A DNA stretch of 64,000 nt from Candidatus Latescibacterota bacterium (GCA_965116875.1 OZ220733.1:1696001-1760000), one strand, 5' to 3'; counted from the stretch's first letter, positions 1-64,000 are shown. The notes: generated by a model not told the origin, from the letters alone. Translations and numbers: made by a program.

Positions 1-581
1 TCGGAATAGCTCACAGCGGCAATGTCCACCTCCGGGTAATGATAGTGCCCGCTCACCTGCAGGCGCAGGCCTTTCCAGAATCCGTAGCTGCTCACCCGCG
101 CGTACTCCAACCCCGAATGATGGTTATTGCTGTGGCAGATCCGGCTGGGCACCACCATCCTGCCGCCCGGCATTTGAATCATCGTGTCGTAATACGGTCC
201 TCCGAGCAGATTCATCGGCCACTGTCCGGACCAGGACCTGCCCTCGTCGTCCGACACGGACAGGTAGAACGGATTCCAGTTGAACATCTCGGACCCGCGA
301 TTGATATTCCTGCCACCGAGGTGCGAGAGGGCAAGCCTGCCCGACTGCAACCGGATGCAGGACAGGCAGGAGGTCTCTCCCATGGAATCCCAGTCGGGCG
401 CTTCCGCTCTTTCCCAGGTCCGCCCCGAGTCTCCGGACCGGTAACACCGGCGGCCTGCGATCATCAGAAGACCGTCCCGCACCTCCACAACGGCCGTCGC
501 GCTTCCGGCGCCCACACCGATATGCTCAATAACGCCGTCGGGGACCGGCTTTCGAAATACCGGCCTTTCTGAATCGGTCAT
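1..581 (-). CDS. BNR/Asp-box (sialidase-family) beta-propeller protein, 3' end runs off the window
   Basis: Not in the ORF track; translated by hand from the ATG at 581 (RBS GGAGG upstream): MTDSERPVF...YRSGDSGRTW...SVSDDEGRSW...AVSYS, with repeated Asp-box SxDxGxxW motifs. Confidence 0.8.
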   Translation of the reverse strand, partial: MTDSERPVFRKPVPDGVIEHIGVGAGSATAVVEVRDGLLMIAGRRCYRSGDSGRTWERAEAPDWDSMGETSCLSCIRLQSGRLALSHLGGRNINRGSEMFNWNPFYLSVSDDEGRSWSGQWPMNLLGGPYYDTMIQMPGGRMVVPSRICHSNNHHSGLEYARVSSYGFWKGLRLQVSGHYHYPEVDIAAVSYS

Positions 582-685
582 GCCAGTGTCCTCCATATCC
601 CGTTACGCGAATGTCGTCGCTCACATTCCTGGCAATGTGGTCGGCATCCCGATCCCGATGAGTACTCACGGCGCAGGCGCCATCC

Positions 686-2068
686 TCACTGAAAGCGTAT
701 GGCGTAGAGGTCGGCCTCCTTCATCGCCGCGCGAAGGCGCACCGGCCTCCCGGCCAGCGCGGATACGTCCGAGCCGCTGTCCCAGCTGACCGTCCGCGCA
801 ATCTCGTCTCCATAAATCTCGGCGCTTTCGGACAACGAGCGGCCCTCGATGGGCCTGCCCTGCTCGTCCTGCAACTCGAACCGGATTTCGCCGGCCACCG
901 ACGTCGAATAGTTGATGACCAGCTCACTGCCGGCGAAAGTGAAGGGCCTGGTTACGATTTCGCCGCCTTCGAAGGGTGCGTTGACGGAGACGAAACCGTC
1001 GGTCCGAAGGACGCCTCGACGGAGCCGGCACGTCGGGTTCCGGTAGTTCTCCACGTAGTAGATCGAGATTTCCCCGGCCCCGGTGGGCACAACACCCACG
1101 CCGGCGGCCATATTCCGCTCATTCCAGTTCCTCGTGTCAAGGCCCGGACGGATGAACGGACCCATGAACCGGCGGTCCCACCGGATCCCGTCCCGGCTGG
1201 ACATGAAGACCCCCTCGGACAGGCCGTCGGACACCCAGTCCCTGTGGAACTTCCGGCCAAGCCGAAGCCGCTTGGGGAACATCAGGTAGACGTGGGGAGC
1301 GCGGAAGTACTGGGTCGCCGCGTTGGTGTACAGGTGCTCCTTTTGCCTTCCTCCCATGTCGATCAGCTCCGGCACGGTCCAGTCCAGGAAGTCGTCCGAC
1401 TCGGCCCGCCGAATCGACCGGTATACGCCACCCTGAGCGGGGCCCCCGCCACCCTCGCGACCGGGCGTGAAGCCCCTCAGGTAGCTGACGTACTTGCGAA
1501 TATTGACGTCCCAGAATGCCACGTTCGGTGAGTCGAAGCTGGGATGGCCGTCGGGTGGCGCATGCAGGATCGGTCTGTCCCGGATCAGCTCCCAATGGAT
1601 GCCGTCGGGCGAACCGTAGCCGTAAATCGTACTGCGCCGGTCCAGTTTTTCGCCCCTCAGGAAGCCCTTGTACCGCTGCGAGTCCGGCGCGGCCGGATTG
1701 GGATCCTTGAAGACGCAGGCGTTCCAGTGCGTGGCCTCCATCACGATGTTGTTCTCCTTCGAGCCCTCGAACTCGTGGAGCCCGAGAGTTGGACGCTCGA
1801 AATGGAGGCCATCGGGGCTTTCGGCGTAACAGGTCGTCCGGTTCGTTCCGTCAGGACCGGTGGCGCGGTACCAGAGGCGGTAGCGCCCTTCGTCCAGGAT
1901 GACGTTGGCGGCCCACGACGTCTCCCCTTCCCAGCGCCGGTCGAATTCGAGGACGACCTCGGCCGGCGCGGGAGGATGGAGCTTGAGGCTCGTGTTCGTC
2001 ATCGTGTCGATCAGCCAGTCGTCGACGAATAGCTCGAGCCTGGAGCCTATGTTTCTGATGTCGGCCAT
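686..2068 (-). CDS. GH32/GH43-like beta-propeller hypothetical protein
   Basis: 460 aa; repeated YAESPDGLHF, YGSPDGIHW, SDDFLDW, SRDGIRW blades; C-terminal beta-sandwich LRTDGFVSV...ADLYAIRF. Confidence 0.7.
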   Translation of the reverse strand: MADIRNIGSRLELFVDDWLIDTMTNTSLKLHPPAPAEVVLEFDRRWEGETSWAANVILDEGRYRLWYRATGPDGTNRTTCYAESPDGLHFERPTLGLHEFEGSKENNIVMEATHWNACVFKDPNPAAPDSQRYKGFLRGEKLDRRSTIYGYGSPDGIHWELIRDRPILHAPPDGHPSFDSPNVAFWDVNIRKYVSYLRGFTPGREGGGGPAQGGVYRSIRRAESDDFLDWTVPELIDMGGRQKEHLYTNAATQYFRAPHVYLMFPKRLRLGRKFHRDWVSDGLSEGVFMSSRDGIRWDRRFMGPFIRPGLDTRNWNERNMAAGVGVVPTGAGEISIYYVENYRNPTCRLRRGVLRTDGFVSVNAPFEGGEIVTRPFTFAGSELVINYSTSVAGEIRFELQDEQGRPIEGRSLSESAEIYGDEIARTVSWDSGSDVSALAGRPVRLRAAMKEADLYAIRFQ

Positions 2069-2097
2069 GGTTCATTCCCCTGTCCCGCCGCTGATGG

Positions 2098-3321
2098 CTA
2101 ATTCCAATCAACCGGCGATTCCAGCATACCCAGCACGGCCCTTCTGACGCGGTCCAGGCCCAGCATCACCGTCCAGCGCCGAACCAGGTCCGAGTCTTCG
2201 AAGCGTCGCCCCTCCTCGTTCGTCTTCACATCCCCCGGTCCACGAACGGCGATTGCCGTCGATCTTCCCTCGAAAGGGCCGATCATCGCCAGCCCCACGC
2301 CGCCTTCCGGCGCAATCCGGTCTGCCAGAAGTCCCGCCAGCGTCCGCTCATCGTCGCCTTGCCGCAATTCGCCGCGTGCGGCCTCTACCGCCTGATCGGC
2401 CCGGCTCCCGTGCAAGGCGGAGACCAGGACGCTCTCGAATCCCGCTTCGTTCAATTCCCGCGACAGTTGTCCCCCGGTCAGCGTATCCACCAGGCCCAGC
2501 TTCAATTCCCGCTTTGACAGCAACCCGCCTACGACCCCGGCCACGGTCTCTTTGTCTACACCGTAAACGGCCACACCCAGCCGTTCCCGGAGCTCGGACT
2601 CCATGCCGGCAATCAGCGCTTCGGCGTCCGCCTTCGAATCGGCCCGGGCTGTTATGCGAACGTCCGTTTGTCCCGCGTGTGCTGCCAGACCAACCGTCGG
2701 GTTCGACGAAGTCATCAGGTCTCCGATGCCACGATCGATATTGCTTTCGCCAACCGCGCACGTCCGAAGTACCCGTACGTGGATGACCTTCACCCCGCCC
2801 ATCCTCTCGACGAGCAGCGGCACGACGGTATGCTCCATCATGTGCGCCAGTTCCCGGGGCACTCCGGGCAGACAGATGATGAATCCCCGTTCTCCGGTGT
2901 CCTCACTCAGAAAACACGGCGCGGTCCCGACGGGGTTCTCCAAAGGAAGCGCCCCCTCCGGCAGGTACGCCTGCCTTCTGTTGTTTGCGGCCATCTTTCG
3001 CCCGAAGTTGCGGAAGCGCGCCGCGATCTGTCGTTCCAACTCCTCGCTGTAGATCAGCTTCCGCCCGGTAGCGCGCGCAATCGCCTGCCGGGTCACGTCG
3101 TCCACGGTGGGCCCGATGCCCCCTGACGTGATTACCGCGTCGGACCGATCCAGCGCGAGATTGAGTACCTCTGCGATGCGTTCCTCGTTATCTCCAACCG
3201 TGGTCTTGTAATAGAGGTCTATCCCGACGTTCCGGAGCGCAACCGCCAGCAGATTCGCGTTGGTGTCGACGATTTCCCCCAGCAGAAGCTCGGTTCCGAT
3301 CATGACGATTTCTGCGCGCAA
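2098..3321 (-). CDS. cinA: CinA-family competence/damage-inducible protein (molybdopterin-binding-like N-domain, degenerate PncC-like C-domain)
   Basis: AEIVMIGTELLLGEIVDTN, TVGDN, SGGIGPTVDDVT, LENPVGTAP, LPGVPREL motifs; likely TTG start at 3321 after a GAGGGGAG RBS. Confidence 0.85.
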   Translation of the reverse strand: MRAEIVMIGTELLLGEIVDTNANLLAVALRNVGIDLYYKTTVGDNEERIAEVLNLALDRSDAVITSGGIGPTVDDVTRQAIARATGRKLIYSEELERQIAARFRNFGRKMAANNRRQAYLPEGALPLENPVGTAPCFLSEDTGERGFIICLPGVPRELAHMMEHTVVPLLVERMGGVKVIHVRVLRTCAVGESNIDRGIGDLMTSSNPTVGLAAHAGQTDVRITARADSKADAEALIAGMESELRERLGVAVYGVDKETVAGVVGGLLSKRELKLGLVDTLTGGQLSRELNEAGFESVLVSALHGSRADQAVEAARGELRQGDDERTLAGLLADRIAPEGGVGLAMIGPFEGRSTAIAVRGPGDVKTNEEGRRFEDSDLVRRWTVMLGLDRVRRAVLGMLESPVDWN

Positions 3322-3359
3322 ATCTCTCCCCTCACCTGTCTCATGTCTTCCCGATTTTG

Positions 3360-3389
3360 GCTGACAGCTGACGGCTGATAGCTGGTAGC
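3360..3389. repeat. Heptamer (GCTGACA/GCTGATA-type) simple repeat; related tracts at ~27458-27488, 40925-40951, 55762-55780, 57868-57900
   Basis: gctgacagctgacggctgatagctggtagc, 7-bp periodicity, intergenic. Confidence 0.7.
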
Positions 3390-3395
3390 CACATT

Positions 3396-4979
3396 TCACC
3401 GAAAAACCGGCGCGGCGGCGGGTTCAATCGCCACGTTCACGCACGCGGGAAGGCCGGACGCCACCGCTTCGTTCAGCGCGGCCGGAATATCCTCCGCCCG
3501 GTCCACAAAGGCGCCGTATCCGCCCAGCGCCTCCGCCACCCGATCGTACCTCGTCCCGAGCAGATCGCACCCGACGGTTCGATCGGACCCGTAGGTTTCG
3601 ACCTGGAGTACGTGCTCGGCATTCCACCTTGCGTCGTTTCCGACGATAACAACCACCGGCAGTCCATAGCGCAGCGCCGTATCCAGTTCCATCCCATGGT
3701 AACCGAATGTCCCGTCCCCCAGCAATACGAACACGGCCCGGTCCGGATAGGCCAGCTTTGCCGCCAGACCCATCGGCAACGCGCTCCCGATTGAGCCGGA
3801 GGGCCCGTTGATCAACCTGATCTCCGCCGCGAGACCCGCCTGCGCCCACTGCCCGAACTCCCCTCCATCGCTCACGAAAATCGCCCCGTCGTCCAGGAAC
3901 GGCTGCACTGCATCACAGACCCCCAGCGGATGCACGGGACTGGCGGCCGGACGCAACAGACCGTCCCAGTCCGCCGGGGTGGCGACACGCAATCTGTTCA
4001 CGTCCAACCGCCACGACCCGGAATTCCAGGACCGTTCGCGCGCCATTCCCGCAAGCCGCCGGGTGGCTTCCCACGGGTCCGCGCACAGCCGCAACGCCGC
4101 ACCGTCCCTCAACTCGTTCCGCTCCGCGTCGATCTGAATGAACCCTCGCTCTTCGGAAAAAAACGGGGGCTGGCCGAAGCGCAGCGAAAAATCGAGCTTC
4201 TTGCCGAGTAGAAGCACAACGTCGGCACTGGCCAGACACATGACCGCCCGGCGCAGCGCCGGATCGTTCACGCCGCGCGGGCTTTCCATCGGCAGCGCCG
4301 GAATCCCCGTTGCGGCCGCAAGCGCTTCCACGGCCCCCCAGCGCTGACCCCGACCCATCGCGGGTCCGGCCAGGATCAGCGGCCGGTCCGCCTTGTTCAG
4401 CATCGCCAGCACGGCGTCCAGGTCCTCTTCGGCCGCCTCCGCCGCACGTCTCGAACCGGTCCCCGGAATCTGCCGCGCGGATGCCTCCAGAACGTCCGAG
4501 GGCAGGCTCAAATGCACGGGGCCGGGCCGGCCGGATACCGCCTGTTCCAGCGCCCTGGACAGGTCGCCCTCCAGGTCTTCGCTTCTCTCCACCCGCCAGG
4601 ATGCCTTTGCCACGGGCCGCGCGGCGGCTGCCTGATCGATCTCCTGGAACGCGCCCCGCCCGATTTGCGCCTCCGGACAGTGACCGCTCAGCATCAACAG
4701 CGGCGATTCCGCCATCAACGCCACGTAGAGCGCCGTCAGCCCGTTGCAGTGTCCGGGCCCCGCGGTCAGCAGCGCGACACCTGGCGCCTCGGTCAACCTG
4801 CCCCAGCCATCGGCCATATGGACGGCCGCGGCTTCGTGGCGGGTGTGGATCAGTTCAATGTCCCGCCCGATGGTGGCATCGTAGACCGAAAGGATCTGAT
4901 TGCCCGAGAGCGAAAACAGATGCTTTACCCCGGCCGCGATCAACCCTTCGGCCAGCACGTCCGCACCTGTCAGTGACAT
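3396..4979 (-). CDS. Thiamine pyrophosphate-dependent enzyme (acetolactate synthase / 2-hydroxyacyl-CoA lyase-like)
   Basis: RHEAAAVHMADGWGR, TAGPG, GAFQEIDQ, TPP-binding GDGTFG...GNDARW motif. Confidence 0.88.
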   Translation of the reverse strand: MSLTGADVLAEGLIAAGVKHLFSLSGNQILSVYDATIGRDIELIHTRHEAAAVHMADGWGRLTEAPGVALLTAGPGHCNGLTALYVALMAESPLLMLSGHCPEAQIGRGAFQEIDQAAAARPVAKASWRVERSEDLEGDLSRALEQAVSGRPGPVHLSLPSDVLEASARQIPGTGSRRAAEAAEEDLDAVLAMLNKADRPLILAGPAMGRGQRWGAVEALAAATGIPALPMESPRGVNDPALRRAVMCLASADVVLLLGKKLDFSLRFGQPPFFSEERGFIQIDAERNELRDGAALRLCADPWEATRRLAGMARERSWNSGSWRLDVNRLRVATPADWDGLLRPAASPVHPLGVCDAVQPFLDDGAIFVSDGGEFGQWAQAGLAAEIRLINGPSGSIGSALPMGLAAKLAYPDRAVFVLLGDGTFGYHGMELDTALRYGLPVVVIVGNDARWNAEHVLQVETYGSDRTVGCDLLGTRYDRVAEALGGYGAFVDRAEDIPAALNEAVASGLPACVNVAIEPAAAPVFR

Positions 4980-5028
4980 GGGATGCTTCCTTCCTGTATC
5001 TTCGATATCGGCGCGCGGAGCGTACGAT

Positions 5029-6243
5029 CTACATCGCAGACACCCTGTCGAACCTGCCTCTCACCAGCGCCTTCATCTCGCTCGCCCTGCGGAATGTTTC
5101 CGTGACTTCCTCTTTCAGCTCCTCCGGCTGGTAGACTTTCCCCTTGCGCACGGTCAACACCGGCGTAATCATCCGCGAGCCCATCTCCTGGTTGTCGCCC
5201 ACGTCCCTGAACTCGAACGCGCCGTCCCGCACTTCGAACGCCGCCAGGTCCGCCACGGTCCCGACCTTCAAGGTCCCCAGTTCCTCCTCCCGTCCAATCG
5301 CCGCGGCCGGCGCGGCCGTTGTCTGGTAGACGACTTCCGGCAACTCCATTCCCAGGTTCAGCATCTTGGAGGCCGTTTCGGGCAGACTGTACACCGGATC
5401 GTTTAAACAGAGCACGTGCAGGTCCGTGCTGATCACGTCCGAAGGAAAACCCTGCGCCAGCGCCTTCTTGGCAACCTCGAACAGGAAACTTCCGCCACCG
5501 TGGCCGAGGTCGAACAGGACCCCCCGTTCCCTCGCCGCCCACACCTCCGGTATTACCCGTCCCTCCGTGCCGAGGATCGTATCGCCGCCGCCGTGATAGC
5601 AGTGGGTGACGATATCGCCGGGGCGAACCTCGCCAAGGACGTCCGGCAGAGGAACGCCGGATCCGGCGTGCACCATCACCTTCGAATTCGAAAGCTCCGC
5701 GGCCTTTACCGCGAGTTTCAGGGGCGCAACCCCGTTGTCCCCCACCTGATGGCTTCCCTCGCGCACCTTTACGCCCACGCAGAGTTCCGGCCATCGATCG
5801 ATGATGTACGCCGTACGTTCCGGGTCCGCGTACCTCAAGTCCAGCATCTCACCCACGGGTCCGCAGGTCAACCCGATTCCGCTGATGTGTACGAACGTAA
5901 GTACCTGCGTCCGCGCCGGGGCCGCGACGTAATCGTGGAATCCCATGAAATTCGCCCAACCCGGGCTGCCCGCGTCCACGACCGTCGTGACCCCGGTCGC
6001 CAGGCACAGCGCATCCCCCTGGATCCCCCAGGTGGTCGCCCCCGCGTAGATGTGGGTGTGAATATCCACCCAGCCCGGCGTCAGAATCCTTCCTCCCAGA
6101 TCCACCGTTTCTCTGGCCGGCTCCGCGATTTCCTTCTCCACCGCGGCGATTTTTTCACCTTTCACCGCGACGTCGTACGCCCCGTTCAACCCCAGGGCGC
6201 CGTCAATCACGGCGGCGCCCTTCAGCACCAGATCATAGGTCAT
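5029..6243 (-). CDS. Amidohydrolase/deacetylase-family metallohydrolase (dihydroorotase-like)
   Basis: PGWVDIHTH, GVTTVVDAGS, THCYHG, DLGHGGGSF, ISTDLH, GTLKVGTVADL. Confidence 0.88.
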   Translation of the reverse strand: MTYDLVLKGAAVIDGALGLNGAYDVAVKGEKIAAVEKEIAEPARETVDLGGRILTPGWVDIHTHIYAGATTWGIQGDALCLATGVTTVVDAGSPGWANFMGFHDYVAAPARTQVLTFVHISGIGLTCGPVGEMLDLRYADPERTAYIIDRWPELCVGVKVREGSHQVGDNGVAPLKLAVKAAELSNSKVMVHAGSGVPLPDVLGEVRPGDIVTHCYHGGGDTILGTEGRVIPEVWAARERGVLFDLGHGGGSFLFEVAKKALAQGFPSDVISTDLHVLCLNDPVYSLPETASKMLNLGMELPEVVYQTTAAPAAAIGREEELGTLKVGTVADLAAFEVRDGAFEFRDVGDNQEMGSRMITPVLTVRKGKVYQPEELKEEVTETFRRASEMKALVRGRFDRVSAM

Positions 6244-6270
6244 ATTCCTGGTTCTCCGCTTCCCGGCTCC

Positions 6271-6332
6271 AACAGTCCGTTGATAAAGTCGCTCTGCAGG
6301 CGAGGCCGGATGGGCTTTTTCAACGGGCTGTT
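6271..6332. mobile_element. Short MITE-like element; internally deleted copy of 52842-52978
   Basis: Terminal inverted repeats AACAGTCCGTTGATAAAG / CTTTTTCAACGGGCTGTT (16/18 match); overlaps the NUDIX stop codon. Confidence 0.65.
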
Positions 6333-6870
6333 AAACTTGAACGCGTTCTCGTTCGGCGCCTGCCCGGTTCAGATATTTTTGAAAGAACTCCTGTGGAGAC
6401 ATCCCGGACTCCAGAAATATCCGGCGCAGGTCCCTCCGGTTCACGCCGGCCTCCCGCGGCCAGATCCGGTCCTGCAGACAGACCGTCCCGCAGACGCCGT
6501 CCAGTGTATCGCCGATCCACCGGCGGTGCCACCAGACGAAGGGTTCCGGCAGTTGAGTGGCGCAAAAATAACCGGATTCGATTACCTCCTCCGGTTGGGG
6601 CGTAATTTCCCGGCTGAGAGGACGGGCCGCGAAGACAACGCTGTGGTTTCCACCTGAAAGCCACCGCGGACTTACGTAGATCCCCACAAGCCGCGTCAGT
6701 TCGATTTCAATCCCCGTTTCTTCCCTGACCTCCCGCACGGCCGTTTCCGCGACGGTCTCCCCGTCCTCCACATTCCCACCCGGCAACGCCCACGCTTCGC
6801 AGTCCAGCCTCTTGATCAGCAGCACCTTTTCCGCTGACGTGACAATCGCGCTCGCCCCGATCGTCGGCAT
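6331..6870 (-). CDS. NUDIX hydrolase
   Basis: Nudix box [25 protein letters not shown]. Confidence 0.92.
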
Positions 6871-6940
6871 ACTGTCTCCTTATAACACGCCACTCAAGAC
6901 ACTCCCTGACTCCACAGCCAACACAGGAGGCGTACTCCGG

Positions 6941-7732
6941 TCAATTCCTCCGGAAATGCGGATGTTGCATCACCTCGCGCTCCGCCTCGGTCATGTCCAG
7001 AATATAATCGGGATACGACACCGTATGCGCGCCCGCCCCGTACGCCTGGAATGAGGGACTGAACTTGTACAGCAGCGCCCGCCGCTGATGTTCGGCCGTC
7101 CACGGCAACGTCCCGTGGGTCAGCGTTTCGGTAAAAATCACCACGTCTCCGGCGCGGCCGTTGACCTCTACGACGTGTTCCTGGTATTTCTCACCCCGCG
7201 TCATCTCCCTCGGGCACGCCAGATTCGCCTTGTGGCTTCCCGGCACCACCGCGACTCCTCCTTCGCCCGGCCCCTCGTCCGCCAGCAGATACTCCACGAC
7301 AGTCAGCCCGCAGTAGATACGCCCGCTCTTGAAGAAATACGCCTCTGAAAGATCCGGACGTTCCACACCGCCCCCGTGCAGCGTGCCTCCCTCGCAGCCC
7401 TTGTCCATGGCAATCAGGCCGGGCCCGTGATCCAGCCGATATCCCTTGCCCAGAATCACGTTCAGATGAGGCATCACACGGGGATGCACGAGCATTGCCC
7501 TGAAGGGTTCGCACCACGGACGCTCCCACGCCAGCATTCCGCCCAGATCCATCCTGTTCGACGTGCCTCCGAGCGCCGGGGCGCCTATCGTGAGCGACCC
7601 ATCCCTCTCCCTGAGCTGATCGGCATGGCGATCGATCGCCTCATTGCAGCGGTCGACTTCCTCCTTCGTCAGGACGTCCCGGAGTACCAGGTACCCGTTC
7701 AGATCGAACAGATATTTTTCATCGTCTGTCAT
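6941..7732 (-). CDS. PhyH-family Fe(II)/2-oxoglutarate dioxygenase with non-canonical LHGG motif
   Basis: YLFDLNGYLVLRDVL, GGVAVVPGSHKAN, GDVVIFTETLTHGTLPW, RRALLYKFSP. Confidence 0.85.
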   Translation of the reverse strand: MTDDEKYLFDLNGYLVLRDVLTKEEVDRCNEAIDRHADQLRERDGSLTIGAPALGGTSNRMDLGGMLAWERPWCEPFRAMLVHPRVMPHLNVILGKGYRLDHGPGLIAMDKGCEGGTLHGGGVERPDLSEAYFFKSGRIYCGLTVVEYLLADEGPGEGGVAVVPGSHKANLACPREMTRGEKYQEHVVEVNGRAGDVVIFTETLTHGTLPWTAEHQRRALLYKFSPSFQAYGAGAHTVSYPDYILDMTEAEREVMQHPHFRRN

Positions 7733-7838
7733 CTCGTTCCTCCTTAACCTTGATTCATCGAAAAACCCGAACGTACATGGATAAACAGGATATGCAGGAT
7801 AAAAACCTGAAAGGATCGATGCGATTAAGCAGGATTAG

Positions 7839-7945
7839 CCTCAATTCGAAAAAACGACCGTTGATTTACCACAAAAAGCACAAAGGGCACAGAAGGTACC
7901 GGTGCTGAACGGGGCGTTGAGGCCGTTCAAATGGTTGAAATTTCC
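7839..7945. repeat. ~110-bp dispersed intergenic repeat, second copy at ~20701-20812
   Basis: Shared cctcaa-tcgaaaaaa...tttaccacaaaaagcacaaa-ggcacagaaggt...ttgagg-cgttca-atggt. Confidence 0.75.
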
Positions 7946-7983
7946 GTTCGCCTTCTACATCAGTCCATGCTCCTCCACTATCC

Positions 7984-8132
7984 GGAGCGAGGGCATCCTG
8001 CCCTCGAATTGCAGATGACTCGTCGATGTCCAAATCAAGGGCCGATTGCCTCCCTCCCATCCGAAGCCAAATCTGGAAGAACGGCGCCAGGGCCTCGCGA
8101 ATAGGCTTTCGAGGGCAGGATGCCCTCGCTCC
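7984..8132. repeat. REP-like inverted pair, family A (GGAGCGAGGGCATCCTGCCCTCG ... CGAGGGCAGGATGCCCTCGCTCC)
   Basis: 23-bp arms at 7984 and 8110; same family at 10784/10836, throughout 33759-40680, and at 58350. Confidence 0.85.
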
Positions 8133-8145
8133 GGAGAAAGGCGCT

Positions 8146-9195
8146 TTACCCAGTTACGACGTTCTGGCGATAGTCGCCGTGGGCAATCAACTCGGGCGCG
8201 TAGGCGAACAGAGCCGGGTTGCCTCCGGTATGCACGTATACCGCGGTCGATCCTGACGGAATTTCCCCCGTGCGGATCCGGTCGATCACCCCGGACATCG
8301 CCTTGCACGTATAAACCGGATCCAGCAGGATTCCCTCCGTCCTCGCCAGCAGGTGCAATGCGTCCAGTCCGGCTTCGGTGACAATCCCGTAGTTCTCGCC
8401 CACGTAGGCGTCCGTATTCTCCATTTCACCGGCAGTCATTCGAGCTTCCAGATTCATCAGCGCCGCGGTTTCGTTGGCCACTTCCGCAATCTGCGCGTTT
8501 CGCCTCGCGTTGTCTCCCCTGCTCGGTGAGAATCCCTGTGTGCGAACCGGCAGTCCCAGCGCCTTCACGCCCAATGCCAGACCCGCGTGCGTGCCGTGTC
8601 CGGATGCAGTGCAGATGAAATTCGTTTGCGCGTCCATCGCCTCGAGTTGCTTGACAATCTCCAGCAGGCAGCCGACGTACGCCACCGTACCCAATACCAC
8701 GGCCGGTCGCCCGATGATATAGGGTTTCTCTCCCTGCGCCCGCAGTTCCTCCGCCGCCCGGTTCTTCACCTCTTCCTGGTTCACGCCTTCCGCAACCAGC
8801 CTGACGTCAGCGCCAAAGATATTGTCCAGAAGCTGATTTCCCTGAATGCCCATCCGGCTTCGATTGTCGTGGCGGTTCACCAGCACGCACTTCATGCCCA
8901 GTTTCGCCGCGGCGGCCGCCGCCTGCCGCGCATGGTTCGACTGCGACGCCGCCCCCGTGATCAACGCCGTGGCCCCTTCCGCCAGCGCGTCGCCCAGGGC
9001 AAGCTCGAATTTTCGCGTCTTGTTTCCTCCAAAGGCGAGACCGGTCAGATCATCCCGTTTTATCAGTACCCTCACCTTCCCGCCCAGCGCTTCCGAAAAA
9101 CGCGGACAATCGTGCAGAGGCGTGGGCAGTTCCGCCAGCCCCGCTCCTGGAAAACCATCGATAGCGGCCTGCAATTCCTGAGCGCCTACGGCCAT
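8146..9195 (-). CDS. D-cysteine desulfhydrase / ACC deaminase-family PLP enzyme (desulfhydrase-type residues)
   Basis: IKRDDLTGLAFGGNKTRKFE, QSNHARQ, GILLDPVYTCKA, VHTGG. Confidence 0.88.
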   Translation of the reverse strand: MAVGAQELQAAIDGFPGAGLAELPTPLHDCPRFSEALGGKVRVLIKRDDLTGLAFGGNKTRKFELALGDALAEGATALITGAASQSNHARQAAAAAAKLGMKCVLVNRHDNRSRMGIQGNQLLDNIFGADVRLVAEGVNQEEVKNRAAEELRAQGEKPYIIGRPAVVLGTVAYVGCLLEIVKQLEAMDAQTNFICTASGHGTHAGLALGVKALGLPVRTQGFSPSRGDNARRNAQIAEVANETAALMNLEARMTAGEMENTDAYVGENYGIVTEAGLDALHLLARTEGILLDPVYTCKAMSGVIDRIRTGEIPSGSTAVYVHTGGNPALFAYAPELIAHGDYRQNVVTG

Positions 9196-9431
9196 GCATC
9201 CCTCCATTTCCACTGTGGATCCGGGTGTTGTGGGTCAACGCGGACAGCACCTCCTTCCGCATTGCGGCGGCGCCGTGGGTGGCAATGCTGCCATGATGGC
9301 ACAGTTTCCCGCGGATGTCAAAGAAAAAGGGTCTGTGCGCCCGCCTTCAATTTCATTGTGTCCGCCCGGGTCGATTCCTATATTCCGCAGGTCCCGCAGT
9401 CCGCCGATCCGTTGGGGTTGAGGAGGGTTTG

Positions 9432-10256
9432 ATGAAACCATACAACGATAGTGTCATCGCGAAAGACGCCCAGGCCTTCGACGAAGAAACCACGCGGAAG
9501 ATCGTGGAACAGTTCAGCCGCGACGGCTATTATTTGATGGAAAACGTGCTTGACGTCGACGAGATCGACGCGCTCAGGGACGGGATGGTACGCAAATGGA
9601 ACGATCCCCGGATTCAGGCGGACGAAGCCGGCGATCACATCCGCGGCATCAGCATGATGCGCATGTACGAATACGACCGCAATTATCTGGACCTCATTGA
9701 GCGGGAGCCCATTGTCAGCCTTGTGGAGGCCATCCTCGGCGAGGACTGCCATATGATGTCCCAGAACGCCCTGCGTTACGAACCCGGCCAGGGCGGCGGC
9801 TGGCACCTGGATGACAGAGTCCACTTCCCGTTGCCGGATGGTGTCCCGCGCCACAGTCCGGAAATCCCCATCCCCTGCTTCGTGATCAACGTGATGATTC
9901 CCCTGAGCAGGGCCGATTCTGTGGAATACGGCGTCACACAGGTCATTCCCGGAAGCCACTTTGCGGGCCGGAATCCGAACGACCGTGAGAATCCGACGTT
10001 TGAAGGCCGGGGGCCGGTTTCCCTGGTCGCGAATCCAGGCGACGTTTACATGTTCCACAACCAGGTCTGGCATTGCGGTTCGCGGAACAACTCCGACCAG
10101 GTGCGATACGTCGGCTCGGTCGTCTACAGCCAGCGCTTCATCGCCCAGCGCCTCTATCCGTTCATCGACTACCGGATGCCGGACTACGTCTGGGAAGGCG
10201 CCAGCCCGCGCCTCCAGCGGCTCCTGGGACGGCACGAAAAAGGTGCGTACGGATAG
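9432..10256 (+). CDS. PhyH-family Fe(II)/2OG dioxygenase (canonical HxD...H)
   Basis: FSRDGYYLMENVL, WHLDD, TQVIPGSH, QVWHCGSRN..R; RBS AGGAGG before the ATG at 9432. Confidence 0.88.
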   Translation: MKPYNDSVIAKDAQAFDEETTRKIVEQFSRDGYYLMENVLDVDEIDALRDGMVRKWNDPRIQADEAGDHIRGISMMRMYEYDRNYLDLIEREPIVSLVEAILGEDCHMMSQNALRYEPGQGGGWHLDDRVHFPLPDGVPRHSPEIPIPCFVINVMIPLSRADSVEYGVTQVIPGSHFAGRNPNDRENPTFEGRGPVSLVANPGDVYMFHNQVWHCGSRNNSDQVRYVGSVVYSQRFIAQRLYPFIDYRMPDYVWEGASPRLQRLLGRHEKGAYG

Positions 10257-10280
10257 CCAAACAGCGGTCAGACGCAAGAC

Positions 10281-10459
10281 GGGCGACCACAAGGGTCGCC
10301 CCTACGAATGCAACGTCGCCGCAGACCTCTCCCCCCAGCCCCTCTCCTGAAGGAAAGGGGGAGGAAAACCAGAAAAACAGGCCCCAAACGGGGACACGGA
10401 GACGCAAAGGGAAGACTCGTAACCGAGACAAGGCGGGCGACCACAAGGGTCGCCCCTAC
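10281..10459. repeat. REP-like cluster: two GGGCGACCACAAGGGTCGCCCCTAC copies and a CCCCCAGCCCCTCTCC...GGAAAGGGG hairpin
   Basis: Direct copies at 10281 and 10435; relatives at 57955-57981 and 58306-58330. Confidence 0.8.
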
Positions 10460-10526
10460 GAATACAACGTCGGTGCGGGGAAAGAGAGCGATGAGCGATC
10501 GGCAGAAAACGAGAAGGAATAACCCG

Positions 10527-10727
10527 ATGAATACGATGACGTATAGAGGATACGCGGCTCGAATCGACTACAGTGATGAAGACGGCTGCTTCGTCGGTCA
10601 TATTGCGGGGATCAATGACGTGGTGGGTTTTCACGGCGAATCGGTCGAAGAACTGCGGGATGCCTTTGTAGAATCGGTAGATGACTATCTTGAAACCTGC
10701 GAAAAGCTCAACAGGTCCCCTTCTTAG
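10527..10727 (+). CDS. hicB: HicB-family antitoxin, C-terminally truncated, no HicA partner
   Basis: MNTMTYRGYAARIDYSDEDGCFVGHIAGINDVVGFHGESVEELRDAFVESVDDYLETC; stops before the usual RHH DNA-binding tail. Confidence 0.8.
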   Translation: MNTMTYRGYAARIDYSDEDGCFVGHIAGINDVVGFHGESVEELRDAFVESVDDYLETCEKLNRSPS

Positions 10728-10783
10728 CGCCACTGCTGCACAAGACAGCAACAGATTTGAGACCGGCGTGGTTGGCGTTCCCG

Positions 10784-10858
10784 GGAGCGAGGGCATCCTG
10801 CCCTCGACGCAAATAGAGGTGGGTTACACGTAGTTCGAGGGCAGGATGCCCTCGCTCC
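10784..10858. repeat. REP-like inverted pair, family A
   Basis: GGAGCGAGGGCATCCTGCCCTCG ... CGAGGGCAGGATGCCCTCGCTCC. Confidence 0.85.
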
Positions 10859-11363
10859 GGATACGGGTGGATCACGTCGCGATCCAGGGCTGGTTGACTT
10901 TGGTCACGGGGCGCTCGTGGCCGGTGTAGCAACTTTGGTTTTTCCAGAATCTGGGGCCACCCGTACGGAGAAGATTCAAGATCCTATCACAGGTGTCCAG
11001 GATAATTCGTAAAAGTCGATTTTGGTCAGGTTTGGGATGACGAATATCTTGAAACCCGTGATAAGCTCTCAACAGGCCAAATTCCGGAAATCTATGGCTA
11101 ATTGAAGGCTATGTCTGTGAGAAAATAAACGAGTCGACCCCGCTTCAATCAGTTCCTCGACAGGTATAGAAATAGTGCGTAGGGCTGAGCGCGAGGGAAA
11201 TCGTCTTCGCCCTTGCCATAGCTTCCAATTGTCGGTATTTTTCCACGTGCCACCGGGAATGCGACTGGCTGGGTTTGATCCGATCCCTTGCTCCAGTCTG
11301 CACGGTGTGCCATATTCGCAATCGACTCAAGGTAACACGTACGAAGGTGAGAAGGGACCTGCC

Positions 11364-11579
11364 ATGGCGCAAAAATCAAAGGCATTCAATTGCAAGAGAG
11401 TGCATGTCATCTCAAGAAGAGATCGTTGGGTTGTCAAGAAGGAAGGGAATTCAAGAGCGTCGAAAATATACGACACCAAGTCTGCTGCCGAAAAAGGCGC
11501 CAGCGAAATATCGAACGGTAGTGACGTTGTCATCCACAGAAGAGATGGAACGGTACAAAAATGGATAAAGGCTAAGTGA
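11364..11579 (+). CDS. DUF2188-family small protein
   Basis: VHVISRRDRWVVKKEGNSRASKIYDTKSAA...VVIHRRDGTVQ pattern. Confidence 0.8.
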   Translation: MAQKSKAFNCKRVHVISRRDRWVVKKEGNSRASKIYDTKSAAEKGASEISNGSDVVIHRRDGTVQKWIKAK

Positions 11580-12193
11580 ACAGCCGGGGGGATTTCCATT
11601 CCAACGTCTTCATCAATTGTCCGTTTGATGAAGATTACACGCAGCTACTTAGACCTCTCCTGTTCAGTGCTGTTCGTGCCGGCCTGACAGTGAGAATTGC
11701 ATCGGAGACTTTTGACTCTGGAGTTGCGAGGATACATCGAATATGTGATTTGGTACGTGAATCCAAATACAGTGTGCATGATTTGTCAAGGATCCGAGCG
11801 TCATTCGAGGGCGAAATCCACAGGATGAATATGCCCTTCGAACTGGGTCTCGATATCGGTTGCCGGGTTTTCTCTCGCGGCTTGATGAGTCAAAAGCGAT
11901 GTTTGATATTGGAGACCGAACAGTACGAATACCAAAAGGCACTGTCTGATCTCTCGAACTCCGACATTAAACGCCACCGTGATGAGCCTGAAGAACTGGT
12001 CCGGCAAGTACGCAACTGGTTTGTTGAGGTTGGCATCAATGGTGTTCCGAGCGGTACCGTGATTTGGGAACAATTCAACGAGTTTGTGGCCAACTTCCAT
12101 CACGAGAGGGAGGCCGAGGGTTTCAGGGACAAAGATCTGGAGATGATGCCTGTTCCTGAGTATATCGGATACATAAAAGACTGGGTAGGTTGA
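11576..12193 (+). CDS. Nucleoside 2-deoxyribosyltransferase/TIR-like fold protein, putative defence effector
   Basis: VFINCPFD, RICDLVRESKYSVHDLSR, NMPFELGL (ExG), SDLSNSDIKRH; 4-bp overlap with DUF2188; visibly lower GC than flanks. Confidence 0.65.
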   Translation: MNSRGDFHSNVFINCPFDEDYTQLLRPLLFSAVRAGLTVRIASETFDSGVARIHRICDLVRESKYSVHDLSRIRASFEGEIHRMNMPFELGLDIGCRVFSRGLMSQKRCLILETEQYEYQKALSDLSNSDIKRHRDEPEELVRQVRNWFVEVGINGVPSGTVIWEQFNEFVANFHHEREAEGFRDKDLEMMPVPEYIGYIKDWVG

Positions 12194-12459
12194 ATTAAAG
12201 TAAATTCGGGTGGTAATGCGTCCAACCTCATGTGAATCTCGCACGAGGTTTTCGTTTATTCAGGTAGTGCCGTCCGTGACTGCATGAGCGAGACTATGGT
12301 CGCGCGCAAACAAGCGAGCAATCGTGGGAGCGAAAAGACAGAAGAAGGTCAAACCCGGCTACCTGCCTGAGCAGGAATCTATCCGACCAACATCACCTTT
12401 TGAAGTTACTGCGGGGAGTACCCGATCGTTTACGTTTTACCACAATATTGACCGGGCAA

Positions 12460-12540
12460 CCTGAGCCGCTCCCTGAGCTTGTCGAAGGGTCGGCGAAGGA
12501 AAAAGGACGCCCAGACGCGGGCGCTTCGACAAGCTCAGCG
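12460..12540. repeat. REP-like inverted pair (CTGAGCTTGTCGAAG / CTTCGACAAGCTCAG); relatives at ~40815-40845 and 62197-62311
   Basis: cctgagccgctccctgagcttgtcgaagggtcggcgaagga also occurs at ~62271. Confidence 0.8.
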
Positions 12541-12654
12541 TCCCCTTCTGAGCAAGTTCCTCTCCACCGTAGTAGGCACAATATATGTCAACTATTTACT
12601 GCTCCCGGTAGTATTTATTCAGAAGGCTGCGCACTCCCGCAAGGAGGCGAAGAA

Positions 12655-12909
12655 ATGACCGACTTACTTCAGCAGGCATTATCGGAAATTCAGAAGCTTC
12701 CGCCAGATAGACAGGATGCCATTGCCACTCGTATTCTGAACGACCTGAAGGATGAGCATCTTTGGACGGCACGTTTTCATGCCACAACCGATGAGCAGTG
12801 GGACCGTTTGGCCGAAGCCGCCAGAAAAGAGATTGCTGCGAGCGAACCGATTTCATTTGAGGATGTTTTTCCGACGGCGCAGACCTCTCCCCCCAGCCCC
12901 CTCTCCTGA
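12655..12909 (+). CDS. Small antitoxin-like protein; orphan, C-terminus runs into a REP hairpin
   Basis: RBS AAGGAGG; MTDLLQQALSEIQKLPPDRQDAIATRILNDLKDEHLWTARF...DRLAEAARKEI resembles addiction-module antidotes. Confidence 0.6.
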   Translation: MTDLLQQALSEIQKLPPDRQDAIATRILNDLKDEHLWTARFHATTDEQWDRLAEAARKEIAASEPISFEDVFPTAQTSPPSPLS

Positions 12910-13038
12910 GGGGAAGGGGAGCAAAGGCAGGCGAACGGGCACATCGGCGACGTTCGCGTCAATGAACTATGGGGCAAATGGCGACAGTTCGCGCGTTATG
13001 TTTTCGAGAGTCGACGTTTAACCAACGAAAGGAATCCC

Positions 13039-14109
13039 ATGACGAAATCCGATCCATTCGAACAGGGCCTGGCGGCCGGTGAGGCGGCTGCTTCCACCTC
13101 CGGCGGCGCGTCAGAGTCATCGTCGAACGGCGGGCGCATGTACGTGCGCACGCAGAGTTTCGGGTCCTCCGATGCCGAATTGCGCTTTCTGCAGCGGTGC
13201 GGCGTACGCCACAAGGCCGTTGTGTTTCCGTTCCATCCCGGCCGCGGATGGGACCTCGACGAACTGATCCAGGTACGGGAACACCACGAGTCCTTCGGCA
13301 TCACGCTGGATATGAGTTCGCTGCCCATATACGAGCGTTTTCCCAACATCATCTACCATGGCAAGAGCCCGGAGCGCGACCGGGAGATCGACGTCGTATG
13401 CGAAATGATCCGGACGGCTTCGCGAGCCGGCATAGACTCGCTGCGCTACAACACGTGCGTACTGCCCATCGACCGGACCGAACCGGAAGAAGGCCGCGGC
13501 GGCTTCTTCCACACCGCGTTCCGCCTGGAGAAGATCCCGGCGGAAGACCAGGCCAGGCTGACCGAAGCCGGGCGCGTCACGACGGAAATGCGCTGGGAAC
13601 GCATCGAATATCTGCTGGAACGCATGATTCCGGTGGCGGAAGAATTCAAGGTTCGGATGGGCAATTCCCAGGAGGACCCCGCCACACCCCCCGGCTACAT
13701 GGGCGTTGACAAGGTCCTCAATGACTTCGAGGGCATGAAGCGTTTCATCGAGATTCAGCGCAGTCCGTATCACGGCTGGAACTTCTGCGTGGGCTCCGTC
13801 GCCGAAGGGCTCGAAGATCCGGCAAGTGAAATTTATCCCATCATCGAATATTTCGGCAGCCGGGATACGATCTTCCTGGTCCATTATCGCAACATCATCG
13901 GGGGGCAGTACAGCTTCCGCGAGTCCCTGCCCGATGAGGGAGACATGGACTTCTATCGTGTCATAAAAGCCCTCAAGGACACGGGCTACTGTTACGGCAT
14001 CGATCCGGACCACGTTCCATGGACGGACGACGATCCGAATCGCTCGTATCAGTCCTACGCGTACTGCTTCGGTTATATCAATGCCATGATTCAGGCGGTG
14101 TACGGTTAG
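13039..14109 (+). CDS. uxuA: Mannonate dehydratase (UxuA)-family protein
   Basis: RDREIDVVCEMIRTAS, LERMIPVAEEFKVRM, GWNFCVGS, IFLVHYRN, PDEGDMD, PDHVP, YCFGYINA. Confidence 0.75.
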   Translation: MTKSDPFEQGLAAGEAAASTSGGASESSSNGGRMYVRTQSFGSSDAELRFLQRCGVRHKAVVFPFHPGRGWDLDELIQVREHHESFGITLDMSSLPIYERFPNIIYHGKSPERDREIDVVCEMIRTASRAGIDSLRYNTCVLPIDRTEPEEGRGGFFHTAFRLEKIPAEDQARLTEAGRVTTEMRWERIEYLLERMIPVAEEFKVRMGNSQEDPATPPGYMGVDKVLNDFEGMKRFIEIQRSPYHGWNFCVGSVAEGLEDPASEIYPIIEYFGSRDTIFLVHYRNIIGGQYSFRESLPDEGDMDFYRVIKALKDTGYCYGIDPDHVPWTDDDPNRSYQSYAYCFGYINAMIQAVYG

Positions 14110-14145
14110 CGTATACCCATGCGAGCCCGGGCAAAGGACAACAAC

Positions 14146-14991
14146 ATGAAACCAGATGAAATAGCGCGCGAAATCAGGGACAACGGCTACTGCATCGTCG
14201 ATGGCGTGATCCCCTCACAGGAAGTTGACAGGATCCGCGAGTGCGTTTTGCGTGCGCAGGCCGCCAACGACGCCGCCCACCAGGCCAGGGAACGGGCGAC
14301 TCGCGCCAGGGGCCACCGCGTGGGCGCACGCGGCGTCGGCGTACTCAAGCAGGCGATCAACCACGACCAGTCGTTCGCGCCGTATCTGGCCGACCGGCGC
14401 ATCGTGGGCGCCCTCGAGGTCATCTTCGGTCCCTGGCTGCGGATTTCCTGCACTGACGTGGTTGTGAACCATCCGGGGAACGAGCGCGGCTACTGGCACG
14501 CGGACTGGCCGTACAACCAGACGAACGCCTCCAATGTCCGCGCCCCTTACCCGGACGTGATGATGCACGCGTCCTCGCTGTGGATGCTAACCGATTTCTC
14601 CCCCGCCAACGGAGGCACGCTGCTGCTGCCGGGCACGCACCGGAAGGACCGCAATCCGGCGACGGGAGACATCCCCGGCTTCGACAACGAAGCGCCCCAA
14701 CCGGACGAGGTCAACGCCGAGGGCAGGGCGGGATCGGTGCTGCTCTACGACAGCCGGCAGTGGCACGCGGTTGCCCCCAACCGGAGTGACAGCCCGCGGG
14801 TGGCCCTGATCGTGCGCTACGCGCCCTGGTGGCTGAACCTGAATCCAACGCACACCGGCACGCCGGAGCATGAAATGATGGTGGTGGAGACCGGCGGGAA
14901 GAACTACGAGATGGAGCCCCTGCGCCGCGACGTGTACGAGGGCCTTCCGGAGGACGTGAAGCCGCTCTTTCGGCACTTCGTGGGCATGTAG
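14146..14991 (+). CDS. PhyH-family Fe(II)/2OG dioxygenase (canonical HxD...H)
   Basis: GYCIVDGVI, WHADWPY, SLWMLTDFSPANGGTLLLPGTH, DSRQWHAVAPN..R. Confidence 0.88.
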   Translation: MKPDEIAREIRDNGYCIVDGVIPSQEVDRIRECVLRAQAANDAAHQARERATRARGHRVGARGVGVLKQAINHDQSFAPYLADRRIVGALEVIFGPWLRISCTDVVVNHPGNERGYWHADWPYNQTNASNVRAPYPDVMMHASSLWMLTDFSPANGGTLLLPGTHRKDRNPATGDIPGFDNEAPQPDEVNAEGRAGSVLLYDSRQWHAVAPNRSDSPRVALIVRYAPWWLNLNPTHTGTPEHEMMVVETGGKNYEMEPLRRDVYEGLPEDVKPLFRHFVGM

Positions 14992-15043
14992 GCGAGCGGA
15001 GAGTTTGTGTTGGAAAACACGAGTTGATTGCTGCAAGGGAAAT

Positions 15044-15232
15044 ATGCGGTACAAGGTCGCGCTACACAAATCCGAGGAAGGCTACAGTGTCTCGGTACCC
15101 GGCTTGCCAGGTTGCTGGTCGCAGGGAGCCACCGAAGATGAAGCGATGGCAAACATCGAAACGGCAATACGCGAGTATCTGGAGGTCGTTGGTAACCCTG
15201 ACGATAACGTGGAAGTCGTCGATTTGCATTGA
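15044..15232 (+). CDS. hicB: HicB-family antitoxin (orphan)
   Basis: MRYKVALHKSEEGYSVSVPGLPGCWSQGATEDEAMANIETAIREYL. Confidence 0.85.
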   Translation: MRYKVALHKSEEGYSVSVPGLPGCWSQGATEDEAMANIETAIREYLEVVGNPDDNVEVVDLH

Positions 15233-15258
15233 GTTGGTACTACCAGGAGGCGACCGAC

Positions 15259-16014
15259 TTGGAATGGTATGAGGATGAGTCGTTCTGGAAAGCGACTTAT
15301 CCGTTTCTTTTTTCCGAGGCAAGGTTTGACGCTGCCGGGACGCACCTTGAAAGCATCCTGAATCTGGTCGGCCTGGACTCCGGGCCGGTCCTCGACCTGT
15401 GTTGCGGCCCCGGCCGATTCTCGATCCCGCTGGCGCAGCGCGGGTTTCCGGTCACGGCGGTAGACAGGAGCCCGTTTCTGCTGGACAAAGCGCGGCAGAG
15501 GGCGGCGCAAGCGGATCTGGACATCGAATGGGTCGAGGAAGACATGCGGGAGTTTGAGCGGCCGGAGGCCTTCGACCTTGTCCTCAATCTCAACACTTCT
15601 TTCGGGTATTTCGATGCCAAAGACGAGGACGTCCGGGTGCTGCGAAAGATTTTCGCCAGCCTGAAGCCCGGCGGACGTCTCGTGATGGACCTCATGGGCA
15701 AGGAAAAGCTGGCACGGATCTTCCAGCCGACGGTCTCCGAGAAGCTCGAGGACGGCACCCTGCTGGTCCAGCGCCACGAGATCTTCGACGAGTGGACCCG
15801 CATCAGGAATGAATGGATAATCATCAGAGGCCCGGAGGTCCGCACCTTCGAATTTCATCACACCATCTATTCCGGCCAGGAATTGAAGGACAGGTTGCTT
15901 GCCGCCGGCTTTGGGGATGTGAGACTCTGCGGCAGTTTCGAAGGGGAGGAATACGGCAGGGAATCCGATCGGTTTGTAGCGGTCGCCGGGAAGCCCGCCG
16001 TGACAACTGCCTGA
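15259..16014 (+). CDS. Class I SAM-dependent methyltransferase
   Basis: VLDLCCGPGR, VTAVDRS, EEDMREF, TSFGYF, LKPGGRLVMD; TTG start after AGGAGG. Confidence 0.9.
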   Translation: MEWYEDESFWKATYPFLFSEARFDAAGTHLESILNLVGLDSGPVLDLCCGPGRFSIPLAQRGFPVTAVDRSPFLLDKARQRAAQADLDIEWVEEDMREFERPEAFDLVLNLNTSFGYFDAKDEDVRVLRKIFASLKPGGRLVMDLMGKEKLARIFQPTVSEKLEDGTLLVQRHEIFDEWTRIRNEWIIIRGPEVRTFEFHHTIYSGQELKDRLLAAGFGDVRLCGSFEGEEYGRESDRFVAVAGKPAVTTA

Positions 16015-16077
16015 TCATACGGCAGAATAAGAGCCGACCCGGCGAAGACGTCAATCCTCACAGCAAGTAATACACTC

Positions 16078-16518
16078 ATGGACACAGATCACACGAACTC
16101 AGTCAGATACCAAAATACCCTTGAGGGGATCGGGCCCGACAATCTCAAGGGTCACTTCATGGGTTGGCCCAATCCTCCGTCCCCGGATGCGCATCTGAGG
16201 ATTCTTCAGGGCAGCGACCACTTCGTTCTGGCTGTTTCGGCGCAAGGAACGGTGGTCGGCTGGATTTCCGCCATCTCGGACGGCGTGTCCTGCGCCTATA
16301 TCCCCCACCTCAGCGTACTCCCGGAATACCAGGACTGCGGTATTGGCGCCGAGCTTGTCAGGCGAATGCTCGAACAGGTTGGCCATCTCTACATGATCGA
16401 CCTCGTGTGCGACCGGGACGTGGCCGATTTCTACGTCAAGCAGGGTTTTTCCGAGTGCGTGGGAATGGTGGTTCGCAATTTCGAGCGGCAGAATTGCGAA
16501 TATGGCGGCAAACCATGA
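16078..16518 (+). CDS. GNAT N-acetyltransferase
   Basis: AYIPHLSVLPEYQDCGIGAELVRRML...FYVKQGF. Confidence 0.88.
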   Translation: MDTDHTNSVRYQNTLEGIGPDNLKGHFMGWPNPPSPDAHLRILQGSDHFVLAVSAQGTVVGWISAISDGVSCAYIPHLSVLPEYQDCGIGAELVRRMLEQVGHLYMIDLVCDRDVADFYVKQGFSECVGMVVRNFERQNCEYGGKP

Positions 16519-16645
16519 TATATCATGGCTAAATCAGGACAAAAAACCGCCGATTTATACTATATATAATATGTGACATATCTTATTTGATATATAAAAG
16601 CCGTATTCACCCTTTGGAAATGCAAATAATAGAGATGGAGACACG

Positions 16646-17467
16646 ATGAACGTCGATCCGGACAAGGCAATCGCTTACGTTCTCGACACGAATGATCCCG
16701 TTCTTTCGAGCCTCGCCCTGTATGCGAGCGGCGGTTGCGGTCGTGACGACGTGATCAGAGCTCTTCAGCTCCACCAGAGAAACGATGGTGGCTGGACGCG
16801 AACCGACAAGGACTTTCAGGGTGACCTGTCGATCATCAGCGCTACGTGGGTGGCGGTGCAATGGTTGAACTGGATTGGAGATCGAAACAGTTCGGTACTC
16901 GCGGACACGATCGATTACCTCCGAAGAACCCAGCGTGACGACGGCAGTTGGGACGAACCGGATGAGATCGTCAACTTCAATCCGCCTTTCTGGATGCTGC
17001 CCGGACGGTACGAGAACCGGGTATGGCTCACCTCCGCACTGTGCTGCAAGCTGAAAGAAGCCGGCCGGGAACATCAGGTGGACTTTCCGAGAGCGGTGCA
17101 GTTTATCCGACAGGCGTGGGATGGCGAGAAATTCCCGGTCTACCAGCATACGCACTGGATGGCAATGCCTCTGTTCAGTCTGATTGGAACCGGCGACGAA
17201 GCGGACGGGGGAATCATCAACGGATGCAAGAAGGTCCTTAACGATGCGGTGGCGGCAGGCAGGGCGGATCCGGGAGACACGATCTCGATTGCTTATGCCG
17301 CCCACCTCGCCGGTGAAGTCGCGGAAGACCTTTTCAATTTATCGCTCGAAAAGGTAAAAGGCTTTCAGCAGGATGACGGAGGCTGGATCACAAATCATGG
17401 AGAGGAACACCGCGCGGCCTTTACGGTCGAAGCGCTGTTTCTTTTCAGGAAAATCGGCGTGTATTGA
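16646..17467 (+). CDS. Prenyltransferase/squalene-cyclase QW-repeat alpha-barrel protein
   Basis: Repeated QRNDGGW, QRDDGSW, QQDDGGW motifs. Confidence 0.7.
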   Translation: MNVDPDKAIAYVLDTNDPVLSSLALYASGGCGRDDVIRALQLHQRNDGGWTRTDKDFQGDLSIISATWVAVQWLNWIGDRNSSVLADTIDYLRRTQRDDGSWDEPDEIVNFNPPFWMLPGRYENRVWLTSALCCKLKEAGREHQVDFPRAVQFIRQAWDGEKFPVYQHTHWMAMPLFSLIGTGDEADGGIINGCKKVLNDAVAAGRADPGDTISIAYAAHLAGEVAEDLFNLSLEKVKGFQQDDGGWITNHGEEHRAAFTVEALFLFRKIGVY

Positions 17468-17540
17468 GTCTATGGCGCGCGAGGAGAAATCCGGCGTGAC
17501 AACTGCCTCGGCACGGGAATTCGCTCCAGGGAACTTCCAT

Positions 17541-18254
17541 ATGACGCCTCATTCCAGCGATGCGACGTCCGAAGAAACGGCCCGATACTACGCGGCGCGC
17601 GCGCCTGAATACGACCTTAGCGCCGGGTATCTGACTCGTGATAGAGAAACTCTCCGTGTTGCGAAGAAGAAAAGATATCAGCAGCTCTTTCGCGGACACG
17701 ACGTGATCGAGATTGCGTGCGGGACCGGATACTGGACGGAGGTCCTCGCGGAAACCGCGAAGTCGGTCGTTGGAATTGACGTGAACCCGGAGATGATATC
17801 CCGGGCTCAATCGAGGTGTGAACATCTCCCGCATGTGAGCTTCCGACTTACAGACGCGTATTCCCTCGGCCCCGAGGCAGGCGCTTTCACGGCAGGGTTC
17901 GCCGTCTGGTGGTGGTCGCACATACCCAGATCACGTTTACAGGAGTTTCTGCAATCGCTTCACCGCAGGCTGATCCCCGGAGCGCTCGTGCTGTTTTCGG
18001 ACCAGCTCGAATACGACGTTCCCAGGGTTGACGGCATGGCCACGCAACGGCGCCAGGATTCCAACGGCGATACCATCGAACGGCGGGTTCTCTCGGATGG
18101 ACAGAAGTACGACATCGTGAAAAACTTCCCGACCGAACAGGAACTCGTTGCCGCCGTCAGTGGATTTGGAACGGACGTCCAGTACAACGAGTGGCCCGGC
18201 GAGGCGCATTGGGAGTTGACGTACAGCGCCGTCAAGATGGCTCAAACCGAATAA
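17541..18254 (+). CDS. Class I SAM-dependent methyltransferase
   Basis: YYAARAPEYD, VIEIACGTGYWT, GIDVNPEM, WWSHIP, LIPGA. Confidence 0.88.
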   Translation: MTPHSSDATSEETARYYAARAPEYDLSAGYLTRDRETLRVAKKKRYQQLFRGHDVIEIACGTGYWTEVLAETAKSVVGIDVNPEMISRAQSRCEHLPHVSFRLTDAYSLGPEAGAFTAGFAVWWWSHIPRSRLQEFLQSLHRRLIPGALVLFSDQLEYDVPRVDGMATQRRQDSNGDTIERRVLSDGQKYDIVKNFPTEQELVAAVSGFGTDVQYNEWPGEAHWELTYSAVKMAQTE

Positions 18255-18269
18255 GGTAGGGTACATCAG

Positions 18270-18953
18270 ATGAAACGATCATTGGTAATGCTGACAGCTG
18301 TGATGGTGAATATTCCTGACGCTGGTTGGGCAGAGGCTGAAGACCACTTCCACGTTCGAGAGCGGACCGGTTACTCTTCTGAGCCTGTGAGTAGTGCGCG
18401 CATTGACAAAACCATTACAGAGTCCGCGTTACGTTACCGGAAACATGGAGTTGTGGCTGCACGAGCCGGGTTTCACGACATTGCGTTTCCAAGGGATAGC
18501 AAGGAGTTTCACCGTTTGAATGGATATGGACTCCTGGTCGTCACGGCCATCTCTCAAGACAGTTCCGAGCTTCCGCTCAGACGCGTCTACGTACAAGGCG
18601 AACATGGACAGCAAGCCCTGCAGCGGCTTTTTTCAACCTCATCGGCGGTAGAACCTCCGGATGGAGCAGTTGCACAGGTTTTCGGTCCATTTCGATCTGA
18701 TGCCATGTATCTCTTTCCGGTACACTACAAGTTCAAGGACAGTAAACTGCTCACTGATTTCGAGCAGAATCGAAAAGGCTTTCAACTGGCAACTTTCCCC
18801 GAACGTATTCCGTCGGCCTTGAAGGCACTTCCAAAGGAGAAGCCTACGTCTAGTCCTCCATTGGAAGAAATTCGACAGTTCGCACACAGAGAGTATCCCG
18901 ATCTCAGTCGTTTGCTGGTAGAAGTGCAAAAAGAAAGCGGAAAAGAGAATTGA
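18270..18953 (+). CDS. Secreted hypothetical protein
   Basis: 227-aa ORF with signal-peptide-like N-terminus; no recognised family. Confidence 0.55.
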   Translation: MKRSLVMLTAVMVNIPDAGWAEAEDHFHVRERTGYSSEPVSSARIDKTITESALRYRKHGVVAARAGFHDIAFPRDSKEFHRLNGYGLLVVTAISQDSSELPLRRVYVQGEHGQQALQRLFSTSSAVEPPDGAVAQVFGPFRSDAMYLFPVHYKFKDSKLLTDFEQNRKGFQLATFPERIPSALKALPKEKPTSSPPLEEIRQFAHREYPDLSRLLVEVQKESGKEN

Positions 18954-19501
18954 GTGAGCCGTATCGCTTGGAGTCCGTGACCTTGAATGACATCTATCAA
19001 CTCCCCCGGTACTACGAGATCGCGTTCTCTTTCCGCGATATTCCGCGGGAGGTAGACGTTCCGGAGGAGACCGCCCGTCGCTTTGCAGAGATCCCTGTCA
19101 AAACCTTTCTCGAGATCGGATGCGGCAACAGCCCCCACATGGAAGAGCTGGCAGGCAGAGGCTACGATTTCATAGGAATCCACACAAGTGACGAAATGCT
19201 CATGTACTCGAAGGAAAAAGCCAGGAAACGGGGAGTTCACGCGCGGTTTGTGAAGGCGAACATGGTCGACTTTCGCATCGACCGGACTGTTGATTTCGCC
19301 TTCGTGATGCTCGGCTCACTTTTTATAAATAGTAACGAGGGGCTTTCCACACATTTCGACGCCGCCGCCTGAACATTGAGACCTGGTGGTCTTTATCTGC
19401 TTGATTGGTGCGCCAGGTTCGATAATCAGGATTTCAGCGAGGATTCCTGGGAAATTGAAAAGAACGGTGTCGTCGTGAAGGCCAGTTTCAGTAGTAAATG
19501 A
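18950..19501 (+). pseudogene. SAM-dependent methyltransferase pseudogene (in-frame TGA at 19370-19372, truncated 3' end)
   Basis: FLEIGCGNSP motif I; the frame continues past the TGA as TLRPGGLYLLDWC...FSSK*, the conserved LxPGG strand. Confidence 0.8.
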
Positions 19502-19614
19502 TAGGAGACTCACCCTGATGAAGGATGAAGTCATTACGCGAAAACCGTGCGGGGCTATATTTCTGCTGTGAAGGACGAAATGGGTGCGACGACACCCAGG
19601 AAAGCAATTAGCGT

Positions 19615-19724
19615 TGCACGGCCCCCTATAGGTGATCGTGATACCGTTCAGGACGAGTGAGAATGTGGGATACGAATTTGCCGTGTTTCATCGGCCGGAT
19701 GACTCTGTGTGGCAGTTTATTAGC
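19615..19724 (+). pseudogene. N-terminal remnant of a NUDIX (dATP pyrophosphohydrolase-like) gene
   Basis: *VIVIPFRTSENVGYEFAVFHRPDDSVWQFI resembles the RAPFQVLVIPF...AVFHR...WQFI segment before a Nudix box; start disrupted, box absent. Confidence 0.5.
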
Positions 19725-19842
19725 AGCAAGGCAGCCCAGGGGGATAATGAGCGAATCGTAGAGTTGGTGCACTCCGGAATGAGCGGAGATCTACGATATT
19801 CTGTCGATTCCATCCCTGGTTCACGCAGAAGGCAAAAGAAGA

Positions 19843-20661
19843 GTGATACGGGTACAGCCTACCGAAACGCGATTCGTTGACATTCACCACCTGGACTGGG
19901 ACCTGAAGTGGTCTCTCCAGTTTCCGGAAGTCATCACGTCCATGAACGGCGTGACGATGATGTGGCAGAAGATCTGCCCTCGATGGACCAGGACGGGAGA
20001 CAATGCATGGGCGTACGAATGGCAAACGACGCCTGAGTACATTAAGGAGCAGATGGAATACCATCAGACGGATCCCTCAGGGAACGTCGTTCGACACAAC
20101 TTCATAACAGGTCTTGTTCTCCAGGCAGCGTTGTCCGGACTCGAGGACGGCGTAGAACTGACGTTGACCCTCACGAATCAGTCATCCGCGCAATTCTATG
20201 ACGTCGCTTCCGATGGTGGATGTTTCCAGGCGAAGTCATCCGATTTCATCGATCAAGATGAAGTCAGACGATCCTACGTCCTGGTGAAGGGCAAGCCGGA
20301 GAGCATGGGCGATCTTCACAGAACGACGGACATTCGGACCGCGTATCATGCAGACCTCATGGACTATGAGAAGGAGTGGGTCAACAGGGCCGCATGGTTC
20401 TGGGGAAGAAGCAACACGGCCATAGACGCACCGGCCATTCTGGGTGCCGTTTCTCATGACCGGTCCAGGGCAACAGCGCTCGGATATGAGTGCGCGACGT
20501 CGGCTCTTCAGAACGCTGACGGTCATCATTGTCTGCATAGCAGGCCCCTTTTTGGTGATATTGAACCGGGGCAGTCGGTAACTCGCAGGGGCTATATCCT
20601 GTTCGGCAGCGAGTTCCCTGCACTGGCAAAGCAACTCGGCAAACAACTCAACAGACGCTAA
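19843..20661 (+). CDS. Hypothetical protein
   Basis: 272-aa ORF with normal composition; no recognised motif. Confidence 0.6.
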   Translation: MIRVQPTETRFVDIHHLDWDLKWSLQFPEVITSMNGVTMMWQKICPRWTRTGDNAWAYEWQTTPEYIKEQMEYHQTDPSGNVVRHNFITGLVLQAALSGLEDGVELTLTLTNQSSAQFYDVASDGGCFQAKSSDFIDQDEVRRSYVLVKGKPESMGDLHRTTDIRTAYHADLMDYEKEWVNRAAWFWGRSNTAIDAPAILGAVSHDRSRATALGYECATSALQNADGHHCLHSRPLFGDIEPGQSVTRRGYILFGSEFPALAKQLGKQLNRR

Positions 20662-21381
20662 GCCTCCGCGTCGGTTCAGCTTCAGAACGTGGCCCGGTCT
20701 AACCTCAAATCGAAAAAAGGCATCCGTTAATTTACCACAAAAAGCACAAAAGGCACAGAAGGTGACGGTGCGAAAACGCGGCATTGAGGTCGTTCAGATG
20801 GTCAAGACTTCCCTTCACGTCCAGTGACCTCAAGTATCCGGGATCTTTGACGTCAATTTGCCTTTGCTCTTCTGTATACATTCGACATTCAGGTCCCCGA
20901 ATTATCGCGAATCAGGGCTAACCTTGATTCCTCATTTTTCGAGGACGTTAATTCGAATATGTGTCAGTTAAAAAGGCGATTTAACTGCTGATTACCAGGA
21001 TACACCAGGACTCTGTACGTGAACGGAAAAAATGGCCTTCATGACGACCATTTCGGCCCGTTTCGAACGGTTTCGTCGCGGTGCCGCGTTGCGGCTTTTT
21101 CGGAATTGAGCCTAAGCACATTTTCGGCTCTGAAGTCGCCAAGGCCCTTGCCAGCGTCTTTGTGCATACGTATAATTCCATATACGTACCGAAAACCTGC
21201 AATTCGCTCGATTCGAGGCAGTTCTAGGACGGTCCTGTGGTCGCCATCGAGCCATTGATTGGCGGGTATCCGACATCGGACGCATAGGACTGCGCCGGGT
21301 GGACAATGAAGACCATAGCCGAACTTATCCTGGAACAGTTTGAGCGATGAAGCTCGAAAACGGAGTTCTGGAGAGTTGGAA

Positions 21382-21564
21382 ATGAGGAATGAATTTACGG
21401 CGGTGATCGAACAAGACAACGAATGGATCATTGCCTATTGCCCTGAGATCCCCGGCGCCAATGGACAGGGCAAGACCAGGGATGAAGCCCTTGCAAGCCT
21501 GCGGGATGCAATTTCCCTCATCCTTGAGGATCGTCGGGAAATGAGAATCTATGAAGAAGGCTGA
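21382..21564 (+). CDS. hicB: HicB-family antitoxin with a BrnT-like C-terminal tail (probable deletion chimera)
   Basis: MRNEFTAVIEQDNEWIIAYCPEIPGANGQGKTRDEA...LILEDRRE followed by MRIYEEG. Confidence 0.75.
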   Translation: MRNEFTAVIEQDNEWIIAYCPEIPGANGQGKTRDEALASLRDAISLILEDRREMRIYEEG

Positions 21565-21778
21565 ATCCGACGAACTGAGACAGGAATATCGCCCTGGAGA
21601 TCTCGGTCCTGGCGTCCGGGGCAAGTATCTTGAGTCTTTTCGATCCGGGACAAATCTCGTCATGCTCGAGCCGGACGTTGCCAGGGCATTTCCCACGGAG
21701 GCGGCCGTGAATGCTGCGCTTCGGTCATTCATTGACGGGGCCAAAGGACCGGCAGACTCGGGGAAGAGCACAAGTTGA
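21551..21778 (+). CDS. BrnA-like antitoxin (orphan)
   Basis: DELRQEY...GVRGKY...TNLVMLEPDVARAFPTEAAVNAALR pattern typical of BrnT partners. Confidence 0.7.
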   Translation: MKKAESDELRQEYRPGDLGPGVRGKYLESFRSGTNLVMLEPDVARAFPTEAAVNAALRSFIDGAKGPADSGKSTS

Positions 21779-21965
21779 CTCGTGCGTTGCGATAAATCTT
21801 GATATTATCGTGGCAACGGTGTAAATTAGGACGCGCCTATGATCGGGTGCACGTAACGTACTCCATTTGCAATTGGGAGGTCGATCGCCTGCCGAAATAC
21901 CCAACGGTCTTTCAACAGGAGGACTTTTCAGATCTAAATAGAGCAGCGACTACATAGAAATCTCG

Positions 21966-22114
21966 GATTCAGGTTACAAAACAGGGAAAACGGTGAAAAT
22001 CCGTTGCGGTCCCGCCGCTGTAACTGGGGATGTCTCCCGCAAAGATGCCACTGGTTAAATACCGGGAAGGCGCGGGAAACAGATGATCCAGGAGCCAGAA
22101 GACCTGCCTGAATC
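21966..22114 (+). ncRNA. Cobalamin (B12) riboswitch
   Basis: AGGGAAaaCGGTGaaAaTCCG, CGGTCCCGCCGCTGTAA, GCCACTG...GGGAAGG, AGCCAGAAGACCTGCC (B12 box); GATTCAGG/CCTGAATC closing helix; upstream of B12 uptake genes. Confidence 0.93.
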
Positions 22115-22326
22115 TCAGACCTTATAGCTTTCCTCGTGGATCTGGGAAAAGGTGACATAAACGCGTGCTTCGGCCGCGTGGTTGGCGATACCCCGGATTT
22201 CTGCAAGGAAATCGGGGAATTTTTTTGCAGTCAGCTTGAAACGAAACGCAAAGGGCAATGTCCGCGCCGTATTTACATCTGCAGGGCAATCCTTGTGGTT
22301 GCCCATGCGAGCCTGGGGATGACGCC

Positions 22327-23451
22327 GTGTTGAAATCCAAAATCTGGCTTGGAACCATTTGTTGCATCGGAATCTGCGTGGCGCCGATACCTGTGTGCGC
22401 TCAGGTGTCGCTGAAATATGCCGAGGGATTCCGCGTTGACTATTTCGACGGGTACAAGGTTGTGACCGTCGTCGTGCCGGGGTCCGAAACGGGGGAAACG
22501 CTTCAATACATCCTGGTACAGCGAGGCGGGAATTCACCCGGCGGCTATGAAGGGGCCCCGAGGATCAAGATTCCCGTACGCGCGCTGATCACCACGTCCA
22601 CAACGCACCTGCCGCATATCGAAAAGCTGGACGAACTGGAAAGCCTCGTTGCGGTCGACAACGTCAGGTTCGTCAATTCGAAGGCCGTCAGACGGCGTTT
22701 CGCCGAGGGCGGGATAGCGGAAGTCGGCAGAGGCAAATCCATCGACATGGAGCGGGTCCTCGTACTCCGGCCCGATATCGTCGTCATCGACGCCCCGTCA
22801 CAGGACAATGCATACCATTCTCTCCGGCAGGCCGGCGTGGCTGCCGTGGTCAATGCCGCCTACGCCGAACCGACGCTGCTCGGGCGCGTGGAGTGGCTCA
22901 AGTTCGCGGGCGCCTTCTTCAACAAGGAGAATCTTGCCGCCGCGCAGTTCGACAGTATTGCAGCCAGGTACGATGCACGCAAGTCGTTGACCGCGAATCT
23001 GCACCCCGACGGGAAACCCACCGTCTTCGTCGGATCCCTCTGGCGGGGGACCTGGTTCATGTCGGGCGGAAAATCATATCCGGCGCAATTGCTGGAGGAC
23101 GCGGGCGCGAATTACCTGTGGGGCGACAATGAATCGCGCCGGAGCCTGACGCTGGATTTCGAGTCGGTCTACGAAAAAGCGCACGATGCCGATTTCTGGA
23201 TCACCATGAGAAACGAATGGCGGTCCATTGGCAACGTTGTCGCGGAAGATGAACGATACGGGAAATTCAATGCGGTCGGAACCGGCAGGGTCTTCAACGC
23301 CAATGCGCGCCTCAATGAACACGGCGGCAACGACTATTGGGAGACCGGACTGATCGAACCGGACGTGCTGCTGACCGATATCATCAGGATGCTTCACCCG
23401 GAACTGGTCCCCGATCACCAGCTCAAGTACTATCGAAAGCTGGATCCATAG
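22327..23451 (+). CDS. btuF: Cobalamin ABC transporter substrate-binding protein (BtuF-like)
   Basis: KYAEGF, TSTTHLP, EPTLLGRVEWLKF, SGGKSY..LLEDAGANY, GGNDYWETGLIEPD; follows the B12 riboswitch. Confidence 0.82.
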   Translation: MLKSKIWLGTICCIGICVAPIPVCAQVSLKYAEGFRVDYFDGYKVVTVVVPGSETGETLQYILVQRGGNSPGGYEGAPRIKIPVRALITTSTTHLPHIEKLDELESLVAVDNVRFVNSKAVRRRFAEGGIAEVGRGKSIDMERVLVLRPDIVVIDAPSQDNAYHSLRQAGVAAVVNAAYAEPTLLGRVEWLKFAGAFFNKENLAAAQFDSIAARYDARKSLTANLHPDGKPTVFVGSLWRGTWFMSGGKSYPAQLLEDAGANYLWGDNESRRSLTLDFESVYEKAHDADFWITMRNEWRSIGNVVAEDERYGKFNAVGTGRVFNANARLNEHGGNDYWETGLIEPDVLLTDIIRMLHPELVPDHQLKYYRKLDP

Positions 23452-23454
23452 CCT

Positions 23455-25650
23455 ATGCGATGCATTTATCTTCTGATCCTGTCGAGCCTCCTCGCGACCG
23501 TGCCCCTTCAGGCGGCGGAGATTACCGGCCGTGTCACCGATGCGGAAACGCGTTTGGCCGTTGCCAACGCGCGGGTTCACGTTCTCAGTGCCGATCTTTC
23601 GACAATGACGGACCACCGCGGCGAATTCCTTTTGTCCAATCTGAATGCCGGCACGTATACGCTTGCAATATCGCATATCGCGTACCTGCCCGCGCAGCGC
23701 ACGGTCAGCGTAACAGGAACGACAGACGTTGTCATCGAGCTTTCGCCCAGGACCTATCCTCTCGATGACTTCCCGGTGATCGCCAAACCCTTCGGCGCCG
23801 GCGACATTCACGGGAATCCGGCCTACGCCACCGTGATTACGCGCGAGAACTTTGAGGGCAGAGAGACGACCCTGCCGGACGTCCTTGCCGAGGCCACGGG
23901 CGTACAGGTCAAGCGCCTGGGCGGGTTGGGCGCATTCAGCACGATTTCGCTCCGGGGTTCATCCGCCGACCAGGTCGAGGTTTACCTCGACGGGGTTCTG
24001 CTGAATGCCGCTTTCGGCGGCGGCGTGGACCTCGGCAATCTGCCGCTTGCGCACGTCGGGCAGATCGAAGTGTATCGCGGGGCTGGGGCCGGCGGCAACG
24101 GAATGGGCGGAACCGTACACGTACGCACCCGCCGGCTGCAGAAGCGATGGCGGCATGGCGTTCGCGGATCCTGGGGGGCTTTCGATACGCGGCTGCTGAG
24201 CGGCGTCGTTGCCGGTGCGCGGGGCGAATCGGAGTTTCTCGTTGTGGCCGACTACGCGCAAAGCGATAACGATTTCGGGTTTATGGACGACAACGGGACC
24301 GAATACAATGCCGGTGACGACGTATGGAGCAGGCGCCGGAACAACAACCACAGGTCCATCAACCTGCTGGGCAAATGGCGACGCGCTCTAGGTGAGAACA
24401 GCGCCTTGTCCCTGAATGAGACCATGTATCGGAAGGTCCAGGGCATGCCCGGTATCAGCAACAACCAGTCCCGCAACGCGCAGCTGGAAGCCTTCCGGAC
24501 GATGACGGAAATCACATACGAGAATCGGGCGCTGTCGAACGGGGTGAAAACGCATCATTCGGTTTACTTCACGCACACCAAAGAGCGGTTCCGGGATCTC
24601 GACGGGGAAGTTGGAATCGGCCGCCAGGATAATGACTATCGCACGCGCACCTATGGATGGCGGGGCCGTCTGCAAACGGTCCTGTTCTCACGCTGCCATG
24701 CGACGGCCGCGATTGGTCTGCGCCGCGAGGCCTATGTGCCCAAAACACGGATCCGGAGCGTCGCGAATTTCTTCGACAGCCGGCGATGGGCGGGGTCAGC
24801 GCGGGCGGGGGTTGAACTTACCCTGCCCGGGAACGTTGGCGTCTGGTCGACGGGCGTCGAACAACGGCTCATTCACAGTTCGTTTACGGGCGCGAATCCG
24901 TTCGGCTTCTCGCCTCTTGCGCCGGACTCCGCAAATACCCGCAGTCTCACGAGCGTGCGTACCGGCGTTCGGCTGGATCTGGCATCGCACCTCGCGTTCA
25001 AGGCCAATGCCGGGCGTGTGTTCCGGATTCCGTCTTTCTTCGAGCTCTTCGGGGACCGCGGCGGCGTGGTGGGCAACGTCAATCTCCGGCCCGAATTCGG
25101 GTTCGCGTGGGACGGGGGCGTACGTTATTCGGATGGGACGAATACCCTTGAACTGGCGTTCTTCGATCACCGCTATGAAGACCTGATCCAGTTTGTCCAC
25201 ACGTCCCAGGCCACGTCGCGGCCCGTCAACATCGGGAAAGCACGGGTTTACGGGCTGGAATTCACCGCGCAAAGGCGCTTCGGAGCCCGCTTCAATCTTT
25301 CCGGCAATTACACGTTTCAGGATGCAAGAGACCATTCGGCAATTCCGTATCTGGCAGGCAACATTCTGCCCAACCGTCCGCCCCACGCGCTGTTTGTTCG
25401 CGCGACGGCCCGGCTCGGACGTTGGACTCTGGTGTATGATTACAGCCTCGAAGACGGCAGCTATCTGGACCAGTCCAATCGACGTCCCCTATCGGTGCGC
25501 CAGATTCACAATGCCGGCGTGAAGGTGGATACCGGGCTGCGGTTGCAAATCGGACTGGAGGCGAAAAATATGTCCGGTGCGCAGGTCGCCGATACCTGGG
25601 GTTATCCGCTGCCGGGGCGCGCGTTCTTCGTGAGCGTAAAAACGGAATAG
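23455..25650 (+). CDS. btuB: TonB-dependent receptor (BtuB-like) with N-terminal carboxypeptidase-regulatory-like domain
   Basis: ITGRVTDAET; plug GVQVKRLGG..ISLRGS..VYLDGV..IEVYRG; GNVNLRPE; GYPLPGR C-terminus. Confidence 0.85.
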   Translation: MRCIYLLILSSLLATVPLQAAEITGRVTDAETRLAVANARVHVLSADLSTMTDHRGEFLLSNLNAGTYTLAISHIAYLPAQRTVSVTGTTDVVIELSPRTYPLDDFPVIAKPFGAGDIHGNPAYATVITRENFEGRETTLPDVLAEATGVQVKRLGGLGAFSTISLRGSSADQVEVYLDGVLLNAAFGGGVDLGNLPLAHVGQIEVYRGAGAGGNGMGGTVHVRTRRLQKRWRHGVRGSWGAFDTRLLSGVVAGARGESEFLVVADYAQSDNDFGFMDDNGTEYNAGDDVWSRRRNNNHRSINLLGKWRRALGENSALSLNETMYRKVQGMPGISNNQSRNAQLEAFRTMTEITYENRALSNGVKTHHSVYFTHTKERFRDLDGEVGIGRQDNDYRTRTYGWRGRLQTVLFSRCHATAAIGLRREAYVPKTRIRSVANFFDSRRWAGSARAGVELTLPGNVGVWSTGVEQRLIHSSFTGANPFGFSPLAPDSANTRSLTSVRTGVRLDLASHLAFKANAGRVFRIPSFFELFGDRGGVVGNVNLRPEFGFAWDGGVRYSDGTNTLELAFFDHRYEDLIQFVHTSQATSRPVNIGKARVYGLEFTAQRRFGARFNLSGNYTFQDARDHSAIPYLAGNILPNRPPHALFVRATARLGRWTLVYDYSLEDGSYLDQSNRRPLSVRQIHNAGVKVDTGLRLQIGLEAKNMSGAQVADTWGYPLPGRAFFVSVKTE

Positions 25651-25652
25651 GC

Positions 25653-25699
25653 AAAGGCGGGACAGAACGGGAAAGCCCCGTTGCGCACCCGCCTTTTTC
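25653..25699 (+). terminator. Intrinsic terminator-like hairpin between btuB and the propeller gene
   Basis: AAAGGCGGG...CCCGCCTTTTT long stem with T tract. Confidence 0.5.
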
Positions 25700-25775
25700 A
25701 ACCGAAGTCTTCCTGTCCGGCGAAGACTGAACAACAGATCGCGGACCTTTTACATTTTAGCCGAGGAGGGATTCA

Positions 25776-27026
25776 ATGAGGTGGTTTCTGCTGACGCTGT
25801 TTCTTGCAACCGATGCATTCGCGAACCAGGCGGTGATTACGACAGGCGTTTACGGCGGTGGTGGCGGATTATCCAGCGTGGATCTTGGCACGAATATCGC
25901 AACAAACGATCACCTGTTAATTCACTCGGATGCGGTCGTAGGTACGTACCGGGACAAGGTCTACGTGATCAATCGCCTCGGACAGGACAATGTGATCGTC
26001 CTGGATCGCGATAATCTTGCGACACCTTTGACGCAATATTCCACGGGGAACGGCTCGAACCCCCACGATATCGCCTTTGTCAACGAGGAGAAAGCCTACA
26101 TATCGCGATATGACCTGACACATATACTCGTCGTCAATCCCGTAACGGGCGATTCGCTGGGCTCGGTGGACCTTTCAACGTTCGCGGATGCCGACGGCCT
26201 GCCCGAAACGTCTCAACTCACGGTCCACGGCGGCCATCTGTTCGCGGCCTGTCAACGGCTCGACAGAGAGACCGCGACGTGGGATCCGACCGATTTTTCG
26301 GTAGTTGCCGTCGTTGACGTGACAACCGATCTGCTGGTAGACGTGGATCCGCAGGCTGAGGGCATGCAGGGGATTGTGATGGCGACAAAAAACCCGGCGG
26401 GCACCGCGCGGCGAGGGAGCAAATGGTTCCTGAGCTCGGTAAATACGACCGGCGATTTGACCGACGGCGGCATCGAGATGATTGATCTGGACAATCTGAT
26501 CAGCGAAGGAATTCTGCTTGACGAGACCGTTTTAGGCGGGAATATATGGTCATTGGCGATGGTTACCGATGACGACGGATATGTGGTTGTCGCCGACGAG
26601 AATTGGGCGAACACCGTCAAGCGGATCGATTTGGCAACGCAGTCGGTGTCCCAAGGGCTGGATGGTCTTTCCGGCGGATTCGTCCCCGCCCTCGGCGTGT
26701 TCGGCCAGCGGCTGTATGTTCTCGATCGAGGCAGTTCCGCCGATCCGGCTGCCGCCGGCGTAAAGGTATACGACGTGAGTACGGATGCGCTTGTGGCCGG
26801 CCCGATCGGCACGGGTTTGCCGCCGTCCAGCATCGCGTTCGTGGGCAGTGCGGCTGATTTCGATGGGGACTGCGTCGTGGATTTCAGCGACTTCCTGGCG
26901 TTCGCCGCCGCGTTCGGCAGGATAGCCGGCGACGATGACTTCGACGCCAGGTTCGACCTGAACGGCAACGGGGAGATCGAATTCCAGGACTTCCTGATCT
27001 TTGCCTCGGAATTTGGAGGAGGCTGA
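25776..27026 (+). CDS. Secreted YncE/BtuG-like beta-propeller with C-terminal dockerin/EF-hand-like pair
   Basis: Signal peptide; KVYVINRLGQDNV, SNPHDIAFVNEEKAYISRY blades; ADFDGDCVVDFSDF and FDLNGNGEIEFQDF repeats. Confidence 0.72.
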   Translation: MRWFLLTLFLATDAFANQAVITTGVYGGGGGLSSVDLGTNIATNDHLLIHSDAVVGTYRDKVYVINRLGQDNVIVLDRDNLATPLTQYSTGNGSNPHDIAFVNEEKAYISRYDLTHILVVNPVTGDSLGSVDLSTFADADGLPETSQLTVHGGHLFAACQRLDRETATWDPTDFSVVAVVDVTTDLLVDVDPQAEGMQGIVMATKNPAGTARRGSKWFLSSVNTTGDLTDGGIEMIDLDNLISEGILLDETVLGGNIWSLAMVTDDDGYVVVADENWANTVKRIDLATQSVSQGLDGLSGGFVPALGVFGQRLYVLDRGSSADPAAAGVKVYDVSTDALVAGPIGTGLPPSSIAFVGSAADFDGDCVVDFSDFLAFAAAFGRIAGDDDFDARFDLNGNGEIEFQDFLIFASEFGGG

Positions 27027-27425
27027 CCTACCCCCTAACCCCCTTCCTGAAGGAAGAAGGAAAAAGGAAGAAGGAAAGAGTAGCGGTAACTTTGACGTCT
27101 GTCACTTCTGCAATCGGACTCTCCCAAGAATCGAGTGGAAGCGGATTGCTGAGGAGAGCTGAAAACTGGCGGCGTGTCCTTGAAAATCCGAGTGTCTATG
27201 GATGACCGGCACGCGAAACCTGTTTTCCTCCCTCTCTCCCGGAGCTACCCCCTAACCCCCTTCCTGAAGGAAGGGGGGACGTTGATGGGTTGATTTACAG
27301 GCTTTGTGATGTGCCGGATAGCGATACCCTTTCAATCGGAGTGTCTATCAATGACCGGCACGCGACGTGTGCCTTTCCTCCCTCTTTCCTTTAGGAGAGA
27401 GGGCCGGGGAGAGAGGTCGGCGCCG
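27027..27425. repeat. Intergenic REP mosaic
   Basis: ctaccccctaacccccttcctgaaggaag twice (~27028, ~27245); gagtgtctat..atgaccggcacgcga twice (~27190, ~27340). Confidence 0.7.
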
Positions 27426-27498
27426 GGTGGAAGGGTTGCTTTTGACTTTCGCCTTTAGCTGACTGCTGAGAGCTGACCGCTGTTAGCTATCTCTGCTT

Positions 27499-28623
27499 AT
27501 GTGTGAATATCTCGATCGACATGAACACTACGTTCTGATGCGCGATGGGCGTTTTCTGATCGCCGAATTGCTGACCCCACACCAGGTGCTGAGTACGTCC
27601 GCCCATGGCGGCGGCCTGTGTACGGGCATCCGATTCCTGGTGAATCATCAGAGTTGCGAGGGCACGGGGCACGACGCGCGCTTTGCGTTGATCCGGCAAC
27701 TCGGCCTTGCGGGTTATCATCGCCACGTCAGTGCGGAACGCGGCCTGCCTCCGGATGTCGTCGCCGTGATGGGGACGGCCGCGAGTATGAACTGCGCGGC
27801 GCACGTCGTGGAAACCCATGCCGAATTACGCGTATTTGCGGTTGTGACGGCGGGGGTGGAGGGCAATGCCGGATGTGCGGGGGACCCGGCAACCTGGCAC
27901 GAAGAGGATGCGGAATGGATCCAGGGAAATCCACAGGCGGGCACGATCAATACCATGCTACTCATCAACTGGCCGCTCACGCCTGGCGCAATGGCGCGGG
28001 CGGCGGTCACGATGACCGAGGGCAAGTCCGCCGCACTGCGTGATCTCGCGGTATCCAGCCTCTATTCTCACGACCTCGCAACGGGAACCGGCACCGACCA
28101 GTACTGTATTGCGGCGCCGCTGGATGAAACGAGAATACCGAAGACCAACGCCGGCCATCACGCGAAACTTGGGGAATTGATCGGCAGGGCGGTACGCAAA
28201 GCCACACTGGAAGCCCTGCGATGGCAGAACGGTCTGGAGCCATCTCATACGAGGAGCGTCTTCCACGCGCTGAAACGGTTCGGTTTCGGGCGCGACCGGT
28301 TCCTGCGTGCGATGGACATACGCCTGAAGGAAGAAGAACGCGTGTTGCTGAAAAAAAACCTCAAGTCTGTCATATATGAGCCGCGCGTCGCGGCGGCGGC
28401 CTATGCATTCGCGGCGGTCTGGGACCGCGTGCGATTCGGGACGCTTACGCAAGCGCTAGCCGACCCGGTGTTGAGGCAGCAGGCGGCCACATTGGCGGCC
28501 TCGCTCGCGGCGAAACCCGAAGCATGGCCGTCCTGTTACGCCAGGCTTCAGGTGAAGGAAGACGCCCTGCTGGATCTCGTTTACGATGCGTTTGCGCTCG
28601 GGTGGCGACTGAAATGGACCTGA
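27499..28623 (+). CDS. cbiZ: Adenosylcobinamide amidohydrolase
   Basis: VLSTSAHGGG, MGTAASM, VVTAGVEGNA, GTINTML, TMTEGKSAAL, ATGTGTDQ, GHHAKLGELIG. Confidence 0.88.
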   Translation: MCEYLDRHEHYVLMRDGRFLIAELLTPHQVLSTSAHGGGLCTGIRFLVNHQSCEGTGHDARFALIRQLGLAGYHRHVSAERGLPPDVVAVMGTAASMNCAAHVVETHAELRVFAVVTAGVEGNAGCAGDPATWHEEDAEWIQGNPQAGTINTMLLINWPLTPGAMARAAVTMTEGKSAALRDLAVSSLYSHDLATGTGTDQYCIAAPLDETRIPKTNAGHHAKLGELIGRAVRKATLEALRWQNGLEPSHTRSVFHALKRFGFGRDRFLRAMDIRLKEEERVLLKKNLKSVIYEPRVAAAAYAFAAVWDRVRFGTLTQALADPVLRQQAATLAASLAAKPEAWPSCYARLQVKEDALLDLVYDAFALGWRLKWT

Positions 28624-29594
28624 CCCAGCTTGCGCCGGACCCGTATCTGCTCCTGTTCGCGGTGTTTCTGGACGGCCTGTTCGGGGACCCGGTCTTTGCA
28701 TGGCACCCCATTCGCCTGATGGGTGCGACGCTCTCCATTTTCGAGCGGATGCTGCGTCGTCTCGGTCCGGACGGCTACGCGGGCGGATGTCTGCTGATGT
28801 TGCTCCTGTCCGCATTGTGGCTTGGGATTGTCTGTGGATTGGCGGTGGTTTTGAGCTACCTCCAGTACGACGTCGGATGGATCTTCCAGGCATATATCAT
28901 ATTTAGTATGATCGCGCTGAAAGACCTGTGCAAGCACGGGATGGCCATCGATCGCGCCGCCGATCCGGATGGCGCGCGAACGGCGGTTTCCATGCTCGTC
29001 GGGCGGGATACCGACAGGATGGATGCCGCGGCATGCCGGCGAGCGGGCATGGAGAGTTTGAGCGAGAACGCGGTGGACGGTTTTGTTTCACCCATCTTCT
29101 GGTACGTGGTGCTGGGGCTTCCGGGGATCGTATTCTTCAAGGTGGTCAGCACCATGGACTCCATGGTGGGATTCAGGACGCCGCGATACAGGCGCTTGGG
29201 CTGGTGCGGCGCCCGGTTGGACGACGTACTCAACTATGTCCCGGCAAGATTGACCTACCTGTTGATGGTGGTGGTCGCTCTTCTCCTTCCCGGTTGTTCC
29301 GCCCGCAAGGCGCTGCGGGCCGGATGGCGGCAGCACACGCTCGTTCCCGGTCCGAACTCCGGCTGGAGCGAGGCGACGGCCGCGGGCGCATTGCAGCGGC
29401 GTCTCGCGGGTCCCATCTGGCAGGATGGCGAGATGATTACAGACGTCTGGCTGGGCGAGGGGTCCGACCCGGAAGGCGGACAGCCCGGGGATATGCGCCG
29501 CGCGTGCGCGTTTGTCATTGTCACCTGTCTCCTGGCGACAGGCGCAGCCGCTGCCTGTTTGTTCGTTTTGCGCCCGCACGGGTTGACTTTCTGA
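28614..29594 (+). CDS. cbiB: Adenosylcobinamide-phosphate synthase CbiB/CobD
   Basis: LDGLFGDP..WHPI, LVGRDT, ESLSENAVDG..SPIFW, STMDSMVG, ARLDDVLNYVPARL, PNSGWSEA. Confidence 0.92.
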   Translation: MDLTQLAPDPYLLLFAVFLDGLFGDPVFAWHPIRLMGATLSIFERMLRRLGPDGYAGGCLLMLLLSALWLGIVCGLAVVLSYLQYDVGWIFQAYIIFSMIALKDLCKHGMAIDRAADPDGARTAVSMLVGRDTDRMDAAACRRAGMESLSENAVDGFVSPIFWYVVLGLPGIVFFKVVSTMDSMVGFRTPRYRRLGWCGARLDDVLNYVPARLTYLLMVVVALLLPGCSARKALRAGWRQHTLVPGPNSGWSEATAAGALQRRLAGPIWQDGEMITDVWLGEGSDPEGGQPGDMRRACAFVIVTCLLATGAAAACLFVLRPHGLTF

Positions 29595-29663
29595 TGTCCC
29601 GCCGCTATCTTCATCTGCCAGGTTTGAGTAATCCGGTAGACCCGATATCAGGAGAAGGCGATC

Positions 29664-31250
29664 ATGAAATCTCTGCTTGTCATTTTGAGTCTGGCGGGTA
29701 TCTGTTTTTCTCAAGACCCTGCCTCTGCACAGGACAATAGAACGACGGCACGCGACGTGATGGACCGGGAGACCCTGATGGCCTTTGTGGATGGGGCCAG
29801 AGATTCCCTCGAGAGCGCCGTCGACTACGCCGCCGTCGGACGATTGGTGGAGGCATTCAGGCCCGAGGGCGACTGGAAGGCCGGTCCGGTCTATCTCGTC
29901 ATTCTGACCCCGGAAGGCGTGGTGAGTTTTCACGCGGCAGACGTGAAGTTCGAAGACAAGAATGTGATCGATCTCGAGGATGACAGAGGCACAATGTTCG
30001 TCCGGGACATGCTCGCCGCTGCCGCTGAAGACGGTGGGTTTGTCTCATACCACTGGGACGACCCGGCCGTGGCGGAAGAAGAGCCGTCCAGACTCGCCTA
30101 CGCGGTTCCGGTTGCCATTCGAGGGGATGACTTCATCCTTGTTGGCGGCTTCCATATGGATTTGTCAGACGTGGACGCCGAGCCAAACATCTTTGAACTG
30201 CTGGAGGTAACGGCCCGGGACGTCAAGGACAGAGCGTCGTTGAAAGCCTTTGTGGAAGGCCTGAGGGTCCTGGTACCCATCATCGAAGAAAAGGGCTATC
30301 CGTACCTGGCAACCGTGCAGGCCGCAATCAGGACCGAGGGCGAGGATTTCAAACATGGTTCGATATACATATTCGTCATAAACTCCTCGGGCTACCTTGT
30401 CTTTCACGGGACCGCCGACCTCAGTCTGATAGGCGAGAACATGATCGACGTCGAGGACGTCAACGGCCTCAAGATCGTACAGGAGATCATTGCGAAGGCC
30501 GAAGCTGGCGGCGGTTTCGTGAAATACTACTGGGACAATCCGGCGGTCATCGGAGACGAGGACACGAAGTCGCCCAAGCTCAGCTACGTGATCCCGGTCA
30601 ATGTATTCGGTCAGACCTTTATCGTGGGCGCGGGTATCTATCTGGAGAGCGATATCGCGTTCGAAGAGGTCGCCCAGGTGGACGTACAGATTGTCGGCGA
30701 TGGAGATCCGGGGGGTCTGACCGTTGAGGTTTCGCGGTCGATTTCCGGACGTGCGCCCGTCTATTCGTGGCGCAAGACGACCGATGAGACGGGGCACGCC
30801 GCGGTGAGAGTGACGCCGGACGAGCAGCGCCGCGTAAACGGCATGTACCGGGCGCGCGTGCGTCGTGAAGAAGGAGAGACCATTGCAAGCTGGAGCAGCA
30901 TTCCGCTGATGCCAGGCAGGCGCGTGACTTACGAAGTCAATTTGAATGGCGATGTAAACGCCGTCAGCCAGCTTGCGGCATCGCTGGACGCCAACCGGCC
31001 GAATCCTTTCAACCCCGCCACCTCGATTCGTTATACGCTGGACAGGGCAGTGGACGTGAAGTTGGCGGTCTACAACCTCCTGGGCCAGGAGGTCCGGCTG
31101 CTTGTTCGACGGTTCCAACCCGCTGGAAGCTATGCGGTCGCGTGGGATGGGCGCGATACCGCCGGACGGCAGGTGAGTACCGGCGTGTACCTGTACCGGC
31201 TCCAGGCGGGGACGGACGTGGTTACGCGCAAGATGGTGCTGGCAAAGTAG
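29664..31250 (+). CDS. Secreted protein: two sCache_2-like domains + Ig-like domain + FlgD/T9SS-type C-terminal domain
   Basis: Signal peptide; duplicated TARDVxDRxxLxAFV...GGFVxYxWDxPAV; C-terminal NRPNPFNPATSIRY...YNLLGQEVR...WDGRD...GVYLYRL...RKMVLAK. Confidence 0.78.
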   Translation: MKSLLVILSLAGICFSQDPASAQDNRTTARDVMDRETLMAFVDGARDSLESAVDYAAVGRLVEAFRPEGDWKAGPVYLVILTPEGVVSFHAADVKFEDKNVIDLEDDRGTMFVRDMLAAAAEDGGFVSYHWDDPAVAEEEPSRLAYAVPVAIRGDDFILVGGFHMDLSDVDAEPNIFELLEVTARDVKDRASLKAFVEGLRVLVPIIEEKGYPYLATVQAAIRTEGEDFKHGSIYIFVINSSGYLVFHGTADLSLIGENMIDVEDVNGLKIVQEIIAKAEAGGGFVKYYWDNPAVIGDEDTKSPKLSYVIPVNVFGQTFIVGAGIYLESDIAFEEVAQVDVQIVGDGDPGGLTVEVSRSISGRAPVYSWRKTTDETGHAAVRVTPDEQRRVNGMYRARVRREEGETIASWSSIPLMPGRRVTYEVNLNGDVNAVSQLAASLDANRPNPFNPATSIRYTLDRAVDVKLAVYNLLGQEVRLLVRRFQPAGSYAVAWDGRDTAGRQVSTGVYLYRLQAGTDVVTRKMVLAK

Positions 31251-31377
31251 CTATCGGGTAAGCATACCCGGATAATTTCGGGTAAAAGAGAGAGACGGGT
31301 TTCGTGTATGGAGTCAGAAAAGGCGCGGCCCGTCTTTTCATTGACGTGTACGTGTTACGCGATTTCGGAGACGCGTT

Positions 31378-32424
31378 GTGACTGAGGCGATTCTTACGGC
31401 GCACGATCTCACCATCGGTTACAAACGCGGTCGCCGTCCGCCTCGCGTTGTCGCCAGCGGCATCAACGTCACGCTCGATCACGGTGAATTCGTCTGTCTG
31501 CTGGGTCCCAACGGCGCGGGAAAATCCACGCTCATGCGCACACTCGCCGGGATGCAGCCGCCGCTGGACGGCCACGTCCATATCGCGGGAAGAGATGTCA
31601 CGGAGATGTCTGCAACGGAAGTCGCCCAACACCTCAGCGTTGTGCTCACGGACCGTGTCAGCGCAGGGACTATGACGGTGCGCGATCTGGTCGGCCTGGG
31701 ACGATATCCCCATACCGATTGGATCGGACGCTTCGCACCTGAAGATCAAGAGGCCGTTTCCTGGGCGATTCGCGCGGCGGGCGCCGGGGATCTGGAATAC
31801 CGTAACGTGGCTGAACTCAGCGATGGCGAGCGCCAGAAGGTGATGATCGCGCGCGCGCTGGCGCAGCAGCCGGACCTGATGATTCTGGATGAACCCACGG
31901 CCTTTCTCGACCTGCCCCGCCGCGTGGAAATCATGGCTTTATTGCAAAATCTCGCGCATACGACCCGGAAAGCCATCCTCCTCTCCACGCACGACCTGGA
32001 CCTGGCGCTGCGCTGCGCGGACCGGATTTATCTCCTGCCGTCAGAAGGCGCATTGCAGACCGGCGCGCCCGAGGACTTGGTCCTCAACGGCGCATTCGAA
32101 CGGGCGTTCGGGTCCGATGGCGTTCGTTTCGACGCTGATTCGGGCGCGTTTAGGCTTAGGCCGGAACGTGGCCGGTTCACGGTCGAAGTTACGGGAAAGG
32201 GCCGGCACGCGTATTGGACGAAGCGAGCGCTGGAGAGAGCGGGATTTCAGGTGAGTGGCGTGGCATCCGGGCGCCGCATCGACGTTTTGGACGGCGAAAC
32301 CGTCGCCTGGCGGTTCGAAAGTGGGGAAACCGCGATTACATTCTATTCCATTTACGACTTGATCACATCGATCAAATGCGAATATGGAATAGATGCTCGA
32401 CAGGAATCAGGAAAAACGGGATGA
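31378..32424 (+). CDS. btuD: Cobalamin/iron-chelate ABC transporter ATP-binding protein (BtuD/FecE-like)
   Basis: GPNGAGKS, LSDGERQKVMIARALAQ, ILDEPTAFLD, STHD. Confidence 0.88.
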   Translation: MTEAILTAHDLTIGYKRGRRPPRVVASGINVTLDHGEFVCLLGPNGAGKSTLMRTLAGMQPPLDGHVHIAGRDVTEMSATEVAQHLSVVLTDRVSAGTMTVRDLVGLGRYPHTDWIGRFAPEDQEAVSWAIRAAGAGDLEYRNVAELSDGERQKVMIARALAQQPDLMILDEPTAFLDLPRRVEIMALLQNLAHTTRKAILLSTHDLDLALRCADRIYLLPSEGALQTGAPEDLVLNGAFERAFGSDGVRFDADSGAFRLRPERGRFTVEVTGKGRHAYWTKRALERAGFQVSGVASGRRIDVLDGETVAWRFESGETAITFYSIYDLITSIKCEYGIDARQESGKTG

Positions 32425-33488
32425 CGTCGGTACAGAGAGACGAAGCACGGGAGGTACCGCGACGCACGATCATCGTGCCGGGATTGTTCCTGCTGCTGTT
32501 GATCGCGTTCGGCCTGAGCCTGTCGTTCGGATCGGTCCGCATTCCGCTGGCCGGACTGTTCGACGTTCTCCTGGGAAGGGAGGCGGGATCTCCCGCATGG
32601 CCCATCATCATTCACACGATCCGTCTGCCGCGGGCGATCACGGGTGTGCTGGCCGGGGCCGCGCTGGCCGTCAGCGGGCTTCAGATGCAGACGTTATTCC
32701 GCAATCCACTCGCCGATCCGTTCGTGCTCGGCATCAGCGCCGGCGCCAGCCTGGGCGTCGCCATCGTGGTGTTGACGGCGGGCGCGGCCGGCAGCGCGCT
32801 GATCGCGGGACTCGGCTTGCTGGGGGACCTCGGCCTGGTTGTGGCGGCAATCCTGGGCGCCGCCGTCGTGCTGGGGTGCGTGCTGCTGGTGTCCCGCAGC
32901 GTGAGCAGCGTGATGACACTACTCATCCTGGGCCTGATGTTCGGATACGCGGCAGCGGCGCTCGTCAGCATTTTGATCTACTTCAGCGTTCCCGAACAGA
33001 TCCAGTCGTACATTCTGTGGACCTTCGGCAGTTTCGGCAGTGTCACGTGGCGCCAGATACCGGTACTCGTCTGCACGACGCTGTTCGGCCTCCTGCTGGC
33101 GCTGCTGTGCATCAAGCCTCTCAATGCGCTCCTGCTGGGAGAAAACTACGCCAGAAGCATGGGGCTCAACGTAAAGCGCGCCCGCCTGTGGATCCTGGTA
33201 AGCGCGTCCGTTCTCGCCGGCGCCACCACCGCCTTCTGCGGGCCCATCGCGTTCCTGGGTCTGGCCGTGCCGCACCTGTGCCGCAGTCTCCTGCACACGT
33301 CGGACCACCGCGTACTCATGCCCGCCGTCATCTGCCTCGGCGCCACCCTCGCGCTGCTGTCCGATCTGTTCGCCCACCTGCCGGGGAGTCAGTACGTGCT
33401 TCCGCTGAATGCGGTGACTTCCCTCATCGGCGCGCCCGTGGTCATCTGGTTCATCCTGCATCGCAGAAACCTGAGCCAGACGATTTAG
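32421..33488 (+). CDS. btuC: Cobalamin/iron-chelate ABC transporter permease (BtuC/FecCD-like)
   Basis: IRLPRA, QTLFRNPLADPFVLGISAGA, GPIAFLGLAVPH; ATGA overlap with the ATPase gene. Confidence 0.9.
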   Translation: MTSVQRDEAREVPRRTIIVPGLFLLLLIAFGLSLSFGSVRIPLAGLFDVLLGREAGSPAWPIIIHTIRLPRAITGVLAGAALAVSGLQMQTLFRNPLADPFVLGISAGASLGVAIVVLTAGAAGSALIAGLGLLGDLGLVVAAILGAAVVLGCVLLVSRSVSSVMTLLILGLMFGYAAAALVSILIYFSVPEQIQSYILWTFGSFGSVTWRQIPVLVCTTLFGLLLALLCIKPLNALLLGENYARSMGLNVKRARLWILVSASVLAGATTAFCGPIAFLGLAVPHLCRSLLHTSDHRVLMPAVICLGATLALLSDLFAHLPGSQYVLPLNAVTSLIGAPVVIWFILHRRNLSQTI

Positions 33489-33557
33489 CGAATTGAAATC
33501 AACAGGCGGGGGCTTACATGGATGGACAGGATATTACAATCAATCGATTCCTCGAAC

Positions 33558-35250
33558 AGAGATATCGAGAGGGTGGAGCGGACATTCCTGTCTGCTCACG
33601 TTCATAGACCCAGGGCCTCACAATCCATTTTCCAAACACACCCGCGACTCGCCGCCGTCTTCGCCATGGGAAAACGGATAGCGCTATCTATGGGATGACA
33701 CGAGCGCCTTGCCACCGAAGGCAATCCGCCCTCAATCACGACCTGATCTACCAGTCTTCGGAGCGAGGGCATCCTGCCCTCGAATTTCGCGTGACCCATC
33801 AATACCCGACCCAGGGGCTTATTGTTTCCTTTACATCCGAAGTCACATTGATTATGACGGCGCCAGAGCCTCGCCATTTAGCCGTCGAGGGCAGGATGCC
33901 CTCGATCCAGCGAACGCCAATCGCACCTGTTTCAGGGCAGATATCGAAAGGGTGGAGCGGACATTCCTGTCTGCTCACGTTCATAAACACAGGGCCTCAC
34001 AATACATTAACCGTACACGCCCCGTCTCGCCGCCGTCTTCGCCATAGAAAAAGGGATAGCACTGTCTATGGGATGACACGTGCGCCCTGCCACCGAAGGA
34101 AATCTGCCCTCAATCACGACCTGATCTACCTGTCTTCGGAGCGAGGGCATCCTGCCCTCGAACTTCGCGTGACCCATCAATATCCGACCCGAGGGCTTAT
34201 TGATTCCTTTGCATCCGAAGTCACATTGATAATGACGGCGCCAAAACCTCGCGATTTAGCCGCCGAGGGCAGGATGCCCTCGCGCCAGCGAACGCCAATC
34301 GCACCTGTTTCAGGGCAGATATCGAAAGGGTGGAGCGGACATTCCTGTCTGCTCACGTTCATAGACCCAGGGCCTGACATTCCATTTTCCAAACACGCCC
34401 GCGACTCACCGCCGTCTTCGCCATGGGAAAAAGGATAGCGCTATCTATGGGATGACACGTGCGCCTTGCCACCGAAGGAAATCTGCCCTCAATCACGACT
34501 TGATCTACCAGTCTCCGGAGCGAGGGCATCCTGCCCTCGAACTTCGCGTGACCCATCAATATCCGACCCGAGGGCTTATTGATTCCTTTGCATCCGAAGT
34601 CACATTGATAATGACGGCGCCAAAGCCTCGCGATTTAGCCGTCGAGGGCAGGATGGCCTCACTCCAGCGAACGCCAATCGCACCTGTTTCAGGGCAGATA
34701 TCGAAAGGGTGGAGCGGACATTCCTGTCTGCTCACGTTCATAAACCCAGGGCCTCACAATCCATTTTCCAAACACGCCCGCGATTCGCCGCCGTCTTCGC
34801 CATGGGAAAAAGGATAGCGCTATCTATGGGATGACACGTGCGCCTTGCCACCGAAGGAAATCTGCCCTCAATCACGACCTGATCTACCAGTCTTCGGAGC
34901 GAGGGCATCCTGCCCTCGAATTTCGAGCAACCGACGAATTTCTACTTCAAGGTCAAGCCCTTCCATTCCATCCGTAACCACATCTGGTGTGACGGCGCCA
35001 GAGCCTCGCGATTAAGCCGCCGATGGCAGGATACCCTCGCGCCCGGGAACACCAACCGCACCTGTCTCAGGACAGATATCGAGAGGGTGGAGCGGACATT
35101 CCTGTCTGCTCACGTTCATAAACCCAGGGCCTGACAATCCATTTTCCAAACACGCCCGCGACTCGCCGTCGTCTACGCCTTTGGAAAAAAGTAGGCGTGA
35201 TTTACAGGACGACCTGAGGCGGGCAGACAGGAATGTCCGCCCCACCTTCA
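33558..35250. repeat. Tandem array of ~378-379-bp units (about 4.5 copies), each a mosaic of REP-like palindromes (BIME-like)
   Basis: GGGTGGAGCGGACATTCCTGTCTGC recurs at 33571, 33950, 34328, 34707, 35085; each unit also holds a family-A inverted pair. Confidence 0.93.
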
Positions 35251-36510
35251 GATCGGCTTCTTCAAATGCTCGACTATACCCCTCACGCTGCACTCCGGCT
35301 TGGTCACGTCAAACGGAACACAGGCCAACGTTAGCCCTTCGTCAAATTCGTAATGTAATGGATCTTTAAATTGATCCGTCTTAGGGTAGACAAGCGCGAG
35401 CTTCCTGCATTTGTATTTCTTGCCGTAAGCAAACATCTGGTACATATCTGCCTGTTCGACGCCGTGTTTCGGATCACTATCCATTCCGTTAATTTCCTTC
35501 CATTTCGTGTCCAGAATCAATCGAATTCCATCATGACCCGTCAGACAGATGTCCGGCTTCATAAAAAAGACCTTCTTCTGGCCAATAGACGCCAGTTGTC
35601 TTGACGGTCCTTGCTCGCTCACCTTGAATTGATGCTGATGTCGCCGGAAACTGGCCGCAACAAAGTCCTCGAATATCTCCCACATCGGAAAAAGCAGCGC
35701 CTGGTTGACGTGTTTGCCTGCATACGTGGTCAGGCCTTGATTGAAGAGAAACAGCTCCACCCATTGCATCACCGGATCGTAATGTTGTATCGTACGGTCC
35801 ACCTGATGCCGGTCCCAGTCGCTTTTGTGGTTCGTGGAACGCGGTATTTCGGAAAAGCCAACGCGCATCTGATGGAGCAACTGCTGGTTTCTCGGCTGGC
35901 GTACCGTTCCGGTCAGTTTGTCAATCGTGCTATGAATCAGTCGGTTGGCGGGACGATTGGCGCTGAACTCATCGTAACGAACGTAAAATCGCGCTCGATT
36001 GGATGCGTTTTCACGGATGTGTTGAGGGAACAGTATCCGCCCCCGGAGGCAGGGCAGGTTGTCCTCCACGGATTTATAGTGACGGGCAAGACCGCGCTGT
36101 GTGAGCGTGACGAGGTTGTTCAAGAACAGGTGGACGAACACCTCCAGCATATTGAAGCGCCGCACAGCATTGATCTGAGTCACGTTAAACACGGCCTGCG
36201 ATTTGAAACCGCGCCACGTGCGGAGCATGGAATAAAAAATCCGTTTCGTTTCGGACTTATCTTCGTCGTCATTGACGAAATCCACCTTGGGCAGAATTTC
36301 AAGCACCGTTCTCTTGCGTGTCTCGATAATTCCGACGTGGTTTCCGGCAAACAACCTGCCGTACCTATCTTGTAGCACCGGCCTGTAGTTGCCGGGGACA
36401 TCGTGTTTATTCTCCCGAGCGAATTCCTTCAAGTCCTTCAGATCGCCCGTACTCAGGTCGGTCAGTTCTTCGTGTTCTTTAACGACCAGTGGTTTGTTTC
36501 CTGGCGGCAT
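35248..36510 (-). CDS. mcrC: McrC-family modification-dependent restriction nuclease subunit
   Basis: VGII..LEILPK, RGRI, YDEFSANRPANRLI, FPMWEIFEDFV, KPDI..ILDTKWK, ADMYQMFAYG, LVYP. Confidence 0.92.
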   Translation of the reverse strand: MPPGNKPLVVKEHEELTDLSTGDLKDLKEFARENKHDVPGNYRPVLQDRYGRLFAGNHVGIIETRKRTVLEILPKVDFVNDDEDKSETKRIFYSMLRTWRGFKSQAVFNVTQINAVRRFNMLEVFVHLFLNNLVTLTQRGLARHYKSVEDNLPCLRGRILFPQHIRENASNRARFYVRYDEFSANRPANRLIHSTIDKLTGTVRQPRNQQLLHQMRVGFSEIPRSTNHKSDWDRHQVDRTIQHYDPVMQWVELFLFNQGLTTYAGKHVNQALLFPMWEIFEDFVAASFRRHQHQFKVSEQGPSRQLASIGQKKVFFMKPDICLTGHDGIRLILDTKWKEINGMDSDPKHGVEQADMYQMFAYGKKYKCRKLALVYPKTDQFKDPLHYEFDEGLTLACVPFDVTKPECSVRGIVEHLKKPI

Positions 36511-36512
36511 GG

Positions 36513-39068
36513 TCAGGAGCCCGGTTCGGCTTCAGGGGTATCTTCTTGTGGTGGTTTCCCGCCGTAGATCGACTGGTAGTTCGCAGGATCCGTCCATTTG
36601 CTATTGGCGGCGGGCAAGAATTCATAGACGTTCTTTTCTTCATCAATCAATTGCTGTTCGCTTCGCAGATTTTCCGGGATTTCACATTCTACGATAAACC
36701 CGTTGCGATTCAAGACCAGATCGATTTTCTCCCAGTTGTCGTAAAAGTACTCCTGAAGAAGGGGTAAGATTCTATTCCTGAATCTCTCTTCAAGTGATTT
36801 CAAGCCATCAATATTCATGAAATACGTGTGCCCGATTTGATGTTCGCGATCGAGCAGGAAACGGATGCGTTCATTCATAACCTTTAGCAATTCCTGACAA
36901 TTGATACCTTCGATATCGTCTGGAACGAGCGTTGGATCTGGCATCATCTCGACAAAATCGAACCGTCGCCGCAGTGCGGTATCCAACAGGGCGATTGACC
37001 GATCGGCGGTATTCATGGTGCCGATGATGTACAGATTGTCCGGCACTCCGAAATCCTCTCCGGAGTAAGGGAGCGTGGCGGTCGTCTCATCATTTCCACC
37101 GATCCGCTTGGATTCTTCGATTAGCGTGATCAACTCGCCGAAGATCTTGGCGATATTGCCACGGTTGATTTCATCGATGATCAGGACGTAGTTCTGTTTC
37201 GCTACAGACACCGGCCTTTCTGTTGTCCATTCGTTATCGTGGAATTCTTTCACTCTTTTAAACAACTCGAAATAGTATCTCGCATTTCCGTGATAACTCT
37301 TCCCTGATCTATAGGTGGGTTTGATATCTTCCTTCGTCTTTACCTCGCCATTGTAAAAGGCGTCGTAATCTCGTTTTATCATCTTCTTAGACAGTCTCTG
37401 ATCCGTTAACGTACCGCCAAGCTGTACTGATTGGAAACTGCCCCTAGACCAATGTATCTTGGCAATCGTGACGCCACTCTTGTGATCATGAGGGAAAAGC
37501 TTGATTTCATCTTCTGATTCAAGCCTCTCGGCGATCGACACTGCAAAAGCCTCAATTAGCTCGTCTACATCCCATGAATCACCACTCATTTTCTCAGATT
37601 GCATTCTGTTTTCATCGGCAAGAAAGGCGATTTCCTTGAAGACGCCGTCGGAAAGCTCATACTCTACACTTTCTTCGCCGGCGCCAGTAAGAACAGGCCT
37701 GATGCCCTCGATAAAGTCCTCGTAGTTGTAGTTCTGGTGAAACGTCACCATTTCAATCTGGCCATTCTTCTTCAGTTTATCGAATCGTTGCATCTTGGCT
37801 TCACGGTCTTCCTTGCTTTCCATTTCGAGCTGGCCCACTGGTTTGTTGTCAATGATCGCCAGTGCGTGATTGACGGTGTGCCATGTCTTGCTCGTCCCCG
37901 GAGGGCCATACAGGATCTGATTCAAAGGATGTGGGTTTTTCATGGGCTCTCTCTTGTTTCCTATCAGCAAATCGATAAGATTAAAAGTTGGTTTGTAAGC
38001 ATGTGTTTCCTGAAATGCCTGATACGTCTTCCAGTCCGGTTTGATTTTTTCCAGAGCGTTCTGTCGCGTCTTCGTCGACAGGTCTTCGTTGCCCTTGTTT
38101 ACCCACAGGACGTGAATCCGACTGTCCCTGTTTTTTCCCAGTTCGGCATATTCGTTCTCCTGTACAACTCCAATTGCCCTTCCCTTTTGCACTCCGGTCC
38201 TTACGAGGACAATATCGCCCCTCTCCGGTTCAGTTAGCGGATAGCTACCTTCTTCGTCCCATGATTTTCCGGGCCCCGGTCCTCCCGCATAGACCCAGTT
38301 GTTTTCCTTGAAGCTGCCGTCACGGTTTTCCCAGTAATCACCGCCCTCAGGATCGAATACGTTCGTGCTGATATGATAACAGCTATCGCTCACTTGGATT
38401 CGGAACTTATCAGGCGTGGTCGGTTTTGTCAGATAGAGGAACATATTGATTTCGAAAGGCTGGCACCCCGGAAACACTTTTTTTGCTCTATTGAGAAATG
38501 ATCGATACGCCCCGTAGCCGCCAACCTCTATTGCCGACGGGATCGGCAGACTCAGAGCTTCAAGCAGTTCCGGTGATGCGCTATCAACCGGTAGAAAATA
38601 ATGGGGATTGATCAGAAAAAGCGCGTGGGTTAGTTTAGTGATCTTTACTCCTTTAATGCCCAAGACATTCAGGAAGTCATCCGGGTCTATCTCAGGACGA
38701 TTCTTCGCAGCCTGCCGAAACAGGCGCCATAGTAACGCTGACTGAGGATCCTCTTCATCGTAAAATAACACGCCAAAATTGGTACGTGGAAAGACGTAGT
38801 CTTCGTCGACATCTGTATTTATTCGTTCGATTTCGAAGACGTCGCTAACGCTTTCGTACACTGGTCTCCACTTTTTCGGGGTGTTTTTGAAAGCCAGGAA
38901 GTAAAAGAAAGAAAATGGATTGATCGCCTCAGCGCCATATTGGAGCAGTGAGGGCTTCCCTCCCCACTCCACTTGCATGGCTTTCTCGACGAGAAAATCT
39001 TCCCGACCTTCCTCGATTCTCTCTGCCAATTTTTGAAACCACGGTACCCAATCGTAAATTTCCTTCAT
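36513..39068 (-). CDS. mcrB: McrB-family AAA+ GTPase with large N-terminal region
   Basis: ILYGPPGTSKT, VTFHQNYNYEDFIEG, LIIDEINRGNIAKIFGELITLIE, GTMNTADRSIALLDTALRRRF, DREHQIGHTYF, PLLQEYFY. Confidence 0.92.
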   Translation of the reverse strand: MKEIYDWVPWFQKLAERIEEGREDFLVEKAMQVEWGGKPSLLQYGAEAINPFSFFYFLAFKNTPKKWRPVYESVSDVFEIERINTDVDEDYVFPRTNFGVLFYDEEDPQSALLWRLFRQAAKNRPEIDPDDFLNVLGIKGVKITKLTHALFLINPHYFLPVDSASPELLEALSLPIPSAIEVGGYGAYRSFLNRAKKVFPGCQPFEINMFLYLTKPTTPDKFRIQVSDSCYHISTNVFDPEGGDYWENRDGSFKENNWVYAGGPGPGKSWDEEGSYPLTEPERGDIVLVRTGVQKGRAIGVVQENEYAELGKNRDSRIHVLWVNKGNEDLSTKTRQNALEKIKPDWKTYQAFQETHAYKPTFNLIDLLIGNKREPMKNPHPLNQILYGPPGTSKTWHTVNHALAIIDNKPVGQLEMESKEDREAKMQRFDKLKKNGQIEMVTFHQNYNYEDFIEGIRPVLTGAGEESVEYELSDGVFKEIAFLADENRMQSEKMSGDSWDVDELIEAFAVSIAERLESEDEIKLFPHDHKSGVTIAKIHWSRGSFQSVQLGGTLTDQRLSKKMIKRDYDAFYNGEVKTKEDIKPTYRSGKSYHGNARYYFELFKRVKEFHDNEWTTERPVSVAKQNYVLIIDEINRGNIAKIFGELITLIEESKRIGGNDETTATLPYSGEDFGVPDNLYIIGTMNTADRSIALLDTALRRRFDFVEMMPDPTLVPDDIEGINCQELLKVMNERIRFLLDREHQIGHTYFMNIDGLKSLEERFRNRILPLLQEYFYDNWEKIDLVLNRNGFIVECEIPENLRSEQQLIDEEKNVYEFLPAANSKWTDPANYQSIYGGKPPQEDTPEAEPGS

Positions 39069-39197
39069 TGGATTGTCTCCATACTTTGGATGAATTGCAT
39101 AACAAAATGTACTGGAATTGAAAGCGAGAGTACGTTGCCTTTGGTCCCGGCAACAGTCGATCGTGCTCTCGACATATGGCAAACCGTTCTGTATGAC

Positions 39198-40720
39198 TCC
39201 GGAGCGAGGGCATCCTGCCCTCGAATTTCGCGTGACCCATCAATACCCGAACCAAGGGCTTATTGATTCCTTTGCATCCGGCATAACTCTGTCCAAGAAC
39301 CGTAAGATTCCTGGAGATGAGGTCCGAAAAGTGGATTCCGTTCGCGATTATGGACGGCTTTGACCTCGACAACGAAAATCGGGTTGCCATGGGTTCGCGT
39401 CTGTCGCAGGGCTTCTCACTCTGAACGGAGTCGAAGCATATTTCGCCGCTTCCGTATCGCGCTGGAGGCGGACGTGCTGCCTCCCGGGTATTGAGACATG
39501 CAGATCGCGCGGGAATGATGCGATGCTGCAGTAGATCCTTCGTCGGCCTGGCACCCCATCGGGATGACCGTGCGAAGAACGTGTGACGGACGCGTTTCGC
39601 CTATGTCGTGCGCAGGCCTCCTCTGGATGACAGCGGGAAGCATCGTGCTTGGCTATCGGCCAGCATGTCATTCTGAGCGGAGTCGAAGAATCTCCCGTCT
39701 CTTCGATTGAACGTGTCGCACATGGCTTCTGAAGACGAACGTGTGCGCGGACGCTTTGCCAGACATTCTGCCTCATCTGCATAACATTCGGCCGCAAGTG
39801 AGAAGGATACATTTCGCCAATGGCTGAGGAAGAGTTTTCCATCCGTATACTTCGCGCGATTCCGTGACTTTCGTAGTGAATCAAACCCGTTTTTGGACAG
39901 GCGTGATCCGAAATAACATCGAGAATGACGGCGCCAGAGCCTCACGATTTAGCCGTCGAGGGCAGGATACCCTCGCTCCCGGGAACACCAACCGCACCTG
40001 TCTCAGGACAGATATCGAAAGGGTGGAGCGGACATTCCTGTCTGCTCACGTTCATAAACCCAGGGCCTTACAATCCATTTTCCAAACACGCCCGCGACTC
40101 GCCGCCGTCTTCGCCATGGGAAAAACGAAGGCGCTTTCTACAGGACCACCTGAGCCGGGCAGACAGGAATGTCCGCCCCACCTTCAGACATGCTACCACA
40201 CCTTTTCAAATCACCTCTTCCAAATCATCCTGGACGGCAGTGATCGGACCTGAAATCCTCCCCTTACGGTTCGCCAGGAACGACGGCGACAGAGCCTCGC
40301 GATTGAGCCGTCGAGGGCAGGATGGCCTCACTCCAGCGAACGCCAATCGCACCTGTTTCAGGACAGATATCGAGAGGGTGGAGCGGACATTCCTGTCTGC
40401 TCACGTTCATAAACCCAGGACATCACAATCCATTATCCGGACACACCGCGATTCGCCGCCGTCTTCGCCATGGGAAAAACGAAGGCGGAATCGACAGGAA
40501 CACCTGAGCCGGGCAGACAGGAATGTCCGCCCCACCTTCAGACGCGCTTCTTCACTTGTCCAAGATCGTCGTTTCCGAATTATCACATATCCGACCTTGA
40601 ATCTTCTTCTCACGGGTCGTCAAGAACGACGGCGCCAGAGCCTCGCAATTGTGCCGTCGAGGGCAGGATGCCCTCGCTCCAGGGAACCCCAACCGCAACG
40701 GTCCCAGGTCGGTTTCTATA
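39198..40720. repeat. Second block of the same repeat family on the other side of mcrBC (partial unit at ~39200-39280; units near 39927, 40282, 40628), with other REP types between
   Basis: GACGGCG(C/A)CAGAGCCTC core and GGGTGGAGCGGACATTCCTGTCTGC (40021, 40376) shared with the left array in the same orientation; GTCATTCTGAGCGGAGTCGAAGAATCT at ~39667. Confidence 0.88.
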
Positions 40721-40803
40721 CTGGAGAGCGGTGACGCAAAAGCATATTTCGTCGATCATGCACCTTGCGTTCGGTTCAACGTTGAATTCCCCCCACCGAA
40801 TCA

Positions 40804-40900
40804 GCCGTCGCCGGACCCTTCGACACCCTTCGACAGGCTCAGGGCAAGTGCTCAGGGGCCGGCTCGGCTTCTGCGACTCCCCCTCAAGGGGGGAGTGATT
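40804..40900. repeat. REP-like hairpins
   Basis: ccttcgacaggctcaggg and actccccctcaaggggggagt palindrome. Confidence 0.65.
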
Positions 40901-40954
40901 TGACCGTCAAGCGGACCGCCGAGTGCTGACAGCTGAATACTGCAAGCTGATTAC

Positions 40955-41575
40955 TTATATCAATCCCTTCTCCGTCGCGATTGCGACCGCTTCGGTGCGG
41001 TTTCCGGCGCCGAGTTTGGCGAGGATTTCGCTGACGTGGAATTTGACGGTGCGTTCGGAGATGTAGAGCCGGTCGGCAATTTCCTTGTTCAGCAGGCCCG
41101 TGGCAATCAGCTTCAGCACTTCTGTCTGCCGCGTTGTCAAGCCATCCGGATCGTTGAGGCTGTCCAGAAATCTGGCAGCGACCGCCGGCGCCAGTAACGA
41201 ACCGCCTTCATGGACCACTCGCACGGCGCGAAACACGTCCTCTCTCGGCGCGCCCTTGAGCAGATAGCCCTTTGCCCCGGCGCGCATGGCCGAGACAATG
41301 CGTTCGTCCGTATCGAAGACCGTGAAGACGATCGTCTTCGCCCGGACATCCATTTCCTTCAGGCGCCGGAGGGTCTCGATGCCATCCACTCCGGGCATCT
41401 CCAGGTCCAGCAGCAGGACGTCAGGGTCGCAATCGGCCACCTTTCGCAGCGCCTCCTCCCCATCGCCGGCTTCTCCCGTCACCTCGAAATCGGACTGCGT
41501 ATTTAACATCGCGGCCAGGCCGTCACGCACAACGGGGTGGTCGTCCACAACAAGTATGCGAATTTGCGCACTCAT
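40955..41575 (-). CDS. NarL/LuxR-family response regulator
   Basis: ILVVDDHPVVRDG, LLDLEMPG, GAKGYLLK, LTTRQTEVL..GLLNKEIA..ISERTVKFHVSEILAKL. Confidence 0.95.
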   Translation of the reverse strand: MSAQIRILVVDDHPVVRDGLAAMLNTQSDFEVTGEAGDGEEALRKVADCDPDVLLLDLEMPGVDGIETLRRLKEMDVRAKTIVFTVFDTDERIVSAMRAGAKGYLLKGAPREDVFRAVRVVHEGGSLLAPAVAARFLDSLNDPDGLTTRQTEVLKLIATGLLNKEIADRLYISERTVKFHVSEILAKLGAGNRTEAVAIATEKGLI

Positions 41576-42750
41576 GCCGCCACCTGCGAGGGAATGCGAA
41601 TCTCCAGTCGGGTACCGCGACCGGGCGCGCTGTCAAGGGTAAGCGATCCCCCCAACAATTGCGCCCGCTCACTCAGGCCCGCGAGTCCATGTCGACCCTG
41701 AAAGGTGTCTGCAGGTTCGAATCCGCAACCGTCGTCTTCAACGATAAGCTCCGCGTAAGCGGGCGTCGACGTCAGTCTGAGGCGCGCCCGGTTTGCGCGT
41801 GCGTGTTCCACGACGTTGTTCAACGCCTCCTGCGCCATGCGATACAGACCGGATTCGAATCTGGCGGCAAGAGGATGTCCGCCAACGCATTCCACGCTGA
41901 CGTCCAGGCCTGCCTCGTTTCCGATCGCCTTTCCGAGATCTTCCAATGCCCCTTGCAGCGAGCGATTCTCGAGCGGGGCCGCCCGGAGGTCCAGTACCGC
42001 CCGGCGCGCATCCTCGAGATTGCCGCGAGCCAGCATCATTGCGCCGCGCACAACCTCGGACAGCTTTTCGCGATCCGTATCGTCGTCAAGCAGCGCGTCC
42101 AGCGTTTCCAGCCGCATCAGAATCGCGGCCAGATTCTGACCGAGCGTGTCGTGAATCTCCCTTGCGAGTCGGAGACGCTCATTCGCGACGCCGGTCTCCA
42201 CGCTCTGCTCATATAGACGCGCCCGTTCAATTGCGATGCTGGTCAGATCGCCCACCGTATTGAGCAGCCGCAGATCCTCGGACGAAAGTTCGCGCCACTC
42301 CACGCTCGCCACGTTCAATACACCCACTCGCTTTCGGTTTGCATACAACGGAATGCTCGCGTGATAACGCAGACCCTCCGTTCCTTCAACAAGCCCCTTC
42401 AGCCGGCTGCAGGCCACGACGTTCACGTTCGCGGCCCCCTTCAGATCTCCTTTCCGGTATGTATCCAGGCAATAGCACCATCCGCCCATCTTGACCGGAT
42501 TGTCCTGCAACGCGGGAGGCAGATTCTGCGCGGCGGCCAGGTACGGCTCACCCGTCTCTTCGCTCATGAGCCAGATCCAGCTTGTACTCAGGTCGAGCAG
42601 TGCGGCAACCTTACGAAGCGTTGCTTCCAGGGCCTGGTCGAGATCTACGGACCGGTTCAGTGCGTGCGCAATCTCGTTCAGAACCGTGAGTTCGCGATTG
42701 CGCTGTCCCAGTTGATCGGTTGGCATCGGCAACTTGTCTTGATCGGGCAT
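41572..42750 (-). CDS. Cytoplasmic GAF-domain HisKA_3 histidine kinase, AirS/YhcY-like Cys motif
   Basis: GAF with WCYC...AANVNVVACSRL; ERLRLAREIHDTLGQ; QEALNNVVEHA; DDGCGF; no transmembrane segment seen. Confidence 0.9.
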   Translation of the reverse strand: MPDQDKLPMPTDQLGQRNRELTVLNEIAHALNRSVDLDQALEATLRKVAALLDLSTSWIWLMSEETGEPYLAAAQNLPPALQDNPVKMGGWCYCLDTYRKGDLKGAANVNVVACSRLKGLVEGTEGLRYHASIPLYANRKRVGVLNVASVEWRELSSEDLRLLNTVGDLTSIAIERARLYEQSVETGVANERLRLAREIHDTLGQNLAAILMRLETLDALLDDDTDREKLSEVVRGAMMLARGNLEDARRAVLDLRAAPLENRSLQGALEDLGKAIGNEAGLDVSVECVGGHPLAARFESGLYRMAQEALNNVVEHARANRARLRLTSTPAYAELIVEDDGCGFEPADTFQGRHGLAGLSERAQLLGGSLTLDSAPGRGTRLEIRIPSQVAA

Positions 42751-42793
42751 TGGGTCTCGATTCGCGTGAATGCTTTGCCAAAATATCTCCTGT

Positions 42794-43900
42794 TCAGGGC
42801 AAAATCAAGTGCAGATCGCCAAACTCGTGCCACAGATACCCTTCGTTGAGCGCCGCTTCGTAGGTCACCCGCAGATGATCCAGGCCCGTCAATGCCTGCA
42901 GCATCGATAGATGGGTGGCGCTCGGTTCGTGCATCCCGGTCAACAGGCCGTCTACGATCCGCATCGGCCGTTCGGGCGAGATCAACAGCGTCGTCCATCC
43001 TTCGCCCGGGTAGACCCGTCCGGTTTTATCGGCTACAGTCTCCAGCGCGCGGACCACCGTGGTGCCCACAGCGACAATCCGCCCGCCGTTTCTGTGTGCG
43101 TTGTTGATCACCCGTGCAGTCGGTACCGGAACGCGGTAGTACTCTTCGTACGGCGGCTCATCGGACTCAAGACTCGCGACTCCGGTGTGCAGGATCAGCG
43201 GCGCAATCTGAACGCCCTTCGCCACCAGGTCGGTGATGACCCGGGGCGTGAACGCGCGGCCGGCCGACGGCATTTCGGCGCTGCCCGCCTCGGTCGCGTA
43301 TTCGTTCTGGTAAACCTCGATCGGCCAGTTGTCCCGAACGTAACCATACCGAATGGGCGCGCCGTATACGTCAAGGTACGTGTCAACGTCGTAAGGCAAA
43401 TGTAACGTTGCGATCCACAAACGAACGTCAGCGTCTGGATCGCCCCTGTGTTCAGGCCTGTAGGGCGCGTGCAGATGCGCCGATCCGTCACCGGGCAACG
43501 CCAACACCTCGCCCGGACGCGCCCGAAGAAAAGGTCGCCCGGCGTCCGATGTGCGCACTTCAACAACCCACATCTCAGCCGGCAATTGCGTGGACAAATG
43601 CAGCCTCAACTCCGGACCGTCGGGCCGGGTAACCGGCAATGACGCTTTGCGGGTACCGCTGGTATTGATCACCACCACGTCACCCTCATGAAGCACACCG
43701 GGCAGATCACGAAATGCGACGTGTTCAATTGAATCATCGCTTCGCCGCGAGACCATCAACCGTACCGCGTCCCGGCTGAGGCCGCGAGCTTCCGGCGGTT
43801 CGCCCGCCTCAAGGCGCGACGGGAGTTCAAAGGCCAGGGAGTCCAGCTTTGAATTCACGTTCGCAACGGGCAGAACCGTATTGGCCCTTGTATCAATCAT
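42794..43900 (-). CDS. QueA-family (SAM:tRNA ribosyltransferase-isomerase-like) divergent paralogue
   Basis: GDVVVINTS, GSAEMPSAGRAFT, LHTGVAS, VAVGTTVVRALET, GLLTGMHEP, YLWHEFGDLHLI. Confidence 0.85.
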   Translation of the reverse strand: MIDTRANTVLPVANVNSKLDSLAFELPSRLEAGEPPEARGLSRDAVRLMVSRRSDDSIEHVAFRDLPGVLHEGDVVVINTSGTRKASLPVTRPDGPELRLHLSTQLPAEMWVVEVRTSDAGRPFLRARPGEVLALPGDGSAHLHAPYRPEHRGDPDADVRLWIATLHLPYDVDTYLDVYGAPIRYGYVRDNWPIEVYQNEYATEAGSAEMPSAGRAFTPRVITDLVAKGVQIAPLILHTGVASLESDEPPYEEYYRVPVPTARVINNAHRNGGRIVAVGTTVVRALETVADKTGRVYPGEGWTTLLISPERPMRIVDGLLTGMHEPSATHLSMLQALTGLDHLRVTYEAALNEGYLWHEFGDLHLILP

Positions 43901-44062
43901 AGGAATCCCCCTTTTCAGCCATCCACCAGGATTCGTGTGTTTTCGTGGACGATCAATCGAATACATGAAACTTGACAAAGGCGATTCAACTGCGAATTAC
44001 CAGGATAAACCAGGTCGCTGGCATCGAACGGGACCTCTCCCCCCAGCCGCCCGACCACCGGG

Positions 44063-44186
44063 TGAGACGTGAAACGGGAGAGGGTAGAGATGACCAGCCT
44101 TGCGGGGTTTCCTCTCGTGCCGGAGGCAAGGAGGGACAACATGCCGGGCGAGGATTTCTTCTCCCGTCTCACCTCTCCCTTCTACC
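44063..44186 (+). repeat. ~120-bp hairpin element, copy 1 of 6
   Basis: GAGACG/GGGAGAG arms around a core like GAGATTACCTGCCTTGT..TTTCTTCTCGTGCCGGAGGCAA..TCGGGCAAGG..TTCTTCT. Confidence 0.8.
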
Positions 44187-44239
44187 CGCTTTCAGGTTCT
44201 TTACGGCCAATTTGACTGTTGTCTTTTTTTGAATTGAGG

Positions 44240-44941
44240 TCAACTCGTGACCTCGGAGAATGACTCTCGCGCCGCGTAGCGCCCACTCTCGTGCGATCCT
44301 TCCAGCAGTTCCACAAATCCCGCCACGCTCGTCTCCGGCAGGGGGCGATCGCTGATATCCTCTCCGGGAAACGCTTCCTGATGCATCCGGGTCCGCATAT
44401 CGCCGGGATCGACCCAATAGATCCGCCAGTCCGGACGTTCCGCCGCGAGCACGTTTGAAAGCTGTTCAAGCGCCGCTTTGGACGAACCGTATCCACCCCA
44501 GCCCTCGTACGCCTCACGGGCCGCGTCGCTCGTCACGTTGATCACACGAGCGCCCGGTTTCAGCGCCTCACGAACGGCCTGAAGCACGCCCAGCGGCGCA
44601 ATAACATTGGCGCGATACACGTCTTCCAGGGAATCGAGTGGATAATCGAGCAATTCCGGCTGTGGACTCGGACCCAGCATGCCGGCATTGTTGACCACGG
44701 CATCCAGCCCCCCGGCTTCATGCACGGCCCGAGCCAACTCCAGACGATGTTTGGATTCCGTGACATCGCCTGGAATGGCGATCACTTCTGTCGATTTTTC
44801 GAGTTCCTCGCGCGCGGCTTCGAGCGCCGCCGCACCCCTGGCGTTGATGACCAGGCGCCATCCGTGCCCCGCGAGTTCTCGAGCGAGCGCAAGTCCCAGG
44901 CCCCGGGATGCGCCGGTGATTAGCGCTGTTCGCATTGACAT
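44240..44941 (-). CDS. Short-chain dehydrogenase/reductase
   Basis: TGASRGLG, VVNNAG, NVTSDA, YGSSK, VDPGDMRT. Confidence 0.93.
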   Translation of the reverse strand: MSMRTALITGASRGLGLALARELAGHGWRLVINARGAAALEAAREELEKSTEVIAIPGDVTESKHRLELARAVHEAGGLDAVVNNAGMLGPSPQPELLDYPLDSLEDVYRANVIAPLGVLQAVREALKPGARVINVTSDAAREAYEGWGGYGSSKAALEQLSNVLAAERPDWRIYWVDPGDMRTRMHQEAFPGEDISDRPLPETSVAGFVELLEGSHESGRYAARESFSEVTS

Positions 44942-45011
44942 GTTCGACCTCCTTTGTATCTGATGTGTTTGCTGTCTGGACCGCCTTGTCTTGTCGTGGC
45001 TGAAATTTAGA

Positions 45012-45047
45012 TAAACAAAAAGCCCTCCGCATCGAACGGAGGGCGTG
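45012..45047 (-). terminator. Rho-independent terminator upstream of the SDR gene
   Basis: Minus strand GCCCTCCG-TTCGATG-CGGAGGGC-TTTTGTTT. Confidence 0.75.
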
Positions 45048-45194
45048 TTTGCGTCCTGTACTATTGGACAGGGAGAACCTGCCTATGCCATCAGCGTATC
45101 CGAGATAACCACAGCTGCCGGGTGCTGGCTGAGAAGAGTTATAATGAGCTGGTGAGGGTCCGGATCGCCGTGGTGTCGCGTTGTGGTGTCCACC

Positions 45195-47912
45195 TCAAAA
45201 CCCCGAAAACTTCGCTTCGCCGATCGACGTGAGCGAGCGGTCGGCGGTGTGAGCGAAGGCCGAGGTCCGGATGCGGTAACGCACCGTTCCCGGGATCTCC
45301 CGATGCGGGAAGAACAGATGGCGCATGCCATCGCTGTTGACGTCGAATCCGGGGTCGGCGTCCAGCAACACGTGGGTCTCCCCACCTTCGAGCGACACTG
45401 CCCGCACCCGGCACCCCCGGGTCGATCCATCGCCGAACGTCACGATCGCGGTTGCCCCTTTCAATGCTTCACTTTCCGGCAATTCGCCGGCAACGACCAG
45501 ACCGTCATACTCCGCGCCGGATTCCTTCCTCAATGTACCCGTCACCTCGCCCACATAGGCGCCGGCGGCTTCCAGGGATGCCTGTTTCCACTTCAGGCGG
45601 GTCCCGCCCCAGAGGCCCATCATTTCCGGCAGGCCGTTCCGCACCCTCACGAACCCCACTTCGCCATCCAGCGAGAGTTCTGCCATGGATATACCGCTGT
45701 CACCCGATCCTGTCCGATACACGATATAGTCGACAACGCCGTGATGTCTCACCGTGATCCCCACCGCGTCGCCATCCATCTTCTCAAGTCGCACGTCGTC
45801 TACGAACGGTTCTCCGTCAAACGGTTCGTGTACCGCGGCGAACAGACTCGACAGCGGCGCGGGACCCTTCCGGCGCAACAGGAAGATGGGCATCCGAAAC
45901 CGATCCTGGAGCGCATCGTTCTCCTCCGCCCTGCGAAACGACATGGCATCCCCCGCGAACACATCCGCGCCCGCCTGTCCGGGAATATGCGTCCGCACCG
46001 CCACGGGTGAGTCGTCAATGTTGAACGTGATCGACAAATCGTCCGAAACCGCGCCGCCCGATACATTCTGAAAATACGCATAGGCGACATTCCGGCCTTC
46101 GGCGTCGCCCCGGTCCGACTCGCCGGTGGGAAGCCGGACGTCCACGCCCGGAAGCATGTTTTCACCGTAGGACGCAAGTGGAACGCTGACCGTCGCGTCC
46201 CCGTCCGCATCCGCGTCCCCGTGCAACGCCCAGTCGTGCTGCGAGCCACCGGTCACGTGAAACAGGTCCACCGCGTACACATCCGATTCTCCGGCGTTCA
46301 CCAGAAGCAGCGCGCGCCGGTAGACCTGCGCCAGCCCGGGGTACGCCGCCTCCCCGCTCGCTTCCACCCACTTCACCACATCGAAATCCGGTTCGAAGGC
46401 CAGCAGCCGCCCGTCCGAAGGTCCCTGTCTGCCGCCTGAATACTGCCGCTGCTCATCGATAACCACCGTATTGTGACACAGCGTGCTCGTACTCCACACC
46501 CGGTGCCGCGTGTGGGTGTACCCGACGTCCGGCAACAGTTCGCGCCCCTTGGCGAACAGAACCATGTTCAGATTGTCCGCGTGCTGGTGCCCGTATCCGC
46601 CCGAAAAGTGAAGATGAAGCTGCACCTGTTCGTCGGCCATGCCACGCCCCAGCCACGCGTGTCCGACTCCCGCCAGTAATGTGGAAGCCGAGCGTTCAGG
46701 TACCTTCAGGTTTCTGAAGTGCGCCCAGTTGTCGTGCATGGTCATCTGCCGCCCGTCGGGATACCGGCAGATTTCCAGGATTCGCTCTGCACTGGCGATC
46801 ACAGGGATGTCCCGTGAAAGGTCCAGGTTGTCCAAACGGGTCCCGCTCTCCGGATGGACATAGCCCGGCGGGTCGCTATAGCCCCGTACTGCACGGAATA
46901 CCCTGTTCATGCCGCCCATCGTCATCTGATGATACCCTACGCTGCCCTCCATCCAGAACCCGTCTTCATAGAACATCCGCCTGAACAGTTCCCGGCCTCG
47001 CCTTACGCCCTCGTGCACCAGCCCGGGATCTGACAGGACTCGTCCGATCGCAATGTACCCTTCGTATATACGGGGACCCGCATTGCCGTAAACGATCCCG
47101 TGAAACTGGTCCTGTCGAATGGCGCCGCGGAAGAAGTCGTTCTCGATGCGCGCCTTTACGTCCGCCCCCACCTCGTCCGAGAGTCGCTCCAGTTCGCCGC
47201 TGTCGTAGATCGAATCGTACGCGAACACCAGGTTCGTGGGCATCTCGTCGTGGCGCCACCGCCCCCATTTTCCGCCGCCATTGGGATACGGCGGCTCGGT
47301 TGCGAAACCCTTCGGCCTGTGCGGCCAGTCGCGGCTCACGAGGAATCCCGGATAGTACCGTGCGAACGCATCCAGAATCAACACGGCGCGGCGTGCGTAG
47401 GCCGGATCGCCCGTCACCTGGTAGAGTTCCCCAAGAATCTGCGCGATCCGCGAAAAATACGATCGCGCTTCACGCCATCCCCGGGCCGAAAACAGGTACC
47501 TGTACCCGGTCGCGTCCTCCCAGTAGGGATACGCCACCTCCACGCCCACCGGATTCACCACCTTCATCACCCGATCTTCGGGAAACTGATCGTTCGGAAA
47601 AACCATGTCGCAGAATCGGCATTTCACCCGGTGCGGATCGGATATCGACCATCGCAACTGCCCCTCCTGCGTCCCCTCGTCGCAGTTCGGGCAGCCCATG
47701 AAACGAAAGCCGGTTTTGTCAGGAACCAGGGCCACCATGTCGGCTTCGGGCATCGCCATCACCCTCGAAACCACGCGCTTCAACACGGCGACGCGTTTCG
47801 CCGACACCTCAACCGGATAGACCGGGCGGGTTGGCTCAGCCAGCGCCGACCGCGCCCAGCCCAGGGCAATCAAGCAGCACAACGTCAGCGTCAACACGTC
47901 AATAACGTCCAT
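45195..47912 (-). CDS. Secreted heparinase II/III-like protein with N-terminal CxxC pair
   Basis: Signal peptide; GCPNC...CRFC; DGFWMEGSVGYH; GHQHADNL..DVGY..STLCHNTVVIDE. Confidence 0.78.
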   Translation of the reverse strand: MDVIDVLTLTLCCLIALGWARSALAEPTRPVYPVEVSAKRVAVLKRVVSRVMAMPEADMVALVPDKTGFRFMGCPNCDEGTQEGQLRWSISDPHRVKCRFCDMVFPNDQFPEDRVMKVVNPVGVEVAYPYWEDATGYRYLFSARGWREARSYFSRIAQILGELYQVTGDPAYARRAVLILDAFARYYPGFLVSRDWPHRPKGFATEPPYPNGGGKWGRWRHDEMPTNLVFAYDSIYDSGELERLSDEVGADVKARIENDFFRGAIRQDQFHGIVYGNAGPRIYEGYIAIGRVLSDPGLVHEGVRRGRELFRRMFYEDGFWMEGSVGYHQMTMGGMNRVFRAVRGYSDPPGYVHPESGTRLDNLDLSRDIPVIASAERILEICRYPDGRQMTMHDNWAHFRNLKVPERSASTLLAGVGHAWLGRGMADEQVQLHLHFSGGYGHQHADNLNMVLFAKGRELLPDVGYTHTRHRVWSTSTLCHNTVVIDEQRQYSGGRQGPSDGRLLAFEPDFDVVKWVEASGEAAYPGLAQVYRRALLLVNAGESDVYAVDLFHVTGGSQHDWALHGDADADGDATVSVPLASYGENMLPGVDVRLPTGESDRGDAEGRNVAYAYFQNVSGGAVSDDLSITFNIDDSPVAVRTHIPGQAGADVFAGDAMSFRRAEENDALQDRFRMPIFLLRRKGPAPLSSLFAAVHEPFDGEPFVDDVRLEKMDGDAVGITVRHHGVVDYIVYRTGSGDSGISMAELSLDGEVGFVRVRNGLPEMMGLWGGTRLKWKQASLEAAGAYVGEVTGTLRKESGAEYDGLVVAGELPESEALKGATAIVTFGDGSTRGCRVRAVSLEGGETHVLLDADPGFDVNSDGMRHLFFPHREIPGTVRYRIRTSAFAHTADRSLTSIGEAKFSGF

Positions 47913-48009
47913 GAGACCACTTCCTTTCAATGACGCATTCGAAGGCCACTTTCGAATCCTGCGAAACACCGTCCACGGCACTTCGCGGTCCGGCTGAATG
48001 TCTCTGTCG

Positions 48010-48990
48010 TTATCTGGCAGCATTCGTTCGGACCAGCTTCCAGACGTCCGGAAACATGTTGTTGCCCGCCACCATCCAGAGCGCATCGTCGTAGACGAAT
48101 ACACTGGCGGCGTGGCGCGGGGCCCACGGCGTATCCGGCAGTTCGGTCCAGTTCACCCCGTCCGGGCTGTACCACACGTCGTTCCGGTTCCAGCTGCCGG
48201 TCGCCTCGTCCATCGAACGATGGGCCGCCTCGTGAAAGCATCCCTCCATCACCCATAATTTGTCGTCCCACACGCCAACGTCGTGATACTGTCTGGGAGC
48301 CCAGGGCGCCGCACGGGTATGCAATTCCCAGTTGACGCCGTCGGCGGTGCTCCATACGTCGCCGAACATCTTCCGGCTGTTGATACGCGGCGTATCGTAC
48401 GTCCCTCCGCCCAGAATCCAGATCCGGTCCCGAAAAACGGCGCTGCCGCCGATCATTCCGCGTTCTTCCCACGGCGCGTTTTCAACCACCCGGTTCCAGG
48501 TCCGGCCATCCGCCGAATTCCACACGTCGTTGAAAAAGACCTCCTTCTCATCCGCGAATTGGGGGATGGTCTGCCCGCCCATTACCCAGATTCTGCCGTC
48601 GTGGACCGCTGTATAGTGCAAGACCCTCGGGCCCCAGGGCACGGGGTCGCAGATCAGTTCCCAGGCGATGCCATCCGCGCTGCGCCAGACGTCGTTCTGA
48701 TAGTGCCCCTGGTTGCAGTCCCCTCCCACGATCCACATCCGACCGTCATGAACGGCGTAACCGGCCGTGTGCCGCCCCTCCCAGGGCGCCTCCTCGTTCA
48801 CTTCGATCCAGGTTTCGCCGTCGATCGAACACCACACCTCGCTGTTGCAGATGATTGGAAAATTGACCTTGTCACCAGGATTCCACCCGCCCAGCAGCCA
48901 CATCTTGTCCTGAAACACCAGCGCGCCCGCGCCGTCCCGCCCCGCGAAGGCGGCATTTTCCGTTACGCAAATCCATTCGTAATCGGGCAT
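48010..48990 (-). CDS. Kelch-repeat beta-propeller protein
   Basis: Repeated R....V...MW..GG...NDVW.S.DG..W blades. Confidence 0.85.
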   Translation of the reverse strand: MPDYEWICVTENAAFAGRDGAGALVFQDKMWLLGGWNPGDKVNFPIICNSEVWCSIDGETWIEVNEEAPWEGRHTAGYAVHDGRMWIVGGDCNQGHYQNDVWRSADGIAWELICDPVPWGPRVLHYTAVHDGRIWVMGGQTIPQFADEKEVFFNDVWNSADGRTWNRVVENAPWEERGMIGGSAVFRDRIWILGGGTYDTPRINSRKMFGDVWSTADGVNWELHTRAAPWAPRQYHDVGVWDDKLWVMEGCFHEAAHRSMDEATGSWNRNDVWYSPDGVNWTELPDTPWAPRHAASVFVYDDALWMVAGNNMFPDVWKLVRTNAAR

Positions 48991-49007
48991 GAAAACCTCC
49001 TGAATAA

Positions 49008-49135
49008 GGGGAGACGGAAGACGGGAGAGGGTAGAGATTACCTGCCTTGTCAGGTTTCTTCTCGTGCCGCAGGCAAAGAGGAATGAAATATCGGGCGAGG
49101 ATTTCCTCTACCGTCTACCCTCTACCGTCTCCCCG
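49008..49135 (+). repeat. ~120-bp hairpin element, copy 2
   Basis: Same arms and core as 44063-44186. Confidence 0.8.
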
Positions 49136-49143
49136 CCTTTCTC

Positions 49144-50199
49144 CTACCACCCCTGCCGCCCCACGTAAAGTCCCCGGTTCTTCATCGGCAGTCGGACCCG
49201 CACGCCGCCCAGACGGTGGGACTCGATGAATCCCATCACCATCTCCTGGCTTCGCCGCGCCAACTGGACGGGACCCGATGTTTCCCGTCCCGTGTCCAGC
49301 GCTTCGGCAATATCCCGGAGACCGTTCACCGTGCCACTCTCGATCGACACCTCGGGAAACGGCTGTTCCTCCAGCATATGCCTCACGCCGCAGGCCTTCC
49401 GGTATTGGCAGTTCATCCCGTTGTCGTACGTCCTCAGCTTACCCTCGGAGCCGCACAGCTCGAATTCAGTTCCGCTCCCGCCCACTGTATAACCAAGGAC
49501 GCCGTTGTGAAACCGGACGAATCCGGCTGCCACTCCCGGGTCCACGTTCAACCGGTTGTCCTCCCAATCCGCGTCCTCACAGACGATGGTTCCCTGGACG
49601 AAATCAATCTCCGGATCGCCCGCCAGATACAACATCATATCCGACCCGTGGGTAAGTCCCCACAGCGCGGAGGTCACACCCTGCTGTACGATCACGGCCT
49701 GAACCGTTCCCAGGTCTCCGGCGTCGGCCAGTTCCCGCATCTTCTGATAAACCGGAATATATCGACGTTGGGTGCCATAGTTGAACTTCGTCCCGTTTTT
49801 CTCCACTGCCGCCACCATCGCGTCCGCCTCCTCCATCGAACAGCAGAGCGGCTTCTCGCAATAGATCCCCCTGACCCCGTTTTCGGCCGCGAAGACGGCC
49901 ATCTCCGAGTGGGTCGCCGGGCGCGTGGCGATACACGCGATATCCGGCTTCTCCTTGTGGATCATCTCCCGGTAGTCGGTGTAGCAGACCGGCACGCCGT
50001 ACCGGTCGCGAATCGACTCCGCCTTTTCGGCCACCACGTCCGAGACTGCCACCAGGTCCGTCCGCTCGCAGGCCACGGCGGCCGCCGCGTGCGAGTACGG
50101 GATCCAGAGGTGGCTGTTGGGATGGTCGCGCACCTCGTCATCGATCGTCGCCCCCATCCGCCCGCATCCGATCAACACTGTCCGATATCGATCCGCCAT
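49144..50199 (-). CDS. Gfo/Idh/MocA-family oxidoreductase
   Basis: IGCGRMG, YTDYREM, IYCEKP, THGSD. Confidence 0.9.
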   Translation of the reverse strand: MADRYRTVLIGCGRMGATIDDEVRDHPNSHLWIPYSHAAAAVACERTDLVAVSDVVAEKAESIRDRYGVPVCYTDYREMIHKEKPDIACIATRPATHSEMAVFAAENGVRGIYCEKPLCCSMEEADAMVAAVEKNGTKFNYGTQRRYIPVYQKMRELADAGDLGTVQAVIVQQGVTSALWGLTHGSDMMLYLAGDPEIDFVQGTIVCEDADWEDNRLNVDPGVAAGFVRFHNGVLGYTVGGSGTEFELCGSEGKLRTYDNGMNCQYRKACGVRHMLEEQPFPEVSIESGTVNGLRDIAEALDTGRETSGPVQLARRSQEMVMGFIESHRLGGVRVRLPMKNRGLYVGRQGW

Positions 50200-50224
50200 T
50201 TTCCTATCCTCGTGATCGTGAACG

Positions 50225-51841
50225 TTACTCCACCGCGTTGGACTGCATCTCCGCCCTCAGGGGCCCGAACATGCCATGCCCCCATTTGAGATCCGCGTCC
50301 TGCACCATCTTCTCCGCTTGCCCGGGTCGGAGCGGCGCCGTACCCAGAATCCGGCCGTCCTGCGCGATGCTTATCTGATCGGATCCAATGGCAAACTCCA
50401 GCTTCGTCGGCTTTCCCGTCCAGGCAACGGGCACGGAAACGCTGCCGGGTTTTCTCACCCGGTAGACCTTCCGGTACTGGTCCCACACCTCGTCGTCGTG
50501 CAGGAACGAATGCCGCATGTCTCGAACGGGACAACCCTTTGCGCTCACCGAGAGGTAGAGCGCGTCGCCCATGGGCGCCAGACCGGTCACGCGCTGCCCC
50601 CAATCGTTGATCACCAGGTCGGTACCGTTTTCCTCGTTATAGGCGACCACCCGGTCTTCGTAGGGATGGTTCATGTTGTTCGTAATCTGCGGTTCGCGGA
50701 ACATCCGTTTCACAAAATGCCACGCGTCCGCGTGCGCGTCGTACCGCCACAGTTCCGACCAGGGCCATACCCCCACGTAGAGGTCCCCCCCGTAAATCGT
50801 CGTAGTCTGCGCCTCGCGCACGCTGCCGGACACGCCCGGCATCACGGGAGGATCGCCTTCCAGATGGCGCAACTCCCTGCCGTCGTACCGGAACAGGTTT
50901 CCGGTCGGGTACTGCGCGATCAGCAACTCGTCGTACCAATTCAACATTGAATAGAGCTGAAAACTCACGCCAGCCAAGGAAGCCCGTACGATCTTCCATT
51001 CGGACCCGTCGAATACGTACACGCCCCCCATGTTGGAGGAATTCACGATCTCGTCTCCTAGTTGTCCGATGGAGAACGGCGTTTCCTGTGGATACTTGAG
51101 ATCCAGGGTCACTGCTTTGTCCAGGTCCACCGGTCCGCTTCCCGGCGTCCACGGCACCGCATAGAGGGTGGTATAGGGTGGGTCCGAATCCTGGTCTTTG
51201 TGGAAAAACGTAAGGGCGCCAAGCGCGTAATAGAAATGGTGATAGCGTCCTCTCGCGGGTTTATCCAGGACCCTCTCGCCGTCGTACGTGGCCACGCTCT
51301 CCTTGAACTGGAACACCTTCCCTGCAATCCGCATCTTTCCGTCGCCGCTTACGGTTTCGCCCACGCCGAAACTCTCGTCCGCCTGCCAGGAGCCCGACTC
51401 GTCGTCCCACCACCGCGCGGTCCTGTCCTGGTGATAGCTGCACGAGTACACCCTGCCGTCCAGATCGAACAGATAGCTCCCCCCGTCCTCCGTGGATGGC
51501 GGCAGGGTCTCGAATTGCGGCTCCGCCACGTCGTCGCGCACGAAGAACTGCAGCGTGAACCGGTCCATTCTGAACGCGGTGTTGTAGACGCCCACAAATC
51601 CCGCCCCCAGAACCGCGCGACCATCCCCGTCCCGGGCTTCGAACAACGAACCCCAGTTCTGTCCCAAGTCCCGGCCGAAATCGATCGTTGTTTCAATTCG
51701 CATGATATGTGTCTCCCCGGCATGCCCCGGCAGCGGCCAGAGCAGCAATGTCGCAAGCATCCAGTGCATTGCAAACGAATTCTCCGCGGTTAGATATCTC
51801 GTCGCCCGATCCCATTCTGCGACACTGCCGTCTGACGCCAT
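50225..51841 (-). CDS. Hypothetical, probably secreted beta-propeller protein
   Basis: 538-aa ORF, 1-bp overlap with the upstream stop; YVFDG/FRYDG/LWRYD blade-like repeats; true start may be ~51769. Confidence 0.65.
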   Translation of the reverse strand: MASDGSVAEWDRATRYLTAENSFAMHWMLATLLLWPLPGHAGETHIMRIETTIDFGRDLGQNWGSLFEARDGDGRAVLGAGFVGVYNTAFRMDRFTLQFFVRDDVAEPQFETLPPSTEDGGSYLFDLDGRVYSCSYHQDRTARWWDDESGSWQADESFGVGETVSGDGKMRIAGKVFQFKESVATYDGERVLDKPARGRYHHFYYALGALTFFHKDQDSDPPYTTLYAVPWTPGSGPVDLDKAVTLDLKYPQETPFSIGQLGDEIVNSSNMGGVYVFDGSEWKIVRASLAGVSFQLYSMLNWYDELLIAQYPTGNLFRYDGRELRHLEGDPPVMPGVSGSVREAQTTTIYGGDLYVGVWPWSELWRYDAHADAWHFVKRMFREPQITNNMNHPYEDRVVAYNEENGTDLVINDWGQRVTGLAPMGDALYLSVSAKGCPVRDMRHSFLHDDEVWDQYRKVYRVRKPGSVSVPVAWTGKPTKLEFAIGSDQISIAQDGRILGTAPLRPGQAEKMVQDADLKWGHGMFGPLRAEMQSNAVE

Positions 51842-52803
51842 CAGAATGCCAGGACAACCTTGACCGCACCCTCCCTTTCGGGATGCTCGAACGCCAGATC
51901 GAATGCGTCCTGAATCTTTTCAAACGGTAACAGGTGCGTGAGAATCGGCCGAACGTCCAGCCGGCCCTGGGAGATCCAGTCCAACGCGGCCGTATAGTCC
52001 AGGCCCGGATTCGGTCCGACCGACGTGACGATCTGCAGTTCCTTCCGGAACATCTCCATGAACGCCAGGGTCATCCGTCCCTCGGCGTTCTCCTTGTTCG
52101 GCACGCCGAAATACACCAGCGTGCCGTCCTGGCGCAGCAGATCGCCGCACAGGTTGAACGTCGACTCCCTGCCCACGGCCTCCACGGCCAGGTCCACCAT
52201 TTCCCCGCCGGTGATCTCCGAAACCGCCTCCGGGAGATCGCACGTCTGCGGATTGACGGTATGGGTCGCGCCCATCTCCGGCGACACGGCCAGCCGGTGG
52301 GGCAGCGGGTCCACGCCGATGATGTATCTTGCGCCCAGGTTGCGCAACGTTGCGTTGAACAGTTGACCCACCGGTCCCTGCCCCATGACCAGCGCCTTCC
52401 GGTTGATCACGTTTCCCAGCTTGTAGAAACAGTGGATCACCGTGCCCAGCAACTGGCTCATCAGAGCGACCTCCGGTTCGAGGTCCATCGGCAGTTTGAC
52501 GCACCCCGCGGGGTCGGCCAGCACGTATTCCTGGAACAGGCCCCGGTCGAAGCCCCACAGAAGCACCCTGTCGCCGGCGTCAAATGCGCCCGACGGGCAG
52601 GCCTCTACGATACCCAGTCCTTCGTGTCCGGTCTGTCCCAATCCCATCGGATAGGACGCGCCAATGCCGTGGAACGCCGGTTTGTCCGTGCCGCAGATCC
52701 CCGCCCGCTCCAGACGCACCAGCATCATTTCCTTCGTTGCCGAGGGTGTCTCCACGTCGGCGATTTCCCACCGCTTCGGCGCGACCAGCCTAGCCGCTTT
52801 CAT
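51841..52803 (-). CDS. Zinc-dependent medium-chain alcohol dehydrogenase
   Basis: GICGTD, GHEGLG, GQGPVG, EAVG. Confidence 0.9.
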   Translation of the reverse strand: MKAARLVAPKRWEIADVETPSATKEMMLVRLERAGICGTDKPAFHGIGASYPMGLGQTGHEGLGIVEACPSGAFDAGDRVLLWGFDRGLFQEYVLADPAGCVKLPMDLEPEVALMSQLLGTVIHCFYKLGNVINRKALVMGQGPVGQLFNATLRNLGARYIIGVDPLPHRLAVSPEMGATHTVNPQTCDLPEAVSEITGGEMVDLAVEAVGRESTFNLCGDLLRQDGTLVYFGVPNKENAEGRMTLAFMEMFRKELQIVTSVGPNPGLDYTAALDWISQGRLDVRPILTHLLPFEKIQDAFDLAFEHPEREGAVKVVLAF

Positions 52804-52841
52804 CTATCCTGACCCTTCTTTCATTTATTGTGATTCAACGT

Positions 52842-52978
52842 CTAACAGTCCGTTGTTAAAGTCGCTCTGCAGGCGAGGCTTGGTGTCCCGTCCTGTGATT
52901 CGGCGAGGGAGCGCAACGCAGGTTTTCGACCGCAAGGGCCGGCCGTAGCCCGGATGGGCTTTAACGACGGGCCGCTAG
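52842..52978. mobile_element. MITE-like element (~135 bp) with terminal inverted repeats
   Basis: CTAACAGTCCGTTGTTAAAG ... CTTTAACGACGGGCCGCTAG; shares both ends with 6271-6332; overlaps the stop codon of the enolase-family gene. Confidence 0.65.
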
Positions 52979-54231
52979 TCCCAAACCGGCCAATCCTGAC
53001 TCTGCAGCCGCTTCCACAACCCGTCGAACCGCTCGCTGCCGTCGTCCTCCCACTCCTCCAGCCGGACGCCGGGCGCAAAGGACTCATCCACACCCTGCTT
53101 CATCAATCGCTCGGCCTGCTGCAGATTCCGATAATAGTGCCTGACGCCGCCCGGAAACGTCACCACCGAAAGATGCCGGGACCATTCCGCCGCCGGCGTC
53201 TCCCGGTAATTCGTCACGGCATCCTCATCCAGCGACACACCCAGGCCGGGCGCTTCCGGGACCTTCATGAAGCCGCGCTGGATTGGGTGCGGGTCCACGA
53301 TCAGATCGTCCTCGTAGGAATGACTGGCGGTCACCCCCGGCAACGTCGCCGTGGGCATTACCGCACCCAGATGAAGCGCAAATGCAGTCGTAATGCCCGT
53401 TCCCACGTATTGCAGCAGGATGGGCGTATTCGCCGCGGCGAACGTCCATCCGGCCGCCAGCGCGTCGCGGACGCACTCGTGGCTGCACAGCGCGCCTTCG
53501 AAGTCGCCGGCACGAAGCCCCGTCCACGGCCCGGACGGCTGTCTCGAGGCCGCCTCGGACAGCACGCGCACGCCGTGCAGATAGAACGGGATGCGGATCT
53601 CGGCGTGCAGCCTCCGCCACCCTTCGACATCGTATGCGAAGATCGGTTCCTCGACGCCCTTCACAACCGGAATCTCCTCCAGCGCCCGCAGCACGGGCAG
53701 GGCCTTTTCCACGCAGATCAGTGCGCCATTGAAGTCGAATTCCACACGGAAATCCGGCGGCGCCACCTCCTGAATCGCCTGCGCGCATTCCACCACGTCG
53801 TAAAACGCGCGCGCCTTGCACTTCAGCCCGCGGTACCCGCGACTCGCCGCCACCCGGACTTCCGCCGCCGTATCCTCCGGGGACATGCTCGGCATCCACC
53901 ACCCCATCGCCACCCATTGACGCGCCTGCGGTCCCATCACCTTCCACGCGGGCAGGCCCAGGTGCTTCCCCATAAGATCGTAGCACGCCATATCCAGATT
54001 GAAACGCCCCTGGCCCATCACGTGGTCGAATGGATCGGCGCCTATGTAGGCATCCAGAGCTTCCCGCCCGATCGGCGGACCGGGATTCTCGCCCAGCCCC
54101 TCGAGCCCGGTATCCGTGCGAAATTTGTAAACCGTCACTTCCTCAGACATCGCGAAATGATGGTATGCCTTGCGGATTCGGGCTTCATACGGGACGCGTA
54201 GCGGAATCACTTCGATTTCCGTAATCTTCAT
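52975..54231 (-). CDS. Mandelate racemase/muconate lactonizing enzyme-family protein
   Basis: MKITEIEV, DMACYDLMGKHLGLPAW, LKCK, FDFNG, VEEP, VPEAPGLGV. Confidence 0.88.
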   Translation of the reverse strand: MKITEIEVIPLRVPYEARIRKAYHHFAMSEEVTVYKFRTDTGLEGLGENPGPPIGREALDAYIGADPFDHVMGQGRFNLDMACYDLMGKHLGLPAWKVMGPQARQWVAMGWWMPSMSPEDTAAEVRVAASRGYRGLKCKARAFYDVVECAQAIQEVAPPDFRVEFDFNGALICVEKALPVLRALEEIPVVKGVEEPIFAYDVEGWRRLHAEIRIPFYLHGVRVLSEAASRQPSGPWTGLRAGDFEGALCSHECVRDALAAGWTFAAANTPILLQYVGTGITTAFALHLGAVMPTATLPGVTASHSYEDDLIVDPHPIQRGFMKVPEAPGLGVSLDEDAVTNYRETPAAEWSRHLSVVTFPGGVRHYYRNLQQAERLMKQGVDESFAPGVRLEEWEDDGSERFDGLWKRLQSQDWPVWD

Positions 54232-54375
54232 CTCGATCTTCCTTGTCGGCAATGGCCGGCTGGACCGCCACCTGGGCCCGTAAACCTACAACGCTTGAAT
54301 TCCGCCATATCCGATGGTATATATAAAGCGGGGAGAGGGAAGACGGGAGAGGACCACACCACCTCCCACAACCTG

Positions 54376-54501
54376 GTGAGACGGGAGCCGGGAGACGGGA
54401 GAGATTACCTGCCTTGTGACGATTCTTCTCGTGCCGGAGGCAAGAAGGGATAAAATATCGGGCAAGGGCTTCTTCTCACGTCTCCCCTCTCCCGTCTCCC
54501 C
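54376..54501 (+). repeat. ~120-bp hairpin element, copy 3
   Basis: Same arms and core as 44063-44186. Confidence 0.8.
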
Positions 54502-54557
54502 GCATTTCTTCTACCTTCTTCCTTCTACCTTTTTATTGCCTCTTAAAAGGTGTTCCC

Positions 54558-54720
54558 ATGCCCCCGCGCCTCGTCTACTTCAACGGCAGCTACGTTAGCG
54601 AACGGGACACCCGCGTCTCCATTTTCGATTCGGCCCTGATGTTCGGCGACATGGTATTTGAAATGACCCGTTCATTCAAGCAAAAACCCTACCGCCCGCG
54701 CAACCACCTGGAGCGCCTCA
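54558..54720 (+). pseudogene. N-terminal fragment of a class IV (branched-chain) aminotransferase
   Basis: VYFNGSYV..TRVSIFDSALMFGDMVFEMTRSF...HLERL; homology ends after ~54 codons. Confidence 0.75.
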
Positions 54721-54751
54721 TCGTCCAAACCTATCACACGGAGCCACATCC

Positions 54752-55735
54752 ATGCCGTCATACCGAGCGGCCCTCATCGGCTGCGGCAACATCTCCGGCC
54801 GCCACGCGAGAGCCTACCAGGCACAGGGCAACGTCGAGCTTGTTGCCGCCTGCGACATCAACCCGGAAAACCTGAACAGAACCTGCGACGAACTCGAGAT
54901 TCCGGGTCGATACGCTTCTCACCAGGACCTCTTCAGTGATGAGCCCGACGTCGATCTCGTCAGCGTATGCACCTTCCCGAAAGTTCACGCGGAGCAGACC
55001 ATCGCCGCCGCCAACGCGGGTGCGAAAGGCGTATTGTGCGAAAAGCCCATGTGTCTGAGCCTGGACGAGGCCGACGCCATGATCCGGGCCTGCAGGCGGA
55101 ACGATACGCGCCTTGTCATTGCCCATCGCCACCGCCAAAGCCCCAACTTCAACAAGGCGCGGCGTCTCATCGCCGACGGCGCTATTGGTGAACCCCGCCT
55201 CATCTGGAGCTATCTGACCAGTTGCCTTGTGGACAACGGCACCCACATTGTCGATATGATGCGCTACCTTCTCGGGGATCCGGAGGCGGACTGGGTGATG
55301 GGACAGGCCTCCCGCAAGCGCGACACCCTGTATCAGGGCTCCCCCGCCGAAGAGTCCAGCGTGGGGCTGGTCGCGTTCAGGACCGGGACACGCGCGGTGG
55401 TGGAAATGGGGGAAAGGACGCCGAAAGACGGGTTCCGCTTTCGCGTTCTGGGAAGCGAAGGGACGATTGACGCCGCTCTCGACGAAGCGGTCCTCACGGA
55501 CAGGAACGGCATCACCACATTCAGGGAAGAACCCAGACCGGGATTCATCGAACAGACGCGCGAATTGATCGCCTGGGTGGAAGGGGGCCCCGAGCACCGG
55601 AGCAGCGACGGGCAGGGACGGGCAGCAACCGAACTCCTGATGGCCATGCACGAGTCCGCCCGCACACGCGAACTGATCGAACTGCCGCTTGAGATCGGAT
55701 ACGATCCCATGAAAAGACGGGTAGAGGGGCGCTGA
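54752..55735 (+). CDS. Gfo/Idh/MocA-family oxidoreductase
   Basis: IGCGNIS, VLCEKPM, DNGTHIVD. Confidence 0.9.
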   Translation: MPSYRAALIGCGNISGRHARAYQAQGNVELVAACDINPENLNRTCDELEIPGRYASHQDLFSDEPDVDLVSVCTFPKVHAEQTIAAANAGAKGVLCEKPMCLSLDEADAMIRACRRNDTRLVIAHRHRQSPNFNKARRLIADGAIGEPRLIWSYLTSCLVDNGTHIVDMMRYLLGDPEADWVMGQASRKRDTLYQGSPAEESSVGLVAFRTGTRAVVEMGERTPKDGFRFRVLGSEGTIDAALDEAVLTDRNGITTFREEPRPGFIEQTRELIAWVEGGPEHRSSDGQGRAATELLMAMHESARTRELIELPLEIGYDPMKRRVEGR

Positions 55736-55855
55736 CCTCTCCCCCCGGCCCCCTCAGACAAAGCTGTCAGCTATCAGCCAAAAGCAATAGGCCAAAACCA
55801 AAACCAACATCCACATCTCCCCGAATTCCCTGCCTACGGCGTGTTCCTTAAAAGC

Positions 55856-55968
55856 GGGGAGACGTGAGACGGAAGAGGGGAGAGATCGCCTGCCTTGTGA
55901 GTTTTCTTCTCGTGCCGGAGGCAAATCGGCAATGGCTTCTTCTCCCGTCTACCGTCTACCCTCTCACC
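55856..55968 (+). repeat. ~120-bp hairpin element, copy 4
   Basis: Same arms and core as 44063-44186. Confidence 0.78.
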
Positions 55969-55977
55969 GCATTTCTT

Positions 55978-57750
55978 CTACCTTTTTCCTTCTACCTTCC
56001 TTGAAGACGGCGCTGCCTTCGGGGTGGCTTTGGTGTAGAGCCCGCCCCGACTCCGGTCGTAGATGACCTCGATACTTCCGTTTTTCGAAACCAGGCGCGG
56101 CACGTTGTTGGACTTCTCATCGCGGTCCGGTCCACGCATCACCGCAAGCTGCGCCTCGTCCATCCCCTCCAGAAGGTCCCCCCATCGTTCCTCCGGCGTC
56201 GCCATCGCCGCGCCCCCGTTGAAGTGCCGGGAGGAGTACCGCGTGAGAATGACGCGGCGGGGGACGTCGCTTTTCCATGCCAGCGCGCCGTGCGCCTGTG
56301 GGCCGTCCATGAAGAAAATGACGTCCCCGGCCTTCGTCAGCGGATGCGTCACCAGCCCCTTGTCGTCGTCACAGGTCCAGACGCCCTTCGGGATCCCGTA
56401 CTGCGCCTTGTGGCTACCCGGCACGCAGGCAAACCCCCCGTCGTTTACGGTGACGTCCCTCAATTGCCATGCCACACCCACGGACGGGCCTCCCAGCGCA
56501 TAGCTGCGGCCGTTCTGGAAGGTATAGTTGCGGGATGGGCTCAACGGCTCGTTCCCGCCATGAAGGAAGTGTCCCGCGCCTCCCCTGGGCGTACAGATCG
56601 CCTCAAAACCCGTACACCGGAAGCCCTTCCCGCCCATCCAGGTGAGGCGGTGGACCACCGCCGGGTGGGCGAGCATCTTCCTGAACGGCTCGCACCAGGG
56701 CCTGGGCATCTCCAGCAGGCCGGCTATGGTGGGCCGCCCGGTCCCGGCCAGGCTCTTTGACCCCATGGCGAGGTCCACGCTTTCAACCACGATACGGTCG
56801 GAAAACCGGTCGACCGCTTCATTCGCCAGCGCCAGGTCCTCCGGCGTCATCACGTTCCGGAGGACGAGATGACCGCACAGGTCCCAGAAATAGAACTCCT
56901 TCTCGTCGATGGTCGAATCCGGATTCCTGATATAGATGGACGGGTGGGACAGATCGGGTTCCGGGTCCACCCAACAGGTCTCCCCATCCGAGCTGAGGGT
57001 GGGAGGCGGGTCGGTTTCGCTATAGCCGGGCTTGTGAAGCATTATGCGCTGCTCCGGCGTCAATTGCTCCATCCATTCGGGTTGGTCTTCCCTCCGGGTC
57101 TTCGGCCCGGTGCCAGTGGACTGCACCGCCGCGTGTCCCGCGTAATTGTACTGGAGCAGCCGCTGGGGGCGCTCCCGCGATCCGGGACGTACGCCCTGCA
57201 GCAGGGTCGCCGCGCACAGCAGCAGGTCGCCCGCCACCAGCGCCGGCTGCACGGTGAGTCCCAGGTCGTCCCTCCCGGTCAGCACGTCTTCAGGGGTTTC
57301 GACGTTGCTCTTGTGGCTGCACGGGACCAGGGAAAATCCGCCGTCTCCCGCGCTCGCATCGGACAGCGCCCAGATGGCGTGTATTCCCTGGCAGTGACGT
57401 CGGCCGTTGAGGATGTAGTAAGCCCGGCCTGCGTCCATCGGCTCGTTGCCGCCGGCGAGGCCGCCGCTGTTTGCCTCCGCACTGCCGATCAACTCCGGTT
57501 CGCTGTCCAGCCGGAAACCGTATCCGATCAGCTGGTTCAGGTAATTGACCAGCAGGGGATGGACCATCAGGTCGCGGAACGGCTCCCGGTGCGGCGCGGG
57601 CCATCCCAGCATCCCGTTCGCCCGGTCCTCCTGCCCGAGCGCCCGATTGCAGGCGTCGACCTCTTCAGAAGTCAAGACGCCCCTCAGAATCAGGTAGCCC
57701 GAGATATCGAAACAGTAGTTCTCCTCGTGGCTCATCTCCAGCCGGTCCAT
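55978..57750 (-). CDS. Tandem two-domain PhyH-family protein (degenerate N-domain, LHGG-type C-domain)
   Basis: Two repeats of (F/W)DxxGxLxLRxV...PFR...HP...GGFxxVPxSHK; C-domain LHGG...AHG, N-domain LAGG...LQG. Confidence 0.85.
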   Translation of the reverse strand: MDRLEMSHEENYCFDISGYLILRGVLTSEEVDACNRALGQEDRANGMLGWPAPHREPFRDLMVHPLLVNYLNQLIGYGFRLDSEPELIGSAEANSGGLAGGNEPMDAGRAYYILNGRRHCQGIHAIWALSDASAGDGGFSLVPCSHKSNVETPEDVLTGRDDLGLTVQPALVAGDLLLCAATLLQGVRPGSRERPQRLLQYNYAGHAAVQSTGTGPKTRREDQPEWMEQLTPEQRIMLHKPGYSETDPPPTLSSDGETCWVDPEPDLSHPSIYIRNPDSTIDEKEFYFWDLCGHLVLRNVMTPEDLALANEAVDRFSDRIVVESVDLAMGSKSLAGTGRPTIAGLLEMPRPWCEPFRKMLAHPAVVHRLTWMGGKGFRCTGFEAICTPRGGAGHFLHGGNEPLSPSRNYTFQNGRSYALGGPSVGVAWQLRDVTVNDGGFACVPGSHKAQYGIPKGVWTCDDDKGLVTHPLTKAGDVIFFMDGPQAHGALAWKSDVPRRVILTRYSSRHFNGGAAMATPEERWGDLLEGMDEAQLAVMRGPDRDEKSNNVPRLVSKNGSIEVIYDRSRGGLYTKATPKAAPSSRKVEGKR

Positions 57751-58171
57751 TTCCAACCTCCTATATCGTGTACACATTCCAGAAGCCATTATAATATGCA
57801 GTAGCCATGATACTTGTCGAAAATCGAAGGTGTCAACAGAAAACGGGACGCGCCGCTCGCAGCGATCAGTCGTTAGCTGTCAGCTCTCAGCCGTCAGCTA
57901 AATCCGGTCTACGATACGGACAGGCGATATCGATCCGCGGATGTCCGGTTTTTTGTAGGGGCGACCGGCCGGTCGCCCCTACAGAACAAATCACGCGCGG
58001 TTTTATGCGCAGCCACGAGGATTATCCCTGAAAATGCAACAACAGCGAAGCGAGGCCAGGATGGCCTCGCTACGGTACCATGCATTCACGCAACGGCCTG
58101 CGGGGGCCGCCCCGAAAAGTGTTACCGATGTGCCCGAACAGATGTTACCCTGGGAAACGGTCTACCAAGAG

Positions 58172-58300
58172 CGGGAAGACGTGAGAGGGGAGAGGGGAGA
58201 GATTGCCTGCGTTATGAGGTTTCTTCTCGTGCCGGAGGCAAGGAGGTGTAACCGATCGGGCAAGGGCTTCTTCTACCGTCTACCCTCTCCCGTCTCACCG
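58172..58300 (+). repeat. ~120-bp hairpin element, copy 5, followed by REP copies at 58306-58372
   Basis: Same arms and core as 44063-44186. Confidence 0.8.
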
Positions 58301-58558
58301 CCTTCGGGCAACCACAAGGGTTGCCCCTACGAATGCAATGACGGCGTTCCGAGGGCAGGATGCCCTCGCTCCGGGGAGCGGAAGACGGGAGAGGATAGAA
58401 GGAAGCGGACCGCGCCGCCCTGGTCTCGCGCCCTCTTTCGTGATCCATTTCTGTATATCCGTTAGCGAATATCCGGCTTCGAGGATGTCATATGGAAAAG
58501 TTATCTAACCTTCTTCCTTTTTCCTTTTTCCTTCTTCCCTCTTTGAAAGGAATTCACC

Positions 58559-59521
58559 ATGTCTGATTTGAAAGCGGCGGTGATCGGTTGCGGCGGCCAT
58601 GCGCAGTCGCATTTGCAGATGATCGCGGACGAACCGAGGCTTCGGCTGGCGGGCATCGCGGAACTCGACGAAGAGCGGTTGCGCAGGAACCGTTCCGAAT
58701 GGGCCCCCGAGCAGGCCTTTGTCGACTATCGACAGATGCTCGACGCATGCGCGCCGGACGTCGTTTACGTTGTCACGAATCCCGGGCACCTGCTCCCCAT
58801 CGTTCTCGATTGCCTGGACAGGGGTATCCACACGTCGGTGGAGAAGTCGCCTGGAATGGACACAGGCGAGACCGAGCAGATGGCGCGCGCCGCCCGGGAG
58901 AGCGCGGGCAAGGGCATCGTGTCCTTCAATCGTCGATACTATCCCCATGTGCTCGCTGTCCGGAGGCGCATCCAGGCCGGCGGAGGCGCGGTACACGTCG
59001 CGGCCACGTACAACAAGCCGTTATCCCGGTTTAAAGCCGCAACGCCCGACCCGGTGATCTGCGACGCCATCCACCACGTGGACCTGATCCGCTGGCTGGC
59101 GGGTTCCGGTCCGGAGGAAGCGGCGATACCCGTGGAGGTGAGGGGCATGGTGCAGGACGGCGAGCGCCCGGTATGCCATCGCCACAATGCCGTGGTGCGT
59201 TTCGACACGGGCGCATTCGGCGTCCTGATGAGCCACTATGGCGTGGGCTTTCGCATTCAGCGGGCCGAGGTGCACGGGGAGGACCTGTCGGTCTATCTGG
59301 ATCTGACGAGGGCGCCGCGGGTGGAAGGATATGAGCGGGGCGAGCCGTTTTCAGTGGGGGACGACGAAATCGAGGCCGTGGGCGGGGCAGGCTTCAACGA
59401 GATCGTCCACTTCGTCGACTGCATTCTGGAAGACCGCACGCCATGGTCAACCCTGGACGACGCCGTCCACACCATGCGCCTGTGCGAGGCCATCCGCGCC
59501 GGGCATCAGGGGACGTTGTAG
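58559..59521 (+). CDS. Gfo/Idh/MocA-family oxidoreductase
   Basis: IGCGGHA, FVDYRQML, VEKSP, FNRRY, DAIHHVD. Confidence 0.9.
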   Translation: MSDLKAAVIGCGGHAQSHLQMIADEPRLRLAGIAELDEERLRRNRSEWAPEQAFVDYRQMLDACAPDVVYVVTNPGHLLPIVLDCLDRGIHTSVEKSPGMDTGETEQMARAARESAGKGIVSFNRRYYPHVLAVRRRIQAGGGAVHVAATYNKPLSRFKAATPDPVICDAIHHVDLIRWLAGSGPEEAAIPVEVRGMVQDGERPVCHRHNAVVRFDTGAFGVLMSHYGVGFRIQRAEVHGEDLSVYLDLTRAPRVEGYERGEPFSVGDDEIEAVGGAGFNEIVHFVDCILEDRTPWSTLDDAVHTMRLCEAIRAGHQGTL

Positions 59522-59605
59522 GGGTACGGCCCTCGTGGAGACCCTCGCGCGGGGTTGGTGAATCGCAGGGTATGGCTGGCGTGGTGTGAATGGGTACCAG
59601 ACGCT

Positions 59606-62023
59606 CTACTCGTACCGCAACGCGTCCACGGGATTCGCCAGTGCGGCCTTGACTGACTGTGCGCCCACGGTCAGCATTGCGATCCCGAGCGCCAGAACGC
59701 CGCAAAGAATGAAGACCTCGGGTTCAGGATCGATCCGATAGGCGAAATTCTGCAGCCACCTGTTCATCACGTAGTAGGCGACCGGCCACGCCAGCAGATT
59801 GCCAACCAGAACAAGCTTCGCGAATTCACTGGAGAGCAGGAGAGAAAGACTTGAAACCGAGCCCCCAAGGACCTTTCGGATGCCGACCTCCCTGGTTCGT
59901 CGTGTCACGGACAGTGATGCCAGCCCGAGCAGTCCCAGACACGAAATCAGGATCGCGAATAGAAACGTATAACCGGTAACCCTGAACCATCGATCTTCAT
60001 TCCGGTACTGGTTGGCGAGACTATCTTCCAGAAAGGAATAATGAAAGGGCTCGTCAGACGCCACTTTTTCCCACGTCTTCTCAAGAAACGCGATCGTACT
60101 GGCAATGTCCTCGGGCTGGATCCGGATAAGAACGAAGGGTCCGAATGCCCTGGGTCCACTGTGCAATAACAACGGCTGAATCTCCTTGCGCATGGAATCG
60201 AAATGGAAGTCCCTTACAACGCCAGCGATGGACGGTTCTCCCAGGTTCCGCCACGCTAGATTTCTCAAAATCCTCCCAACCGGTTCCGTCCAGGCCAGCA
60301 TCCCAGCCAACTTCTCATTCACAAGCGCATACGATGTAGAATCGGTGGAGGACGCTGGTGGGATATTGCGCCCTGCAACGAGCTGAATTTCCAGGGTCTC
60401 AAGGTAGTCGCGGTCGATCTGGATCACCCGGACATTGAGACGCTCGCCGTTTTCCTTTTCCATGGGTATGATGTTGTACCCGGTTGTAAACGCCCGATCA
60501 CTGATGGTTGCGCTGACAACCCTTGGGGATCTGCCGATTTCCGCCTTGTAACGAGCACTGACAGCGTCTGCATTACTCACCATGGCACGAACAACCACCA
60601 GCTGTTCTTCGCGGTACCCCAAATCCTTGTCTCTTACGTAGCTGAGCTGTCGAAACATCATCGCTGCGCCGATCATCAGTGCGATCGACAGAGCATATTG
60701 TGCGACGCCTAGCGCCCTTGAACCTGCGTTTCGCCTTCCAATCCGCACTTGTCCTTTGAGCACATCAACTGTATGGAGCCCGGGCAGAACCAGAGCCGGA
60801 TAGCTGCCCGCTGCCAGTCCAACGATTAACACCATAACCGACAGCACCAGCGATGTTCCCCAACCGTCCAGGTAGGGGATGCTCAGATTCTTGCGCGCGA
60901 GCCCGTTGAAGACAGGAAGGAACATCTCGGCGAGGGCGACAGCCATCGCCAGGGCAATCAGGCTCAATAGCAAAGCCTCACCCCAAAACTGCCCCATGAG
61001 CTGCACCCGCTGCGCACCCATCGCTTTGCGCATTCCGACTTCCCGAGCGCGTCCTACGGACCGGCCGACTGCCAGGGTCATGTAATTGATACCCGCGATT
61101 GCAAGCACCAGAAGGGCAAGCCCGAAGAGTATATAGGAATAGAATATGTTGCCCGCGGCTTCGTACGAATTGCCTCTGACGTCAGCATTCAGATAAACGT
61201 CCTGTAGCGGCTGGAGGCGTAACAACATCCCACCATCCGTGGGTCCCACTCGACCGTGTTCTTTCAAGAGCCCGATCCTGTCCCCCAGGTGCTTCTTGGC
61301 AAAGGGCGGAAACGCGGCTTCCAGCGACTCGGATTCCTGGGTTTCCATCAATTGTACGTATACAGAGGCACTCCCGCCCGTGCCATCCCTGTTTATTGGA
61401 TAGTTGCCGTGGTACTCAATGGGGATAAGTAAACTGAACCTCAGGCTAGAGGTCTCGGGAACGTCCCGCATCACCCCTGTAACGGCGAATGGCTTGCCCC
61501 CAAGCAGCAACGTTTTATCTAGCGCGGCAGGGTAGCCGCCGTCCAGATTTCCAAAGAACTTGAGGGAAACTGTCTCGCTTATCACGACCCCGTCGAGCCG
61601 CTGGAGGGCCGTCGCAGGGTCTCCAGCCAGGAGCGGAAATGAGAACATCATCAGAAAGTCCGGTTCCACCATGCCGAAGGATTCCTGAAAGAAGATCTTC
61701 TCACGGGATACCTGCGTCCGTGAGCGAATGAACCCGCTCGCCCGCTCGATTCCCGGGAATTCCTCCTTCAGCGATGCTGCAAGAGATGGAGGATGAAGGG
61801 TGGAATATCCGACGCTGCCGTCAGGCCTGGTCTCCCTCACGATCACCCGGAAGATATTGTCAGCATTCTCGTGGAAGGCGTCGTACTGCCACTCATGCCG
61901 GACGTAGAGAAAGATCAGGATGCAACACGCAATGCCGATCGCCAGTCCGAACACGTTGATGAACGCGTACAGCTTCTGTCGGAGCAGGTGCCGCACGGCC
62001 ACGATCAGATAGTTACGGAACAT
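59606..62023 (-). CDS. MacB/FtsX-like ABC transporter permease (duplicated)
   Basis: MFRNYL..INVFGLAIG, RAREVGMRKAMGA, RTREVGIRKVLG, ANPVDALRYE. Confidence 0.92.
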   Translation of the reverse strand: MFRNYLIVAVRHLLRQKLYAFINVFGLAIGIACCILIFLYVRHEWQYDAFHENADNIFRVIVRETRPDGSVGYSTLHPPSLAASLKEEFPGIERASGFIRSRTQVSREKIFFQESFGMVEPDFLMMFSFPLLAGDPATALQRLDGVVISETVSLKFFGNLDGGYPAALDKTLLLGGKPFAVTGVMRDVPETSSLRFSLLIPIEYHGNYPINRDGTGGSASVYVQLMETQESESLEAAFPPFAKKHLGDRIGLLKEHGRVGPTDGGMLLRLQPLQDVYLNADVRGNSYEAAGNIFYSYILFGLALLVLAIAGINYMTLAVGRSVGRAREVGMRKAMGAQRVQLMGQFWGEALLLSLIALAMAVALAEMFLPVFNGLARKNLSIPYLDGWGTSLVLSVMVLIVGLAAGSYPALVLPGLHTVDVLKGQVRIGRRNAGSRALGVAQYALSIALMIGAAMMFRQLSYVRDKDLGYREEQLVVVRAMVSNADAVSARYKAEIGRSPRVVSATISDRAFTTGYNIIPMEKENGERLNVRVIQIDRDYLETLEIQLVAGRNIPPASSTDSTSYALVNEKLAGMLAWTEPVGRILRNLAWRNLGEPSIAGVVRDFHFDSMRKEIQPLLLHSGPRAFGPFVLIRIQPEDIASTIAFLEKTWEKVASDEPFHYSFLEDSLANQYRNEDRWFRVTGYTFLFAILISCLGLLGLASLSVTRRTREVGIRKVLGGSVSSLSLLLSSEFAKLVLVGNLLAWPVAYYVMNRWLQNFAYRIDPEPEVFILCGVLALGIAMLTVGAQSVKAALANPVDALRYE

Positions 62024-62358
62024 TCAGATTCCTCAAGGACCCTGAGTCACATCTGTCCAAAATCGTCGTTTCCGGTTTATTTCGTGTCGGGCCTTGAATC
62101 TTCTCCTTACCGGTCGCCGCAGGATCTGGTAAGACTCGGTAGTCCCCACACCGGAAACGAGCCCCCTCCGTCCGAAGGCAATCGGCCTGGGGGGCACCCT
62201 TCGACAGGCTCAGCACAGGCAACGAACGTCATTGAGCCTGCACCCTGAGGCTGTGGCTCTTGCGTCGCGCCCTGAGCCGCTCCCTGAGCTTGTCGAAGGG
62301 TCGGCGAAGGATTGTGCATCGGTGTCGATCTATTTCCGCGACGGGTCATTGATCCCAG

Positions 62359-63048
62359 CTAGTTCGGCGCTTGTTCCTTGATGTTCTCCGATACGACGTG
62401 GCCGTCGAACAGGTGAACCACGCGGTGCGCGAATCCCGCGTCGTGTGCCTTGTGCGTGACCATGACGATCGTCGTTCCGTTCTTGTTCAGTTCGGTCAGC
62501 AGTCCCATTACCTCGTTGCCGTTGGCGGAGTCCAGGTTCCCCGTAGGCTCGTCCGCAAGGATGATCTTCGGATTCGAGATGACCGCCCGCGCCACGGCCA
62601 CGCGCTGCTGCTGTCCGCCCGACAACTGCTGCGGGAAGTGCTTCTCGCGGTGCTTGATGCCCATATACTCCATGGATTCGTCCACGCGCTTCCTGCGTTC
62701 TTTGGACGGCATCTTCAGGTACAGGAGCGGCAGTTCGATATTTTCGGCCACGGTCAGTTCGTCGATCAGATTGAAGCTCTGAAACACAAAGCCGATATTC
62801 TCTTTCCGGGTATCGGCTCTCTGCCGCTCCGTGTGTCCGGAGACCTCCACGTCATTCAGGAAGTATTCTCCATCGGTCGGGTTATCCAGCAGCCCCAGTA
62901 CGTTCAGCAGTGTGGACTTGCCGCAACCCGACGGCCCCATCACAGCCACGAACTCGCCTTCGCTGATCTCCAGGTTGACGTTGCGCAGCGCGGTCGTTTC
63001 GACTTCTTCCGTTCGGTAAACCTTCTGTAAATCGACCGTTTTGATCAT
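62359..63048 (-). CDS. ABC transporter ATP-binding protein (MacB/LolD-like)
   Basis: GPSGCGKS, FVFQSFNL, LSGGQQQR, ADEPTGNLD, MVTH. Confidence 0.95.
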   Translation of the reverse strand: MIKTVDLQKVYRTEEVETTALRNVNLEISEGEFVAVMGPSGCGKSTLLNVLGLLDNPTDGEYFLNDVEVSGHTERQRADTRKENIGFVFQSFNLIDELTVAENIELPLLYLKMPSKERRKRVDESMEYMGIKHREKHFPQQLSGGQQQRVAVARAVISNPKIILADEPTGNLDSANGNEVMGLLTELNKNGTTIVMVTHKAHDAGFAHRVVHLFDGHVVSENIKEQAPN

Positions 63049-63069
63049 CGCGAGACTCCTTATGAAAGG

Positions 63070-63393
63070 GTAGACGTTAGACGGGAGACGGTAGATGAAA
63101 TGAGTGCCTGTTCGGTCTGTTAACCATATCGACAATTTATACGTAATCGGCACAAGTCATGATTGATATACTTTCTGTCAGTCCTGGCAGTAACGCGATG
63201 TGGCAGAGTTCCATCATCGCGTTCAGGCTCTATCCTTTTTGACCCGCCACTGGACGAGGTAGCGAGGTTCTTTCTCCTACGTCTTACCGAGGTTTGAGAT
63301 GACCCGCCTTGTAGGGCCTCAATTTATGCCGGAGGCATTAAGGTAGAACAAATCGGCAAAGATCTCATCTTCCGTCTACCCTCTCCCGTCTCA
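63070..63393 (+). repeat. Long variant (copy 6) of the hairpin element, with ~220 bp extra internal sequence
   Basis: Left arm gtagacgttagacgggagacggtaga; diverged core gagatgacccgccttgt...tgccggaggca...atcggcaa...cttccgtctaccctctcccgtc at ~63296-63393. Confidence 0.65.
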
Positions 63394-64000
63394 CCGCTGT
63401 AGAACCAGCTTATCGATTTCCTCATAGTTCTCATACGACGAGGTCACGACGCGCTCTCCCGGCGCCAGACCCTCGAGCACTTCGAAATACTCCGGGTTCT
63501 GGCGTCCGATACGGACATCGCGCCGCACGGCCAGATCTCCCTCCACCACGAAGACCCAGTTGCCGCCGGTGGTCTGATAGAATCCGCCCCTCGGCAACAG
63601 CAGCGCTTCTTCCGGCGCGTCCAGCTCCAGTCGAATCTGCTCCGTCTGTCCGCGGCGGATGCTTCGAGGCGCTTTGCCCACGAAAACCATGTCGACCTCG
63701 AACTGCCCCTCCTTCACCTCGGGAAAGACCCGGCGGATTTTCAACTCGAAGATCTCGTCGTCGATATCGATGGTCCCCCTGAGCCCCGTTGTAATCCTCG
63801 TGATGTAGAACTCATCGATGGCCGCGCGCATCTTGTACGCGTCCAGAACGTCGACCTGACCGATGCTGGTTCCCTTCCCGATCAACTTGCCGATCTCGGC
63901 GTTGAGTTGCGACAACTGACCGCCGATCGGCGCGCGGACGGTCAGGTTTCTCAACGGACGGCGCACGTCATCCAGTTGAAGCTGCAGGCTCTGTGCGCGC
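63391..64000 (-). CDS. HlyD/MacA-family periplasmic adaptor subunit, 5' end outside the window
   Basis: VRAPIGGQL, IDEFYI, LPRGGFYQTTGGNWVFV, IGRQNPEYFEVLEGL. Confidence 0.9.
   Translation of the reverse strand, partial: RAQSLQLQLDDVRRPLRNLTVRAPIGGQLSQLNAEIGKLIGKGTSIGQVDVLDAYKMRAAIDEFYITRITTGLRGTIDIDDEIFELKIRRVFPEVKEGQFEVDMVFVGKAPRSIRRGQTEQIRLELDAPEEALLLPRGGFYQTTGGNWVFVVEGDLAVRRDVRIGRQNPEYFEVLEGLAPGERVVTSSYENYEEIDKLVLQR

Follow-up and report, generated by a model that had tools for sequence, protein, structure and literature searches.

The window analysed here, a 64,000-nucleotide stretch of the genome of a Candidatus Latescibacterota bacterium, carries on its minus strand four co-oriented genes encoding a short-chain dehydrogenase/reductase (SDR), a QueA-family protein, a GAF-HisKA_3 kinase and a NarL-type regulator, of which the first two form an obligate pairing. 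The QueA-family protein is a paralogue that occurs independently of tgt and queC, and we favour, with modest confidence, the explanation that it forms with the SDR an obligate module serving not tRNA but a small-molecule pathway that is under redox-stress control and draws on S-adenosylmethionine (SAM) chemistry of the QueA type. The SDR pairing, the carriers unable to make queuosine and the adjoining redox regulators together make it probable that it carries out a small-molecule reaction not described before, rather than tRNA modification.

Organization of the locus

All four open reading frames were recovered on the minus strand where an earlier sequence-only reading of the window had placed them, and the strings it had quoted are present as well (VYQNEYATEAGSAEMPSAGRAFT and YLWHEFGD in the QueA-like protein, WCYCLDTYRKGDLKGAANVNVVACSRL in the kinase). 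The SDR gene (44240..44941) encodes a classical SDR of 233 aa (adh_short in Pfam, 128 bits). The QueA-like gene (42794..43900; Queuosine_synth, 244 bits) lies in a reading frame (42794-43978) that extends up to a TTG at 43978; its start is likely the ATG at 43900, giving a protein of 368 aa as in most of the closest homologues among those listed. The gene for a soluble sensor kinase (41572..42750; GAF_2, HisKA_3 and HATPase_c in Pfam) begins 43 nt after the QueA-like stop, and its own stop overlaps by 4 nt the start of the gene for a NarL/FixJ-type response regulator (40955..41575; Response_reg and GerE in Pfam).

The SDR and QueA-like genes lie about 339 nt apart because a dispersed palindromic repeat of about 325 nt (43915..44238, minus strand) has been inserted there, and in the window genome this insertion parts the SDR gene from the remaining three genes. 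It is specific to that genome, the closest relatives (L006 and L004) being without it, and belongs to a family with 206 blastn matches within the same genome. A comparison with Rfam gave no match for the insertion, which folds into a long imperfect hairpin with a z-score of -0.49.

Pairing of the SDR with the QueA paralogue

The SDR carries the motifs TGASRGLG and NNAG together with Ser138, Tyr151 and Lys155, which identifies it as a classical SDR, and the latter three residues are invariant across 35 orthologues. An invariant Arg35 follows strand 2; an arginine after this strand is the rule for NADP(H)-type SDRs. In all 129 related loci with enough upstream flank (35/35, 20/20 and 74/74), which come from several phyla, the gene immediately before the QueA-like one encodes an orthologous SDR, and the arrangement is thus far beyond chance. 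The second and third of these sets are actinobacterial, so that the similar clusters in actinobacteria mentioned in the sequence-only reading do exist for the SDR/QueA-like part of the neighbourhood.

The neighbourhood comparison revealed no further enzyme constantly linked to the pair that would name the pathway. Transporters and VOC/glyoxalase domains join the operon only sporadically: in one locus (L039) the SDR gene overlaps at its end with an MFS gene that separates it from the QueA-like gene, in another (L032) the QueA-like gene is followed by an EamA gene, and three (L107, L115, L127) have genes for an NCS1 permease or MFS transporter upstream in the same orientation. The SDR is fused to a VOC domain in two loci (L022, L029), and separate VOC genes occur in three (L038, L042, L141).

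A clade apart from canonical QueA

The paralogue shares its Pfam family (PF02547) with QueA, the tRNA preQ1(34) S-adenosylmethionine ribosyltransferase-isomerase, and its predicted model (pLDDT 88.1, pTM 0.87) adopts the two-domain QueA fold, with the second, beta-barrel-like domain retained. The PDB matches of this model at E <= 0.001 were exclusively QueA, in four chains (two of 1VKY, 1YY3 and 1WDI; TM 0.51-0.68), and none of the three entries is titled as a ligand complex. By sequence, the paralogue aligns over its full length with these QueA structures (E 2.8e-43 to 5.4e-37). Furthermore, the two clades have 41 conserved positions in common, including R43, R47, D74, N79, H238, E253, T280-T281, R284, E287, H324 and D362.

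Yet the deviation from canonical QueA that had been noticed in the sequence is measurable. The paralogue scores below both NCBIfam equivalogs for QueA (165.7 bits against a cut-off of 324 for NF001140, 144.1 against 267.45 for TIGR00113), and 18 clade-specific switches fall within otherwise invariant QueA motifs (e.g., AAPTAGL to EMPSAGR, and R-F-x-S to L-W-x-E). Nor is it the only QueA of its genome: a canonical queA is encoded elsewhere (446.8 bits on PF02547, versus 244 for the paralogue), and tgt and queG are also found away from the locus, the sole TGT match lying about 195 kb off, in line with the earlier remark that no tgt is adjacent. In a tree of 34 rows (27 paralogue and 7 canonical; quick search, midpoint root), the paralogue does not branch within the canonical QueA clade but in a separate one, the split having 100% SH-aLRT support; phylogeny and genome search thus both bear out its status as a paralogue. 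Within the window genome the two proteins differ in pI (5.45 for the paralogue versus 9.31 for canonical QueA), but the two clades cannot be clearly told apart by net charge, as paralogues are mostly acidic and other canonical QueAs are acidic too.

Distribution relative to queuosine genes

Among 201 Actinomycetes genomes, 58 carry the paralogue only (175-257 bits) and another 30 have TGT, no genome belonging to both groups (Fisher p 1.7e-5, uncorrected for phylogeny). QueC matches spanning most or all of the model (97-265 bits) were found in four of the 201 genomes, in addition to one partial match, and only two of the 58 paralogue carriers (G169, G030) have any QueC match. The paralogue therefore differs from QueA in being found without tgt or queC and in always adjoining an SDR; where canonical queA is linked to tgt in two genomes (G002 and G003), the paralogue is linked to redox regulators instead. 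These counts speak for the non-canonical substrate that the sequence-only reading had suggested, and against its other suggestion of an alternative queuosine route, since the window genome has tgt, canonical queA and queG, and most carriers elsewhere are without the pathway. The paralogue is also present in 30 of 151 sampled Chloroflexota genomes, and at least 8000 relatives were scored in the databases.

Regulators adjoining the pair

The pair is associated with regulators that are, to judge from their sequences, mostly redox sensors. In the window kinase, the GAF domain contains a Cys92-x-Cys94-X19-Cys114 motif and a YHAS histidine, which is invariant like the cysteines. The domain is 70-76% identical across phyla, and all 119 kinase homologues share the CxC-X19-C motif, 112 of them with exactly three cysteines within the first 190 residues. 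The kinase had been described as resembling AirS of Staphylococcus aureus, a soluble kinase whose signalling partner is of the NarL type. This resemblance holds for a CxC-containing cluster in the N-terminal sensor region and for three of the four cysteines of the [2Fe-2S] system AirSR (YhcSR), given as Cys-X7-Cys-X-Cys-X17-Cys in a review (PMC4601167); it fails for the first AirS cysteine, as 115 of the 119 homologues have no cysteine in the 12 residues upstream of their motif, and for the spacing, which is X19 in the window kinase family (a comparison with the published motif). Three cysteines are reported to hold a [2Fe-2S] cluster in the sensor kinase NreB of Bacillus licheniformis (PMC13478379), in a PAS domain and not a GAF domain as here, and we cite this as a precedent that implies no homology. 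The regulator is of the NarL/FixJ type by its domains (Response_reg 97.4 bits, GerE 73.7 bits), but scores below every named equivalog cut-off (177 versus 250 for NarL).

The four-gene neighbourhood recurs, with two gene orders, in at least four phyla or candidate lineages. In 13 of 20 Latescibacterota loci the enzyme genes have no kinase/regulator pair beside them, and in five Latescibacterota genomes checked for such a case a single orthologue of kinase and regulator lies elsewhere. Among the 151 Chloroflexota genomes, 21 have both paralogue and kinase, 9 the paralogue only, 4 the kinase only and 117 neither (Fisher p 5e-15, again uncorrected for phylogeny), and the two are unlinked in 16 of the 21. 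A search upstream of the unlinked kinase genes found no shared operator.

SoxR is an established [2Fe-2S] redox sensor, and its gene lies divergently adjacent to the SDR gene in 51 of 100 actinomycete loci (15/20 and 36/80), which lends new and independent support to the redox control proposed in the sequence-only reading. Three of these proteins (L043, L047, L058) score 195-198 bits against an equivalog cut-off of 116.9 (TIGR01950), and the C-terminal [2Fe-2S] cysteine motif CIGCGCLSLQKC is visible in that of L043; the other 48 were called by tblastn only, mostly at 187 bits or above, with a listed low of 159. Of the 51 loci with an adjacent SoxR, 41 have a soxbox-like palindrome, versus 8 of 45 without, and in the one locus checked for direction (L049) a -35-like hexamer, the palindrome and a -10-like stretch point into the SDR gene. 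The remaining 5 of the 20 loci have a GAF kinase and regulator in place of SoxR, and 31 of 72 loci of a third set have neither within the short flank. The actinomycete GAF kinases are devoid of all three cysteines, and what is sensed may thus differ between the two kinase types.

This arrangement recalls the SoxR regulons of Streptomyces coelicolor and Pseudomonas aeruginosa, in which a divergent soxR and a palindrome likewise occur in a promoter facing an oxidoreductase gene, and which are described as small sets of redox enzymes and transporters processing redox-active metabolites (PMC4146615). It differs from them in that no QueA-family gene is among the six S. coelicolor targets named in the available text of that paper, and in that SoxR was not found in the window genome, where the linked regulator is the GAF kinase/regulator pair.

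A further conserved element, single-copy in the genome, is a leader upstream of the SDR gene (44991..45098, minus strand), which was aligned over 20 Latescibacterota loci and is missing from L025 in an alignment of 13 loci. Its elements are an inverted repeat (CAGG-N5/6-CCTG), a stretch reading AAACAC, the hairpin of an intrinsic terminator and a TAAATTT box. The consensus folds into a 9-bp hairpin with one compensatory pair (13 UA / 7 CG). In the window, the terminator-like hairpin and U-run (45022..45044, minus strand) has 9 pairs, 7 of them GC, and a T-rich tail. The scanned region held 4 terminator-like sites against a shuffle mean of 4.0, and the evidence for the leader terminator is thus its conservation and not the scan. 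Across the Latescibacterota alignment, the leader is kept whether or not the two-component genes adjoin the enzyme pair. It points to another putative layer of control on the SDR gene.

Proposed function and alternative explanations

With the QueA fold and 41 core positions retained, the paralogue most likely still has SAM as its ribosyl donor. The enzyme would take the ribosyl group from SAM, freeing methionine and adenine, and convert it into an epoxy-dihydroxycyclopentane attached to a nucleophile, in a pocket presumably rebuilt for an acceptor other than preQ1-tRNA. The NADP(H)-type SDR would then act on the product, or else on the acceptor, by reduction or oxidation; some lineages may have further steps, supplied by a VOC/glyoxalase-type domain and a transporter. 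Expression would be tied to the sensing of redox state or of redox-active compounds, by the three-cysteine GAF kinase and NarL-type regulator in the window genome, Rubrobacteria, Chloroflexota and relatives, and in most Actinomycetes by SoxR, at a soxbox promoter pointing into the SDR gene. We infer both the identity of this signal and the control of the window operon by its kinase and regulator.

More tentatively, the module might represent a second widespread use of QueA chemistry, in which redox stress leads to an epoxy-cyclopentanediol on a small acceptor and hence to a new class of SAM-derived metabolites under SoxR and GAF-kinase control. The acceptor could then be a redox-cycling amine, inactivated thereby for export, or else water or a thiol, yielding a free carbocyclic product that the SDR, with or without a VOC epoxide- or carbonyl-handling domain, would turn into a protective or signalling cyclopentanoid. 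It is even conceivable that the three-cysteine GAF domain, with its unusual degree of conservation, has such a product as its ligand.

It seems unlikely to us that the paralogue works without SAM ribosyl transfer, for instance as an isomerase or lyase of a quinone, a phenazine or a compound derived from a sugar, with the SDR serving a SoxR-type regulon as its main reductase for detoxification, even if redox enzymes and transporters do populate such regulons (PMC4146615). The heavily changed pocket motifs and the VOC partners would fit detoxification of this kind, but the conservation of the 41 positions shared with QueA argues that the core chemistry was kept. Moreover, we know of no non-SAM activity for the QueA fold.

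Modification of another macromolecule by QueA-type ribosyl transfer (an RNA or DNA base amine, a protein lysine or a cell-envelope component) appears distinctly improbable. The beta-barrel-like domain is kept, and QueA, the only characterised family member, acts on a polymer and is treated in the available text of PMC9092360 as a unique enzyme. No conserved nucleic-acid- or protein-handling partner was found near the pair, however, and the transporters and VOC domains that join the operon, gene fusions included, are typical of small-molecule pathways; the mostly acidic charge of the paralogues weighs weakly in the same direction. Of the modification system envisaged by the earlier reading, a macromolecular target has thus become less likely than small-molecule metabolism.

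There is little chance that the kinase and regulator are mere neighbours controlling other genes, with the window pair governed by the leader alone and free of redox input. Their frequent separation from the pair in Latescibacterota, the persistence of the leader regardless of their adjacency and the failure to find a shared operator would agree with this, but not the four-gene adjacency across lineages, the strong co-occurrence in Chloroflexota even when unlinked, or the presence of SoxR, another class of regulator, in the equivalent position in Actinomycetes. Finally, that the paralogue is a back-up or condition-specific QueA, still forming epoxyqueuosine on tRNA for the SDR to reduce as an alternative reductase, is scarcely credible: the full-length similarity to QueA structures, the common fold and a tgt in the window genome, which implies that preQ1-tRNA exists there, along with the failure to find QueH in that genome, are outweighed by the lack of TGT in all 58 actinomycete carriers and of a QueC match in 56, by the canonical QueA and QueG already at hand, and by the 18 switches and missed equivalog cut-offs.

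Significance

Queuosine and epoxyqueuosine are treated as the only products derived from the ribose of SAM, and QueA as the unique enzyme, in the available text of PMC9092360. Our comparison sets apart from the queuosine pathway a large, ancient sister family of QueA, which is systematically annotated as a tRNA enzyme although it is found without tgt, and in the three-cysteine GAF kinase it offers a clearly defined candidate for a new sensor of redox state or of a ligand. If the paralogue is indeed a SoxR-linked, SDR-coupled small-molecule enzyme, a common mis-annotation would be corrected and a conserved member would be added to the actinomycete SoxR regulons, and this would raise the question of which products SAM ribosyl transfer may have outside tRNA.

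A four-gene locus built around a divergent QueA-family gene

Four open reading frames lie on the minus strand of the window, at the coordinates where the sequence-only reading had placed them: a classical SDR of 233 aa (44240-44941; adh_short 128 bits, with TGASRGLG, NNAG and S138/Y151/K155), a QueA-family protein (42794-43978; Queuosine_synth 244 bits across the entire domain), a soluble kinase with GAF, HisKA_3 and HATPase_c domains (41572-42750) and a receiver-GerE response regulator (40955-41575). The motif strings quoted earlier for the QueA-like protein and the kinase were all found in their sequences. The kinase gene starts 43 nt from the QueA-like stop and overlaps the regulator gene by 4 nt. 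Among the closest homologues of the QueA-like protein, most have a length of 368 aa; its gene therefore probably starts at the ATG at 43900, which is preceded by an AGGGGG ribosome-binding stretch. A sigma-70 promoter scan of the locus, which is uninformative for the phylum Latescibacterota, returned no sites.

The SDR and QueA-like genes are separated by a copy, roughly 325 nt long, of a dispersed palindromic repeat (43915-44238). This family gives 206 blastn hits in the 5.45-Mb genome, with further copies near window positions 49139, 54506 and 58308, and its members, with a core of ~130 nt and a length of up to ~320 nt, carry a long imperfect hairpin. The insertion between the two genes, which folds no better than shuffled sequences (z -0.49), was found in the window's genome only, and the two closest relatives, in which it is absent, have about 10-20 nt at this place. 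Upstream of the SDR gene lies a single-copy leader of ~110 nt (44991-45098, minus strand), common to 19 of 20 aligned Latescibacterota loci irrespective of the gene found further upstream (locus L007 is without the 5' inverted repeat). It comprises an inverted repeat, a GC-rich hairpin of 9 bp together with a U-run, and a TAAATTT box; the hairpin shows one compensatory pair (13 U-A versus 7 C-G). No known RNA was detected by Rfam in window 40500-45500 at E <= 1. A genome search ruled out the leader's inverted repeat as a genome-wide operator, and this repeat was not found upstream of the unlinked kinase genes. The leader may combine an insulating terminator with a promoter and operator, or may be a small RNA or an attenuator.

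On either side, the locus is flanked by other gene sets. Upstream (45195-52803) lie genes for a 969-aa heparinase II/III-like protein, a Kelch-repeat protein and a GFO/IDH/MocA oxidoreductase, together with a 538-aa ORF that has no annotation and a zinc alcohol dehydrogenase gene; they probably form an unrelated glycan-utilisation cluster. Just downstream, a McrBC-type restriction pair (35248-39182; a McrC-like protein of 420 aa and an AAA_5 protein of 889 aa) lies in a stretch with a G+C of 0.47-0.50 versus about 0.60, and looks like an inserted island.

The paralogue forms a clade distinct from canonical QueA

The deviation of the QueA-like protein from canonical QueA, read earlier from its motifs, holds against family models and in phylogeny. 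Against the two NCBIfam QueA equivalogs it reaches 165.7 and 144.1 bits, below their respective cut-offs of 324 and 267.45. In a tree of 34 rows (paralogues of several phyla and the canonical QueAs of the same genomes; quick search, midpoint rooted), a paralogue clade of 27 rows is separated from a canonical clade of 7, with an SH-aLRT of 100% on both sides. A confident structure model of the paralogue built on 42 sequences (pLDDT 88.1, pTM 0.87) matches, at E <= 0.001, QueA structures only (two chains of 1VKY, 1YY3 and 1WDI). Across the alignment, 41 positions are conserved in both clades and 18 are fixed differently, as in the canonical A-A-P-T-A-G-L versus E-M-P-S-A-G-R in the paralogue, or, near the C-terminus, R-F-x-S versus L-W-x-E; net charge does not separate the two. 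This pattern of shared and differing positions is the one expected if the core chemistry had been kept and the substrate pocket rebuilt. We found no described QueA paralogue family, nor links of one to a regulator, in the searchable literature, which does not extend to subscription papers and supplements.

Some members of the wider set are irregular. A Bacteroidota MAG carries, besides canonical and paralogue copies, a third Queuosine_synth gene on a very long tree branch (L067, G005:C99:7880-9112; 349 bits, 475-aa ORF). The QueA-like gene of locus L029 (5001-6039) and the kinase gene of locus L008 (6168-7311) each appear as two overlapping alignment pieces in different frames, likely frameshifts or assembly errors.

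The SDR is an obligate partner of the paralogue

Conservation of the neighbourhood was assessed in three sets of loci: 39 from a contig search with the window protein (Latescibacterota, Rubrobacter, Chloroflexota, Bacteroidota, a Bacillus, Actinomadura and unclassified MAGs), 20 cut from Actinomycetes genomes, and 80 retrieved with an actinomycete member as query, from Actinomycetes and others. Where the upstream flank reached at least 800 nt, the QueA-like gene was always preceded by an SDR orthologue in the same orientation (35/35, 20/20 and 74/74 loci, respectively). Nine loci had a shorter flank, and L041 (Gemmatimonadales) was not counted because it is canonical in the tree; it has no adjacent SDR. 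The median distance between the aligned parts of the two genes is 32 to 54 nt. The pairing is thus kept in every locus with enough flank, and the SDR is an obligate partner of the paralogue. Apart from the kinase and the regulator, all-against-all clustering of the neighbouring ORFs revealed no further family common to several phyla. A fusion of SDR and QueA was ruled out, as the long ORFs of high-GC loci contain no in-frame SDR.

The paralogue is independent of queuosine synthesis

An alternative route to queuosine, one of the two functions proposed from sequence, is not borne out. The window's genome, a single contig that is 97.7% complete, encodes elsewhere a canonical QueA (446.8 bits on PF02547), a single Tgt (514 bits) and a QueG (395 bits, cut-off 200), with no match for QueH, so that its normal queuosine pathway does not need the paralogue gene to be complete. 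Conversely, Actinomadura macra has the paralogue and gave no match for canonical QueA or TGT. In a set of 201 Actinomycetes genomes, each at least 90% complete, Queuosine_synth was matched in 58, always in the paralogue range (175-257 bits), and TGT in 30, yet not one genome has both (leaving out G024, an unpublished genome among the 58 carriers, does not change the result). QueC was matched over most or all of the model in four Actinomycetes genomes (97-265 bits) and partially, at 60 bits, in a fifth; only two of the genomes with a QueC match, G169 and G030, carry the paralogue. The many weaker QueC hits, at around 20-27 bits, are confined to the nucleotide-binding N-terminal part of other enzymes. 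As these carriers are without TGT and mostly without QueC, a substrate made by Tgt or derived from preQ0 is excluded for most of them.

Occasional additional genes in the operons point to a small molecule. In one Rubrobacter and one Anaerolineae locus, a VOC/glyoxalase domain is fused to the C-terminus of the SDR (370 and 378 aa in total, with VOC parts that are 40% identical), while a separate VOC gene with weak Fos/glyoxalase-I likeness, far under the cut-offs, lies 3' of the QueA-like gene in a Bacillus and in another Rubrobacter locus, and a Nocardia locus has a divergent tandem VOC gene. Transporter genes are likewise found within or next to some operons. In Actinomadura, an MFS gene that overlaps the end of the SDR gene separates it from the QueA-like gene; in a Bacteroidota MAG, an EamA gene lies 3' of the QueA-like gene; and two Amycolatopsis loci and one MAG have co-oriented genes upstream, for NCS1 permeases and an MFS transporter, respectively. 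Some enzymes of the VOC superfamily open epoxides with thiols or water, and the product of a QueA-type reaction bears an epoxide, so that the VOC association, present in few loci, is chemically suggestive.

A linked kinase with a three-cysteine GAF domain

In 7 Latescibacterota loci, the kinase and regulator genes come after the QueA-like gene, whereas in 8 loci of Rubrobacter, Anaerolineae and three unclassified lineages they come before the SDR gene, so that two orders of the same four genes exist. Another 13 Latescibacterota loci have neither gene within 5 kb, and each of five searched genomes of this unlinked type has one orthologous kinase-regulator pair elsewhere. Among 151 Chloroflexota genomes, the paralogue occurs in 30, the kinase in 25 and both in 21, a co-occurrence with a Fisher p of 5e-15 when genomes are counted as independent of phylogeny; in 16 of these 21 the genes are unlinked. 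Two Rubrobacter loci have small proteins with a Pfam 'Luciferase domain' (PF17648) encoded between the regulator and SDR genes (L036, 3867-4220; L022, 1362-2234), and L022 has a metallo-beta-lactamase-fold gene there as well.

From one phylum to another, the GAF domain keeps 70-76% identity, an unusual level for a sensor domain. Among the 119 kinase homologues listed, CxC-X19-C followed by S/T-R is invariant, a downstream (Y/H)-H-A-(S/T) is found in 116, and 112 have exactly three cysteines within the first 190 residues. The kinase had been likened to the [2Fe-2S] sensor AirS of S. aureus, which has four cysteines (C-X7-C-X-C-X17-C; PMC4601167). Compared at motif level only, the likeness extends to a CxC-containing cysteine motif, but the first AirS cysteine is missing in 115/119 homologues. 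A three-cysteine [2Fe-2S] cluster has a precedent in the sensor kinase NreB (PMC13478379), although there the domain is a PAS rather than a GAF. Given the invariant cysteines and this precedent, cofactor binding by the GAF domain seems plausible.

SoxR as the usual neighbour in Actinomycetes

In Actinomycetes, the usual regulator neighbour is SoxR, for which the window's own genome gave no match. The three neighbours checked against NCBIfam score 195-198 bits (cut-off 116.9), and the SoxR cysteine cluster is visible in locus L043. By tblastn, soxR adjoins the SDR gene in 15/20 and 36/80 loci, divergently in all 51. The palindrome ACTTGAAGTT-N-ACTTCAAGT occurs in its strict form in 41 of these 51 intergenic regions and in degenerate versions in the other ten; the strict form also precedes the SDR gene in 8 of the 45 loci in which soxR is not adjacent. 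In locus L049, the one read through, a -35-like hexamer, the palindrome and a -10-like stretch are directed into the SDR gene, a layout equal to the MerR-type promoter architecture of Streptomyces SoxR targets as described in PMC4146615. The six targets given there for the S. coelicolor SoxR regulon include no QueA-family gene. In the other 5/20 loci and in Actinomadura, the divergent genes are those of a regulator and of a kinase whose GAF is without the three cysteines, and neither type of regulator lies within the 2.5-kb flank in 31 of the 72 loci with enough flank in the 80-locus set. The Kribbella loci L091, L098, L110, L111 and L135, with neither an adjacent SoxR nor a kinase/regulator pair, have an FAD-linked oxidase gene immediately 5' of the SDR gene and co-oriented with it. 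Comparative sequence evidence supports the central idea that the paralogue, coupled to its SDR as the reductase, would carry out a non-canonical QueA reaction under a redox switch, and the link to SoxR strengthens it.
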